64,000 bases of DNA. It comes from Podarcis erhardii. Taxonomy: Eukaryota. The stretch is taken from the NCBI GenBank assembly GCA_964252035.1, contig OZ176200.1. One strand, 5' to 3'. A program made the position numbers and the translations under genes. The notes beneath the pieces were generated by a model. The model did not search any database. It was not told the origin of the DNA and worked only from the letters and a program-made list of their open reading frames with translations. Shown piece after piece: positions 1 to 64,000 of the stretch (positions within the stretch are counted from its first letter, which is position 1; each line of letters starts with the position of its first letter).

Positions 1-304
1 CTCATGGCCGGCAAAGGGATGTCCACGCACCCGCCACCCTTGGGCAGTTGACAGAGAGGGATGCGGTGGGTGCCACCACCACTGCCCACCAAGAAGAGGC
101 AAGAGGCTCTCGCGGCCTCCTCCTTTGCAAATGGGGTGCCCCTTCGAGCCCCCTTCTCCCTCCCCTCGTCTCCCTTGTCTCTGGCTCAGGCTGCTGAGGT
201 TTGGTCTGTGGTGAGGGCTTGGGGCTGGCATGGCCATCCTCCACTCCCCACTCCATCCCGGTGCATGTATACATGCTCCAGGTGCAGAGGACCCACACTA
301 CACC

Positions 305-883
305 ACGTGGACTCTCCTTCATTGGAGGTTCTAAGGCAGAGATTGAATAGCCCTCTGTCACTGATGCTTTAGCTGGGGGTCAGACTAAAGGACTGTCAGG
401 AGCTCGTCCTACTCTCGAGTAGGACCCTGGCAGAGACACATGTCCGACTGGCATGTTCCCTCCCTCCTGGTTGATCATTCGGGAGCTTCAAAAGCTTTCT
501 TCTGCCCGAACATCACAGCGACCGATGCCAACAGACATTGGCACACTTAGGGATCCATAGAGTCTTCGCAGTTTGTGTAACAGACCTCAGCAACTCAGCA
601 TTTTGGCTAATCTACTTTATTTACATATTAACACACATGGAGCACTGCAACATGGCTCCCTCTCTCTCTAGCATCAGACAGCAAAAGAGAATGAACAAAG
701 GTCAATAGTCCCACTTCACGGAACAGTAACACAAACAACCTGCCTCCATCACTTCCCACTTCGTGCAGTCAAAACATACACCGTCATGTGAGAGACAACA
801 ATCCCATGACTGCAATCATGGAGCAGGAATTCTAACATTGACCCCTGGAGTCCCTTCCAGCTCTACAATTCTACGATTCTATT
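305..883 (+). mobile_element. CR1-type LINE 3' end, split by an LTR insertion (305-393 and 838-883)
   Basis: gtggactctccttcattggaggtt...gatgctttagctggggg-cagactaaaggac // ttgacccctggagtcccttccagctctacaattctacgattct. The two halves join into the typical CR1 3' tail. Confidence 0.7.
394..837 (-). mobile_element. Solo LTR (444 bp)
   Basis: TG...CA termini with imperfect terminal inverted repeats (TGTTAGAA / TGTCAGGA). Minus-strand AATAAA inside. Flanked by a degenerate 5-bp duplication aggac/ttgac within the CR1 tail. Confidence 0.65.
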
Positions 884-2159
884 TAATTTGTATGGCATTT
901 AATTAATGTCATATCAAGAAGACTGATATATCAAATCTGCAATTTATTCTCTTTGCCATTCCATATTGGTTCACAGGTGAGTAATAATGCTTAGGAGATG
1001 TATTATCCTTCCCAATTCAAACAGTAGGCACATCACTTTTTACATGAAAGTGCAAGCAACACAAGGCACTCATATAAACGGAAGTCATAACTTAAAACAA
1101 AAAACAAAAACAAATCTGATGGCTTAGTTGGTAACCTACACAACCATTTTAGAGCGGTTCCCTACATGGAGAAGGAAACCATTTGGGTATTTCATGGAGG
1201 TAAGTTAGCTGGATCCCATGTGTCACAAGGCAAATATATTAAACGTGATCACTTTGGGGATATCATGGAGGATACAGAAGAAAACTTCTTCATCCATAGA
1301 TCTACAAAGCTTTACAGGCAGGAGGACATATCTGCGCATTGGAAAACCTCCTAGCCTCTCTCTTGAAAGAAAGCACATCACAAGAAGCTTCTCGTTTTAG
1401 CAGTGAAAAGAAGGAACCAGTACACCAGCACTGTCCTTCCCAGTTCTGCATCCTGTGGGGGTGAGTTGTGAACTTTGCAGTAATTCAGTGTGATCCTGCT
1501 GCCAAATGCTTACATCATAACCTGCATAGGAAAGTGGGAAAAGAGTCCAGGGGGTGGAATTGACTGTTTCACAAGAACCATGGACTGGCTTCTATGGATG
1601 CTCACATGCAAATGTTATGGCATGAATTCTGTTTCCCTAAAGCTGGATCCTTCAGCCTTTGCTCCCCATTTGTTGTTAGACTAAAGCTCTCATCATCCCT
1701 GACCACCACTGGCTAGGCTTCCTGCAGATAGTAAGACTTAGTACGTGGAATTGAAGAAGACTGCTCTAAACCCATGGATAGAAACTCTTTTGCTCTTTGT
1801 GTTGAGGGTTCTCAGGATTCTATACTGTTAAAGTAGTGTAAGAGTCCTTTAAATGCCTGGTGTGGATGTGATCTGATGCCATCCATGTGTACTCTTTGAA
1901 CTGAAGGGCAAGGTATAAATTGAAATTCTTCTGCTACTCATCACCTTTCCATTGCAACACTTCCTACAGAGTAGGAGCTCACATGTGATCCCCAGACAAG
2001 TGAGGGAAAGGAGCCAGAATCTGTGGGTATGAAGAAGAGTTGAGCAGCCCCTTCCCTGCTCCTCCACCCTACAAACAGGGCACTGGGAAATCATTCCCAC
2101 ATTTGCTGCCGAATATCTGTTTCCACCCTCAGCTCAATAACAGTAATCTAGAAGCAATA

Positions 2160-3200
2160 GGATTTTTAAAAGAATTTTTATTTATTTAAACAAGAACATG
2201 TATTCCAACAACACACAAGGATACAGAAATAAAGAAAAGAATTAAAATGTAACTTACACACACAAAGTATAAATTCAGGACATTTAATTCACATTACTTG
2301 GAAAAAAATTATATAATTGGTGTTGNNNNNNNNNNNNNNNNNNNNNNNNNNNNNNNNNNNNNNNNNNNNNNNNNNNNNNNNNNNNNNNNNNNNNNNNNNN
2401 NNNNNNNNNNNNNNNNNNNNNNNNNNNNNNNNNNNNNNNNNNNNNNNNNNNNNNNNNNNNNNNNNNNNNNNNNNNNNNNNNNNNNNNNNTCTTGTGATAG
2501 TCTCACTTAAAGCTGAAATGTTATTAAGAATTCCAAATAGCAGCATATTTCATAGGAGGCATGTGAACATAATTGAAAAGGGATCTTGTTTTGTTTGTCC
2601 TCCTAGTATATCTTAATTATTTTTGAGTTAGTTTTTCAGCTTTCACTATGAACCAGATTTGATTATGCCACAACTCCTTATTGAATCCTTCTACATATTT
2701 CTTTTTTTCTTGCAATAACCATATTGTCAGCTTAAAAGTACAAAATCAATTCTTCATCCAAACCATCATCACTTGGCCCATCCCATACCACCAGTAATGC
2801 TAATGAAGGGATTGGTATCAATTCTTGCTTTGTTATAAAATTGATTTCTAGGAACACCATTTGCCTCTGGGCAAGACTCCCACCATAAGAGAAGGGGAGG
2901 GAGGGGGTTCTTCAATGCTAACATTTCAGGGACAGATTGGGGTTAATGTGTGATAAAATTACCAGTGACTAAATATTACTTTATTCTTGAATCTTCGCTG
3001 AGATTGATTTCATATGCACCTTGTTCCATAGTATTTCCCATTTAATTGGCTCAATAGCATAACACAAATCCTATTCCCAACATTTTTGTAATCCTGTTAC
3101 GTAGCTAACTTTGTCAATATTCTCTAAATTTGGGTGATCTGTCAAAAAAAATGAAACACATTCTTTAGAAATAATTTATATTTAATTTATTTCCTGTTAC
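2160..3200 (-). mobile_element. Degenerate L1-like ORF2 3' fragment with A-rich tail, spanning an assembly gap
   Basis: Minus-strand remnants such as DHPNLENIDKVSYVTGLQKCWE and LLFGILNN. T-rich tail with tttatt near 2180. Boundaries approximate. Confidence 0.4.
2326..2490. other. Assembly gap (165 N)
   Basis: Run of N. Confidence 1.
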
Positions 3201-3563
3201 TCAAATTCTGGATTATAAATATTTAGCAATGAACTGCAGTTTATCTCTAAACTTTGAGGGCTAGAAACTGAAGCATAAAACTGGGGCTCCCATTAAGCTC
3301 TGATAATCAAAGGACTTGTAATCAAAACACAAAGCTGACCATTACAGTTTATTAATGAAATCATTTTTGCCTGGTATGAACACCTGAGTCCTGGCCTTGA
3401 TGTTCTCATTAGTCAGTGGACTTGATGTTCTTCCAGGTAGTATGTTTCCTTTCCTGTTGGAGCCTATTTTTCAATATCAGATACATCCAGGCTCTCTAAT
3501 TAGCACTGGTGCTATCTTATTTTTCATCCTCATTACTCTGTAGAACGGGAGCTAGTCGGTTGG

Positions 3564-4517
3564 ATGTTCCAGGGGAACTGCACTGCAGTGCTGGACTTCA
3601 TGCTGTTGGCTTTTCCCACCCAGCCAGAGTGTCAGATCTTACTTTTCCTGGGCATCAGCGTGATCTATGCAGCCATAATCACAGGTAACATCCTCATTAT
3701 GGTAGCTATCTGGGGCAACCCTCACCTACACACTCCCATGTACTTCTTCCTAGGGAATCTCTCTGTGGTTGAGCTCTGCTACACAGCAGCTGTAGTCCCA
3801 CAGATGCTGCTGACCAGCTTGCAGGAGAGGAAGTCCATCACTTTTAGAAGCTGCTGTGCTCAGATGTTCTTCTTCATTGGACTGGGCAGTGCCGACTGCT
3901 TCTTACTGGCCATCATGGCATACGACCGCTATCTGGCCATTTGCAAACCCTTGTACTATACCCTCATCATGACGCAGCAGCTGTGCATTCAGCTAGTGGC
4001 TGCCTCCCTGCTGATTGGTTTCTTGATTTCATTCATGCTGGTGTGGTTGGTCTTCCACCTCCCCTTCTGTGGCGAGCATGGAATTGAACACTTCTTCTGC
4101 GATGTGCCACCTGTATCACAGCTCACCAGTAACAAGACCAAGCTCGATGAGGTTGGTGTGTTCCTCACTGGGATTACAGCCATTGCTGTACCCTTCATAT
4201 TGATCTGCGCCTCTTACCTTTTCATCGCTGTTACAGTGCTGCGGATCCATTCTGCAGACAGTCGCCGAAAAACCATCTCCACTTGCTCCTCCCACTTAGC
4301 TGTAGTGGCCCTGCAGTACGGTTGCTGCAGCTTCATGTACCTGCGTCCAAGCTCCAGCTTTTCTCCAAAGCAGGACCAGATGCTATCAATGGTGTACACT
4401 CTGGGTACACCGCTACTTAACCCCATCATATACAGCCTGAGGAACAGAGAGATGAAAGTAGCCCTGAGGAAAGTCATCAGACACCAAATCTTCCAAAGGG
4501 AATCTGAATGTCACTAA
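3564..4517 (+). CDS. OR10W1: Olfactory receptor, family 10, OR10W1-like, intact 317 aa
   Basis: Single-exon 7TM with OR motifs GN, LHTPMYFFL, MAYDRYLAIC, STCSSHL and PLLNPIIYSLRN. Shares recalled OR10W1-specific strings IITGNILI, LGSADCFLLA, GIEHFFCDVPPV, AIAVPF, QYGCC, PKQD and VYTLGTPLLNP. Splice acceptor ctgtAG at 3542-3543. Confidence 0.85.
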   Translation: MFQGNCTAVLDFMLLAFPTQPECQILLFLGISVIYAAIITGNILIMVAIWGNPHLHTPMYFFLGNLSVVELCYTAAVVPQMLLTSLQERKSITFRSCCAQMFFFIGLGSADCFLLAIMAYDRYLAICKPLYYTLIMTQQLCIQLVAASLLIGFLISFMLVWLVFHLPFCGEHGIEHFFCDVPPVSQLTSNKTKLDEVGVFLTGITAIAVPFILICASYLFIAVTVLRIHSADSRRKTISTCSSHLAVVALQYGCCSFMYLRPSSSFSPKQDQMLSMVYTLGTPLLNPIIYSLRNREMKVALRKVIRHQIFQRESECH

Positions 4518-5097
4518 ACTTCATGCATTGTGGGCTGGTGGTCACAAGTATGCTTGACCTCTTTCATGGAGAAATCACTTCTAGGCCCCAGAGGAGGACC
4601 AACATGTGTTATCTCAGCCAGCCCAAGCAGCTTCTTGGTAACTTAGAGCAATATCTTGATGGGTGCTTCCAGACAGAGGCTTAATGATGCAAATGGACCA
4701 TTCAGATATTGCAAATAGGTCGTTGGCAATTGTCTGTTGTTGTTGTTGTTTTAACTTCTCAGATTTCCCCCCAAAAAGGAGTAAATCTGAATTAAAGGGC
4801 ACTTTGGTGCTGATAATGTAATGTGATCTCTACAAAACACTTTACATGCATGAGCTGTACCCAACCCACAGTTAACACCCATCTGTGTGCTCTCAAGATA
4901 GAACTATACTATGATGAATTTTGTATGCTGGACTAAAAAGGTCTTCAGTCAGATCTAGCAGAACTCAACTTGAATTCAATTAGAAACAAAGAGGCTTTTC
5001 TTCTGTGAACATGATTTTGGGGAACAGGGTTATCTGTGTGGGTTGCCCCAAGGCAGTAACTGAAAGAGTGTTGAAACCCCACGACACTGCTGTATCC

Positions 5098-5098
5098 C

Positions 5099-5137
<39 letters not shown>

Positions 5138-5339
5138 TTATTTCTACCCCACCCATTTGGCTGGGTTTCCCCAGCCCCTCTGAGCAGCTTTCAACGAAAT
5201 ATTAAAAACAGAATAAAACTTCAACATTAAAAACTTCCCTAAACAGGGCTGCCTTCAGCTGTCTTCTAAAAGTCAGATAGATGGGAGGGTGTTCCACAGG
5301 GCAGGCGCCACTACCAGGAAGGCCCTCTGCCTGGTTCTA
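5098..5339 (-). mobile_element. L2-clade LINE 3' end with (TTG)n tail
   Basis: Matches the 3' end of the 7888-8772 element (ctgggtttccccagcc...aacagggctgccttcag...gttccacagggc). (CAA)n at 5098-5136. Confidence 0.8.
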
Positions 5340-5719
5340 AGAAACCTAGAAGATGGTCAGAAGGGGCGACTACAGTATCCCCCTTCTAGCCAGAGGGCAA
5401 AGCACTTCTGTGTGTGAAAAGAACAATAGACTGCAGCTGAGACAAAGAGCTTGGTTGGGGACTCTGTAAGTGTATAAAGATCTGAGGGCATTGGCTGTCT
5501 TTCCTGGAGATCTGCAAGGTTCAGTTCTCTGTCAGAGTGTTTAATCTGTCTGGTTCCACCTGTGCTCAACATGTATATTTGTAACTAAACACAAATATTA
5601 CAAAATGTCAAATAAGCTTTCAGTGGCCCCCTTCCCAAGTAAACCAAACCCAGATAAAATCTGAACCTTTAGTACTACTCATTGTTCAGGGAAATGGAGT
5701 GAACATAACAATCTGTCAT

Positions 5720-5860
5720 GGGATAGCTCAGTCAGTGGAGCATGATACTCTTAATCTCAGGGTCGTGGATTTGACCCCCATGTTGGGTGAAAGATTCCTA
5801 CATTTCATGGGGTTGGGCTAGATTATCCTTGTGGTCCCTTCCAACTCTATGATTCTATGA
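5720..5860 (+). mobile_element. tRNA-derived SINE with CR1-like tail
   Basis: ggatagctcagtcagtggagcat head with A/B-box-like motifs. Tail ggtcccttccaactctatgattctatga. Confidence 0.75.
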
Positions 5861-7887
5861 AAGACACAAAGTTCCCCATTCTGTATTTTCCTCATAAGGC
5901 AAGCACATCATTTTTGTTGGTTCAAGAGGGGGAAAAGTAGTATAAAAAATGAGAATTCCTTGATTCTAAGATCCAAGTTTGGGGCATGACTAACTGGCAC
6001 CTCTGTGTCACTTATAGTGTCTTGTTTGCCCCTTAGGCAAAGCTCTCTCACTAGGCTACTCTCAGCTGAAAATAAAATTGTGTATTTGTGAGTCCTGTGG
6101 AGCCCATGGGATACGGTAGGAAACAAATAGTTATGAATTAGAAGTTATTTAAATTGCTCCCATCAGCAATAGCTTTCTATAGTGAAGATGATCTAGGTCG
6201 AAGTGATACGTTTAAGTCAAGAAAACAGTATTAAAGAATTCCCAGGAGCAGCTAAGATTAAAAAAACAAAACTATTTGTAGTTCTTTGTCATTATCTTCC
6301 TTCACTCCCTATTCACTGCAAAAAGTGTTAATTTAGGTGGAAGGCATGTTGATGTGCAAAAGTGGTCTGGGACCACTGGTGAAAAGAAGGATCACATCAG
6401 GAGCAGAGCACCAACAACATATTTCATCCATATTTACACAGATCCAAAAACATCCTGGGAGTTCTGGCAAAATGTGTGATTTCTTCCACTATGGAATTAA
6501 TATTGAGCTCTGCTGGTGAAGTCAAGCATAGAAGGCAGAGGACAGACTTGTACATTGTGGAAATAGCAGGCGACCTCTGCAGCAAGGGTAGAAGCAATAG
6601 CCTTTTCCAACTGGCGGCATGACATTTCTTGGGAAGAGATTGGCACTGCAGCTCAACCCGTGCTTAGCAGCACTTCCAACATAACACTTCAGAGATAAGC
6701 CTCTGAAGACCCATGTCTTACATTGTGTACAAGTGTTACTTAGGAATGGTTATATCTCCATCTGTCTCATTGCAAAGAAAAATAAAAAAGGAACTCATAT
6801 AACCTGTGGTTGGTTTCTGAATTCACCTCTGCAGTGATACCAATGTAGATATTGTTTTTAAGTGACACTTTCATACATAACACATATTTAAAGTAATATA
6901 AGAAGCCTCTATGAGTGTACTTGGGGAAAACAGAACATATTTCTCTCAAAAGAAAGCACTCCCTGACCAGGGACTTGGCCTTTCTTCTCCTAGGAAATAA
7001 GCACTGGGAGAAAGACAAGACGCAAGAATCACAGAGGATTGGGCCCAAGGGGCACATGCTGAAGTAAGAATAATAAGATGAGATAATAACAGCTATTCTT
7101 TTAAAATTACAATAATCTCTATGCAAAGGTCTAACTTGTTGAGAAATAGAGGGCTAGAATGGTGCTATAGGGTGCACCATATAACTTCAAAAGAAGTCCT
7201 TGAATATTTTCATCTTGAAGTTCAGAGCGGGTAACATTAGCACAAGGGGAGGTGATATATATAATAAAGTGTTCAGGAAACCTAGGGGTGACAAAAATGT
7301 AGGTGTCTGTATAGCAACGGTGCATTGATGATAAAAGATGTCTTGAATGCAACTGTCTTACCTGTGCCAGGCCAGAATGGTTTACCTGCTAAGCTACTCA
7401 TGGACACCAATTGTGAAAGTTTCTCTTCAAACTTCCACCTGTTCTGTTTTCATAAATGCCAGCTGCATGCCTATCTCAATCTCAAGCTTTGCTCAAGATA
7501 GAGGTGACTTCACTGTCCAGGAGCATAATCTGGTGCTCTCATGAGCTTCTACTACTATTAGATATTTTGCCCCAACATATGACATTTTACACACATCCTT
7601 TCCTATGTCACTTATTTATTTTCTTGTATACTTAATTTTCGTTTTCGCTTTCCTAAATAAATTTTACTTTCAGCTTTTCCCTTCATTATTACTGAATCTC
7701 ATGGCAACCTTTCTACCTTCTATGTACACATCTAGGAATGAGCGACAAGTTCAATTCAGTTAACATTTAAAGGTGAAGCTATGTCATCTGCGTGCTCCAA
7801 AAACCATACAAGAACCAAAACACCCTTCAAAATTCAAATATCTCTGAATTTTGCAGTGCAGTTCCCCAGCCAAATAATGTGTCCCAA

Positions 7888-7926
<39 letters not shown>

Positions 7927-8772
7927 TTATTATTTATACCCCGCCCATCTGGCTGAGTTTCCCCAGCCACTCTGGGCGGCTCCCAATCAGTATTAAAAAC
8001 AATACAGCATTACATATTAAAAACATCCCTGAACAGGGCTGCCTTAAGATGTCTTCTGAACGTCAGGTAATTCTTTATCTCTTTGACATCTGATGGGAGG
8101 GCGTTCCACAGGGCGGGCGCCACTACCGAGAAGGCCCTCTGTCTGGTTCCCTGTAGCCTCACTTCTCGCAATGAGGGAACCGCCAGAAGGCCCTCGGCGC
8201 TGGATCTCAGTGTCCGGGCTGAACGATGGGGGTGGAGATGCTCCTTCAGGTATACAGGACCGAGGCCGTTTAGGGCTTTAAAGGTCAGCACCAACACTTT
8301 GAATCGTGCTCGGAAACGTACTGGGAGCCAATGCAGATCTCTCAGAACCGGTGTTATGTGGTCCCGGCGGCCACTCCCAGCCACCAGTCTAGCTGCCGCA
8401 TTCTGGATTAATTGCAGTTTCCGGGTCACCTTCAAAGGTAGCCCCACGTAGAGCACATTGCAGTAGTCCAAGCGTGAGATAACTAGAGCATGCACCACTC
8501 TGGCGAGACAGTCCGCGGGGAGGTAGGGTCTTAGCCTGCGTACCAGGTGGAGCTGGTAGACAGCTGCCCTGGACACAGAGTTAATCTGCGCCTCCATGGA
8601 CAGCTGTGAGTCCAAAATGACTCCCAGGCTGCGCACCTGGTCCTTCAGGGGCACAGTTACCCCATTCAGGACCAGGGAATCCTCCACACCTGCCCGCCTC
8701 CTGTCCCCCAAAAACAGTACTTCTGTCTTGTCAGGATTCAACCTCAATCTGTTAGCCGCCATCCAACCTCCA
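7888..8772 (-). mobile_element. L2-clade LINE, 5'-truncated, with open ORF2 C-terminus and (ATT)n tail
   Basis: ORF 8010-8834: [62 protein letters not shown], typical of the L2/CR1 post-RT region. (AAT)n tail near 7888-7925. Confidence 0.9.
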
Positions 8773-9380
8773 AATGCATAGACTGGGATAGAATGTCCAC
8801 AAAACAGACATATTTTGTTGAAAATAACATACAAGAATGCATTATTTTAGGCCTTGCAAAAATGTGCTTGTTCAGCCAAATTTAATATGAACAGATGTGT
8901 ATTAGGAGAAGGTTGCGCAAAGATGCTGTTGAATTTTCATGAGGACTTTACAAACACATAGGAATAGGGTGGTCAACTGAACTGCATGGTTACATCCAGT
9001 GCCACTTCAATCAAGTCTGAATTGAGAAAACCAGCTGTGAAGGATATATAGTATTCCACTCACTAATATAATGAGCACCAAGGGAAAGCTGGGCCTGGCA
9101 TGAATACAGGAACACCACTACTTACATGCATTCCACTCACGTTCCACTGCATTTATGTGAGTTGCTGCGAAATAAATAAATTGGCCTTACCTCAGGATTG
9201 CTGCCCAAGCAAGGGAAGGCAGCCTTTGATTGACCAGTGACACGGGCCAGGAGGTGCCTTCTCCCTGCCTCCACCACACGTTTGCGCCCCCATCCTGGCA
9301 CCAGTTCTGCTGGGTGCCCTTCTTGGCTTCCGCCCTCTGGGCCCAGCCACCACCACCATGTGCACTGGCTGCCCTCAGGT

Positions 9381-9411
<31 letters not shown>
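9381..9411. repeat. (GCAG)n tetranucleotide repeat
   Basis: aggcaggcaggcag... read directly. Confidence 0.9.
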
Positions 9412-9620
9412 CTCAGGACAGGACAGTCAGCATCCCCAAGCAATTTCCGGGGTTTGTGTCAGGCTTCAGGGAATTGGCTTCCTCCCCCGTGGCAGTAGAT
9501 AGGCAGAACAAAGGAAAAGGAGTCTTCTTACCAGTTAGAAACTTTAATAATCCCAGCAAGAGAACAAAGAACACATCTCCTAGACATGGTGGTGCTCCCA
9601 ATTAAGGATCCCATCCCCTT

Positions 9621-9969
9621 AGGTAAAGGGACCCCTGACCATTAGGTCCAGTCGTGGCCGACTCTGGGGTTGCGGCGCTCATCTCGCTTTATTGGCCGAG
9701 GGAGCTGGCGTACAGCTTCCGGGTCATGTGGCCAGCATGACTAAGCCGCTTCTGGCGGACCAGAGCAGTGCACGGAAACGGTGTTTACCTTCCTGCCGGA
9801 GCAGTACCTATTTATCTACTTGCACTTTGACGTGCTTTCGAACTGCTAGGTTGGCAGGAGCTGGAACCAAGCAACAGGAGCTCACCCCGTCGCGGGGATT
9901 CAAACCGCTGACTTTCTGATCGGCAAGTCCTAGGCTCTGTGGTTTAACCCACAGGGCCACCCGCGTCCC
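9621..9969 (-). mobile_element. Sauria SINE
   Basis: Minus-strand head gggacgcggg..., body acctatttatctacttgcac, tail tacct. Similar to the copies at 29151 and 34803. Confidence 0.9.
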
Positions 9970-11436
9970 CTTACGTCCCTATTAATGTACCTCATTTCTA
10001 TGTCTTGCAATCGGAGCTTGTACCCTCTGTGCTTTGTGTGCTTTCTGTTCTGCCACTTTCTGAGCTCTTCTTGACCTTGGGGAGGGTGGAGGAATGCTTT
10101 CCAGAGACAGTGAATCTGTTAAGCCTCTCTCTTCCAGTGTTTCTTCTCCGAGCTGTTCCCCATCCAGTATTTCCCAGCTTCTGCCTTCTGGACTATGTCC
10201 CTCTGCAAACCACTGTTCCCTGACAGTCTCTCTCTCTATTCCCCATGTGCCCCCAAACCAGTCCATTATTACTATCCTAGTGCTAAAGATATACCCCAAT
10301 GCTAATGACATATTTAAATCAATACATTTTATAATTTGATGGTGTGGTAAGAATTTACTTCTACACCACCTTGTTCTTACCTAGGTGAGGGAATGCCTTT
10401 ATATAAGACACAGAACCAACAGAATAACAACCATCTCAGCATCCTGGAGGAACCTGGTTTACTAGAGCTATTGCAGTAGGACACCCTTGCCAATCAGCTA
10501 CTCAGCTGCTAGTTAGAAGGGCGAGCTGTGATTTCCTTTTCTCCTTTTCAGATCCTGATGGCCATCTGTGATTATTATAAAACACAACCAGGTATAAATA
10601 GCAGCCTTGTACCCGCATTGCTTGGGAATTCTAGGAAAATAAAAAATTAGTGCAGATCTGCCATCTTGATTTTTTTTAAAAAAAGGCACCCAGTTGTATC
10701 CAAGCATAAGCAAAAGCCTGCTCCTTAATCTCATGAACTGTGAAGCAAACTTTTGTTAAAATCACTGCAGTTTTTAAAGGTGTGGTCTGCCATCTTGATT
10801 CAAAATGGCACCCAGTTGTATCCAAACCTGCTCCTTGATCTCAGGAACCATCATGCAAAAGTTGTCTTTGATATCTTAAGAGGTATTCAAATGCAGAGCA
10901 AACAAACAGTTTTCCAAATATATAGTAAATAGAGGAAGTTTGACTCAAAGTTATAATTTGTTTGGGAGGGGGATATATAGATATATAATTAGTTTAATTA
11001 TAGACTTTTCATTGATTATGCTATGCCCCAAAGAGGTAAGTTTGATGTTTTGGAAGAAGTTGCTTTCGTAAAGAAGCACAGAAGAAATACAATATCCTGG
11101 AGACATATATGTACTATATGTCATGACTGTGTTCACTGCACACTTTGAACACAGGAATCAAGGGTAATGTACCAAGAAGGACACACATAGCGCAACAAAG
11201 AAGTTAATTGAATTCACTATCCAGAGACTGGGTATTTCCTCTCTGTGTGCCTTCTTGTGGAAAGCTCAGCTATTATCTTCAAGGAAGGCCAGTGCGCTCA
11301 GCTTTTATGAAGCTTCTCAGTGGACCGATGATCAACAAGTGAGAGAGGATTTGCTCACCTTGTGCAGCACAGACCTGACCTCCATGTGGAACACTTTCTC
11401 CCAGTGCTGATCCTATACACTGCCATCCACTGGAAA

Positions 11437-11660
11437 ATGAATACCATAGGCTTCCTTGCACTTGCTTTTACTGTTCTGCTCTGGGAAGCTTCTTCAGTAA
11501 ACAACAAATGGCTTAAAGGCCACCCCCAGATGTCTGCTGCCATGCCAGATTTCTCAGTTCAAGGAGATGTGGTAATTGGGGTAGTCTCCCCTGCCCATGC
11601 AAGTGTGCACGCCACAATAACACATCTCAAAAGTCTGCCACAAGCAGCTAGCTGCAAGGG
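11437..11660 (+). CDS. V2R-like exon 1 (MNTIGFLALAF...SCKG)
   Basis: Hydrophobic signal peptide, GDVVIG motif, donor GG|gtaagt. Confidence 0.85.
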
Positions 11661-13813
11661 GTAAGTCTCACTTCCAGTACATTCCTTACGATGGAGGAAA
11701 TTAACGGATATAAAGAAGAATTAATGGAAGAAAAACCTGTGGCTGTTACAAAAAGTAAAGGAAACACTGTCTTCTTCTACTGCCAGAAAGACTAAGGCTG
11801 CAATCCAATGCACGCTTGTATGAAAGCAGTTCCCATTGAATTCAGTGGGTCTTACTTCTGAGTAGACATTAATCAGGTTATGCTGTAAGATTACATTTAT
11901 GTCTCAGTCTAAGAATGGGATGGGGAACCTCTTGTTGGACTACAACTCCCATCATCCCTGTCCCTGACGATTGGCTATGCTGACTGGGGTAATGGTATTT
12001 GGAGTCTAACAACATATGAAGGGCCAGAGAGCACTTTAATGCTCTAAGGTGACCTTTGTAGGAGCTATCCCATTTTATCTTCAAAGCAGCTCTGTGAAGG
12101 CTTAGGCTGCGGGGCTCATCCAGACTGCCTTTTGGGTTGCATTGCCATTTGTGGCAGTGTGGGTTTTTCTGGAGAAAGCACAGGGACAGAACAAAGAAAA
12201 ACAATGCTCAGTCATGGAGCTTTAAAGTTTGGACCTGTGCCCAGAAATGCAGCACAAATAAGATGTCTGGATGAGCCTTGTGACTGGCCCAAGTCACGGA
12301 TGAACTGGGAGTAAAATGCAGGCTACTTTGTCAAAGTCCAACACAGTGTGGTGTAGTGGTTAAGAGCAGTAGATTCGTAATCTGGGGAACCAGGTTCACG
12401 CCTCCGCTCCTCCATATAGAGCTGCTGGGTGACCTTGGGCTAGTCACACTTCTCTGAAGTCTCTCAGCCCCACTCACTTCACAGAGTGTTTGTTGTGGGG
12501 GAGGAAGGGAAAGGAGAATGTTAGCTGCTTTGAGACTCCTTTGGGTAGTGATAAAGCAGNNNNNNNNNNNNNNNNNNNNNNNNNNNNNNNNNNNNNNNNN
12601 NNNNNNNNNNNNNNNNNNNNNNNNNNNNNNNNNNNNNNNNNNNNNNNNNNNNNNNNNNNNNNNNNNNNNNNNNNNNNNNNNNNNNNNNNNNNNNNNNNNN
12701 NACCTCTCCACACACGTCATTATGCTGGCTATCATTAACCTTAGATCTCAAATTGAGGTTCTAGAAAGTGACTTTTTGTGCTCCCTTTCTTCAGCTTGGA
12801 CGGGAGTCTCAGAGCAGGAGCATTATAACTGCACACTGCACACATGAGTAAGCTCACCCATGCCTTCTCTCAAACATTTTCTCATTTGAAAGGGAGAAAG
12901 TCACAAGTTTACTAGGATCAAATTCATGCTAGACCTAGAGAAGGAGGTTGCATTGAAGAATAATTATTGTGCTTAAATGACCATTTCTTCTGTGGGGGGC
13001 GGGGTGGATCTTCTGATAAATATCTGCTCAGACAAATACCAACTGTGCTCAAAACTTCCTTTTCAGATTCCGCATTCGGTTTTTCCAGCACACTCTGGCC
13101 ATTCTCTTTGCCCTTTCAGAAGCAAATAAGGACCCTGGCTTAGTACAGAATATCACCCTGGGCCTCCAGCTTTATGACTCATGCATCTCACCAACCAAAG
13201 CACTGAAAGGTGCCCTTTCTTTTTTATCAGGCCCACAAAAACTGGTGCCTAACTTCAGCTCCTGCTCTCGGCCTTTGCTTCTTGGTATCATTGGGGCAAT
13301 GACTTCCCCAGAGTCAGAGCCCATAGCACAAGTGCTTTCCCTCTACAGAGTCCCTCAGGTAAGCAGTGTATCTAGGAAAATCAATTATATATCCTGCTAG
13401 ATGGTCTCAGTTTACAAAAAGTAATCAAATGGATTTAACAGGGTAATTGTAAGAATTGCTGTAGACATATACACATGCACACACATTTGTGTGCTTCCAC
13501 AGCTTTCGTTCTGTCTCTACAGCTGGAATGTGTTAAATTAGCAGGAAGTTTTGTCTGTGTGATAGAGACCTTGGACTTTCTTATCAAAATCTTCTTCCAA
13601 CTTCAAAATGAAATCTCCATCTCTCATTCTAAGAACTGGGAAAGTGTCCTTGCCAACTAATTTCATCATACCCTGGGTGCTAAATATAAGGAACATTTCG
13701 TCAGTACTGTCTATGGCACAGGTGGAGTCTGCTGAGCTGCTCAGGGTGCTCCAACTCTTAATTCCAAGCTCTCTGAACATTTCCACACTCTGGTCAGCAG
13801 AGAGAGAGAGAGA

Positions 13814-13873
<60 letters not shown>

Positions 13874-14590
13874 ACTGGCAACTCACATAGTTGAACAGAG
13901 AATGTAAATAAAGCAACTCAGTGCTGCAGGAATTACCGGATGAATGAAAACAGAAGACAGATTTCAGCTGGCCAGCCTTGGCTTCTGTATTATTGTGCTT
14001 CCTGGTAATGTAGGGAAGCAGATGACAGATTTTTAAGAAGTTTGTTAGGTGTACCATGTTGCAATCTATACACCTGCCTGCCTGTAATGTCAGTCAACAT
14101 AATATTGTTACGTGATGCTGTCCTAGTATAGCTGTTGACATGTTTCATGTGTGCAGCGCAGTTCTATTAATATTTACTCAGAAGGCTCACAGAATTCAAG
14201 GGGAGCTCCTTCCGCAGTAGGTGTGCTTAGGAGTGCAACATAACAGCTTATTCCTTTGACTTATTTCGCTAGCATCTAACATCCCCAACCTATTTTTCCT
14301 CTATCTTCATCAAGTTCCTTCTCCATCTTTGCAATCACTATACAGTATTTATTCTTCCTTTTACATCTCTCCTACTCATCTTCCTTCAATTTTCTTTTTC
14401 ATCCTCTTCATTCTCCTGGAACTTAATAATCTTGTAGAAACCCCATCTTCCCTCAGGCTTTTCCCATACCCATGTATTTTAACATTTTACTAATGTCATT
14501 ACATTCCCTTTGACTTTACATTACATGCAAACACAGATAACAGAGCACAGGCAGGAGGGGGAAAAGTAGTGGGCAGAAAAATGATTAAGA

Positions 14591-14646
<56 letters not shown>

Positions 14647-17600
14647 ACTTTCCTGCTCCAAAACAATTTTCCTAAAGAACGAAAAGAAGAGGGAGAAGGC
14701 TTGGTGGATTCCATTGCATATCTCTCTGTGTGTAATGTGTAGTTCAGCTCTGATATTTGCACTGCTTTCATCTCAACACTTTTTAAAAACTGCTGGGAAG
14801 TTTCCTTTTTCAAATGTGCTACTTTTTCTTCATCTTACTTTCCTTTGGCTCAGTGCCTTATATTCTGTTTTCCCTTTCTCTAACTCTGTAGCCTCTACTT
14901 TTCTCAGCCATTGTGTCTCCTTTGAGCAAGGACAGTGCCCATTTGCTCCATGTGCCATATTTGCCTACTGTAGTCACTTAGCAACACAGGAATCTGCCTT
15001 ATATTGTGTCAGACCATTGGTCCATATAGTTCAGTATTGTCAACAATGACTGGAGTTGCCTGGAATTAAAAGTGGGACCTTCTGCAGGCAAATCAAATGC
15101 TCTACCGCTGAGCTATATGGAAACATTATTCATTTTATTATTGAGAATGATGGTGATGTTCAGCTACTGTGTATCTCCTTTCCTTGTGCATTCTTTAAAA
15201 ATGGTGTTATGAAAAGGATGCTTTATTAAAAATCCATGACAGAATGGCAAGTTATGACAGATAAGTCTGAAGAGAGCAGGCAGTAAGGAATAAGGTACAA
15301 AATACTGAAAGAGAATCCGTGATTCCCTCTTTTATCCCTCAGATCAGCCATGGTTCTCAGGATCCCAAGTTTTCTGACCACTTCCATTTCCCATCATTCC
15401 TTCGCACCGTGCCTTCCAGCAGCCACCAGCCCTCTATGCTCTGCCAGCTTCTGCAGCACTTCAACTGGACATGGGTGGGTGTGGTGAGTTTTGGCAGCGA
15501 TGCTGCTCAGATGGAGACCGTTTTGAAGAAGGAATTGGGCCAGACAGGGGGCTGCCTTGCCCTGTCCAAAACAATCCATGACCCCTATTCCTGGCTGGAG
15601 ATGAGTGCAGCTGCTAGGGACATTGGGAACTCACTAGCAAGTGTTTTCTTGTGCCACTGCTACAACATCCACTTCCAGCTGCTTGCCGGTGCTCTACAAG
15701 CACAAAACGTTACTGGTAAGACGTGGATCTTGACAACGAGCCTTGCTGTGATCCCAGAGATGTTCACCAAGGAGGCGTTACAGCTCCTGAATGGGAGCCT
15801 GGATCTGAGGATTCATTCGGATAAAATCTCAGGTTTCGATCATTTCCTGACCACGCTTAGCCCTGCTGCTTATCCCAACAGCCATTTGGTGAAAGTGCTC
15901 TGGCAAAATCTGTTTGACTGTGTTTGGCCAGGTTTAGAAAAAACTGATGGAAAAAACACACCCCGACTCTGCACTGGGGTAGAGCAGGTGGGTGCCAGCC
16001 ACTTGCTCCTCTTCGATCTAGAGAATTGGGCTGCCACATATCAGGCCTATCTTGCAGCCAGGGCCTTCATCACAGCCTACCACAACATGATCTCCTGCAT
16101 ATGGGACAAAGGACCCTTCACCCATGGAAGGTGTGCCACAACGAAGGATTTCCAGCCATGGCAAGTGAGTCAACTGTTCCTCTCCTTGTCTAGACTCAGT
16201 TGCTGCTTGTGTAGAGTTCAGCAGAACTGGGTTCTAGGTTGGAAGAACTTTAGAAGTCTTGAATGTCCTAAAAGTTACAAGAAAACATTGCTAGCAAGGA
16301 GCAATATTCTTGGCAGAGTCAGGGCCAGAGAGAGGTCATGGGGCAAGAACTCAAACCAATCATGCCTCCCCCACCCACCCTGCCCACTTAGTGGAAATGT
16401 GCAAACACATGCACACTGGGGGCAGCTAAAATACAACCGGAGAGAAAACCAGTCCATCCATCCATTCCACTTGTCTCAGTTAGATATCTTCCTATCCAGT
16501 CTGCACCACTTAATACAGCTCAGGACTGGGATCTTCAATATGGATGAGTACAACATAGATCTTAAGGTGGCTTCAGGTTGGGCCATTTGACTTTTCCATG
16601 TTGCACCAATAAATCTCATATTGAGGGAACAGGAAGCAGAAGGGAGAAATAACTCCAAGGCCACTGGTTCTTACTGAGTGACTTGGGTAAACCAAGCAAC
16701 TTCCAGACGTGTAAAAGTTACATGTGCTTCAATCTGTTTTTAGCCCACTGTTGATTTTAATTAGTTTTGAATGTTTTTAAAATACCTGTTTTTGACTGTC
16801 TTTTATTAATAATTTTATTTCCCCACTTTTATTGTGTAAACTGCTTTGATGCTCTATTACAACCAAGTAGCGTATAACTGTTGTTAAGTAAATAAATGGT
16901 AAGCCACACCTGATTGATACTAGAGTTGTGTGAAAATGGCCTTCTGAAATCCTCCAGCCTGTTTATCAGTTTCTAGAGCTCTCCATATCCCCTGTCCGCC
17001 ACCTGACCTGAGTTGACTTGGGGAACATCCAATCAGGATTCAGCCTCAAATCAGTTAGGGTCTTCAGAAACCTATATGGTAGGAAGCAGGGAGAAGGAAG
17101 GAGATGCTGTGTCTCCTTCTCCTCCTCCGGACCACACTGCAGAAAACAGGAGACTTTAGCTCTTCTGGGTCCTACTTTGCCAATGTAACCTGCAGGGAAT
17201 GTGATGGCAAGGCAGACCCCTTCAGCTAGTAGGATTACACTCTTGGTGGGTGCCTCCTGCAATACCATTGTTCCAAAATGGGTGGCAATATCTTCAGAGG
17301 TGTCCAAACTGGTGATATTTTTATCATCTGGACACATGGTCAACAGACCCTGGACACCTTCCACCAGAAATTCAATGATTTTCACCCCACAATCAACCTA
17401 ACAATGAATCAATCTATGCAAGAAATACATTTTTTGGACACTACTATAAAAATACAGGATGGGCACATAGACACCACCTTATACCATAAACCAACTGACC
17501 GACAAACATATCTACATGCCTCTAGCTACCATCCCAAACATCCCAAACAGTCCATTGTATATAGCCAGGCACTACGTTACAGCCGCATCTGTTCCAATTC

Positions 17601-20600
17601 TACAGACAGAGACTCTCACCTAAGAGATCTACAACAAACCTTTTTAGAACTAAAATACCCAACAGATGAAGTTAGACAACAGATCAACAGAGCCAGACTG
17701 ATACCCAGAGAGAACTTGCTGCAAGACAGACCCAAAAAAGAAAATAACAGAACACCTCTAGTCATCACATACAGCTCCCAAGTTAAAACAGTACAACGCA
17801 TCATCAGAGATCTACAACCTCTCCTGGACAATGACAGTTCTCTTTCTCAAGCTCTGGGAGGAAGACCTTTCATTGCCTACAGACAGCCACCCAGTCTTAA
17901 ACAACTCCTAACCCACAATAATACTACAACCAGACCTAACACGGACACTGGCACCAGAGCCTGCAATAAACCCAGATGCCAACTTTGCTGCCACATACAC
18001 CCGGACAACACCATTACTGGCCCCAACAACATCACACATACCATCTCGGGACTATTTAATTGCTCATCGTCTAACATTGTGTATGCCATAAAATGCCAAC
18101 AGTGTCCTTCAGCTCTCTATATTGGACAAACAGGCCAGACCTTACGCCAAAGAATAAACGGACATAAATCGGACATCAGGAATCACAAGACAGAGAAACC
18201 AGTAGGAGAACATTTCAATCTCCCAGGACATTCTATACAAGATCTCAAAGTAGCTGTTTTACTACAAAGGAATTTCAGAAATAGACTGGAAAGAGAAGCT
18301 GCTGAATTACAACTTATCACCAAACTCAAAACCATGGAAAAACCTGGTCTGAACAAAGACCTTGGATTCTTATCTCATTATACATGACAAAGCCATTTTT
18401 CACCTTTTCACCCCTTGCTTTTTCCTGTAAGACCTATTGCAGTCGTTAAGAGTCGTCAACAGGCTCATCACAGCTATCTGCCAATCACCCATTCCCACCA
18501 CCCTTCTGAGTAATACCCCTCCCCACCTTCTCACTATATAGAAGGGTCTGGAAACTTCTGTTTCAGTGTATCTGAAGAAGTGTGCATGCACACGAAAGCT
18601 CATACCAAGAACTGACTTAGTTGGTCTTTAAGGTGCTACTGGAAGGAATTTGTTTTGTTCAAACTGGTGAAGTTTGAGATGTTTTGGTCCAACGTATTGA
18701 CTCAGCACCTGAATTCCAAATGTAAACCAAAACAGGTGCCTGCATCTTGGGAATAACCATGTCAAATTTGGCAACAATATCTCAAGAGGTGTTCAGATGA
18801 ATAGAAAACAGATGGGCAGAAAGACAAACCACTTTCTAAAATATATAGTAGGATAAAAAACATGTAATGCTTTCCCTGTAGGAAAACACATTTCTGTTGG
18901 TTCCCTGATGCCTGTTCCTGTCAAGACTATTTAATGTTTCGTGTTTTACTATGTTTTTATATGTGCTGTGAGTCTCCCAGAGTGGATGGGGCAGAGTATA
19001 AATAATAAAATTATTATTATTCTCATCATCATCATCATCTGAATTAATCAGGTTATATAAGCAAACACACACACACACACACAATCAGCTTCATAGAGAA
19101 GCAGCCACTTCTTCTCTTTCTCTTGATATTTTAGGTCCATCATTATCTAAAGAATATCAACTTTACCTCTTCATCAGAGGAGATTTTTTTCAAGAATGGC
19201 GAGATACCGGCTACATTTGATATTATGAACTTGCAGATTTTGCCCAATGGCTCTTACAGGGCTGAAAAAGTTGGAGTTCTTCGTTCCAGACCTCAGCTGA
19301 GGAAAGAGCTTCTGATTCATGACAATGCCATTAGGTGGGCAGGGGGCCTTGCTCAGGTAAGTTCCTTACTTGTATTGACCCTCTCCCTATCTCCCTTCTC
19401 TAATGAGGTAACATCAGGCCTAGAAATTTTGGAGCAAACAAAAGCATTTCTGCTTACTAGGCAGACTGTTCTCCCTTCTCCACCCTGCATGTTCTGTTTG
19501 AGGGGGTTCTCTTTGTGGGATGGGTTTTAATGGGCAGGAAAGGGTATGTTAATTGCAATTTATCCCTCCAGGCTCCTACACAGGTTGATCAGAGTTTTAA
19601 AATCCCACCCTTGCCAACAAAAATTTAAAGCTTAGAAATTAGGCTGTAAAACCTTGTTTTGAGCAAGTCCAGCTTCAAAGCAAAGGCATCCCCCTTCTTA
19701 CCCCACATAATAAATAATAAGGCAGCAACTTGGGAAATAAGTTTAAAAATATGATTTACTTACTTTATAATCATGCATTGGTTGACACTTGATAAGGTTT
19801 GATTTATTACTATGTTGATTGACTGAGTGATTGAATCTAATGGCAAAGTGGCTGAGAAGGCTGGAGGCAGGCTGCTTTATATTCCCAAAGAGCAGACCCA
19901 AGTGAAGCCTACAGGCTGAGTTGGGTCTGCCTCCTGTAAATGGCCTTTCCCTGTAGCCTGCCTATGATAGGCCAATTTGTGGGCAGGCTTGAATCCATAG
20001 CTCTAGCCAGTGAGGAAGGCTTGCTGACCTCCCCTGCCAGCCACACACTGATCCATCATCTGATCTTGTCATGTGAGATAGTGTCGGTCCCGCAATGTCA
20101 CTGCACCTGGGGAAGGTAAGCAGTCTTCCATTTCCTTTTTCCTCCTAGGTGCCTCTTTCAATCTGTTCAGAAAGCTGCCTGCCTGGATATAGGAAGCTGC
20201 CTTTGCAGGGGAAGCCACACTGCTGCTACAGCTGTCTGCAGTGCCCCCATGGTCAGTTTGCCAGTGGAACAGGTAAACACCACTTTAAGAGACATTGGGT
20301 TTTCAGTGGCTGAAGATTACCACTGGGCGGGCAGCCTCTCCAGCCACATCCCCACCCCAAGTACCCAAGACAGTAACAAGATGCATCCATTAGAGGTCAC
20401 ACTCTGGACAGCAGTGGTAAAAAGGACCACTTCTTATATATGGGACAATGTCCTATATCTGGCCCAGGCCCAAGAGAAGGCTTCTGATGCAGGGGCAGGA
20501 ACATGTAGCCTTCTAGATATTCTGGATGCCAACCTAACAAACCCAGCCAGTATAGCCAATTATCAGGAATTGTGGAAGTTGTAATCCAACAAAATCTGGA

Positions 20601-22511
20601 GGATCACATGTTCCCTACCCCTTCTTTCAGACTGGCACAGAAGGCATTATTTTGCTCACGGTGCTGCTTTTCCACATCAAAGTCCTACAGTGAAAGGACC
20701 AGCAAAACGGCACATGGTGCAAGTTTGCTTTTGAGGGGGGCTGCTTTCTCCCCACTGGATTTCCACTAAAGCAATGGGTCTTACTGCTTATAACAGATGT
20801 GGGGAACACTCCTGAATTGTTTCCAGCACCAGTTAGCCGGGGAGGCATGCAAGGGGCTCACAGAGATTGTGATTGTGTATGAGTGTGTGAAGCACAGGCT
20901 GTATACACATGAAAGTGTGTGTGCAGGCTGGGGAGGGGGAAGAGGCACACAGGCCCCACCCACAGCTAGATCTACTCCTGCCCATAACTGGCATGCAACC
21001 CTGACCCACTGCCACATGCAGCCAAAAATGTGCCTTATAGGAAATGAAGGCTCCCTCACCAAGTCCTTCTGAGTGGTGGAGGTGGCAAGTAACTAAATTA
21101 CCAATGCGATCACTGTAGCCACTGCATGACTCTATCCCCAATATTATTGTGTGTGATTGCCATGCCCTCAAACAGAGGTGGGAGAACATGTGGCCCTCCA
21201 GATGTTACTGGGCAACAGCTTCCATTCACCTCAGTATGACCAATGATCAGGGATGCTGTGGGTTGTAGCCAATCAGCATCTGCAGGGCCACAGACAATGG
21301 TGGAGGAAGAGGAGTGCAGGGGGAGTGCACAGCCCCCGGCAATGTGCTCCTGGTGGGGTGCCATCGCAGCTGCCCCCCCACCTGTGCTGGGCGCCACACC
21401 CCCACAGGCTGTGTGCTACGCCCCCGGGACGCACGCCAGCCTCGCCCCTTCCTGCTCTTTGCCCCCCAGTGCTCCACCACTGGTCACAGATTCTCCATCC
21501 CCGCCTTTAAAAGAAAACCTGTCTTATTTAATACACCAGAACAGTGAACACCCCTGTTCTGCATGCTCCTCCCTTCTAGACAGTGCCACCTGTTGGGAGT
21601 GCCTTCCAGGACAATGGCCCAGTGAGCAGCAAGACAGATGCATCCCAACCATCGTGGACTTCTTGTCCTACACGGAAACTTTGGGTGTGGTGCTGGCAAC
21701 CTGCAGTTCCTTGTTCTTCTTGCTCTCGCTGTCAGTCTTGGGTATCTTCATACAGCATCACCACACCCCAGTTGTCAAGGCCAACAACCGCAAGCTCAGC
21801 TACCTCCTCTTGACCTCCCTGGCTCTCTGCTTCCTCTGCCCTCTGATGTACCTTGGGCACCCATCCCAGCTCACTTGTTCCTTCCGCCAGGCTGCCTTTG
21901 GCCTGGTCTTTGCCATTTGCCTCTCTGCAACCCTGGCCAAGACGGTGACTGTGGTGATGGCCTTCGGAGCTTCTAAGCCTGGCAGCTGCCTCCAGAAGTG
22001 GGTGGGTTACAAGCTCCCTGGCGCCATCACTCTGGGCTGCTCCCTTGTCCAAGCTGCTGTATGTGTCTGCTGGATAACGGTTTGCCCCCCATTCCCATCA
22101 CAGAACCCACTACATGGGGGGCCTCTCGTGACCCTAGAGTGTGACAAAGGCTCAGTTGAGTTTTTCTACACCATGCTGGGGTACCTGGGCTTTCTAGCCA
22201 CCATTAGCTTAGGGGTGGCCTTCCCAGCCCGCCGGCTGCCAACAGCTTTCAACGAGGCCCAGCACATTGCCATCAGCATGCTGGTCTTCACTTTCGTCTG
22301 GGTCTCCTTTGTGCCCTCCTATCTCAGTGCCACAGGGAAGTACACGGTGGCCGTGGAGATCTTCGCCATCCTGGCTTCTGGAGCTGGTTTGCTGGCTTGC
22401 CTCTTTTTCCCCAAATGCTACATAATTATCTTGCACCCTAAGAAGAATAACAGGGACCACCTTATGGGCAGACAACTTCCACGCAAAGGAGACTTTGCTT
22501 ATGCTCCATGA
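11437..22511 (+). CDS. Vomeronasal type-2 receptor-like (V2R/OlfC) class C GPCR, intact, 6 exons, 871 aa: join(11437-11660,13067-13358,15343-16164,19135-19356,20149-20272,21580-22511)
   Basis: All introns are GT-AG with compatible phases (2,0,0,0,1). Total 2616 nt = 872 codons with no internal stop. Signal peptide; Venus-flytrap motifs NITLG..YDSC, FPSFLRTVP and HFNWTWVG; nine-Cys NCD3G domain; 7TM with V2R hallmarks VKANNRKLSY, LAKTVTVVMAF, FNEA and GKYTVAVEIFAILAS. Confidence 0.93.
12343..12559 (+). mobile_element. MIR-like tRNA/core SINE running into a gap
   Basis: gtgtggtgtagtggttaagagc head, ctgggtgaccttgggctagtcac core. Confidence 0.7.
12560..12701. other. Assembly gap (142 N)
   Basis: Run of N. 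Confidence 1.
13067..13358 (+). CDS. V2R-like exon 2 (292 nt; FRIRFFQH...LYRVPQ)
   Basis: ttttcAG acceptor, CAG|gtaagc donor. Encodes NITLGLQLYDSC and IIGAMTS. Missed by the ORF track. Confidence 0.92.
13800..13869. repeat. (AG)n microsatellite
   Basis: Read directly. Confidence 0.95.
14280..14950 (-). mobile_element. Degenerate L1 ORF1 remnant interrupted by a (TC)n(AC)n microsatellite (about 14597-14648)
   Basis: Minus-strand WEKPEG-like motif near 14450-14470 and K/E-rich composition. Boundaries approximate. Confidence 0.35.
14988..15116 (-). mobile_element. tRNA-derived SINE fragment (related copies near 31410-31560 -, 32317-32497 + and 48690-48790 -)
   Basis: Shared motif gaagctgccttatactgagtcagaccattggtcc and tRNA A-box tagctcagcggtaga. 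Confidence 0.6.
15343..16164 (+). CDS. V2R-like exon 3 (822 nt; ISHGSQDP...DFQPWQ)
   Basis: ccctcAG acceptor, CAA|gtgagt donor. Lies within ORF 15319-16590. Confidence 0.93.
17314..18660 (+). mobile_element. Penelope-like retroelement (Neptune-type, with Cys-rich linker), 5'-truncated, in V2R intron 3
   Basis: ORF 17278-18387 encodes the RT C-terminus (DIFIIW, FLD, LYHKPTD, YHPKH), a C-x4-C-x2-C linker and a GIY-YIG endonuclease (VYAIKC..C...YIGQT, R, E, GLN). Followed by a pLTR-like tail with a TATA-like element and a hammerhead. Confidence 0.92.
18568..18605 (+). ncRNA. Minimal type I hammerhead ribozyme
   Basis: GTAT-CTGAAGA-A-GTGTG(CATG)CACAC-GAAA-GC-TC^-ATAC: intact catalytic core, stem I GTAT/ATAC, stem II and a palindromic AGCT stem-III region. 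Confidence 0.85.
19135..19356 (+). CDS. V2R-like exon 4 (222 nt; VHHYLKNINF...WAGGLAQ)
   Basis: ttttAG acceptor, CAG|gtaagt donor. Confidence 0.92.
19645..20071 (-). mobile_element. Possible solo LTR in V2R intron 4
   Basis: TG...CA candidate ends, minus-strand TATA-like aatataaag and polyA-like signal. No TSD found. Confidence 0.3.
20149..20272 (+). CDS. V2R-like exon 5 (124 nt; VPLSICSESC...CCYSCLQC)
   Basis: cctAG acceptor, G|gtaaac donor. First six Cys of the NCD3G domain. Confidence 0.93.
21295..21482. mobile_element. hAT-like MITE
   Basis: TIRs CA(A/G)TGGTGGAG; 8-bp TSD gccacaga/gtcacaga (7 of 8 match). Confidence 0.7.
21580..22511 (+). CDS. V2R-like exon 6 (end of Cys-rich domain plus 7TM)
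   Basis: ccttctAG acceptor, phase 1 (G|AC = Asp), TGA at 22509-22511. Confidence 0.95.
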
Positions 22512-22799
22512 GCTACAAATGGACAGCATGTACCGGTATATTTAGGAAAAGCGTTTCTGTCCCACTTTTCTGTTTATCTACACCAGGCCTGGGGAGCCAG
22601 AAAGAGCCCCTTGTAAAGAGCACAACACCTAGAAGCACCGATGGTCAGCTGATCTCTGCTTCAGAAGCCCCTGTTGGCCCAGCCCAGCGATCTTTTTACC
22701 TGTCCACACTTGATGTCATGTATGACATCAGCTGTAGAGGCAAGTGAGCATGTCTTGGCAAAAAAAAGGGGGGGGACCTAGTGTTTAGGGAAGCTTTTA

Positions 22800-24814
22800 T
22801 TTTTTAAAAAAATAATTTTTATTAACAGGCCAATCACATCACATTATCCAAATCACATTAGTTCCAAATTATACAGCCAAATTTTAAATTTTGTTGGGGG
22901 TACCCATACATCAAGCTCCGCACGAGTCCAAAACTCTGAACGAGTCCAAACATCACTTATATTACTGCTTTAATTAGACAGTTCTATCCAGTTCAATCCA
23001 GATAGTCCTTTATTACTTTCTTTCTCTTCTTGTTGTTATCATATATTCCTTTCTTTGCGATCTCTGCTAATTTTCACAAGCAGATTGAAAACAGGCATCC
23101 TCTGTGTGGGTTTTGTACTCTTCAAAGATCATATCGCTCAGGGACAGCCTCTGTTCAACGCTTCCATAAAAAAAAATTAATCTTCGGTCTGTCCTTTACT
23201 TTTCTCTTCTTCTTTTTTTTTTTTTTTAAAAAAAATAATATTTATTAAAGTTTCAACAATTACAGAAAGAAAAAATAAACATACCACATTAAGCAAAAAC
23301 AAAACAACACACCACAATATAAAAAAGAGGGGGAAAAGAAAAAAACAACAGAGAAATATAGCCCATTAAACGAAAACAAAAACGCAAAAAAGAAAATGCA
23401 TCAGATCTCCTCAGTACCATTCTTTCATTAGCTTATTTCCTTGACCTCCTCACACCTCCCTTTTTTGTATTCTAGGTCTATTATCTATTTCAGCAAATCC
23501 CTTCCCTCTTTTAAAATTTTTGTCCTGTAAATTGTTTTAATATAATGTAGCTTTACTTTTCCTCCTTTCACCAATTAACAGTCAGTTATTCCCAAATCAT
23601 TTATATCCTTCCTGCTAAAATCATATAATATTGTTCCAACATCCTTCTAACAGATATTAATTTTACAGTGTTTCTATAAATAGTATTTAAATTTCCTCCA
23701 AACTTCCTCCACCGACTCTTCTCCCTGGTCTCGGATTCTGCCAGTCATTTCCGCCAGTTCCATATAGTCTATCACCTTCATCTGCCATTCTTCCCGGGTG
23801 GGTAAATCTTGTGTCTTCCAATACTTTGCAATAAGTATTCTTGCTGCTGTTGTAGCATACATAAAAAAAGTTCTGTCCTTCTTTGGCACCAATTGGCCGA
23901 CCATGCCCAGGAGAAAGGCCTCTGGTTTCTTCAGAAAGGTATATTTAAATACCTTTTTCATTTCATTATAGATCATCTCCCAGAAGGTCTTAATCCTTGG
24001 GCACGTCCACCAAAGGTGAAAGAATGTACCTTCACTGTCCTTTACTTTTCTCAGGCTTGCCAAATAAATCAAATGAATCAGGAGGCTCTGTCAGGTCAAG
24101 CTTGCGTTCCAACATTCCTTCTCTTTCGAACGATCCTGATTCTCCTCCCCCTGTCCTTCTTTCTCCGGCAAGCCTGTCTTGGCGAGACGCCATTTTTTAA
24201 CTGCGTCATAAAAAATTTCCTCTTTCTCACCATTCACCAATCCTCTCTCCTGTTATAACCCATCCCACACAGTTCTTGAATTCCTGCTTGTGATTAATAA
24301 AAACGCAACGATCTTATTTCTATCTGGGGTGAAGGGTTATTAATATCACATCGTGCAAAGAAAAAAAAAGTTTTTTCCTCCACCCCCCCCCCTTCATTCC
24401 AAACAGTCTCCTAGTGGTGATTCATCAGAAGATTTACTTATCCATCCGTCACTCCCGGTCACAGAGATCCATTAATCAGCAGTCTTATCTCTTGAACATT
24501 ACTTGATGTATGTGCTTCAGCTTCATTCCAATCATATGTTTCCAATTATAATTCCGAGCTGAAGCTAACCAGCACGCGCTAATTGGAATCGGCGTCAGGA
24601 AGATCTGACTTCACCGAGGGCTCGTGCCAAGTGTTCGGCACCCCCATCTCTCGAATCAGGGGGTGCATTGTGAACACCGCTGGCAAGGCAGCGCCCCCCG
24701 TCTCCTGGGGGGGTAGGAAGACTGCATACTTCCCATAGCAGCCCCTTAATTACCTCGTATGGGTCAGAGAGATGTTATTGTCGGCCATCTTCCAACGCGC
24801 CACCTGGTGGCCCC
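22800..24814 (-). mobile_element. Non-autonomous L1-like retroelement (about 1.17 kb excluding its nested insert)
   Basis: 17-bp TSD gtttagggaagctttta at 22783-22799 and 24815-24831, at a TTTT/AA site. L1-like 5' end (ggaagatggccg). AATAAA and A-tail at its 3' end. Confidence 0.8.
23207..24034 (-). mobile_element. 5'-truncated L1 (ORF2 zinc-knuckle C-terminus, 3' UTR, poly-A) nested in the element above
   Basis: ORF 23674-24072 contains GTFFHLWWTCPRIKTFW and KYWK. Poly(T) at 23213-23227. 18-bp TSD ctgtcctttacttttctc at 23189-23206 and 24035-24052. Confidence 0.88.
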
Positions 24815-24921
24815 GTTTAGGGAAGCTTTTAATGTTCGACAAACTATTGTATTTTAATATTTTGCTCGAAGCTGCCCAGAGTGGCTGGGGAAACCCAGCC
24901 AGATGGGCAGGGTATAAATAA

Positions 24922-24958
<37 letters not shown>
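24815..24958 (+). mobile_element. L2-clade 3' end with (ATT)n tail (host of the L1-like insertion)
   Basis: gctgcccagagtggctggggaaacccagccagatgggcagggtataaat followed by (att)n. Confidence 0.8.
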
Positions 24959-25039
24959 GTGGGCCACATGGGAGGAGGGGCCTTGGTTCTCAGCCAGGAG
25001 ATTTCTCACTGGTGATCTACACCCAAGGCAGCTTACAAC

Positions 25040-25614
25040 CAGGGCGGGATTTAGGTTTGATGAGACCCTAAGAGCTACTGAAGGTAATGGGGCCCTTTAT
25101 ATGTCCAGCTATCCTTTGTCAACAACAAATTGTCACTGTTTTTTGTGTTGAATATATGCTATATGGTAATTTATGGATCTAATAGGTATCTAAAGCCATT
25201 TGCACATAACTAAATATGTATTTTATCAAAGTAATTGTTGAACTGAAATACAATTAAGAAGTAGTATATTAATAGTGAAATAATTATTAAGCTCTAACGT
25301 AAAATGATTTTTTATTCATAACAAACTGAATAATGCAAACACATTGGCATTTGGCAATAACAAAAGTTCCTTTAAAAATCAGCAAACCAGTGATATTTTA
25401 GGGAGCAGGCTAGCAGGTGGGGCCCATTACTTACATCATAGGAGCCTACACAACACAAAACACTGTTGCTGTATGTAGGTTTTATTCCATTTGTTTTTTC
25501 TTATATTTTGCAAATGTACATCCACATGTTTTTTTCTTTATTTTTTTGGGGGGGCACCAAGAGAGTGGGGCCCTAAGCTATAGCTTGTTTAGCTTATACG
25601 TAAATCCGGCACTG
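25040..25614. mobile_element. hAT-like non-autonomous DNA transposon
   Basis: TIRs cagggcgggattta / taaatccggcactg; 8-bp TSD cttacaac/cttacaaa. Confidence 0.75.
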
Positions 25615-26781
25615 CTTACAAAATCAACAATTAAACTACAAACAATGAGCATACTAAAAATTAAAGGTGACATTCAATTAAATGAGTCCTGGCAACAAAA
25701 GCCCTGCACAAAGACTTCTGCTTATGGAACAGGGCTTTCTCTTCTCTCCTCCCTCTGCACCCCTTGAAATTGGCTGGGAGTGGGTCCAGGATAAGCCCAG
25801 AACAACACACAGTGGGAGGAGAGAGGGGGGCATTGAATCAGGCAAGCAGAAATGGAAAGAAGGGAAGAGTGCAATGCTGAATTCCACTCTAAGCAGTTCA
25901 TAGTGGCAGGGACAGCAGCACATAAATGCACAAATATCTTAGGGAAAAAGAATGGAGTTCCCATCTTCTTTGGACTGTTTCCACTCCTTTTTGAGCGGGG
26001 TTCATGTGGAAAGGAGCAGAACTCCTTCCACCTATACCCAGTATAATAAAAGTGTTTTCACAGGGACTTCATGGCTTACCGTGCCCCGTGCTGAAAGGGA
26101 GGAAATGCTGCCATGTACATAGATATATTCTTGTTAAACTTAAATTGTATTAATGTTTAAATGTCCAAACTGAAAACCAGGTCTAGTCAGTAAGATGTAG
26201 GGCTAAGAAAGCTGTGTTGTCAGCGGTTTCACAGATACATGCCTTTCTCTGGGAAGGGATTTACTTATTTAGATTTCTAGGACCGTTATATCACTCCTCA
26301 GAGCAAGCAGCAATGGAGCTGAAGTGACAGAGAAGAATGTGATGTAGTGTTGATAGGAGTTCAGTACAGCTATTTTTGTTTAATCAGTTGAAATATCATT
26401 AACTGTTATTTTGATACAGATGTATGGATTTTTTAATTTTATTTTTAATATTAGCTGTTGTACATTTTCTTCAGAAAATAAAATGGGGGGTGGGCATAAA
26501 TATACAGTTAAATTTCTCCCTGCCCATAACTCTAGAATAGATTCTCATTTGGATCAGTTACCGTGCCAACAGCAATCTTGCACCAACAGCAATTCTGTAA
26601 GATAGTTTTCCATCTACAAAAATTCCAACCCAAGGTTAAAAGGTGACAGCTTACCTGTGATCCCTCAGCTAAAGTGGGATTGGAACAAGAAGAGTGGAGC
26701 AAAGGGAGCTATTAAGGATGGTTCTCAGGTAGATAGGAATGGCTTGTGGTGCAAAATATCCCTCCAACCCCCCAGAAGAAA

Positions 26782-27747
26782 TCAGGTTGTGTTCTTGTCA
26801 CGTGCAAGCTGCTTTGTCCTGGAAATAACCCTGTATAAGGCCCCCTTCACTTCTGCATTCCGTAGGCTATAGATGAGGGGGTTGAGCACAGGGGTGACTA
26901 TTGCATAAAATACTGACACCACCTTGTTGAGGTTGATTGATGAGGCCACCTTAGTACGTACATACATGAAGAAGAGTGTCCCATAGAAGATGGACACCAC
27001 TGTCAGGTGGGCAGTACAGGTGGAAAAGGCACGGCGGCGCCCTCCGACGGAATGAATCTTCAGCACTGTGGAGATAATGCGGACATACGATACTACAATG
27101 ACAACAGAGGAAACCAGGAGCACCATCAGCGAGACCAGGAAGTCAACCATCTCCTTCAGGGAGACATCAGTGCATGAGAGGACGATGAGTGGAGAAGCAT
27201 CACAGAAGAAGTGGTCTATAACATTGGGGCCACAGAAAGTCAACCGGGACATGAAGTAGATGGGCAGTGCTGGGGTGAGGAACCCCACTAGCCACGAGCC
27301 AGCAGCCAGAAGCATGCAAGCATCTCGGCCTACCATCTCCTGGTAACGCAGAGGCACGCAAATAGCCACATAGCGGTCATAGGCCATGGCTGCCAGCAAG
27401 AAGCACTCAGTGCTGCCCAAGAAGGTAAAGAGGTAAAGTTGGGCCAAGCAGGCAGAATAGGAGATAATTCGACCACCAGGAGATCCAAAGCTGGCCAGCA
27501 TCTTGGGCACAGTGAGGGAGGTGTACCACATGTCCAGGCATGAAAGGTGGAGGAGGAAGAAATACATGGGGGTGTGCAAGCGCCTTTCTGTTGCCACCAC
27601 CAGGACCAGGATGGCATTTTCGGTCAGGGTCAGCAAATACATGACCAGGAAGAAGGAAAAAAGAGGCAGGCGCCCCTCATTGATGCCTGTGAAGCCCACC
27701 AAGACAAACTCTTCCACAAGGGTCCAGTTCTCATGTTGAGGCTGCAT
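26782..27747 (-). CDS. OR6Q1: Olfactory receptor OR6Q1-like, intact 321 aa
   Basis: Full OR motifs. Extensive recalled identity to OR6Q1 (MQP..NWT.V.EFV, FTFLG.TECFLLAAMAYDRYVAIC, WLVGFLTP.LPIY, GPNVIDHF.CDASPL, VDFLVSL, YGTLFFMYV.TKV.SSIN.NKVVSVFY). Confidence 0.9.
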   Translation of the reverse strand: MQPQHENWTLVEEFVLVGFTGINEGRLPLFSFFLVMYLLTLTENAILVLVVATERRLHTPMYFFLLHLSCLDMWYTSLTVPKMLASFGSPGGRIISYSACLAQLYLFTFLGSTECFLLAAMAYDRYVAICVPLRYQEMVGRDACMLLAAGSWLVGFLTPALPIYFMSRLTFCGPNVIDHFFCDASPLIVLSCTDVSLKEMVDFLVSLMVLLVSSVVIVVSYVRIISTVLKIHSVGGRRRAFSTCTAHLTVVSIFYGTLFFMYVRTKVASSINLNKVVSVFYAIVTPVLNPLIYSLRNAEVKGALYRVISRTKQLARDKNTT

Positions 27748-28334
27748 CTAAGAGGACTGGCACAGCATTGTTAGGCTATTGTGCCCCATGGATAAAAGCA
27801 GAAGGTTAATTCTAAACATTCAATCTTGTATAGATATTATTTTTAAAATAAGGTATATTCTATATTCACATCATTTATTTTCTCTCTGTTTTTCTAAGCC
27901 CCCTTTGCACCAAGAAGTGACCAAGGCAATGTGGCTAAAGAGCCAATGTGGATCAAGTCTGTAGCACATGGAACAACCAACAGCTGCTAACCAAGCAACA
28001 GCCACTAGCCATTATCCCTTTGTTCTACCTGCTGAGAATTGCAAGTGGAGAGGGTGTTCAGCGCTGTTGTGCTCAGGCCTTCCTACAGGCTTCCCATAGG
28101 CATCTGGCTGACCGTTGTGAGAACCAAATGCTGGGCTAGATGGGCTTTTAGTCTGATCCAGCATTGCTCTCCTTATGCTAAACAGAAGCTCTGCCACTGA
28201 GCTAATGTTAAGTCCTTGTGTTAACTCTGGGCCACTTACAACAACCCTGTAGTAAGGATTAAAACTAAGGGAACAATCAAGTGATCTATGGACGCTTCTC
28301 TGAAAGCTTTTCTGCACAACAACGGTGGGGTCTT

Positions 28335-28942
28335 AGAAAATGGAGGTTCCTCCATGAAGACCAAGCAGGCTTTCTCCCAGGTAGACACATATTTGCTAAT
28401 ACAAGGAACATTATTGACATTTTGGAACTTTTGCAAACAGACATAAATACAAAAGCAGTGTTAATTTTTATAGATACGGAGAAGCCCTTTGATAATATCT
28501 CTTGGAAATTTATGAAGGGAAATCTAAAAGAAATGGGAGTGGGACGGGGTTTTGAGAATGGGATTGATGCAATATATTCAGAACAAAAGGTTAAATTGAT
28601 AGTTAACAATGTGGTTACAGAAGAGTTTAAAATTGAAAAAGGAACACGACAAGGCTGCCCGATTTCCCCTCTGCTATTTATTTCGGTTCTGGAGGTGCTC
28701 TTGAATATGATCAGATGGGACCGGTTGGTGGAAGGGATCCAGGTCGGAGCGAAACAATATAAACTTAAAGCCTTTGCAGATGACCTAGTTTTGACTTTGC
28801 AGGAGCCGGAATCTAGTACGAAAAGAGTATTGCAACTGATACAAGACTTTGGTCGGGTAGCGGGATTTAAATTAAACAAACAGAAAACCAAGGTGCTGGG
28901 GGAAAATTTGACAGACACAGAGTCAGAACGGTTTCAGAGGGA
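28335..28942 (+). mobile_element. L1 ORF2 reverse-transcriptase fragment, truncated at both ends
   Basis: DQAGFLPGR, IDTEKPFD, GTRQGCPISPLLF, FADD, AGFKLNKQKT. Confidence 0.9.
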
Positions 28943-29150
28943 AACAGAATGTGTTGTTTCTACACGCTGAAGTGCAAAGGCAACAGCAGCTGCTTCTCTT
29001 GAATGTGTATTTCAAATTCTCAGCTCTAATATTTTTCACTCAGTCATGCTCACCATCACTTCTAGTACTCTGTCCTAATAGTTGGACTGTTCTGCTTGGA
29101 GCATTTATCATGCCCATGTGGAACACCTAGCAAATGTTGGCTAAGGGTTA

Positions 29151-29516
29151 AGGTAAAGGTAAAGGTACCCCTGCCCGTATGGGCCAGTCGTGTCCGACTC
29201 TGGGGTTGCGTGCTCATCTCGCTTAAGAGGCCGGGAGCGAGCGCTGTCCGAAGACACTTCCGGGTCACGTGGCCAGCATGACGAAGCTGCTCTGGTGAGC
29301 CAGCACCAGCGCAGCGCACGGAAACGCCGTTACCTTCCCGCTATAAAGCGGCACCTATTTATCTACTTGCACTTAGGGGTGCTTTCGAACTGCTAGGGGG
29401 GCAGGAGCTGGGACCGAATGACGGGAGCTCACCCCGCTGCAGGGATTCGAACCGCCGACCATACGATCGGCAAGTCCTAGGCACTGAGGTTTTACCCACA
29501 GCGCCACCCGCTTCCC
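29151..29516 (-). mobile_element. Sauria SINE
   Basis: 13-bp TSD tggctaagggtta (29138-29150, 29517-29529) and (tacctt)n tail. Confidence 0.92.
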
Positions 29517-29891
29517 TGGCTAAGGGTTACTGTAATGTAAATATATCAGAAAATGACAGTTGCATAGATAAGAAATGTCCTGAACTTTGGAAAGATCTTC
29601 CTAACCTGGCTTTAGTGCATGAGGTTTTTTTATGTCTGTCACTGAAAGAATAATGGACCTCAACAACAAAAGACCCCTGCAGACAAGTGCTCAGCACAAA
29701 TTGTGTGTTGATAATATATTGCTTGTAATTATTTTTAGATGACTCTTTTGGGATGCCGCCATGTTTCTTTACAAAGACCTTGAAATGTAGTTTTAATACA
29801 AACTAAAATGCATTTAACAAATACCTGTCTTTTTACAAAATTCTCAGTGCAAATTCACAGCAATGCACAAACAACTTGAGTATGCCGAAGT

Positions 29892-30863
29892 TCATGACAA
29901 TACAATAAGGGCAGTTCTCTGTGTGCTCTTCAGACATGTGTTCTTTACTCGGCTGAGGACCTTTCCCAAGGCTTTTTTCACATCTTTGTTCCTGAGGGTA
30001 TAGATGATGGGATTCAGCACTGGGGTGATGACAGTATAGAACACAGATACCACTTTTTCCAGTTCAGAAGTCTGACCGGAATGTGGACAGAGGTACATGA
30101 AGATGACAGTGCTGTAGAAGATGGTGACCACCGTGAGATGGCTGGCACATGTGGAAAAGGTCTTGTGCCTTCCAGAAGCAGATGGGAGATCCAAGATGGT
30201 AGAAACAATCAGGGCATAAGAAGTCAAAGTCAGGAGAAAGGACACAAGCACAATCACTGCAGAGACAAGAAAGACCATTGTGTCAGCCATGAAGGTGTCT
30301 CCAGTCGATAAGTTAATTAAGGGGCTCGTGTCACAGAAGAAGTGGTTGATCTGGTTGCTGCCATTGAAGGGGAGCTGGGAGATGAAGGCTATGGGCAAGA
30401 AGGGGGTCAGGAAGCCCCCCAGCCAGCAACTGCAGGCTAGGCAAGCACAGATACAGCTGTTCATGAGCACAGGATACTGCAGTGGCTGGCAGATGGCTAA
30501 GTACCTGTCATAGGCCATAATAGCCAAGAGGAAAAATTCTGTGGTACCAAGTGAGAAGAAGAAATACATCTGGGTGATGCAAGCCTGCAAGGAGATGGCT
30601 TGGGGGCCATTGAGAAAGTCCCCCAGCAGCCGGGGAACTGTGACTGAGGTGTAGCACATCTCTAGGAATGAGAAATTGCTCAGGAAGAAGTACATGGGGA
30701 CATGTAGAGCCACATCCATATTTGAGAGGAGAATGATCAAGGCATTGCCAAGGAGAATGAAGAGGTAGACTACCAAGAAACTGAAGAACAACAGGATCCG
30801 GAACTCCTGGAATCCAGAGAAGCCCAGTAGGATGAATTCAGGGGCTGAGGTGTTGTTCAGCAT
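29892..30863 (-). CDS. Olfactory receptor, family 6/11-like, intact 323 aa (start MLNNTSAPEF)
   Basis: LHVPMYFFL, MAYDRYLAIC, KTFSTCASHL, PVLNPIIYTLRN. The first 55 aa of the ORF-track call are upstream intron (pyrimidine tract, then AG at 30867-30868). Confidence 0.9.
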   Translation of the reverse strand: MLNNTSAPEFILLGFSGFQEFRILLFFSFLVVYLFILLGNALIILLSNMDVALHVPMYFFLSNFSFLEMCYTSVTVPRLLGDFLNGPQAISLQACITQMYFFFSLGTTEFFLLAIMAYDRYLAICQPLQYPVLMNSCICACLACSCWLGGFLTPFLPIAFISQLPFNGSNQINHFFCDTSPLINLSTGDTFMADTMVFLVSAVIVLVSFLLTLTSYALIVSTILDLPSASGRHKTFSTCASHLTVVTIFYSTVIFMYLCPHSGQTSELEKVVSVFYTVITPVLNPIIYTLRNKDVKKALGKVLSRVKNTCLKSTQRTALIVLS

Positions 30864-31830
30864 AGTCTTGGTGTTGCATGTACAGCCAGCATCAAAAACA
30901 GGAGGAGGGAGAGAGAAACAGACAAAGATGTGTTGGTGATAAAGAGATACCAAATGGAAAATCCCAACATTTGCTGTTCTAAGGACATCTGAGTCCACTT
31001 TCATTATCTTTGGTTTGAACAAAGCCATAATTCTGTCTCATGATGATACAAGTAAGTTTCAAGTTTCATTCATAGACATTTACATATACTGAAGTCAACC
31101 CGATTTGGCTTTTTGGTCATTTAGGATGTGTAACGGACATTGTATATTTTTTCCCAGATCACAATTCACCCTATTATTGACGTTTTTCCAAGGATGGGTT
31201 AAGCCTGGTTGTAGTGACTCACAAAGTGGACAAGTGTTGAATCATTCACAAAACCTATTCAACAGCATTTTGAAACCACCGGGATATAGTTATGTGAATC
31301 ACCTTCTGAGATTGGTTCAACAATTCAAAATCTTACTTTGGTGGAACCCAAGTTCCTAATAGGCACAACTCAATCAAGCCTCCATCTCCAACCTCTTAGT
31401 TGGAGTATTAGCATGGTCGCAGTGGAAGTTGCCTTATATTGAGTCAGACCATCTTCCCATCTAGCTCAGTTTTGTCTACACTGACTGGAAGTAGTTCTTC
31501 AGAGTTTCAGGAAGGATTACCAGTATCTTGCAGCCCTACTTGGAGATACTGGGGAAAGAAACTCCTATTGCTCCTTGTCGAACAGAAATTATTCCTTCCC
31601 CAGTCTTGACATTTGATTTCAAGTTGCAAGACTTCACAGAGAGAACTTAATCCCCTGCCCCTCATGTCTTGAAGAATCAAAGCATAAACAAAATATAAAA
31701 AGGTACCATATTCTTTTCCGTGTATATAACATAAACTACATTGATAAAAGTATGAGACAAAACAAAACAATATTAATCAGAAAACTAAAAAGAAGATGGA
31801 ACACCAGTTGAAAATCCATTGCAACTGCTC

Positions 31831-31832
<2 letters not shown>

Positions 31833-31871
<39 letters not shown>

Positions 31872-31872
31872 T
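31833..31872. repeat. (ATTT)n microsatellite
   Basis: Read directly. Confidence 0.9.
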
Positions 31873-34518
31873 TGTTTTTCCAATTTTATTTTTTCAGCTG
31901 TCTTTGGATGGAGTGAGAAAATCCAACACCTGAGGAGAGTTTATGCTTTTGATCCTAGGGACCCTTAGTTATATTTTCTTTGTCCTAAGAAAGACAGAAA
32001 AATATATGAGGCTGAAGAAACTGAAATGTTGCAATTAGTCAACAGAATTGTGTAAAAGACCCTGGGTGGAGTGTAAGAAAAATCTGGGACAGCATATACT
32101 TTTAAAACAATATATAAAGAAAACCAGGAGGGATAACTCTGATAAGCAACAAATAGTGTAGTTGCCTTTTGTTCATGCAACATTCGTGGGCAACATTTAA
32201 TGGGAATTAGTTTTTGTACAATCCATGAAAACTACAAATTAAGTTAATTAAGATTCATTTAATATTCATATAGTTAAAAGCTGGAGTCGTCACTCATTTT
32301 CTTGAAGACTTTATTTGGGAGAGGACCATAGCTTGGTGACAGAGCACATGCTGTGCATGTAGAAGTCTAGGGCTCAATTCCTGACATCTCCAGTAAAGGC
32401 TGGGAACAACTCCTGCCTGAACCCCACTGCCAGTCAGCAAAAACAAAATTGAGCTACATGAACTCATAATTTGATTCATTATAAAGGCAACTTCCTGTTT
32501 TGCTTAGTAAAGCACACTGCCACAACCCAAAGCAGAATCAAGCCCATTAAATAATATTTGTAGATGTGCTTAACTCTGTAAGATTGTGAACAGAAAAACA
32601 AATATTCCGGTGTCACACTCAGTGAGGATCTAAACATAATATGTAACTTTGTTAAAGGAATGCAAATGAGAAGAGGGATCAAATCATCTTAAAGATGGAA
32701 CCATATTCTTTTCCGTGTATATAACATAAACTACAATGATAAAAGTATAAGACAAAACAAAACAATATTAATCAGAAAACTACAATTTGGAAGTCAATCC
32801 AACTCCATCTTCTGTATTAATCTATGCTTGATTCAATGGCTAACCTTTCCAGAACAAATGCAAGCAGATTCTTCTATGTTATACAGTGCACACTTACACC
32901 ATATTTTGTTCTGATCTTCTGAGTCAAAGAAAGAACATAAGCCTGGAATGCCAAATGAAAGTGAAATTCAAATGATACAAACAAAAGTTGATAACAGCAT
33001 TCTGCTGCTGAAGCACATTACACATGTGTTCCTAATACACATGCTTATTCCTATAGCATTTCTTTTCAGAAATTGTCTTTGGGTTTGTCAATTACCAGGA
33101 GTGGTATTGGGAGCTAACCAATTTCTGCAGGTAGATACAGGCTTGGGTAGCCATGGGAAAGGACAGAAAAATGTTAACTTCCCTGCCTTTAAATTTCAGG
33201 CAACCATTTTTGGGTGTCATGGAAGGAGCGTGAATTATTAGGCTTTTAATTTTTTATCATTGTATTTTCACTCCCAGGAAAACCAGTCTTCAGTACTATG
33301 TACACATGACTTTACATGGGGAAAGTGTTTGCATGTTTCTGCCTCCCACAGCAAAATGCCTTGAAAGGCTCTGATAAGAATGAAAGAAAACTAAGCTTGT
33401 GTCCTCATAGCAAACTGGGATCAGAGAGGAGAGAATACATACCTTAAATCACAAGGCCAATCTTGCAGTCACTGAGATGTAGCCTCTGCAGAAATAAATC
33501 ACAAAACCCCTTCCTCTACTTACCAACCAAGCTGACTTCAGGTCAAGAGCAAGGAATCAGTCAACATGGTTTTTCTCCTGTTTTACTGCAGACAATTTTT
33601 GCATGCAGAGAAGGATTCTGCTTACAGACTCCATGAGCCGGATCCTTAAGTAGAATCAGGATCTAGCTTGACAAAAACTGGCCCACTCAGCTTTTCTTTT
33701 CTAACTGCTCAGAGCATCAGTCACACGCCACAAATTACAACCCCCAAGACCTGACTATGCATAGCTATGCCTTTGGCCATCTCAGCAGGCAAACTGAACA
33801 GGGGAGCTGCTGGCTTTATATAAGATCAGCTGGGGGGCCAAGAGATTCACACTTTGTTTCTTATGGGTGAAAGATTCACAGCCCAATTATCCCTTGATGA
33901 GCTACTTGGAAAACAGATCAGGCATTCAAGTATAAAAAATTCTGGAGTAGAGAGACATCACTTTATAAGGGCACCTGAGGCCTTTGAATCCTCTTGAGAG
34001 AGTGACATTTCTATAGGGACGGATCCAGATGATTGGCTGCTGCACCTACACAACTCTGGTATTCAACAGACAAACTGCAGCCCAGTGGGATCCCACTGTG
34101 GAAAGTGGTTCTTCTGCAGCAGCAGGTGTCTGTGTGGGTGGAAAGGGGCATGCAGGGAAGCCAGAAATTGGTGATCTTCAAACTCCTCACTAGGCTCACT
34201 GTCAATGCATTCATATGTATAATAAATGCAGGCTACACCAGCAAGATGAGCAACAGCTAGTTTAACTTCTTGGTTTCTGTTACACAGTTTTTAGCATACC
34301 TTTGCCTTTTGGCCACTAGGTGGCAACTACATAAATATAGATCTGCAAACCGTCTCAGTCCTCCATAATCAGCCTGGGGTGACCCTAATGAAGAGGCTGG
34401 TCTTGTCTGTCTTAAGGAGGACAAACCATCTGGGGGGAGGCCTTCTGTTATAGGCCTTGTGTGCAGGCTCCCCTGAAGGCTGCAGGGAAATTCCAGTGGG
34501 GAGAATTAAATAGGTCTT

Positions 34519-34658
34519 AGAATCGTAGAAATGTAGAGTTGTAAAGAACCATGAAGGTCATCTTGTTCCACCCCCTGCAATGCAGGGAGCTTTTGCTGAA
34601 GTTGGGCTCAAATTTAAGACCCTGAGATTAAGAGAGTCATGCTCTACGGATTAAGCTA
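34519..34658 (-). mobile_element. tRNA/CR1-tail SINE (same family as 5720-5860)
   Basis: agaatcgtagaaatgtagagttg...accctgagattaagagagtcatgctcta...agcta. Confidence 0.65.
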
Positions 34659-34802
34659 TATGAATCCTTGTGGGCCCACCTGTGTGGGTGAGCAACAAAA
34701 TAAACCAGCTGGGTACTTGGATTCAAAATGTGGGGCATTGTGCACTCTCCTACAGAGAGAACGCCCCAGTAGCAGAGTTAAGCTGTAGTATAATGTTAGG
34801 AA

Positions 34803-35129
34803 GGGATGCGGGTGGCGCTGTGGGTAAAACCTCAGCGCCTAGGACTTGCCGATCGCATGGTCGGTGGTTCGAATCCCCGCGGCAGGGTGCGCTCCCGTCG
34901 TTCGGCCCCAGCGCCTGCCAACCTAGCAGTTCGAAAGCACCCCTGGGTGCAAGTAGATAAATAGGGGCCGCTTACCAGCGGGAAGGTAAACGGCTTGCCA
35001 GATGCAGCTTGTCACGCTGGCCACGTGACCCGGAAGTGTCTGCGGACAGCGCTGGCTCCCGGCCTATAGAGTGAGATGAGCACACAACCCTAGAGTCCGT
35101 ATGGGTAGGGGTACCTTTACCTTTACCTT
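34803..35129 (+). mobile_element. Sauria SINE
   Basis: 14-bp TSD tataatgttaggaa (34789-34802, 35130-35143) and tacctttacctttacctt tail. Confidence 0.92.
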
Positions 35130-36964
35130 TATAATGTTAGGAATATAGGTTGTTGCACCATTTTTATTCTGTTCAGCTGCACACAGCAGCTGACCACGTT
35201 CTACTCCTCCTGCAATCAGCAGATTACACACTGCTAAGTTTAAAATGCCTTACTTCAAGGTCTCAATAATGCATTGTACCATGCAGCAGCAAGGCTAATA
35301 CAGGCATATAACACTCTTGGGTAGAAAGTACAGAATAGAGTTCCAAGCATGTGCTATAAGTTTGGGAGCAAGCTTACATATGACCATATTGTTGCATGAT
35401 AGAGAGACTTCACTTCCTCCCTCTCCAGAAGAAAGGGGTGTGTGACCTAGCCGAGTCTATTTAGCAATATAACTCTGTGGTCCTTTACCCCTTCATGCAC
35501 TAACTAGCCCTATGCTTGCTAGTTGTATTTTTTTGCAATTTCCTACCCATCCTGAATGCTGCATACCATGGCTGCCCTTCAACAGGATGGACAAATAGAG
35601 GTTGGTCCAGTCTCTTTCCACCCCACAACCCACCCACCCCACTCTATGCAGTTGCTGGCACGCATTGGAGGGCCCTTAGTGAAGTTATTGTCTTCCTATG
35701 CTCCTTTCCTCTTTCTACACAGTGATCATCACAGTGATAAACTCCAGGACCTTGTTTACTGAAGAAACAAAAACTTAACAAGTCCCCCGAGTAATAATCT
35801 GGGTTCTGAGTAATAATCATCCAAGTAATCATCTGGAGAAATGCCCCCATCCCATTTTCAATTCTGAGATGTGGAAAGGATGTAACTTGTCCTGTTTTCT
35901 CTCTTTCAGTGAATAGAAAGAAATTAGACACCACCTCTGTAGTTTTATGCATGATATTTTCTGATATAACAATACCACCACACTGTGGCCCGATGATGGA
36001 GGTACGGTTATTGCTTCCATAGTGCAATGCCTCCCTTATGACCTTGGTGGTCTTAGTTCTGATCATGCTTTGGGTAGATTGAAAGTCATGGAAATGGAAC
36101 AACAGAGTGAAGGAGGAATATGGCTCAGTGATTTACACAGGGGGGCATACATTTCCAAAAAGAAAATGTTCCTGATGTGAAAGGATATTGATATGAGAAA
36201 GTGGATAGCTCAAAGTTCGTTCTTCATTTTTTTTTAAGGGGAAAAAGGGAAAGCAGGGATCTACCTAAGTAGTTCTGCAATAAATATTCATCTTTTCACA
36301 GACTTTTGAAGACAGTAACAAAGACCATAAAGCACTTTCTGAACTGCTTTGTGTATTTAAATAAGAGGGTAGATATTATTTTTTACTGGCACTATCCAAT
36401 ATAGAGCTTTTTATACTTTTAATATTTGCTTTTTATATTGTTACATACATAAATCATCCATCCATGTTTGCAGCAGTAATACAGGAAAAAAATAATGTAA
36501 CAAAAACCAATATGCATAGGAGTATTGCGCCAGAGGGTATATGATAAAAAGGGCCACAAGTTCATGATAAAACACAGGACAACAATCAGATATTAAAATA
36601 ATAGGTGCCTTGGTGACAAGTCCAGCCAAAATATTCTGTAGGAATCCAGAGGTTTAACGAAACCTCCCCGACTAATCACATATTGCAAAAAAGGAGCCAA
36701 ATTGATGCAAGAGCACTGTGCTCTCCTCTAAGAGCACAGTGGCTTTGTGTTAATTTTCCAGCTAGTGCCATGAACCGTCCCAAGATCTACTGATGTAGAG
36801 CGGTATAAATTTTTTTAAAAATAAAAGAACCACCCACCAGCACCTTACAATCAACTTGGTGAACAATTCCCAGTCCTGTGGCAGCTAGTAGAAAATGAAT
36901 TATATCTTTGCATGACAGCCCAGATGTAGACTTTGAGCCCTGGGTCCAAAAAAAACCCCATCTA

Positions 36965-37623
36965 CAGTGGTGCCCCGCAAGACGAACGCCTCGGAAGACG
37001 AAAAACTCGCTAGACGAAGGAGTTTTTCGTTTTCTTAGCCGCTTCGCAAGACGCATCTCCCTATGGGCTTGCTTTGCAAAACGAAGCTTGCCCCGCAAGC
37101 TCCGGGGATAGCGGGGAAGCGCAGCGCGTCTTCCCCGCTGTCCCCAGACCTCTTTTGAAGCAAGGGGCGGCGGGGAGAAGATTGCTTCTCTCCGTTGCCA
37201 GCCCCGCAATCTCTGGGGACATAGGGGAAGGCACGCGCGCGCCTTCCCCTCTCTCCCCGGACCCCTTTTGAACCAAGGGGCGGCAACGGGGAGAAGCGAT
37301 CTTCTCCCCGCTGCCCCTTCCCTTGCTTTAAAACAGGTCCGGGGACAGAGGGGAAGGCGCGCGCCTTCCCCTCTGTCCCCGGAGATTGCGGGGCAGGCAA
37401 CGGGGAGAAGCAATCTTCTCCCCACCGCCCCTTGCTTTATACAGGTCCGGGGACAGAGGGGAAGGCGCTCGGCGCTTCCCCTCTGTCCCCGGACGGTCTC
37501 CATAGGAACGCATTGATTGATTTTCAATGCATTCCTATAGGAAACCGTGCTTCGCAAGACGAAAAACTCGCAAGAAGAAAAAACTTGCGGAACTAATTAA
37601 TTTCGTCTTGCGAGGCACCACTG
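36965..37623. mobile_element. Tc1/mariner (Tigger/pogo-like) non-autonomous element with palindromic internal subrepeats
   Basis: TA TSDs; TIRs cagtggtgccccgcaagacgaa / ttcgtcttgcgaggcaccactg. Confidence 0.85.
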
Positions 37624-37827
37624 TATCTGGTTCAGAATAGCAGTGATATCTTGAAAGATTCTTTGCCAGAATCTTTGCCAGTATCCTGGAACACCACATA
37701 TGAAACTCTGTGCCCAAATGGTCACATTCACACCAACACAATAGATTCAAAGTGGTGTTTTATACCTGTTTTATTTGCTTTTTGGTAAGTCAATTTGAGT
37801 TTCAATTTTGTAAAAACAACAACAAAT

Positions 37828-38028
37828 TAGGGCCAGCCCACCCATTAGGCAAGGTGAAGTGACCACCTGAGGTAACAGGATCCACCTGGGCAGCAGATCC
37901 CAATGTTGATATTTCTTCCCCACTTGTTCCTGATGTAGATCTTCCTTCACTCCTCCTTCCCTGGCAGGGAGGGGGAACCACCATTTGGGGGCCTGCCTCA
38001 GGTGCCAAAATATTTTGGGCCAGCCCTG
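37828..38028. mobile_element. hAT-like MITE
   Basis: TIRs tagggccagccc / gggccagccctg; 8-bp TSD caacaaat/caactaat. Confidence 0.65.
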
Positions 38029-38490
38029 CAACTAATAAATATAATAAATAATAGATGCTTCATGTCACATCAATATGTACATACATGTATCACTGCAGCA
38101 GTGGTTTTTCTTTTCCAGGGCACTGCTTCACACACAAATGTAATCCTAATTAATACACTTTTGATGGTACTATTCCTGTAGAATCTGCAGTGAAAGTTCT
38201 CTATGCTCCTGGGGCATTTCATCTGGATTTTCACATATTTGGTGGGTCACCTCCAGATACCTAAAAGGTTAGGACCTTTTAGATCTGCAGTGGAACTATT
38301 ACTTCGCTGAGAAAGAGGACATCCACCCAAGTATCATTTTTAGAGTGGATTACTGAATCCTAGGAGGTAATTTTTAATGAAGCATTTACCCAAATTTGAT
38401 CCCACTTATGTTCTTCAATCTGACATCTGAAGTCAGCCTCCCAGGATATCCTAAGACCTTAGGAGGAGCCCATTGCCTGGCTTGTAAACA

Positions 38491-38701
38491 CAGTGGTACC
38501 TCGGGTTACAGATGCTTCAGGTTACAGACGCTTCAGGTTACAGACTTCGCTAACGCAGAAATAGTACCTCGGGTTAAGAACTTTGCTTCAGGATGAGAAC
38601 AGAAATTGCGTGGCGGCAGCGGGAGGCCCCATTAGCTAAAGTGGTACCTCAGGTTAAGAACAGTTTCAGGTTAAGAATGGACCTAACCCGAGGTACCACT
38701 G
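38491..38701. mobile_element. Tigger-like MITE
   Basis: TIRs cagtggtacctcgggtta / taacccgaggtaccactg, TA on the right, internal caggttacaga repeats. Confidence 0.8.
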
Positions 38702-40182
38702 TATTGAATATCAAGTCTTTAAGAATTCATATATTTGAGCAGTTAAGGATCCGAAAGTTTAGAGAACATAAACAATCCCCCTGACAAACTAAAGATTTAG
38801 CAAATGTTGTAAACTGAATTGATGGAATACATTTATGTGCTTTATTTCCAATTATTTAGGAGGTGTATTGTGAAGTGGGCAAACAAACCAGCCCTCTCAT
38901 GTTAAAAGTTCTCATCTCCACTACAGAAACGGCAAGCGGGAAGAAACAAGATTTCTTCGTTGATCCCTCTTCTCCTAGCTTGGTTTCTTAATTGCCTTTT
39001 TGCGCCATCATAGGTTTGTTGCTTTTGATCTCAAACCTCTGCCTTTTTTTCCCTCTGGTTGCAAGAGACAGCAAATGTTGGCAAAACTCCTGTTTTCATC
39101 TTTTGAAGAACTAAACAAAACTCCAGTTCATTGTTTTCATTCAAACAAGGCTTCTCTTTCTGTGTTTTTCATGTTCATATTATCCATCAAAGTTGCAGCA
39201 TCTGTTGGGGGGGAAATGGTGGCAAGGAAGGAAGGGAGGAAACACTGGTTTTCAGAAGCTTGGACCTTCCATTGCATTTCATGGCAAGTGGGCAGTCAGT
39301 GGGCTTTCTCTAGTGATCCTGCAATACTGCTGCCCCTTCAGTTTCTATTATTAGGGGCAGCAAGAATGTCAATAGCCAGTCAATGGAAATCTTTTTCACC
39401 TCCCTCGGTTGTTTGGCTTGGTAGAGTCTGAGGTATAGCTCTCTCTGAGCATCTCACATATTTAAAAAAGTTAAGTAGGGGAGGATCTAAATCAGATCAT
39501 TTTTATGCTATTTGAGCTAAATTTTTGACATACATGAATACAACGAGAGACAGAACATAGACCACTAATGGTCCAATTAAGTTTGTGGAGAAGATATATT
39601 TTAGAATACTGAGATAAAGTGATTTCTCGATGTTGCTTGTGATGATAAAAGATGCATGAATTAATATAAGGTATTGTTTTCCATTTTCTTCCCTTCCCTG
39701 TAATCCATCCTAGTATTTCTCTTTCCCCCGCCCTTTGAATCAGTATGTTTGATGTTACAGTACTTGTATTTTGTCTTTAATTTAAAAATTAATAGTTTAT
39801 TTTTTTAAAAAAACAAACCTAACTCTTGGCTCAGAGAGAAGAAGAACAAGGCACTCTCAAAACAGGAAATCATCCTACTGACAAGTTTACTGGGTAGGTT
39901 TAAAAGTTTAGTTTGTTGCAATGTAGATGGAGGTGGACGATTCCCACTATACTATGGATGGTCTGTGTAAAATCTTCACTGGGAAGACATTTCAGGGTCT
40001 CTGGTTAACTTTATAAGTACACTTCACCTGAAGAAGCCTGTCTGACTCTTGCCAAGTGAATCCAGTCTGATTTGGTGAATATTCAGGGATATTCATCTGT
40101 AGCACATATGTAGACAATAAATGACAGACTCAACAATATTTGGAGAAGGCAATTCCATTTTAACAAATACACACTTTAAAAC

Positions 40183-40188
40183 TTTATT
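40183..40188 (-). terminator. Probable CTNND1 polyadenylation signal (AATAAA), implying a 3' UTR of about 2.2 kb
   Basis: Minus strand ...tttatataAATAAAgttttaaagtgtgtatttgtt, with a GU/U-rich stretch downstream. Confidence 0.55.
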
Positions 40189-40979
40189 TATATAAAAATC
40201 ATTTCACTTTAAAAGCATTACAGAGTGAGCACAGGACTCAAGGAACAGCAGGATGTTCCCCTCCCCCAGGGGTGCAAAGGAAAAGCAAAACAAAAGAAGT
40301 CAGTGAATTATTAGTCCCTCTTACAGCATTGAATTGGTCAGTGGGGAAGGGGCTTTTTTTGGTTTATCTGGAAATAAAAAAGGAAATAGTGTTTTACATT
40401 AGAAAAAGTCAAGTGACTCCTCCCTCAGAAGGCTGATTTGCATGTTTGATCCCTCCCACTCCCCCCAAAAAGGAAAGAAAAACTGGGATAGGAGCATATC
40501 AGAGGCACCGAAAAATCTTCCACTTTAGGCCTTCCCCCACCCCCTCTTGTGCAATGTGGATTGTTAGTGTGGAGAGAATCCCAGGAGTTGAGGGCAACAG
40601 AGTTCCTTCCAGTTACTAGGCAGAGGCAGAGCTTGGGAGGCTGGGAGGGAGGAGGGAGGGAAATGCTGCAGTCATCTTCCGTAGAAAAAAAGAAAAGTGG
40701 GAGTCACCAATATGGTGCCCAGAGCTAGTCACTATTGTCCCCTTTACTGCTGCTTTGCAGATTAGGACAAAGATTGTAAGCAGACCCTCTAAGTTCCTCT
40801 TGCTCCCCCAAACAGGTGAGCTATTAAGGTGCACAGCGTAACCCTCGCCTAACCATGCTTTCACACCTCTCCCCAACCCATGAGCCCTTTAGGTGGTTGA
40901 CAGATTCATTCCTGATCTCTCTCACTCAACTAGGATGCACCATGGCAATTACAATTAGGATTCTGTTTCTAGTTCAAGG

Positions 40980-41020
40980 AGGGGGGGAGGGGGAGGGAAG
41001 GAAGGAAGGAGGGAGGGAGG

Positions 41021-41057
<37 letters not shown>

Positions 41058-41070
41058 AGAAGAAGAAGAA
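40980..41070. repeat. Purine-rich compound repeat (GGGA/GA/GAA) in the CTNND1 3' UTR
   Basis: Read directly. Confidence 0.85.
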
Positions 41071-42338
41071 GCAGGAGCGCAACTCTGTGCCAAAATATCC
41101 ATCTCCCCAGCCCAAGCCCTTTTGCCTTTCTCACACAAAACTACCAAGGGCACAAAGCTTTTTCACAGTGGCGAAGAAAGGCACGTGTACATAGTGACAG
41201 ATTTAAGAGTTTTCATTCCCCTGCCTGCATGGGAGGATTTGGGCAATATTTACAGACAAGTCTTCCCTCCCTCACAAACTTTCCACATCACCCAGCTTCC
41301 CAACTTCAACAGCCTTCTGCACTTTTTGCAGCCCAACCCAGGCACCCACTGCTTAAGCCAAAACTACCCACCGGCAACCCCAAAACCAGAGACAGCCAAT
41401 GTGGCTCCTCTGCTCTCGACAGCCAACATCACTGCTTCTAGGTAGGGAGACTTCCGTCCCTTTCACCAACTTTCACTTAACGTACTCTGGTCCGATTCCA
41501 CCTTTCCCTCAACCCCCCTGCACCCCAAATTGCTCTTCTCCCACAAATAAATAGCTTCCTAGGTGCTGATTTAATCCCTCTCAGATTAAAACTACCAAGA
41601 AGCAAGAAAATGGGAGGAAACAGATGCAAACCCACACATTCTTCCTCAGCCTATGAGGATACAGAGGGCTGTCATCTCAAAGAGATATTCTTTAAGGCCA
41701 TCTTGCATCCAGATGGCAGTCACCCACAAGCTGTCCCTCCTTTGTCATCCCCTCCCCCTTCCCTCCCTCCCAAGCCACCACCACTACCACCACCAGGAAT
41801 GTTCCAGTACTTCCAGCATCCTTTGTTGCAAGGGAGAAAAAAAAATCACACACAAAAATATATTCTATAGGCTAAGAGAAGGAGGAGACTGGTCCTCTGA
41901 GTTCTTCTCCATGGAGAGAGAAGACGCTGCATTTAAGAAAACAAAAAAACCTAGTTCCAGTATGATAGGTTTTCAGCTGAGATCCATCTGCACCACGGGG
42001 CTTCCATCATCTGCTGCAGATGAGAAGCTTGTAATTTTATAGTGTTCTGCCTTAGTCGCTTGAGTGAGATCCATCGGGAGTATTTGGTCTTCAGGAATTG
42101 CTGCACTTTTGAAAAATACAGACAAAAAGTAGTGTCCAGGGAATTGGATGGGCGCAGCCATCTACAGGGAGGTGTGAGGCCCTGTGGGCTCAGGCGGGGC
42201 CAGTCATTTGGCGCTGGGTGGCTGGACTTGTGTGCCCAAGAGATTTTTTAAAAAGAGAGAGAGTCAGTCCATTTCACCACAAAGTGTTATACAAAGTATG
42301 TTATAAACCCAAAACAGAGAAGGCAGATGGTGGCAGCT

Positions 42339-42350
42339 CTAGATCTTCTG
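42339..42350 (-). CDS. CTNND1: CTNND1 last coding exon (QKI*)
   Basis: ttctccacAG|CAG AAG ATC TAG. Confidence 0.85.
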   Translation of the reverse strand, partial: QKI

Positions 42351-45300
42351 CTGTGGAGAAGAGACAAGAAAGCCAAGGTTAACATAGCCACAAGTCCAAT
42401 GGCAACAAGGAGAAGATTTATATAGAGCAAGCAGGCATGGAATCAAGCAAGCCAAACTCCAAGTGTCCTCAGTGAGGCAGGTCTCTGAAAAGTGGATTGT
42501 TAAGCAGCGCCCCAGATTTTGCCCCTGTGAATGCTTGATTTATTGATTTGAGGAACAGGCCAGATTTTCCTCTCCCCTGCTTTTGGTTACAGAAGCAGAA
42601 GAGCACCAAAGCCACGGGACATACCATAGGAGGATAAAGCAACGCATCACTCTCCGCATAGGATTCCTGCCCTTCCTCCTGCTGTAGACACACACATTGT
42701 TAGTAAGGACAGATTGTTATGTAGGAAGGGGAGAAAAGGGAGCAAGAATTCTAACTGAGAAGTCACCGGGGAAAATGAAAGAGGCTGAGTTGAAAGTGTG
42801 AATAGTCAACAAAGACATGGGTTAGGTGTTTAGTTAACAACTCTGCAGCTCCCCAAAACACACTGGTGCCGGGGGGGGGGGGGGAGAGATGGTTGTACCA
42901 ACACTATTCCCAATGCATTATTCAGTTCTAGAAATCCTTGGCTTTCTAAGCTTTGAGGGTTTTGTTTGTCTTAAAACCTGTCAAGGGGTATATAAACTAC
43001 AAAGTAAGCTTGGACAGCAAGCTTCTCTTGCTCTCTCCCCATCCTTTTTGCTACCCGTGCCCAAAAACACCTATGCCCCAGAGGTCTCCCTCAATGGGCA
43101 TATCCCAGTCTTTACCATCAGTGGGGCTCCCTTCATAGATTCCATTTCTTCTCCAGATCGTTCCAATGTCCTATTATGGTCCCGCTCGTTCAGTGTAGAG
43201 TAATTGTCTGAAATGAAGAGGAAGGCTTGATATGAGGAAACATCACATGGGCCCAAGGTAAGCAAGGACACACTCTTCCCTTCCTCTGCGTCAAGAGTCA
43301 ACTTACATTTCCCCAGCCAGCCAGGGAACAAGCATCATCTTCTCCTTCCTTGCTGATTTACAGATGAGAAGACGTGTGCACACAGAGCACTGACCATCAT
43401 TCCCTCCGCATTCTTCTCTCCACTCGGTATTCTCCCTACTAGCTAGCTCAATGGAACTGGGGGGGAAAGAGGACTCACCACAATGCTGCCTAGCCCTGGG
43501 ACACCCTAGAGTGCAATAAGCTCGCTAATTTAAGGGAGAGAGACATATGCCAGCCTTAGTTTCTGGAAAAGCTGTGTCAACCTGAAGATAACGAGAATGT
43601 ATTAGCTGTAAGCATCTAGAGGGGAAAGATGAATCCTGTTTCATTTCGGAAAGGCTAGAAGGGATCTATCATTGGCTGATTGCCTACATAAAAGCAAGGC
43701 TATCCCCCTAATGCAGCTACCTACTGCATTTTATTAGCAGGATGCAAGCGCACTGAAGCCAGAGAAACTATACTCAACTTACCTTACCAGTAACAGCAAT
43801 GGTTGTGCTTTATTCTTAGCAAAACTAGACTTCCAGATACTAAGTGGCAGGAGGATTAGCTACCTCTGTGGGGTTGGTGGACAACGCTGGCAAGGACCTA
43901 GCAGAGCATCTGCACAGCTGGACTGTATATGCATTGGTGTGTTCACATGTACAGGACTGAGTTAGATGACAAAGCACCTGTAGCCCACTAGGTTTTGGAG
44001 ACAGGTTTAGAACACTACACAGCTATACACAGAAGGGTGCNNNNNNNNNNNNNNNNNNNNNNNNNNNNNNNNNNNNNNNNNNNNNNNNNNNNNNNNNNNN
44101 NNNNNNNNNNNNNNNNNNNNNNNNNNNNNNNNNNNNNNNNNNNNNNNNNNNNNNNNNNNNNNNNNNNNNNNNNNNNNNNNNNNNNNCTGGTCCAATGTTG
44201 CCCATTTGGATCTCCTCCCGAGAAGATTTCTTGTCTGCACAGAATATAAAAATCAGCACAGTTAGCAATAAAGTCCTTGCTCCTTGTTTTGACTAATGTG
44301 GGACTTGTCTTATCTATAGCGGCATTAAGAGTAAGCCATTCAATTAAGGTCACAGCAGAAGTTTCCCACCAGCAGAAAACCTGCTGGCAATTTTGGTCAT
44401 TCCCTTTCACTATGCTAGAAATACTGATTAGGGGCAAATATTAATATTCTTAAAATCCTTCTACAGATTGCAACTTTCGACAGTTTTGAATGATGACGTT
44501 TTGTGTTGCTGCAACACTGAGCCACCCTTTCAAAAAACAAATGCATTCACTCTTTTTTTTTATCTTGCTCTTTGACTAATGGGCTCTTGCTGCAGCTCAG
44601 TGATAATGAAGAGTGTCTTAAACAAAATAAATATGTTAAAAGTTACAACTAATCTTGCACTTACCTCCTTTTTGGTTCTTATCAATGAGGGGCAAGGTGC
44701 TGTCATCAAAGGAGTTGCCACCCTGGCTTCGAGTACTGTTACTCCGGTTCACCTGAAAAGAAGGAACCAGCTGGTATATTTAAGCTGCCATTAGTGCTGA
44801 TGTTCCTAGCTACCTAAGTATTTCCTCAGCACTTCAATGCATAGGCTGCCATCCATGGGGGCTTTAGGTGCACCCCAACACAAACACGCCCATTAAAGAG
44901 GACAGGGCTGCAGAAACAAGCTTTCACAGGTGTTGAATGCAGCCTGCCCTGAGAACCTAGGCCTTCAACTGAAAGGCTGGATTCACCCTTTGCTCTTTTG
45001 ACACAGTGTGGTGTAGAGGTGAGAATGCTGGACGAGGGAGGAATCCATTTTGAACAGATTTGTACATAATTTTGGCAGTTCTGACTTCATCAAGCTTTCC
45101 TCTTACACTGGAGCACCCTTGTTCATCAAGCGCCTGAACCCAGTCCAATTAATTATATGCAAAATTATACAAAAGAAACAACATTGCACGATGTCAAGTG
45201 TTCGATTGGGGGAAGCATTTCTGCTTGCCAGTCGAAATGACACTCCCTCTCCTCCCCCACATGGTGTTCTGGGGGCTCCCCTGACCTCTCCAGTGTCAAT

Positions 45301-48300
45301 TTGGAGGACATATGGGGACACCCCATTGCAAAAGCCTTTCTGCTGATGGGGTGCTCATTTGTTGAAACCCACTGTCACACGTATAAAAGTCAAAACACAC
45401 GTTGTGCTATATTTCTGTGGCATAATTTTATATGTTAATATAACTGTATTTGTATAGTTATATGCAGTGCTGTATTTTTTCTGTTTAGGTGCTGGTTACT
45501 TTAGGAATCCTAGAGTGTATGTCTGTACACATATTAAGACTGCATAACATGCTAAAATTGTGGGGGTTTTTTAGTGGAACTGAAGTGGGGACAACTCTCT
45601 TCTTGGCGAGTAAGGCGGGGATTAGGAAAAAAAAAATCCATGTGGATAAGCCCAACATTGGAGTTTTCAGAAAATTCCACCCCTGGTTTAACTCCCAGTT
45701 ACCTGGAAGTCAGACTTCTTCCATCCTTCCTTCTCCAGTGGCTTCCGCAATTCCTTATACCCCCAGATTGTCTGCAGTACAAGAGCAGCTGCTCTGATTT
45801 CTCTCTCTGAGCGGTTCCTAGGAGGAGAGAACATAAGATTATTACAAAAGAACAAACAGCCCAGCCCATAAGCTTCCTAAGAGAAGGATGGGGGGGGGGG
45901 GTTGTAGAAATCTGTGCAGGCACCCTCTACTTAACCCCCTTGGGACCTACCCGGATTTATTAATCAGCACCAGTTTCTCAATGCCTTGTGTCTCCCGCAG
46001 TTTCTTGGCTGCTTCCAAGTTATCCAGAATGACCTCATTTATGGTATTTAACACAGAGACCACAGTATCTTCAGAGAGGTTCTTAGCCGGCGTTTGCTGT
46101 CCCCCTGGCAAATTCTTCACTAAACTGGGGATGGCATGCTTGCCTAGGAAAGGGAGAAGATCAGAGTTGGTTAGAGGGAAAAGAACAATATAAACAGAAG
46201 TGATCAGAAGACAGAAGCAGAATTTCCCAACAGACTCTTAGACCTCGAAGGCTCTCCTACCATGAAACTGATATAAGGCACAAGCTGAATATAGCGGAGA
46301 GGGAGGATTCTGTTCTCAGCTGATCAAGGGAATGCAACTGTCAGAACTTCATTCATTCACCCAGCAGAGCAAGTTGCCAGTCAAGCCTCATTTAGCTAGG
46401 TGGCAGGAAAAGCTATAACAAAATGCTAGTGCTCTTGTTGGGACTAAAACACCCATCAACCCTTACTTTGGAGCCATGTTGTTTGGAGTAGACGGAAATT
46501 GAAGTTTATATAAATAGATATATATAGGAGAAGCCTAGAAACCCTCAAAACACTTGAACCTTGCATCACTTTATACCAGTTTCCCCAAATCTGGTGCCCT
46601 CTAGAGGCTGTTGGATGGACTCCAACTCCCAGGACCCCTAAACTTGGGCCATGCTGACTGGGGCTGATGGAGGGCACCAGGTTGGCAAAGGCTTTTCTCG
46701 CCAACCTCCACCTTCCAATATTCTACTATGATTCTTGATCAATAATGATCACAAACCCACAAACAATTCTCCTACTGCCTATGGGCACAGGGACCCTGAC
46801 CCCCAGTGCGTTCCCTGGCACTGAGCATCTTTCAAGAAGCAGCATGAGTTGTGTTTGGCTTGGCTGATTCTTGGCATAACTCAGCTAGCATGTGTTTTCG
46901 AAAGGATTCTCAGCCCCCTCCAAAGTGTTACCCACACCCAACTGCTGAGACAGGACAATAAATCCACCAAAGTCCCTTTCCTTCCCGCTCTCACCTATCA
47001 GTTCTTTGTTACGGGAATCCACTGCCAGGTTGCGAAGGGCTCCAGACGCAGCTTTCACCACACGCTCGCTGTCATAAGTCAGCAGGTCCGCAATGGCAGA
47101 GAGGCCTTTCTCCTGGCGCAACGCAGAGCGGATGTACCGACCGTACTGCAAAGAGAGAAAACACAAGACACTTGGCTTAGTGAAAGAGCTACACGAGAAG
47201 CTATTAGATCTACCCAAGAAGTGGGCTCCATACCCAGGAATATATTTTTTTCCTGAACAAAATGCCCCTGGCCTTACCTCTGCATTCCCACAACATTATT
47301 ACAGTGAGCTCAGTTTTCTTAGGAATTCCCATAGCAAAAGTCCACAGTCAATCCAATGCGGAGACCAGCTGTTTGTTTTTATAGTTAACACCCAGCTTGC
47401 CAAATGCCTTCTTAACCACAATGTTGACTTCACTATTCCACTCCGGAAATTCCCCATCAGGCCGAGACTACAGCCTAGACATGAAAAGCTATCGAAGGGA
47501 TCCGTGAATGGACGGTCCTTGCAGCCATGAAAGGAGCACAGAGAACATTGCCAGGGACTTCCATGGCTGCTGCCTTCTAAACTGGACCTGCTTGTCCAGT
47601 TCAACATGCGCAGGGATGCTAGGAGGGACCAGATGGGACTCCTACTCACTTATGCACAATGAGGCCTCTCTGCTTTGCCGGCAGCCTTAACTACAAACCT
47701 TTGCCAAGATAGGTCTTTTTTAATTAAAGAAGAAGGCAGATCCCAGTTTGCAGTCCCAGCCTTTCTCGGGTGGCCCACTCACCGTCCAACGCCCAGCACA
47801 CAAATTCTGGATGGCTCCTGCTGAAGCTTCTAAGATAGCTTGAGTTTTGCTCTCCTTCAACAGGGAAATATATATGCGGACAATTTCCGGCTGGAAGAGG
47901 AGCTCATAACCTAGCAAAACGGCAGAGAAGGAAGTTTCACGTCAAGCCTGCCAAGCTCTCTTTTAGGTACCCCCCACCAGGAACAAAGGAAGCTGCCTTA
48001 TGCACTTGGGTTTATTTAGTTCAGTGCTCTGAACACTGATCACGACTCCAGGACCTTCTGCACGAGAAGAAGATGGTTACCACTAAGCTGTAACTCTTCC
48101 CCAAAGAGCTCCTCACAATATGGGTGGTGGCCTGGGGGGGAATAGCAGTGCCCCCTTGGTAAGAAAAAATAAAAACCCCTCCCTGTGGCAGAACTGCCTG
48201 GTGCCAACACTGCCTAGCACTAAAATGATGGCAAATATGTATTATTTTCCCCTTAGCATCATACTGTATTTTATTTATTTTTATAATTTTATTTATTTAT

Positions 48301-51300
48301 AGATTTTTAATGTTTATATTTAATTTATATTTAATTTAATATTTATATATTTTATATAAATATAAATCATATAAAAATAAATATATATAGGTTTTGCCAA
48401 CTGATCTAGACACTGCTGGATCAATGCTATTCAGTTACCTTTCAGGTAAGGAAGCTGTAGCCACAGAGCAAGAATGGCTATTTTCCCAGCACACCTGCGT
48501 GCCACACCTTTGCTGAGAAGTTCAAGAATCTCCCACCTTCACCCAAACCCTGTGCACATCTCATGTCCTTTGCCTGCATTAAAGGCTGATCATGTGGGAG
48601 CTCACACAACAAGATACCACACAGGAGAAGTAGTTAAAACAAATTTACTCTGCCCACCCCCCATCCAAAAGTGAGAAAGGGGTACCTTTAAGAAGCTGCC
48701 TTAAACCAGATCAGACATTTGTCCACCTAGCTCTGTGTTGTCTATTCTGACTAGCTGTGGCTACTCAGTGTCTCAAGCAGGGAGGCTTCCCTACTATGGG
48801 AAATCAGACAAGCCATTGCCCTTGCCCAGAAAAAGGGTAAGAAACATTACCTTTTGCAGGGGTTGGTCTTTTGGGGAAGTCTACGATATCGGTAGAAGGA
48901 TCCTCTGCCGGTTTTTTACCTTGTAGGGAGGGAAACCCAAACAAGCAATATTAGGAAAAGGAACTGGAGAGAGGGAGAATTTCCAAAAGCTCTTCATCAC
49001 CAACACACTGACCCCCGTACTGCTGGCAATAACTGGCAGTGGATCTCCAGTCACAGAGTCTTTGTGCAGTACTGCCACCAGAGATCCTTCTACTGAAGGG
49101 TGGGGAGCCCGCAGTCCTCCCTAGGTTGCTGGCCTCCAGTTCTCATGATCCCTGAGCACTGGGCATGCTGGCTGGGACTGACGGGAGCTGGAGTCCAGCA
49201 GCAACCAGAGGGTCATTGGCCTGATCCAGCAGGCTCTACTTCTGCTCTTTCCACCCCCATCCCACCCTTGCTTTAACTGGAGATTCCAGGAATGAATTAA
49301 TGGATGCAATCTATTCTAAACAATTTACTAACATTTGACTGAACTAAGTACATTGTATATGCTAGGAATGCTTCCTGTGGGGTGGGGGGTATAGAGGAAT
49401 TGTTTGTTATATGTATTTTTAGAAACTGAAAGAAGAACTTTTAAAAATCAGGATTTCTACCACTGAACTATGGTCCCACTCTACCCCACTCTACTCAATT
49501 CAAAACTGCCAAGGCTAGAGAAGCACATAGACTAGCAGCCCTGCACAGCTGTCAAGCAAAACAGGCCTGACTTCTTGCTGTTCCGCACTAACCACGCCAC
49601 ACCAGCATTGAGATTGGGGCCAGTGCTCTCCTGCCTCAGGCAGCTGTTGCACCACACGCCCTGCTCTGGCACCCAGGAAACATGCAGCGTGCAAGTCAAT
49701 GCAATGGTCTTTGGTTAGGGTCCAAGAGGGAGGTTTCCTTGGGAGGCAATACAAACTGAGCATAATAATGCACAGCTGGCGTTCTCCCAATCTGCACCAT
49801 CTACTCTGTTCAAGAGCCGTGTTTTTTTCAAGTTAACTATTGCAGGGTGGGGGAGGAGTGAATCTCGCAAAGACCAGGAGTGGCACAAGTAAGCAGGAAA
49901 GGAAAACAAGCACAGCAGGAAACAGAGAATGAAGGAAAGGGCTCCTCTCGCTGCAGATGTCAGGCACAACGACAAGGAGGTTACTTCGCTGTTTTTTCCA
50001 TGGGCATTATTATCTCTCCCACCCTCTGACATCTCATGATTTCATGTCTCAAAGAGAAAAGGTCAGTTCACACAGAGAGATTACACTCAGCTGAAAATTA
50101 CAGACAAGCGGCAGCTTTCTAACAGGCACCCGTATACAATACATGCATCTCCAAACATGCTTTGTCACATTCACATTTTGCACTTGCATCTGAAAAGGTG
50201 TGGTGCAGGGGAGACCAGCCTGTGACTCCCTAGAAGTTGCTGGACCCCTGGTTCCCACCATTCTTGCCTACTGGGCTATGCTGGTTGGGCCTGACAGGAT
50301 CCGGTAAACCAGAAATAGCTGGATGCCTACAAGATTCCCCATCACAGGCAGATTTTATGCTAGTCCTCTCTGCACCCAGTGCTCCTTTCCTTGAAGGGAG
50401 TTCTTAGGTGCAACCCCAGCAAAATGCAAGACTATGAACTCAGCACTGTCTCCCAAGCAAGGGCAATGTATTCTTCAAACACAGAAGAGTACTGTGTGCT
50501 CGTGCTACTGGTCAGGTTTGGTCACAGCGGCGAGGAGGGCAGAGAAAAGCTTTGGCAGGAGATTGCAAAGTCACATGTTTTATAGAAACAAGTGTGTCCC
50601 GCCCCCGCCCACCCCCTGGGGAAAAAAGCTCAACTCACCTCTCGAAAACCACTCGTCTTTGGGCGGAGGAGGAGGAGAGGGGAGAAGGGAGGCAAGAGAG
50701 CAGAGATGCCAGCAGGATTCACAGGCCATTTGGAAGGAAAGCAAAAGAGAAGGGGAAACAGGCCACAAATTAGTTGAAAACCCCTATCCATCACCTTGAT
50801 TGACACACCAAAAAGACCAGTCATCAGGCCTTGAGAGACAAAAGAGCAGGAGAGCCAGGAAAAGTTACTGCAGCTGTAGAACGCTTCAGTGGAAAAGCAG
50901 CAGCATGTCTTTACGAGGCCAAGGACAACTTAAGCAGCACTCAGAAACATCTCTCCCTGCTGTCCTCTAGCCTGACCCCATCTATGCAAGGCTGGGCAGG
51001 GAACAAGGCAATCCTACCTTTGCCTTTTTTGGCACCAAAGCAGCTGGCTGCATGGGGACCGGTGTTGTTGGCCGCATTGAGGGGCACTTCCTGGTAACGC
51101 TCTGCGTGGGGGATCTCACGGTGCACCTGGTAGGACAGGTTCCTCAGGAGGCAAACACAGTTCTCCACAAGCTGGCAAAAGACAGACAGTTCCTTAAGAT
51201 GGGCATCAAGGTCACAGAAATTCAAGAGGTAGGGAGTTGCGTGCACAAGAATAAGCAAGTACAAGAAAGGTGGAAAAGCAGATGGTAGTGTTCTGCACCT

Positions 51301-54300
51301 TGGGACAAGAATTTGAGGGAAGGGGGGCATCTGACAGCAGCAAAACATTCAGGCTGTGAGCAGGAGCCAATATGCCCTCTCCTCACTGATGGGCACTAAC
51401 AGCAAGCCCTATCAAGATTAGATGCACCAAGGTGTTGCCCGTTGGGAACTGCCTAGTGCAACTGAGGGGGGCCACCATCCGTGAGCCCCACATTGTCCAT
51501 TTGCAGGTGTTGTCTGAATCCAAGCTGTGCCTGCAAACAGACTTCAAAGTCTGTAATCACCAGCCAGCTGCTTACAACAGTCCAGTGGAGCGTTGTCAAA
51601 GCCGGCTTGCTGGTGCGGGATTAATGATCTGGCCCACCAGCTGATCCAGCTCCCCATCCTGATGTAAAAGGCATCAGCTGGGGGGGGGGAGGGGGGGAGA
51701 GACAAGCTGCCTTAGTGCATCTGTGAAACAACCCAGAGACCCAAGTGGAATACCGCTTTGTGAAGTGGCAGCTCCCTACAAAAGGGAAGGCAGGGCAAAC
51801 ATTATGCCCAACTTTACGAGGGTGGATCTGGGGTGGGGAAGAGAAAACAGATACATTTATGTGCTTTATTGGGAATCTCCTCTTTATAAAATGGGAGAAA
51901 TGTTCCTGGTATGGGTGAAAATTAAAGACTCTCCGACTCAAGCCCTGTAAAGCCTCTCATAACCACCTAAATGCCGCTCTCAGAAAAGGGGAAAATCAGA
52001 AGACAGGCAAACACAGCACATGGCATTTGGTGCAGAATAATCTCTCCCTACCCCCAGAAGGGCAAGTGGCAACTAGAATAGGGCTACCTCCTCCCACACT
52101 CCCTTTACCTTGCTGTCTAAATCTTTCTGGCCAATCTCTGCTTGGACAATGTAGATGAGGGCATCCACTAGCCCATCACACTCCCGCAACTTTCGGCGGG
52201 CTTCACTTCTCTCCGAGCTGACATTTCTACAAAAAGAGAAAAAGAAACATTAGAAAGATGGAGACACTATCAGGTAGTGACTGTTAAAGCCTGTCTGCTT
52301 TCCTGTGCTTAAATTTAGGCCACATTTTCACTCTCAAGTCTGTGCTGGGTTTGTGTGGAGATTTCAAGCCTCTGGTGGGAACCGTCAAACATCATGGCAG
52401 AAGCCTTTTCCAGCCTTTTCCTCATACAACCTGCTACACCGTCCTAATCAGGCTGATTGTAGACCTCATGGGCTATCTATTTCAGCTCCAACACTGCCTC
52501 TCTGACTGTCACCCAATTTTATGCTGCTGCAGCAGCAAAAAGAAAACCAAAAAAACACAAGGCAGCAACTTCATCTTGTTCCTTCTCTGTGTGGCCCATC
52601 TTTTAGCCCAGCCAGAATTAGGGGGCAGACACCAGAGTACATTGCTCCGATGACCTGCAGTCAGGAATTCAAGATTAAGGCAAACAGGAGTTCTTTGGTC
52701 TTCTCAAGTTATAGCATCTCCAGTTTATTAGAAGGCACCAATCTCAGCTCCAAGAGTCCAGTCTAAATGGTTCATCTCACTTCTACCAAAGCCTCCTCCC
52801 AATAAGCTGGCAAACATCAGGCTTGTCTTACGTCTGCTAAGAACAGGGCCTTTTGTGTGGTGGCATCCAACTTTGGAATGTGCTCGCCGTGAACATCAGC
52901 CAGGCACCTACAGCAGGGTCACTCAGGTGTCTGCTTAAAGTTCACATGCAGATCAACGGCCTCCAGCACACGGAGCACAAAGGTGTGCCTAGAGGTGCAG
53001 GGCAGCCCCAGCTTACCTAAGGCAGCCAATGGTGTTGGTGAGCACCGACTCCCACTCTATGTGGCGGGGTTTCGAGTCCTCACTGGGCTCCCTCTCCCAT
53101 CCAGAGTGTGGGATGATGACCTCATCCGTGAGGGCATGTAAGGCATTGTCCACAATGGCCATTTTTATCGAGTCGTGAGAGGACAGGTTCCAGAGTGTTC
53201 CTGCGCCAAGAGAAAGAGTTTGCCTGGTCAAGGAGTGCCTGGGAGAGCTCCGATGCCTCCACCTCCACCTTCCCTCCCAGGGCCCAGAAATTACCTGTGA
53301 TGACCTCGGTGAGGTCCATGTCGCGCGCCTTCCTTAGCAGTCGCACCAGAGCAGGGACACCGTCGCAGTTCTTGATGGCGATCTTGTTGTCCTGGTCCCG
53401 GCCGTAGGAGATGTTCTTCAGGGCCCCGCATGCCCCGTAGTGCACCTCCTTCTTGGGGTGGTCCAGCAGCTCCACCAGCACCGGAATGCCCTTCATCTTG
53501 CGCACCTCCGTCTTCACCTTGTCGTTGCGGTAGCACAGGTGCTGCAGGTAGGCCGCGGCGTTGGACTTCACCGCATCCAGGCGGAAGCCCAGCATGGCGA
53601 TCACCTCGGGGAGCTCGGGCTGGCGCCAGTTGGGCGGGGGCGGGCCCCCTTTCTGCAGGCTATCCATGCTGGCTAGGCTGCCCCTCTCGTGCTGGGCCAG
53701 GGGGGCCCAGTAGTACTGGTCTCTAGCCAAATCATCCACCAACATATCCTCGTAACTCCTGCAAAGGAGGGAGGAAGAGAAGCAAGTTACTTTCAGGATC
53801 CGTCAGTCATCCAAAGCAGCTGAACTGCTACAGACAGGAACCAGGCTGGTCTGCCTATCTACAGAAGAGACCTGTGGGACAAGGATTGAGAAGGGGTTCC
53901 ACCATCACCAACCACCTGTTTAAATTTCTTGGTAGGATAAGGTAACGCAGGGACCCAGTCATGCCAAAGCATCCCCACTGCTGCCATGCTAAAAGCTGAA
54001 AGTGTGGCCCAAAAAGCTGTGCCCGAACAGCCAAGCCTCTAGCACAGCCTTTCTCAACCTGTGGATCCCCAGATGTTGTTGAACTACAACTCCCATCACC
54101 CATAGCTAGCAAGGCCAGAGCTCAGGGATGATGGGAGTTGTAGTCCAACAACATCTGGGGACTCACAGGTTGAGAACCGCTGCAAGGAACAGGTGGTGAC
54201 AGAACTTCCTAGTATAACCAAGTAAGAAGGCCCTCTTTCCCTGCATCACCTTGACTTTCCTTTCTTGCTCAAGTTTTCAGATACATAGGTGACCACAAGC

Positions 54301-56864
54301 TCTCGGGGTCAAGCACCCAAGTGCTGGGATTGTCTTGAAATTAGAAGCAGACAATAACAATGACAGCAGCTTACACTAGCACCTTTCGCCTTCTTTAAGA
54401 TATAGACACTTCTCGTATGTTACTGCAGCCTGGCCACCAGAGGGCAACTTGGCACCATCTGTGTCAAACCGCAGGCATTGCATTTTGTAGGTCATCCAAC
54501 CTGCTCCTGCCCCAAACACACCCAAGATTCAGAAGAAGACTTCCAGTGCTTTATTCAGCCAGGCCTTCCGCTTTGCAATACTTCCAGTGTGCAGTAATTA
54601 AGCCAGGCAGACACTCCCGTTAGATTAGATGGTGAGATTTCAAGGACACCAAATTCTGACATGGCACAACTGAGCTACCACACACCCAAGCTGAACACAC
54701 TCAAGATCTGCTTAGGAGCAAATGACTGCAAATGCCTCTGGAGGTCTTACATTTCATGCAGGGTGCTGGCTTAACTCCCCAAGATCCCTTCTAAATATAA
54801 AAGCAAGACCTGCACTGCAAACTTGGCTCAGCCATGAGATTCCCAACCTGTCGCAGTCACCCTCTTCAGAGACACCCTGTACCCTGGAAAGTGTGACTGA
54901 AGCAATAGAAGGTGGGAGGGAGGAGAGAGAAAGAGAAAAGTGGCTAGGTGAAGGTAGGGAAGGGATGAGAGAGAGAGAGTGGTAGAAAAGGTCTCGGGAC
55001 TGTTTTTAACATCCTCAAGGAAAGCATAAGTCCCTTTCATCATGGTGCCACAAGGACAAAATGGTTACAGGGGTCTGTAGCATCAGGATACCTTTTTTCA
55101 CAAACTATTCACATGGCATGAATGGATGCAAGGTCTGCAACATGCAGGAAGACCAATGCTTCCACTGCCTTAAAGGAACAGAACCCTTGCCTCCTCATGG
55201 AAATGTAGTCCCTCTAACACTTGGTTTTCCTGTTAATGGATGCATTTGGGGCCTATATAACTCAGTATACAAGCACAGGAGACAGGACAAGACTCGATAC
55301 CAAGAGCACTTCAGCTTTTGCAACAGTAATATAAAAAGTTTTCAGGTCCTCACAGTCATGGAAGAAGCTTAAACAGTGTCCAAGGAAGGTTTTTAGGTAA
55401 AGATGGAGATGGCCAAGGATCCCCTGACCCTGAGATCAGCCTCACAGGTTTAATGTTCCAGGTGGCTCCACATTCCTTTAAAACATTCTTACTGCTGGAA
55501 ACAGAACTGCACAAGGAGGACCCGGGAAGTCTCACCAGGAACCGATCTCCCACTTTGGGAGCAGAGTTGTGTGTGGCTGGTTAAGCTGTGCTCCATCTCT
55601 CCAATCTGTAAAGCATGCAAAGCTTCCCCAATCCCCATTTAAAATGCAGCAACCTGGATCAGCATCCTCAGCACCAAGTCCCTGGGTCCTTATCTATACC
55701 CATGTGCAATGCATGGTTCTAAAAGCAAGTAAGCCCACACTGTTGATACCCAAACCAAGCGTGCACAAAGAAAGCAATGTCAAGATTACCCAACTTCCTC
55801 CTCCCCCCCCAAAAAAAAATATTCTATCCTGGACACCCACACACCAAGTTGATTACTCATCCGAGACCAAACTCAAGACTTGTTTTGCTTTTGCCAAACT
55901 ACCCCAATGCTTCGCAAACCGAAAGGAGGCAACAAGATGTGCATCTTCGCAGACTCCTTCAGAAATGGGGTCCAGCAGAAACCCCCAGCCCACCCTGCTT
56001 TCAGGGTGTAAACACACACAGTGCATCTCCAACACCCTGTCATTTGTGCCCACACAGATGCACTGCCAAGGACGTACACCTAAGGCCTCCTCCACCCACT
56101 GTCTGGAGTGGTTTTGCACGCATGAATGTTGGGCCAAAGGGGGCCTAATGGGAAGAGCTCCTTCCTTTGCAGCTTCCTTGCTGAATCAACTTAGGGGGAG
56201 CCACCGCTTAGTAGCAAAGCGCAGACTTCACACTAGTGGTCTGGTCCAGGACTGGGGAGCCTCCCAAGGGACAAGGAATTGTATCTACATAGTGGAGCTG
56301 TCATGCTTTACACGTATACGGTCTCTCGAGATCAGGCTCTGGCGCCTGTGGTTAAGAAAAGAAAAGGAAGTGGGTAGCAGCAGCAACATTGGGAGAGATG
56401 CTTGTGCAAGACCAATTAGAGCTGCTGATGGACAACACCAGAGTAGCTGGGAAACCAGCCCAAGTCAGAGGAAGGGACTTCTTCATAACCTCAGCATACT
56501 GCCTGATCTCCATACCCAAGCCTTGGCCAGGAGTGGGATCCTGACAGAGTGGTCCCAAAGCTGGAATGGAGGAAGCAAGTGGTCCCATGGGGTGAAAGAG
56601 GCAACTGAGGAGTGTGTGGCCCCAAGGAATGCCACCTTAAATCATGGGGAGGGCAGAAGGCATAGCCTTCATTTTCATCTTCAAATATTCAAGCAGACAT
56701 TCTGGGGGGTGGGGGGGTGGGACTGCTTGTATGATCAAATTTCCATGTTTTTAAGACGCAGGTGGGAAACCTGCAAAATGCATGCAGCACCTCCCACCCA
56801 AAAAAGTGGAGAGAAAAAGAGACAATAGGGAGGGGGGAGGGAGGGAGGGAGGGAGGGAGGGAGG

Positions 56865-56899
<35 letters not shown>

Positions 56900-59469
56900 C
56901 TTGACTGCTAGTATTCAGCTTCTAACTACTTTCCCACCGAATAAATGTGTTCCTCTGCTCTGAAAATGTTGCTCTGCCCAGCTAATAAGAAGCCAATTCC
57001 CTAGTCATGGTTTGCTCTGATTCAAAGTTAAATGCCTGAATGAGAGTGTACAGGTTTCAAGATTCACCTGCTCTTTAAGCAGAGATGGGAATAATCCAGA
57101 AAGCAACTAGGTTTTAGTCAGTGAAGACTGCAGCTTTGGAAAGGCAGAGCCCCTACTTTCATTGGTTTTAAACAGATTGGTTGCTGAAAAATTTATTTTC
57201 CTCCACTTTGTTTTAAAGTGATTTGTGATTTAACACTGTTGCTTTGGTTTTATTTTGTTGTTTCTATTATTATGTGTGTTTTTAAAAAATCCTGTAAGCT
57301 GCCTCAGAGAACTCTGATTATTGGGTGGCCTATAAATTGCAAACACAAATTAGGGGGGACGACCCATCCCTTATCAGGCAACATGATTTCAGATTTCATA
57401 TCTATATCTGTAGCAAACATTCTTGTCAAGCTGGTTTGTGGTTCAATGTTCTTGCTGAACCTCATGTCATGTTTTTAAGGAACACCAAGAACATAGTTGA
57501 AGTCACATTTGCAGGGCATGATGATTTGAAGAGGAAGGGAACTTATGTTCAAGCAGGACAAATTTGAGTTAGCCCACTAATTTAGCTGTAATGAGAGCTG
57601 AAAGGGTGACTTCTGACTCCTTAATGCAGGCATAGGCAAACTCGGCCCTCCAGGTGTTTTGGGACTACAACTCCCTCATCCCTGACCACTGGTCCTGTTA
57701 GCTAGGGATGTTGTAGTCCCAAAACATTTGGCGGGCCACCGAGTTTGCCTATGCCTGCCTTAATGCCTCACTTCCAATTTTTCAGCATTTTTAACAGCCT
57801 GTATTCTATGAGGAAGCTGCTGTTTTTTATTTTTGTTTTAAAGTGCATTAAGCTTTTGCTTTCATAGATTTTCACAAGTGATTCCTCAGGAGCTGCATGA
57901 TGCCCAGCCCAGTTCCAAAGTACTGCTTCAGACTGGTGGTTTTCAGCGTATATTTTGTAGGAAACCCATCAAGGAAATTTGCTATGGCAAAGCAATGAAG
58001 CTTCCATTACCTCCCTTTCTTGTATGGCCATTGTTGCATGGGGTTCATTCAACAGTGAACATTCAAAACAATAGCACAGCCTGAAAGGCCTGGCCAGTGG
58101 CCTACATAAATATAGAAGGCACCCTAATATCCACTGAAACACAAAAGGACAGGCAAATACCAGCTCCTTATCAGACAAGTCAGTGTGGAAATAAGTCCCT
58201 GAAGGAAGGAAGTTTGAAGACCACTGTGCACCAGACTGCAAGTGTCCAAGCTGCCTTCTGGAGGCAAAGCGCCGTTGACTTGGCAGTTGCTTTCCAGCTT
58301 GAAAACGTGTTCATACAAGACAGTCGCATAGCTCTGGGTTATTTTTGAAACCACAAATACTGTTCCCTACATGCCCTAATCTCTTAGATCACAGAGCATA
58401 CAAGAGACACTCGTCCAAGCTTTAACCCCTCCCTTCTCACTGCATGGGATTCAAACTGGGGCTCTTCAAAAGGCAACACTTGGGCCTGGCAGCTGTTCTG
58501 GGAAACTTCATCAAAACCGTCATATCGTCTCAAAGCAGCAAACCAACCCGTACCGACTTTCCGTGTGAAAATACGAGAGCACAGGGTGGGGGGGGGAATC
58601 AATCCTCTACAGTGGCTTACTGTCAGACCACATCACCTCCTGGTGTTTTTCGTGCATGCCTCAGAAGTTTAGCAGAATGCTTGCAAGTGGGTCTCCTGAC
58701 CTTCATGGCAGATTACTGAGCTAGAGGACACTGAACATACTAAAAGGCTGTTGAGGCCTTTCTTCACAAGGGCAAGCTGCCAAGTCACAATGATTTTAAA
58801 AAAAAAAGTAGTAAAGTTCAGTTCCTTACTCAGAACAAGTAAAGATGTTATCTGGCTAGTTACCATCATAGGAAAGAGAATGGACAACAGACATGCACAC
58901 ACAGCTCAACACAGGAGGTGGCAGCACAAGGAGAGAGCTCAGTCGGTAAAGCATGAGACACTTACCGTTTTTTTCGCCCTATAGGACACACTTTTCCCCC
59001 TCCAAAAATGAAGGGGAAATGTGTGTGCGTCCTATGGGGCGAATGCAGGCTTTCACTGAAGCCTGGAGAGTGAGGGGGGTTGGTGCGCACCAACCCCTCT
59101 CGCTCTCCAGGCTTCAGGAAGCTATCCGCTAGCTGTGGGAGACGCAGCTCTCAAAGTCGCGCGGCTCTCCCACGGCTAGCGGAGAGCTTGCCGGCACCCA
59201 GAAGCTTGGGGCGAGCTGAGCTCAGCACGCCCCAAGCTTCGGGCTTTGCGCAGCGCTCCGCTAGCCGTGGGGCGCTTCCCCCGCCCCAGCCCCACACCTG
59301 GGGGGGGGAATACTTTTTTTTTCTTTATTCCCCCCCCCCAAAAAAAACTAGGTGCATCCTATGGGGCGAAAAATACAGTAATCTCAGGGTTGTGGGTTTG
59401 AGTCCCATGTTGGGCAAAAGATTCCTGCATTGCATGGGGTTGGACTAGATGACGGGGTATAAATAATAA

Positions 59470-59514
<45 letters not shown>

Positions 59515-62500
59515 TACTACTACTACTACTACTACTACCCTCGTAACCCCTTTCAACTCTACAATTCCATGGATTCCACAGAGCCAGTGTAGCAGAGTGG
59601 TTAGAGTACTGGACTAGAACCTAGGAGACCAGGGTTCAAATCCCCAATCAGTGTTGAAGCTCAATGAACATACCTTTGCTCAGGCACTCTCTCAGACTAA
59701 TCTACCTCACACGGTTGTCATGAGGATAAAGATGTGGAAAGGGAAAGAACCATGTATATATACCACCTTGAGCTTCTCGAAGGAAAGGTGGAAAAAATAA
59801 TCAATATAAATAATAAATAGTTTATTCAACCTTTATTTGCTTGCACAAAGCACAGCAATTTCAGAACTGGCAGTCAAACTCCACGCTTGGAAATTCTACT
59901 GGAGCAGCTTTTATGCATCAATGTTAACTGTGCAGGTCACAGGTCAGAACAATACAGCACAGGAAGGAGCCGCTTTTCTATAATCATGTGAGCAAGTCGC
60001 TTAATTGTTCACTCCTCTGGCTAAACTTAAGATGCCACATGCATTAGCAGCAAAAAAAAAGCCTGAGGTTATGGGCATTTTAAGCAATCCTGAGTTTTCA
60101 GGCATTATTTTTGTTATTGTTAAATTTGTATCCCACCTTTCCACCAAATCATGCTCAAAAACAGCATCAAAACATCCCTTTATTGCTCCTGACGAACTCA
60201 TGAAACAGAAACATTTCCACGGAAAAACAAAACACTGCACCATTACCACCTGTCCAGCAAGAGCAGTCCAAACTGGGATGGGGCAGGACTGCAGCTGCTC
60301 TGAAGTAATTTGCGAATCCTCAGGAGATCCTGAACACAGATCTCCTATGCGTTCTTGGAGATCTTGTTTATCTGTTGAGAAGCCAAAACTGGATGAAGTT
60401 GTCCACTGGGCCCAAGCAGCAGGTTTTGCAGAATTTCAGCCTCCCCTAACCCACCCTGCCCTGATGCGTCCTGGGCAATACATCCATTGTTAACATTCGT
60501 GAAGTCAGTCGGGCAAGAGAAGCCATCACTCTGCTCCATCAAAAACTTGCAGAGTTTAGAAGCTGTGCAAGTCAGGCTGAAGACACCACTTCTCCCCTTC
60601 TAGGCCTCAGTTCTGCAGCCAAAGGCTACCACAACCGATTAATGACAAAGTCACCTACTTCAGGGGTTAGTCAAGGTGGTCAAAATTCTTCCTCTCTGAC
60701 AGCAATGTCAACCAGCAAAGGAGTATTAGACAAGATAGTCATTTTACATGCCTTTAATCCATGTACTTTAATCTGCAGAATACTGTATACAGTGGAAGGG
60801 GGTGAACAGAACTGAAATTGTGCTGATGATGAATACTCTGGGTCAACACTGAGCGAAGGACAGGCAGAGACAGAAACTGACCTGAAGCAGCAGAAGACAG
60901 GTAGGAGACCACAGAAGAGGAATGGAAACTATGCTGTGGAGTTTGCGACTATTCAGCTCCATTTTGCCAACTTTTAACAACCCTCTTTCTATCTGAATAG
61001 CTAAGATAAATTATCAACCCTGTGTCTCCACAACAAATCAGGGTATTTAAGTCTGGGTGGTTGGGATGCGGGGTTTTTCAATGGAAGCTGATATTCGCAA
61101 GATCATACTACACCAAAGCAAGGGGACAGGCCTTTACTGTGGGATCAGTGCTTCTCACACACAGAAGTTTTTCGCAGCATCCACACAATGCCGGTGTCAT
61201 CAGCCTACTATAATCTGAATCTCCACCCCATTTACCCTTTCTGGGGGATTTACCCTTTCTGGGTGAAATCAATTTTTTTAAAAATGTTGCCATTGACCTA
61301 TTTGTAGCCTTAAGCCCCCATCTGAAAACACCCATTTGACTGTAAACCTATGCCACCATTAGGCAAACAAGAAAAGAGAAGGTTAAGTCTGGGGTCCTCC
61401 ATGCCGCACTTGCAGACATCGGAACACCCAACTCTTGGTGCCCATCTGGCAACTGCAACCACTACCTACTTTGTTGTTGTTGTTCCTATTTTTTTACACT
61501 TCAGCAGCAGCAGCAGCAGCTGCACTGGCTGGAAAGAGAACTGCCGGCTGCCGGCTGCCAGCTGCCCCACCTCTCCCTTTCCATTTCCCAGAACACCTTT
61601 GGGTCCCATGTAAGCCCAGAGGCATTCTTCACTGGAAAGGAAGAAAGATGATGCAGCAGCCTTCTTTTGAAACTTCTCAGGGGAAAAAAGCCACTGCCTG
61701 CTAAATCTCTGAGATTGGAGAGTGGGCGGCAGATTCCTTTTTTTAGGTTGATACAAGAGAAAGCAAGCATGAATGTGTCAACTTTTAAAAAATCTGTTTG
61801 AGGGTATTTTGCCTGCTCTTTGGGTGTGTTTCTCCGAGGGGGGTGTATGTGCATGTGTCTGCTTTATTTGTTTTGGGGGGCATGTTGCCCATTTTACATG
61901 TTTTAGGTTTTTTTGTTTGTGGTGGGTAAGTTCTGGCTGTTTTTCCTGTGTGAAATGATGATGATGATGATGATATTTATTTCTACCCCGCCCATCTGGC
62001 TGGGTTTCCCCAGCCGCTCTGGGCAGCTCCCAACAGAATATCGAAACATAAGAAAACGTCAAACATTAAAAACTTCCCTAAACAGGGCTGCCTTCAGATG
62101 TCTTCTAAAAGTCAGATAGTTGTTTATTTCTTGGACATCTGATGGGAGGGCGTTCCACAGGGCGGGCGCCACAACCGAAAAGGCCCTCTGTCTGGTTCCC
62201 TGTAACCTCACTTCTCGCAGTGAGGGAACCGCCAGAAGGCCCTCAGAGCTGGACCTCAGTGTCCGGGGTGAACAATGCTAGTGGAGACGCTCCTTCAGGT
62301 ATACTGGGTATTTTGTGGTGACCATGACAGTTTTAGATTTCCAAATATGACCCCAGGCCACACACAAAAAAACTGGTAAGCCCTAGGTTTATCTATTTAT
62401 TTAGTAAGATTTATACACCATGCAAGTATTTGAATCTTGATATAGAGCCCTGAAGCCCCTGGCTCTACACCTGTGAACCAATCACTGCTACCTGTATGCG

Positions 62501-63843
62501 CAACAGAAAAATGCTGTTCATACAGTCAGGGTCTTCTCGGCAATGGAAAGCATGAACCCACAGCTGTGCAACTGCAAGGCTCATTTTCATGCTGCAGTGA
62601 CAACAGGATTCACTGTCACAACGGGAAGGAATGAAGAGTACCTCATAGTACCGGCATCAGAGATGCCATCTTATTATAGTTAGGCCTCATCTAGCACCTT
62701 AGTGAGACTCCTCATACACACACTCAAGAATTCTTCACAAGAGTCCTGCAGAGCTAGCTTAGTATCATCCCCACATTGAAGGTGGAGGATACTGCAGAGG
62801 AGGACTAATGGAGTGGCTTGCTTATGATCGCTTAGCACACGGCAAGAGGTAACATGTGAATGGGGACTTTTCACCCAGAAAATAGCCATCACGCTGAGCT
62901 CTCAATATACTTCCTCTTGAGGCCAAAAAGACCACAAGCGCCACAAGCTCCTTACAATTATCACCACACATTCAGCGGCACATTTTTGGAAGGTTTATTG
63001 GAAAGAACATTTTCAGCCTTTTCCCTTTCAACTGAAGGGACAAAAGCAGATGAGCAGAGTCCTCTAGAAAAATTCTGCTCACCCCTGAATCCCAAGGCCA
63101 AGTCTGTACAACTCTAAATCTCGCTTTAGAGACTGCATTGTCACTCGGAACGACAGCAGTGTCTCAAAGAGCTATGGTAAAAGCATGTCTTCACCATGTT
63201 TCTCAAGAATGAGCACATGTCCACCCCTCCAGCGTCGCTTTAACAGATTCTATATCATGGCAGAATCATTGCCACCATCTGCCCTAGAATGCCAAGCAGA
63301 ATGCTCCTACCTGAGTCTCTGGCGGGGGTCGGAGGGAGTCCCAGTCCGCCTGGCAGTACCATAGTCTGGCATGGTGCCGTAATCGAGGTCATCATATCCC
63401 ATGCTGCGCTGGTCGTCCTCCAACCCGTAAGGCTCTGGGTGGAAGCGGTTCAAGTCCATGTTGCTTCCCCCTACCCGCACCTGCGGCTGAGGCCCATAGA
63501 CATCCTGCCGACTGGGGGCCCGGTAGCCGTCCATGGAGGGGCGGTAGCGCTCGTCGATGCGTGTCACGCGGGACAGGCTGCCGTAGTTGTGCTCGCTGCC
63601 GTGGTAGCTGTCCTCGTACGGGCGGCCGTAGCCGTCTGGGTAGTGGTAGTTTCGCGGGAGGGTAGCTGTGCCCGGCTGGCTCATGTAGGCCCCAGGGCCG
63701 CCATTGGTGTTTTTCCTGAAGTTCCTATCCATGGTCTGGATGTAGTTGTTGGGGACTGGAGAGCCATCCACAGGCAGTCCGTCGGGGCCAACAGGAACTT
63801 GCTGCACTGTGCGCGTGGTCATGGTCTTCACAACCTTCTTCAC
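42339..63843 (-). CDS. CTNND1: Catenin delta-1 (p120-catenin), exons equivalent to human 6-21; 5' exons lie beyond the window
   Basis: Near-identical to p120 as recalled (VKKVVKT..., [60 protein letters not shown]). All visible junctions are GT-AG and in phase. Confidence 0.97.
42625..42681 (-). CDS. CTNND1: CTNND1 alternative exon B (57 nt, [19 protein letters not shown])
   Basis: tacAG acceptor, ATG|gtatgt donor. Ends match human exon B as recalled (QDEGQES...YPSM). Confidence 0.8.
43116..43207 (-). CDS. CTNND1: CTNND1 exon 19 ([19 protein letters not shown]...PLM)
   Basis: tttcAG acceptor, ATG|gtaaag donor. Confidence 0.9.
44041..44186. other. Assembly gap (146 N) hiding the 3' end of CTNND1 exon A
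   Basis: Run of N. Confidence 1.
44187..44234 (-). CDS. CTNND1: CTNND1 alternative exon A, partial ([16 protein letters not shown]...)
   Basis: gtgcAG acceptor; homologous to DKKPDREEIQMSNMG; runs into the gap. Confidence 0.85.
44665..44752 (-). CDS. CTNND1: CTNND1 exon 17 ([10 protein letters not shown]...[14 protein letters not shown])
   Basis: 88 nt, AG/GT boundaries. Confidence 0.92.
45703..45817 (-). CDS. CTNND1: CTNND1 exon 16 ([20 protein letters not shown]...DFQ)
   Basis: 115 nt, AG/GT boundaries. Confidence 0.95.
45951..46143 (-). CDS. CTNND1: CTNND1 exon 15 ([14 protein letters not shown]...LINKSG)
   Basis: 193 nt, AG/GT boundaries. Confidence 0.95.
46995..47145 (-). CDS. CTNND1: CTNND1 exon 14 ([13 protein letters not shown]...NKELIG)
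   Basis: 151 nt, AG/GT boundaries. Confidence 0.95.
47783..47910 (-). CDS. CTNND1: CTNND1 exon 13 (YELLFQPE...LCAGRWT)
   Basis: 128 nt, AG/GT boundaries. Confidence 0.95.
48851..48919 (-). CDS. CTNND1: CTNND1 exon 12 ([22 protein letters not shown])
   Basis: 69 nt, AG/GT boundaries. Confidence 0.92.
50639..50656 (-). CDS. CTNND1: CTNND1 alternative microexon C (18 nt, DEWFSR)
   Basis: ctccgcccaaAG|ACGAGTGGTTTTCGAGAG|gtgagt. Confidence 0.88.
51018..51171 (-). CDS. CTNND1: CTNND1 exon 10 ([14 protein letters not shown]...GAKKGK)
   Basis: 154 nt, AG/GT boundaries. Confidence 0.95.
52109..52226 (-). CDS. CTNND1: CTNND1 exon 9 ([18 protein letters not shown]...DSK)
   Basis: 118 nt, AG/GT boundaries. 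Confidence 0.95.
53017..53200 (-). CDS. CTNND1: CTNND1 exon 8 ([13 protein letters not shown]...GCLR)
   Basis: 184 nt; preceded by a 94-nt intron. Confidence 0.95.
53295..53758 (-). CDS. CTNND1: CTNND1 exon 7 (SYEDM...LTEVITG; first ARM repeats)
   Basis: 464 nt, AG/GT boundaries. Confidence 0.96.
54045..54182. mobile_element. Palindromic hAT-like MITE (related fragments near 11915-12030, 21175-21280 and 46590-46690)
   Basis: TIRs cagcctttctcaacctgtg / cacaggttgagaaccgctg; internal inverted ctacaactcccatca. TSD not evident. Confidence 0.7.
56828..56895. repeat. (GGGA)n(GA)n compound microsatellite
   Basis: Read directly. Confidence 0.9.
57627..57757. mobile_element. hAT-like MITE with perfect 8-bp TSD
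   Basis: TIR caggcataggcaaactcgg; TSD ccttaatg at 57619-57626 and 57758-57765. Confidence 0.88.
58935..59578 (+). mobile_element. tRNA/CR1-tail SINE interrupted by a TA-flanked MITE (58965-59378) and an L2 tail (about 59454-59538)
   Basis: agctcagtcggtaaagcatgagacactTA // TAatctcagggttgtggg...ggactagatgac // cctcgtaacccctttcaactctacaatt. MITE TIRs ccgtttttttcgccctatagg / cctatggggcgaaaaatacag. Confidence 0.8.
59585..59812 (+). mobile_element. MIR-like SINE
   Basis: cagtgtagcagagtggttagag head, gggttcaaatcc B-box, ctacctcacacggttgtcatgagg core. Confidence 0.65.
61955..62308 (-). mobile_element. L2-clade LINE 3' end with (CAT)n tail
   Basis: Highly similar to 7930-8260; (ATG)n at 61955-61974. 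Confidence 0.85.
63311..63843 (-). CDS. CTNND1: CTNND1 exon 6 (VKKVVKT...DPRQRLR; regulatory/phosphorylation domain)
   Basis: 533 nt; tgtAG acceptor, AG|gtagga donor. Confidence 0.96.
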
Positions 63844-64000
63844 CTACACAACAGTAACGGGAGCTGTTAGGCACCTGCCAGCGCCTTTGACCCCAAAGTA
63901 GTCAGTGCTAAGCTGGAATCACTGATTTCTTTGTGGTATTTCCCCATTACTTCCACATGGTCTTGCTCTTTTTACCCTCCGTGGCTCTTGTTCTGGGCCG

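What the first reader, a model, noticed from the sequence alone, without database searches (positions are those of the whole stretch)
11437..22511. Solitary intact V2R-type receptor embedded inside an olfactory-receptor block next to CTNND1
Seen: a complete 871-aa six-exon class C GPCR with V2R 7TM hallmarks, flanked on both sides by ORs, with no V2R paralog or pseudogene fragment recognised in the window. Established: V2Rs usually form their own tandem clusters, and the recalled human OR6Q1-OR10W1 interval contains only ORs. Inference: this is either an old single-copy V2R lineage lost in mammals or a squamate translocation into an OR locus. It could then fall under OR-type enhancers and be expressed in main olfactory rather than vomeronasal neurons.
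Basis: partly seen in the sequence, partly recalled or inferred. Interest (0 to 1): 0.75.

Follow-up and report, generated by a model that had tools for sequence, protein, structure and literature searches.

The report
Ancient lone V2R inside an OR cluster
This lizard window holds one intact vomeronasal-type (V2R, class C) receptor gene between ordinary smell-receptor genes; it belongs to an old, selectively constrained lineage that marsupials and some placental mammals also keep at the same kind of address, so it is neither a lizard oddity nor lost in mammals.

Summary
A six-exon, 871-codon open frame (11437-22511, + strand) has GT-AG at every intron and encodes ANF_receptor + NCD3G + 7tm_3. 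The N gap lies in intron 1 and hides no coding sequence. Olfactory receptor (OR) genes flank it on both sides, CTNND1 follows, and the window holds no other V2R fragment.

- It is an old, essentially single-copy lineage. In an ML tree it forms a 100/100 clade with gecko, agamid and lacertid orthologues plus marsupial (Monodelphis Vmn2r615/616) and placental genes (Tupaia, Cavia, Otolemur, Loxodonta). This clade lies far from the expanded squamate V2Rs.
- It is not lost in mammals, and it is not a squamate translocation. The mammalian orthologues sit 5-7 kb from ORs that are 60-69% identical to the two ORs flanking the lizard gene.
- It is not V2R2/family C. ancV2R is unlikely (different locus, no fish relatives) but could not be placed in the tree.
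- dN/dS is 0.17-0.34. The ligand pocket has lost the amino-acid signature but is conserved across the clade.

[quoted passage not shown] Related lizard genomes already annotate it automatically as "calcium-sensing receptor-like". I found no paper describing the lineage or its OR address.

The parts
11437..11660 (+). V2R exon 1 (start codon, signal peptide, start of the Venus-flytrap domain); ends in phase 2
   Evidence: donor GT; Pogona and Tupaia loci carry a matching exon 1
12560..12701 (.). assembly gap (N) inside intron 1; not coding, not filled
   Evidence: the exon 1/2 junction aligns gaplessly to full-length orthologues
13067..13358 (+). V2R exon 2 (Venus-flytrap lobe 1)
   Evidence: Pfam ANF_receptor 4.8e-13; aligns to CaSR residues 65-164
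15343..16164 (+). V2R exon 3 (main part of the Venus-flytrap ligand-binding domain)
   Evidence: Pfam ANF_receptor 4.6e-21; CaSR alignment
19135..19356 (+). V2R exon 4 (end of the Venus-flytrap domain)
   Evidence: matched in all orthologous loci
20149..20272 (+). V2R exon 5 (cysteine-rich domain)
   Evidence: Pfam NCD3G 1.4e-14
21580..22511 (+). V2R exon 6 (end of the cysteine-rich domain, seven-transmembrane domain, short tail, stop codon)
   Evidence: Pfam 7tm_3 2.7e-75, full profile; 241 bits to the CaSR 7TM
10880..11436 (+). about 550 bp upstream of the ATG, conserved with Pogona (block 10920-10959 is 92% identical): candidate promoter or 5'UTR
   Evidence: function is inferred only
17278..18387 (+). 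retroelement ORF with a GIY-YIG endonuclease domain (Penelope-like) inside intron 3; not part of the receptor
   Evidence: a related element lies in the gecko intron in the other orientation
3564..4517 (+). upstream flanking OR gene (317 aa); 60-61% identical to the OR beside the marsupial orthologues
26782..27747 (-). downstream flanking OR gene (321 aa); 69% identical to the OR beside the Tupaia orthologue, same relative strand
29892..31028 (-). second downstream OR gene; 76% identical to the OR 2.6 kb downstream of the Pogona orthologue
53122..53745 (-). ORF containing a CTNND1 (p120 catenin) armadillo-repeat exon
   Evidence: 332.7 bits to catenin delta-1, PDB 3l6x; Arm repeats
63307..63843 (-). 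ORF read as a CTNND1 N-terminal exon (by eye only; no Pfam match)

Best explanation
The gene is an intact, selectively constrained member of an ancient amniote-wide V2R orthogroup of the 'tetrapod-type' (t-V2R, V2RC sensu Policarpo 2024). It is single-copy in squamates and placentals and duplicated once in marsupials. The lineage has lived inside the CTNND1-adjacent OR cluster since before mammals and sauropsids split, so it is neither a translocated squamate V2R nor a lineage lost in mammals.

Its domain plan is shown: signal peptide, Venus-flytrap domain, cysteine-rich domain, 7TM. From that, it most likely works as a dimeric class C chemoreceptor in which ligand closure of the flytrap is passed through the cysteine-rich domain to the 7TM and a G protein (inferred). 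One of the two CaSR inter-subunit cysteines is kept. The pocket has lost the alpha-amino-acid signature (1 of 5 residues kept) but is itself conserved from lizard to marsupial. This argues for a conserved ligand that is not an amino acid (inferred).

The tissue of expression (VNO or MOE) and any dependence on OR-cluster enhancers are unknown.
For: Structure and integrity.

Orthologues, by exon 6:
- 99% Podarcis and Lacerta, 97% Zootoca, 78% Eublepharis, 76% Pogona.
- 58-63% marsupials and Tupaia.
- Ordinary squamate V2Rs only about 50-56%.

Full-length searches: after the squamates, the best hits are marsupials, Tupaia, Cavia, Otolemur and Loxodonta. Full-length identity of the model to the mammalian genes is 46-53% (50-53% except Loxodonta), against 33-44% to any other V2R.

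Exhaustive HMMER search with exon 3: only two close 50%-identity clusters, the lizard one (98%) and the mammalian one (48%). Among hits matching the full exon the next are at most 39-40%, and those I looked up are salamander and lungfish proteins. A 192-aa unnamed fragment reaches 44% over 156 residues.

ML tree, 82 rows, LG+G4:
- Amniote clade 100/100 (UFBoot/SH-aLRT), with the squamate, placental and marsupial subclades each at 100.
- A caecilian clade is sister (100/98).
- The expanded squamate and turtle V2Rs form a separate clade (SH-aLRT 100).

Microsynteny:
- Tupaia: an OR 5.9 kb downstream on the opposite strand, 69% identical to window OR 26782-27747.
- Monodelphis 616, Vombatus and Sminthopsis: an OR 4.6-6.8 kb downstream. 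The Monodelphis and Sminthopsis ORs are 61% and 60% identical to window OR 3564-4517. The Vombatus OR was compared only with window OR 26782-27747 (41%).
- Pogona: an OR 2.6 kb downstream, 76% identical to window OR 29892-31028.

Selection, dN/dS against gecko and agamid: 0.17 for the 7TM exon, 0.22-0.24 for exon 3, 0.23-0.34 for exon 2.

Pocket: CaSR positions S147/S170/D190/Y218/E297 read S/Q/S/A/T in the model. S-G-Q-x-x-T is shared across the clade (one Loxodonta row differs at the first position).
Against: - No expression data exist for this gene in any species I could reach, so every functional statement beyond the domain plan is inference.
The clade's name in published schemes (one of V2RC1-14?) is therefore not fixed.
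- Absence from snakes, Anolis, turtles, crocodilians, birds and mouse rests on annotated proteins only, not on genome searches.
- OR orthology rests on pairwise identity, not on an OR tree.
- CTNND1 adjacency was shown only in the window, not in the mammalian loci (flanks are limited to 10 kb).
- The site-heterogeneous mixture model did not finish, so the tree uses LG+G4.
Confidence: 0.85

Rival explanations
1. It is an ordinary VNO-expressed V2R. Its place among ORs is a passive relic of conserved synteny with no regulatory meaning. It is chosen and expressed like other V2Rs in Go-type vomeronasal neurons, perhaps together with the family C co-receptor.
For: It is a t-V2R by phylogeny. Squamate V2Rs studied so far are VNO-expressed (Brykczynska 2013, PMC3590772). 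blastn found no non-coding element shared between the lizard and mammalian loci. This does not conflict with the best explanation on identity; it differs only on where and how the gene is expressed.
Against: Nothing direct. OR adjacency kept for the whole of amniote history, strict copy-number control and a conserved pocket are unusual for t-V2Rs, which normally expand per lineage. In amphibians a subset of V2Rs is expressed in the MOE (stated in Policarpo 2024, PMC10869828).
Confidence: 0.5
2. One reading: the gene has come under OR-cluster control (OR-type enhancers, singular choice) and is expressed in main olfactory rather than vomeronasal neurons.
For: The gene has been embedded between OR genes within 4-7 kb on both sides since before the amniote radiation. 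A conserved upstream block is shared with Pogona.
Against: There is no expression evidence at all. I saw no EBF-type site by eye in the conserved upstream block (I did not run a motif scan). Proximity alone does not show shared regulation.
Confidence: 0.15
3. It is the squamate V2R2/family C gene: the broadly co-expressed co-receptor that is single-copy in anole and corn snake.
For: It is single-copy and conserved. Brykczynska 2013 reports one family C gene per squamate. Orthologues carry 'calcium-sensing receptor-like' names.
Against: In the tree it is nested deep among amphibian t-V2R clades, far from the basal group of teleost 'CaSR-like' and Ambystoma 'V2R1-like' proteins. Those basal proteins keep the S-T-D-Y-E/D amino-acid signature, while this clade has S-Q-x-x-T. 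V2R2 lies beside PLCH1 (Zhang 2022; mouse family C on chromosome 3), whereas this gene lies beside CTNND1 and ORs. The Cavia orthologue as query found no mouse or rat protein.
Confidence: 0.03
4. It is the amniote orthologue of ancV2R. Zhang 2022 could have missed it because anole and mouse, their only amniotes, both lack it.
For: Like ancV2R it is conserved and single-copy. Neither anole nor mouse appears among its orthologues.
Against: ancV2R sits in tandem with V2R2 beside PLCH1 and has shark and ray-finned-fish orthologues. No cartilaginous or ray-finned fish protein came near this clade in any search. Its sisters are multi-copy caecilian genes that lie in a tandem V2R array.
Confidence: 0.05
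5. It is a squamate-specific translocation, or a recent duplicate from an expanded V2R cluster, dropped into the OR block.
For: None beyond the unusual location.
Against: Gecko and agamid orthologues exist at 76-78% (exon 6), and the agamid one has the same OR neighbour. Mammalian orthologues have orthologous OR neighbours. The gene is separated from the expanded squamate V2Rs by fully supported branches.
Confidence: 0.01

Closest known systems
Monodelphis domestica Vmn2r615 / Vmn2r616, and the 'extracellular calcium-sensing receptor-like' genes of other marsupials, Tupaia, Cavia, Otolemur and Loxodonta
   Same: Same orthogroup (100/100 clade). Exons 2-6 were recovered in every locus checked. 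The clade shares the S-G-Q-x-x-T pocket positions (one Loxodonta row differs at the first). An OR neighbour lies within about 7 kb.
   Different: 46-53% identity to the lizard protein. Marsupials have two copies. Several placental copies are flagged LOW QUALITY, which suggests decay. None of these genes has a described function or expression pattern that I could find.
Tetrapod-type V2Rs of the expanded squamate and mammalian families (A, B, D, E; V2RC14 of Policarpo 2024)
   Same: Class C architecture, six-exon plan, loss of the amino-acid-binding signature, and membership of the t-V2R radiation.
   Different: Those families expand per lineage in tandem V2R arrays. This gene stays at one copy, sits among ORs and lies on a separate, fully supported branch. 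Mouse family sequences were not in my tree.
V2R2 / family C (mouse Vmn2r1-7, fish OlfCc1)
   Same: Conserved and low-copy across a wide span of vertebrates.
   Different: Basal position in the V2R tree, retained amino-acid signature, PLCH1-linked locus, broad co-expression. The first three were tested here and not met; co-expression could not be tested.
ancV2R (Zhang et al. 2022, PMC9018814)
   Same: A single conserved orthologue per species; sparse receptor-like role proposed.
   Different: Reported from sharks to amphibians and absent in reptiles and mammals. It is linked to V2R2 and PLCH1. This gene is amniote-wide and OR/CTNND1-linked.
Calcium-sensing receptor (CaSR)
   Same: Best solved-structure relative (241 bits on the 7TM, 97 bits on exon 3). 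One of the two inter-subunit cysteines (CaSR C131) is kept.
   Different: This protein has no long C-terminal tail (871 aa, stopping about 30 residues beyond the Pfam 7tm_3 match). Four of the five pocket residues are changed. The automated name 'CaSR-like' given to the orthologues is misleading.

Membership tests
Class C GPCR, V2R/OlfC type | Domain order ANF_receptor (Venus flytrap) - NCD3G (cysteine-rich) - 7tm_3 | tested here: met
   Pfam exon by exon, (7tm_3 at 253.7 bits, full profile)
Class C GPCR, V2R/OlfC type | Six coding exons with a long exon 3 (about 820 bp), a 124-bp exon 5 and a long last exon carrying the whole 7TM | tested here: met
   exon lengths 224/292/822/222/124/932. Matches to exons 2-6 were recovered in six orthologous loci.
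Class C GPCR, V2R/OlfC type | Closer to V2Rs than to CaSR, mGluR or T1R | tested here: met
   Exon 6 is 50-63% identical to V2Rs outside its closest squamate orthologues. Against solved structures, CaSR scores 241 bits, mGluRs no more than 144 and T1R2 about 100.
Amniote single-copy V2R orthogroup (this clade; no published name found) | Monophyly of the squamate and mammalian members, with an internal topology that follows the species tree | tested here: met
   100/100. Squamates, placentals and marsupials each at 100. One weakly supported deviation (gecko + agamid).
Amniote single-copy V2R orthogroup (this clade; no published name found) | Conserved OR neighbours | tested here: met
Amniote single-copy V2R orthogroup (this clade; no published name found) | Adjacency to CTNND1 in other species | not tested
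   Fetched flanks are limited to 10 kb. In the window, the nearest CTNND1 exon I verified is about 30 kb from the V2R.
V2R2 / family C | Groups with V2R2/OlfCc1 at the base of the V2R tree | tested here: not met
   Proxy sequences only (teleost 'CaSR-like', Ambystoma 'V2R1-like'); mouse Vmn2r1 was not available.
V2R2 / family C | Keeps the amino-acid-binding signature of the flytrap pocket | tested here: not met
   S/Q/S/A/T against S/T/D/Y/E in the basal group
V2R2 / family C | Locus beside PLCH1 | tested here: not met
   The window shows ORs and CTNND1. The PLCH1 linkage comes from Zhang 2022 and mouse chromosome 3.
V2R2 / family C | Broad co-expression with other V2Rs | not testable with these tools
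   No RNA run holds the gene
ancV2R | Orthologues in cartilaginous and basal ray-finned fishes; tandem with V2R2 | tested here: not met
   No such fish protein appeared near the clade. The locus differs. Bona fide ancV2R sequences were not in the tree.
Lineage-specific expanded squamate V2Rs | Nests among squamate-only paralogues in tandem V2R arrays | tested here: not met
   Separate clade. No V2R fragment elsewhere in the window.
CaSR (the name automated annotation gives to the orthologues) | CaSR pocket residues and long C-terminal tail | tested here: not met

The most novel reading that the evidence does not exclude
This is a third conserved, copy-number-controlled V2R lineage, beside V2R2 and ancV2R, that has been tied to one OR cluster for the whole of amniote history. 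It would be tied there because it is chosen and expressed through OR-cluster regulation in main olfactory neurons, where it detects a conserved ligand that is not an amino acid. That would make it a class C receptor working inside the OR system.
Probability: 0.12. Interest if true: 0.8.

Novelty: new member of a known kind. Interest (0 to 1): 0.5.

Why it matters
Tetrapod-type V2Rs are the textbook case of fast, lineage-specific birth and death in tandem arrays. The current scheme (Zhang 2022) gives reptiles and mammals only V2R2 plus expanded t-V2Rs. Here a t-V2R has instead stayed at about one copy, under purifying selection, with a conserved pocket, between the same OR lineages in lizards, marsupials and a tree shrew. 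It is missing from the standard models (mouse, anole, and apparently snakes), which may be why it has gone unremarked.

This gives two directly testable questions:
- Does living in an OR cluster put a class C receptor under OR-type gene choice?
- What conserved cue does it detect?

It also corrects the misleading automated name 'calcium-sensing receptor-like'.

Tried and rejected
**Expression.** The one run search found no RNA holder. Laying four 'RNA?' runs on 19100-22900 placed contigs only on repeats (22800-22900 and small intronic pieces), with none on exons 4-6. This says nothing either way about expression.

**Tree model.** The LG+C20 mixture tree did not finish in two 300-s calls. I used LG+G4 with UFBoot and SH-aLRT, and FastTree on all 229 rows.

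**Synteny limits.** Synteny by called neighbours failed for Monodelphis Vmn2r615 and Eublepharis, whose 10-kb flanks hold only repeats.

**Shared non-coding elements.** blastn between the lizard and mammalian loci found exons only.

**Hammerhead ribozyme.** Rfam gave no match for the hammerhead that another reader noted in intron 3, either at gathering score or at E <= 1.

**Literature.** No paper held 'Vmn2r615' or 'Vmn2r616', and I found none describing a V2R in the CTNND1-adjacent OR cluster. Young & Trask 2007 is not held. The Policarpo supplement names V2RC1-14 but not which clade this is.

**Rejected readings.** V2R2/family C and squamate translocation are rejected, and ancV2R is judged unlikely (see rivals). 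Family D is unlikely: it has a mouse member (Vmn2r56), while the Cavia orthologue found no mouse protein.

Full report
**1. What is there**

Translating the region shows six open pieces in the order expected of a V2R. With exact splice sites the model has these exons on the + strand: 11437-11660, 13067-13358, 15343-16164, 19135-19356, 20149-20272 and 21580-22511. Every intron is GT-AG and the phases fit. The CDS is 2616 nt (871 aa) with one terminal stop.

Searched exon by exon by reference, Pfam gives:
- ANF_receptor on exons 2 and 3;
- NCD3G on exon 5;
- a full-length 7tm_3 match on exon 6 (253.7 bits, profile positions 1-251 of 251).

The best solved relative is the calcium-sensing receptor (CaSR), with 241 bits on the 7TM and 97 bits on exon 3.

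**2. The assembly gap**

The N run 12560-12701 lies in intron 1, 899 bases after exon 1 and 365 before exon 2. The split glycine codon at the exon 1/2 junction closes correctly. The junction aligns without any gap to full-length orthologues (Sminthopsis 867 aa, an 862-aa UniParc entry, Cavia). Pogona has the same two exons, with an intron of about 1.1 kb. The gap therefore hides no coding sequence. I did not fill it.

**3. Surroundings**

OR genes (7tm_4) lie at 3564-4517 (+), 26782-27747 (-) and 29892-31028 (-). CTNND1 exons lie on the minus strand: 53122-53745 gives 332.7 bits to catenin delta-1. tblastn of the model against the whole window finds only its own six exons. Intron 3 carries a Penelope-like retroelement ORF with a GIY-YIG domain.

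**4. Who its relatives are**

Word search with exon 6 (only 232-738-aa proteins could be seen):
- Podarcis raffonei and Lacerta agilis 99%, Zootoca 97%;
- Eublepharis 78%, Pogona 76%;
- marsupials 61-63%, Tupaia 58%;
- ordinary squamate V2Rs about 50-56%.

A full-length search with the Lacerta orthologue puts Pogona and Eublepharis at 68-69%. Next come only mammals at about 46-54%: ten marsupials including Monodelphis Vmn2r615 and Vmn2r616, then Tupaia, Cavia, Otolemur and Loxodonta, plus 'LOW QUALITY' Erethizon, Hipposideros and Trichechus. Amphibian and lungfish proteins follow at 40-46%.

The Cavia protein as query recovers the same mammals plus Dugong. It finds no mouse or rat protein.

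The exhaustive HMMER search with exon 3 finds only two close 50%-identity clusters: the lizard one (98%) and the mammalian one (48%). Among hits matching the full exon the next are at most 39-40%, and those I looked up are salamander and lungfish proteins. One 192-aa unnamed fragment reaches 44% over 156 residues.

**5. Tree**

FastTree on all 229 rows gives a 26-tip amniote clade with support 1.0, far from the 58 ordinary squamate V2Rs. An IQ-TREE run (82 rows, 862 columns, LG+G4, rooted on a teleost 'CaSR-like' group) gives, as UFBoot/SH-aLRT:
- amniote clade 100/100;
- squamates 100/100;
- placentals and marsupials each with SH-aLRT 100, and one marsupial duplication into a 615-type and a 616-type group;
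- a caecilian clade as sister at 100/98.

The expanded squamate and turtle V2Rs form a separate clade with SH-aLRT 100. Full-length identity of the model is 46-53% to the mammalian members (50-53% except Loxodonta) and 33-44% to everything else. The mixture model did not finish.

**6. Address**

The lizard arrangement is OR(+) - V2R(+) - OR(-) - OR(-) ... CTNND1(-). The orthologous loci compare as follows.

| Species | OR neighbour of the V2R | Best match among the window ORs |
|---|---|---|
| Pogona | 2.6 kb downstream, opposite strand | 76% to 29892-31028 |
| Tupaia | 5.9 kb downstream, opposite strand | 69% to 26782-27747 (the directly adjacent one) |
| Monodelphis Vmn2r616 | 6.6 kb downstream | 61% to 3564-4517 |
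| Sminthopsis | 4.6 kb downstream | 60% to 3564-4517 |
| Vombatus | 6.8 kb downstream | compared only with 26782-27747 (41%) |

Sminthopsis also has an OR-like ORF upstream of the V2R. The caecilian sister gene, by contrast, lies in a tandem V2R array. Both ORs that flank the lizard gene therefore have orthologues next to the mammalian gene. The V2R was already in this OR block in the amniote ancestor. That excludes a squamate translocation. Together with section 4, it also excludes 'lost in mammals'.

**7. Constraint and pocket**

All orthologous loci carry exons 2-6, and Pogona and Tupaia also show exon 1. The shorter NCBI models (613-719 aa) are therefore N-terminally truncated predictions.

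Nei-Gojobori dN/dS against gecko and agamid is 0.17 for exon 6, 0.22-0.24 for exon 3 and 0.23-0.34 for exon 2. This is purifying selection across the whole protein.

The positions equivalent to 147, 168, 170 and 297 read S-G-Q-T from lizard to marsupials and placentals, except W at the first in one Loxodonta row. The basal teleost and Ambystoma 'V2R1-like' proteins keep S-T-D-Y-E/D. One of the two CaSR inter-subunit cysteines (C131) is kept.

**8. What it is not**

- V2R2/family C: the tree position, pocket and locus are all wrong. V2R2 and ancV2R lie beside PLCH1 (Zhang 2022, PMC9018814), and mouse family C is on chromosome 3.
- ancV2R: no fish orthologues turned up, the locus differs and the sisters are multi-copy. 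Zhang 2022 sampled only anole and mouse among amniotes, and both seem to lack this gene, so a direct tree test is still needed.
- Family D or E: mouse has members of both (Vmn2r56 and Vmn2r18), yet no mouse protein joins this clade. This is an inference, not a tree test.
- Policarpo 2024 splits the t-V2Rs into V2RC1-14 and places the lepidosaur and mammalian expansions in V2RC14. This clade is probably another numbered subclade, but I could not determine which.

**9. How it most likely works**

Shown: the domain plan, intactness, constraint, the pocket pattern, and the age and address of the lineage.

Inferred: a disulfide-linked class C dimer in which flytrap closure on a ligand that is not an amino acid drives the 7TM and a G protein. 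Whether it pairs with the family C receptor, and whether it is expressed in the VNO or the MOE, is open. No RNA run holds it, and the 'RNA?' runs I laid touch only repeats. About 550 bp upstream of the ATG is conserved with Pogona, including a 40-bp block at 92%. That is a candidate promoter. I saw no EBF-type site in it by eye and did not run a motif scan.

**10. Novelty and verdict**

Related lizard genomes already carry automated models of this gene, named 'calcium-sensing receptor-like' or 'V2R 26-like'. Monodelphis has named copies. Large catalogues probably include it. I found no paper describing the lineage, its amniote-wide orthology or its OR address.

It is a new member (a new conserved lineage) of a known kind. 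Interest is moderate. It departs from the usual birth-and-death behaviour of t-V2Rs, and it offers a clean test of whether an OR-cluster address imposes OR-type regulation on a class C receptor.

The joined 871-aa model was never sent to a search tool; all searches used single exons by reference. I joined exons only inside scripts, from the window file. I used no human sequence and did not fill the N gap.

Noticed in passing
window 17278-18387 (+), intron 3 of the V2R: A 369-aa ORF with a GIY-YIG endonuclease domain (Penelope-like retroelement). A related element (73% nucleotide identity) lies in the gecko orthologue's locus in the opposite orientation. The hammerhead that another reader noted at 18568-18605 got no Rfam match, either at gathering score or at E <= 1.
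   Followed up: partly
window 10880-11436 and 6883-7165: Two non-coding blocks are conserved with the Pogona locus. One is about 550 bp directly upstream of the ATG, with a 40-bp core (10920-10959) at 92% identity. The other is a 283-bp block at 71% identity about 4.3 kb upstream. They may be promoter or enhancer elements of the V2R.
   Followed up: partly
L003 (Pogona) 5856-6000, minus strand: An inverted partial copy of V2R exon 2 (54% identity over 48 aa, 74% nucleotide identity) lies about 1 kb upstream of exon 1 of the Pogona orthologue. It looks like a small local duplication relic. The lacertid window has nothing like it.
   Followed up: no
L001 and L005 (Monodelphis, CM051228.1, 19.30-19.33 and 19.51-19.54 Mb): The two marsupial paralogues (Vmn2r616 and Vmn2r615) lie about 200 kb apart in opposite orientation on one chromosome. 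The duplication predates the marsupial radiation (both groups have SH-aLRT of 97 or more). dN/dS between the two copies is about 0.22.
   Followed up: partly
proteins P0001-P0005, P0011-P0014, P0018 (NCBI models of the orthologues): Public gene models of this orthogroup are mostly N-terminally truncated (613-719 aa) because exons 1-2 were missed. Those exons are present in the loci just upstream of the annotated starts. The 'calcium-sensing receptor-like' names are misleading.
   Followed up: yes
window 8010-8834 (-), 28281-28970 (+): Retroelement ORFs lie between the genes. The ORF at 28281-28970 has a reverse-transcriptase domain (RVT_1). The one at 8010-8834 has no Pfam match and looks like a LINE C-terminal part.
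   Followed up: no
window 13820-13880 and 14590-14660, intron 2: (GA)n and (CA)n/(GA)n microsatellites, seen as runs of repeated RE/SL and VC residues in the ORF translations.
   Followed up: no
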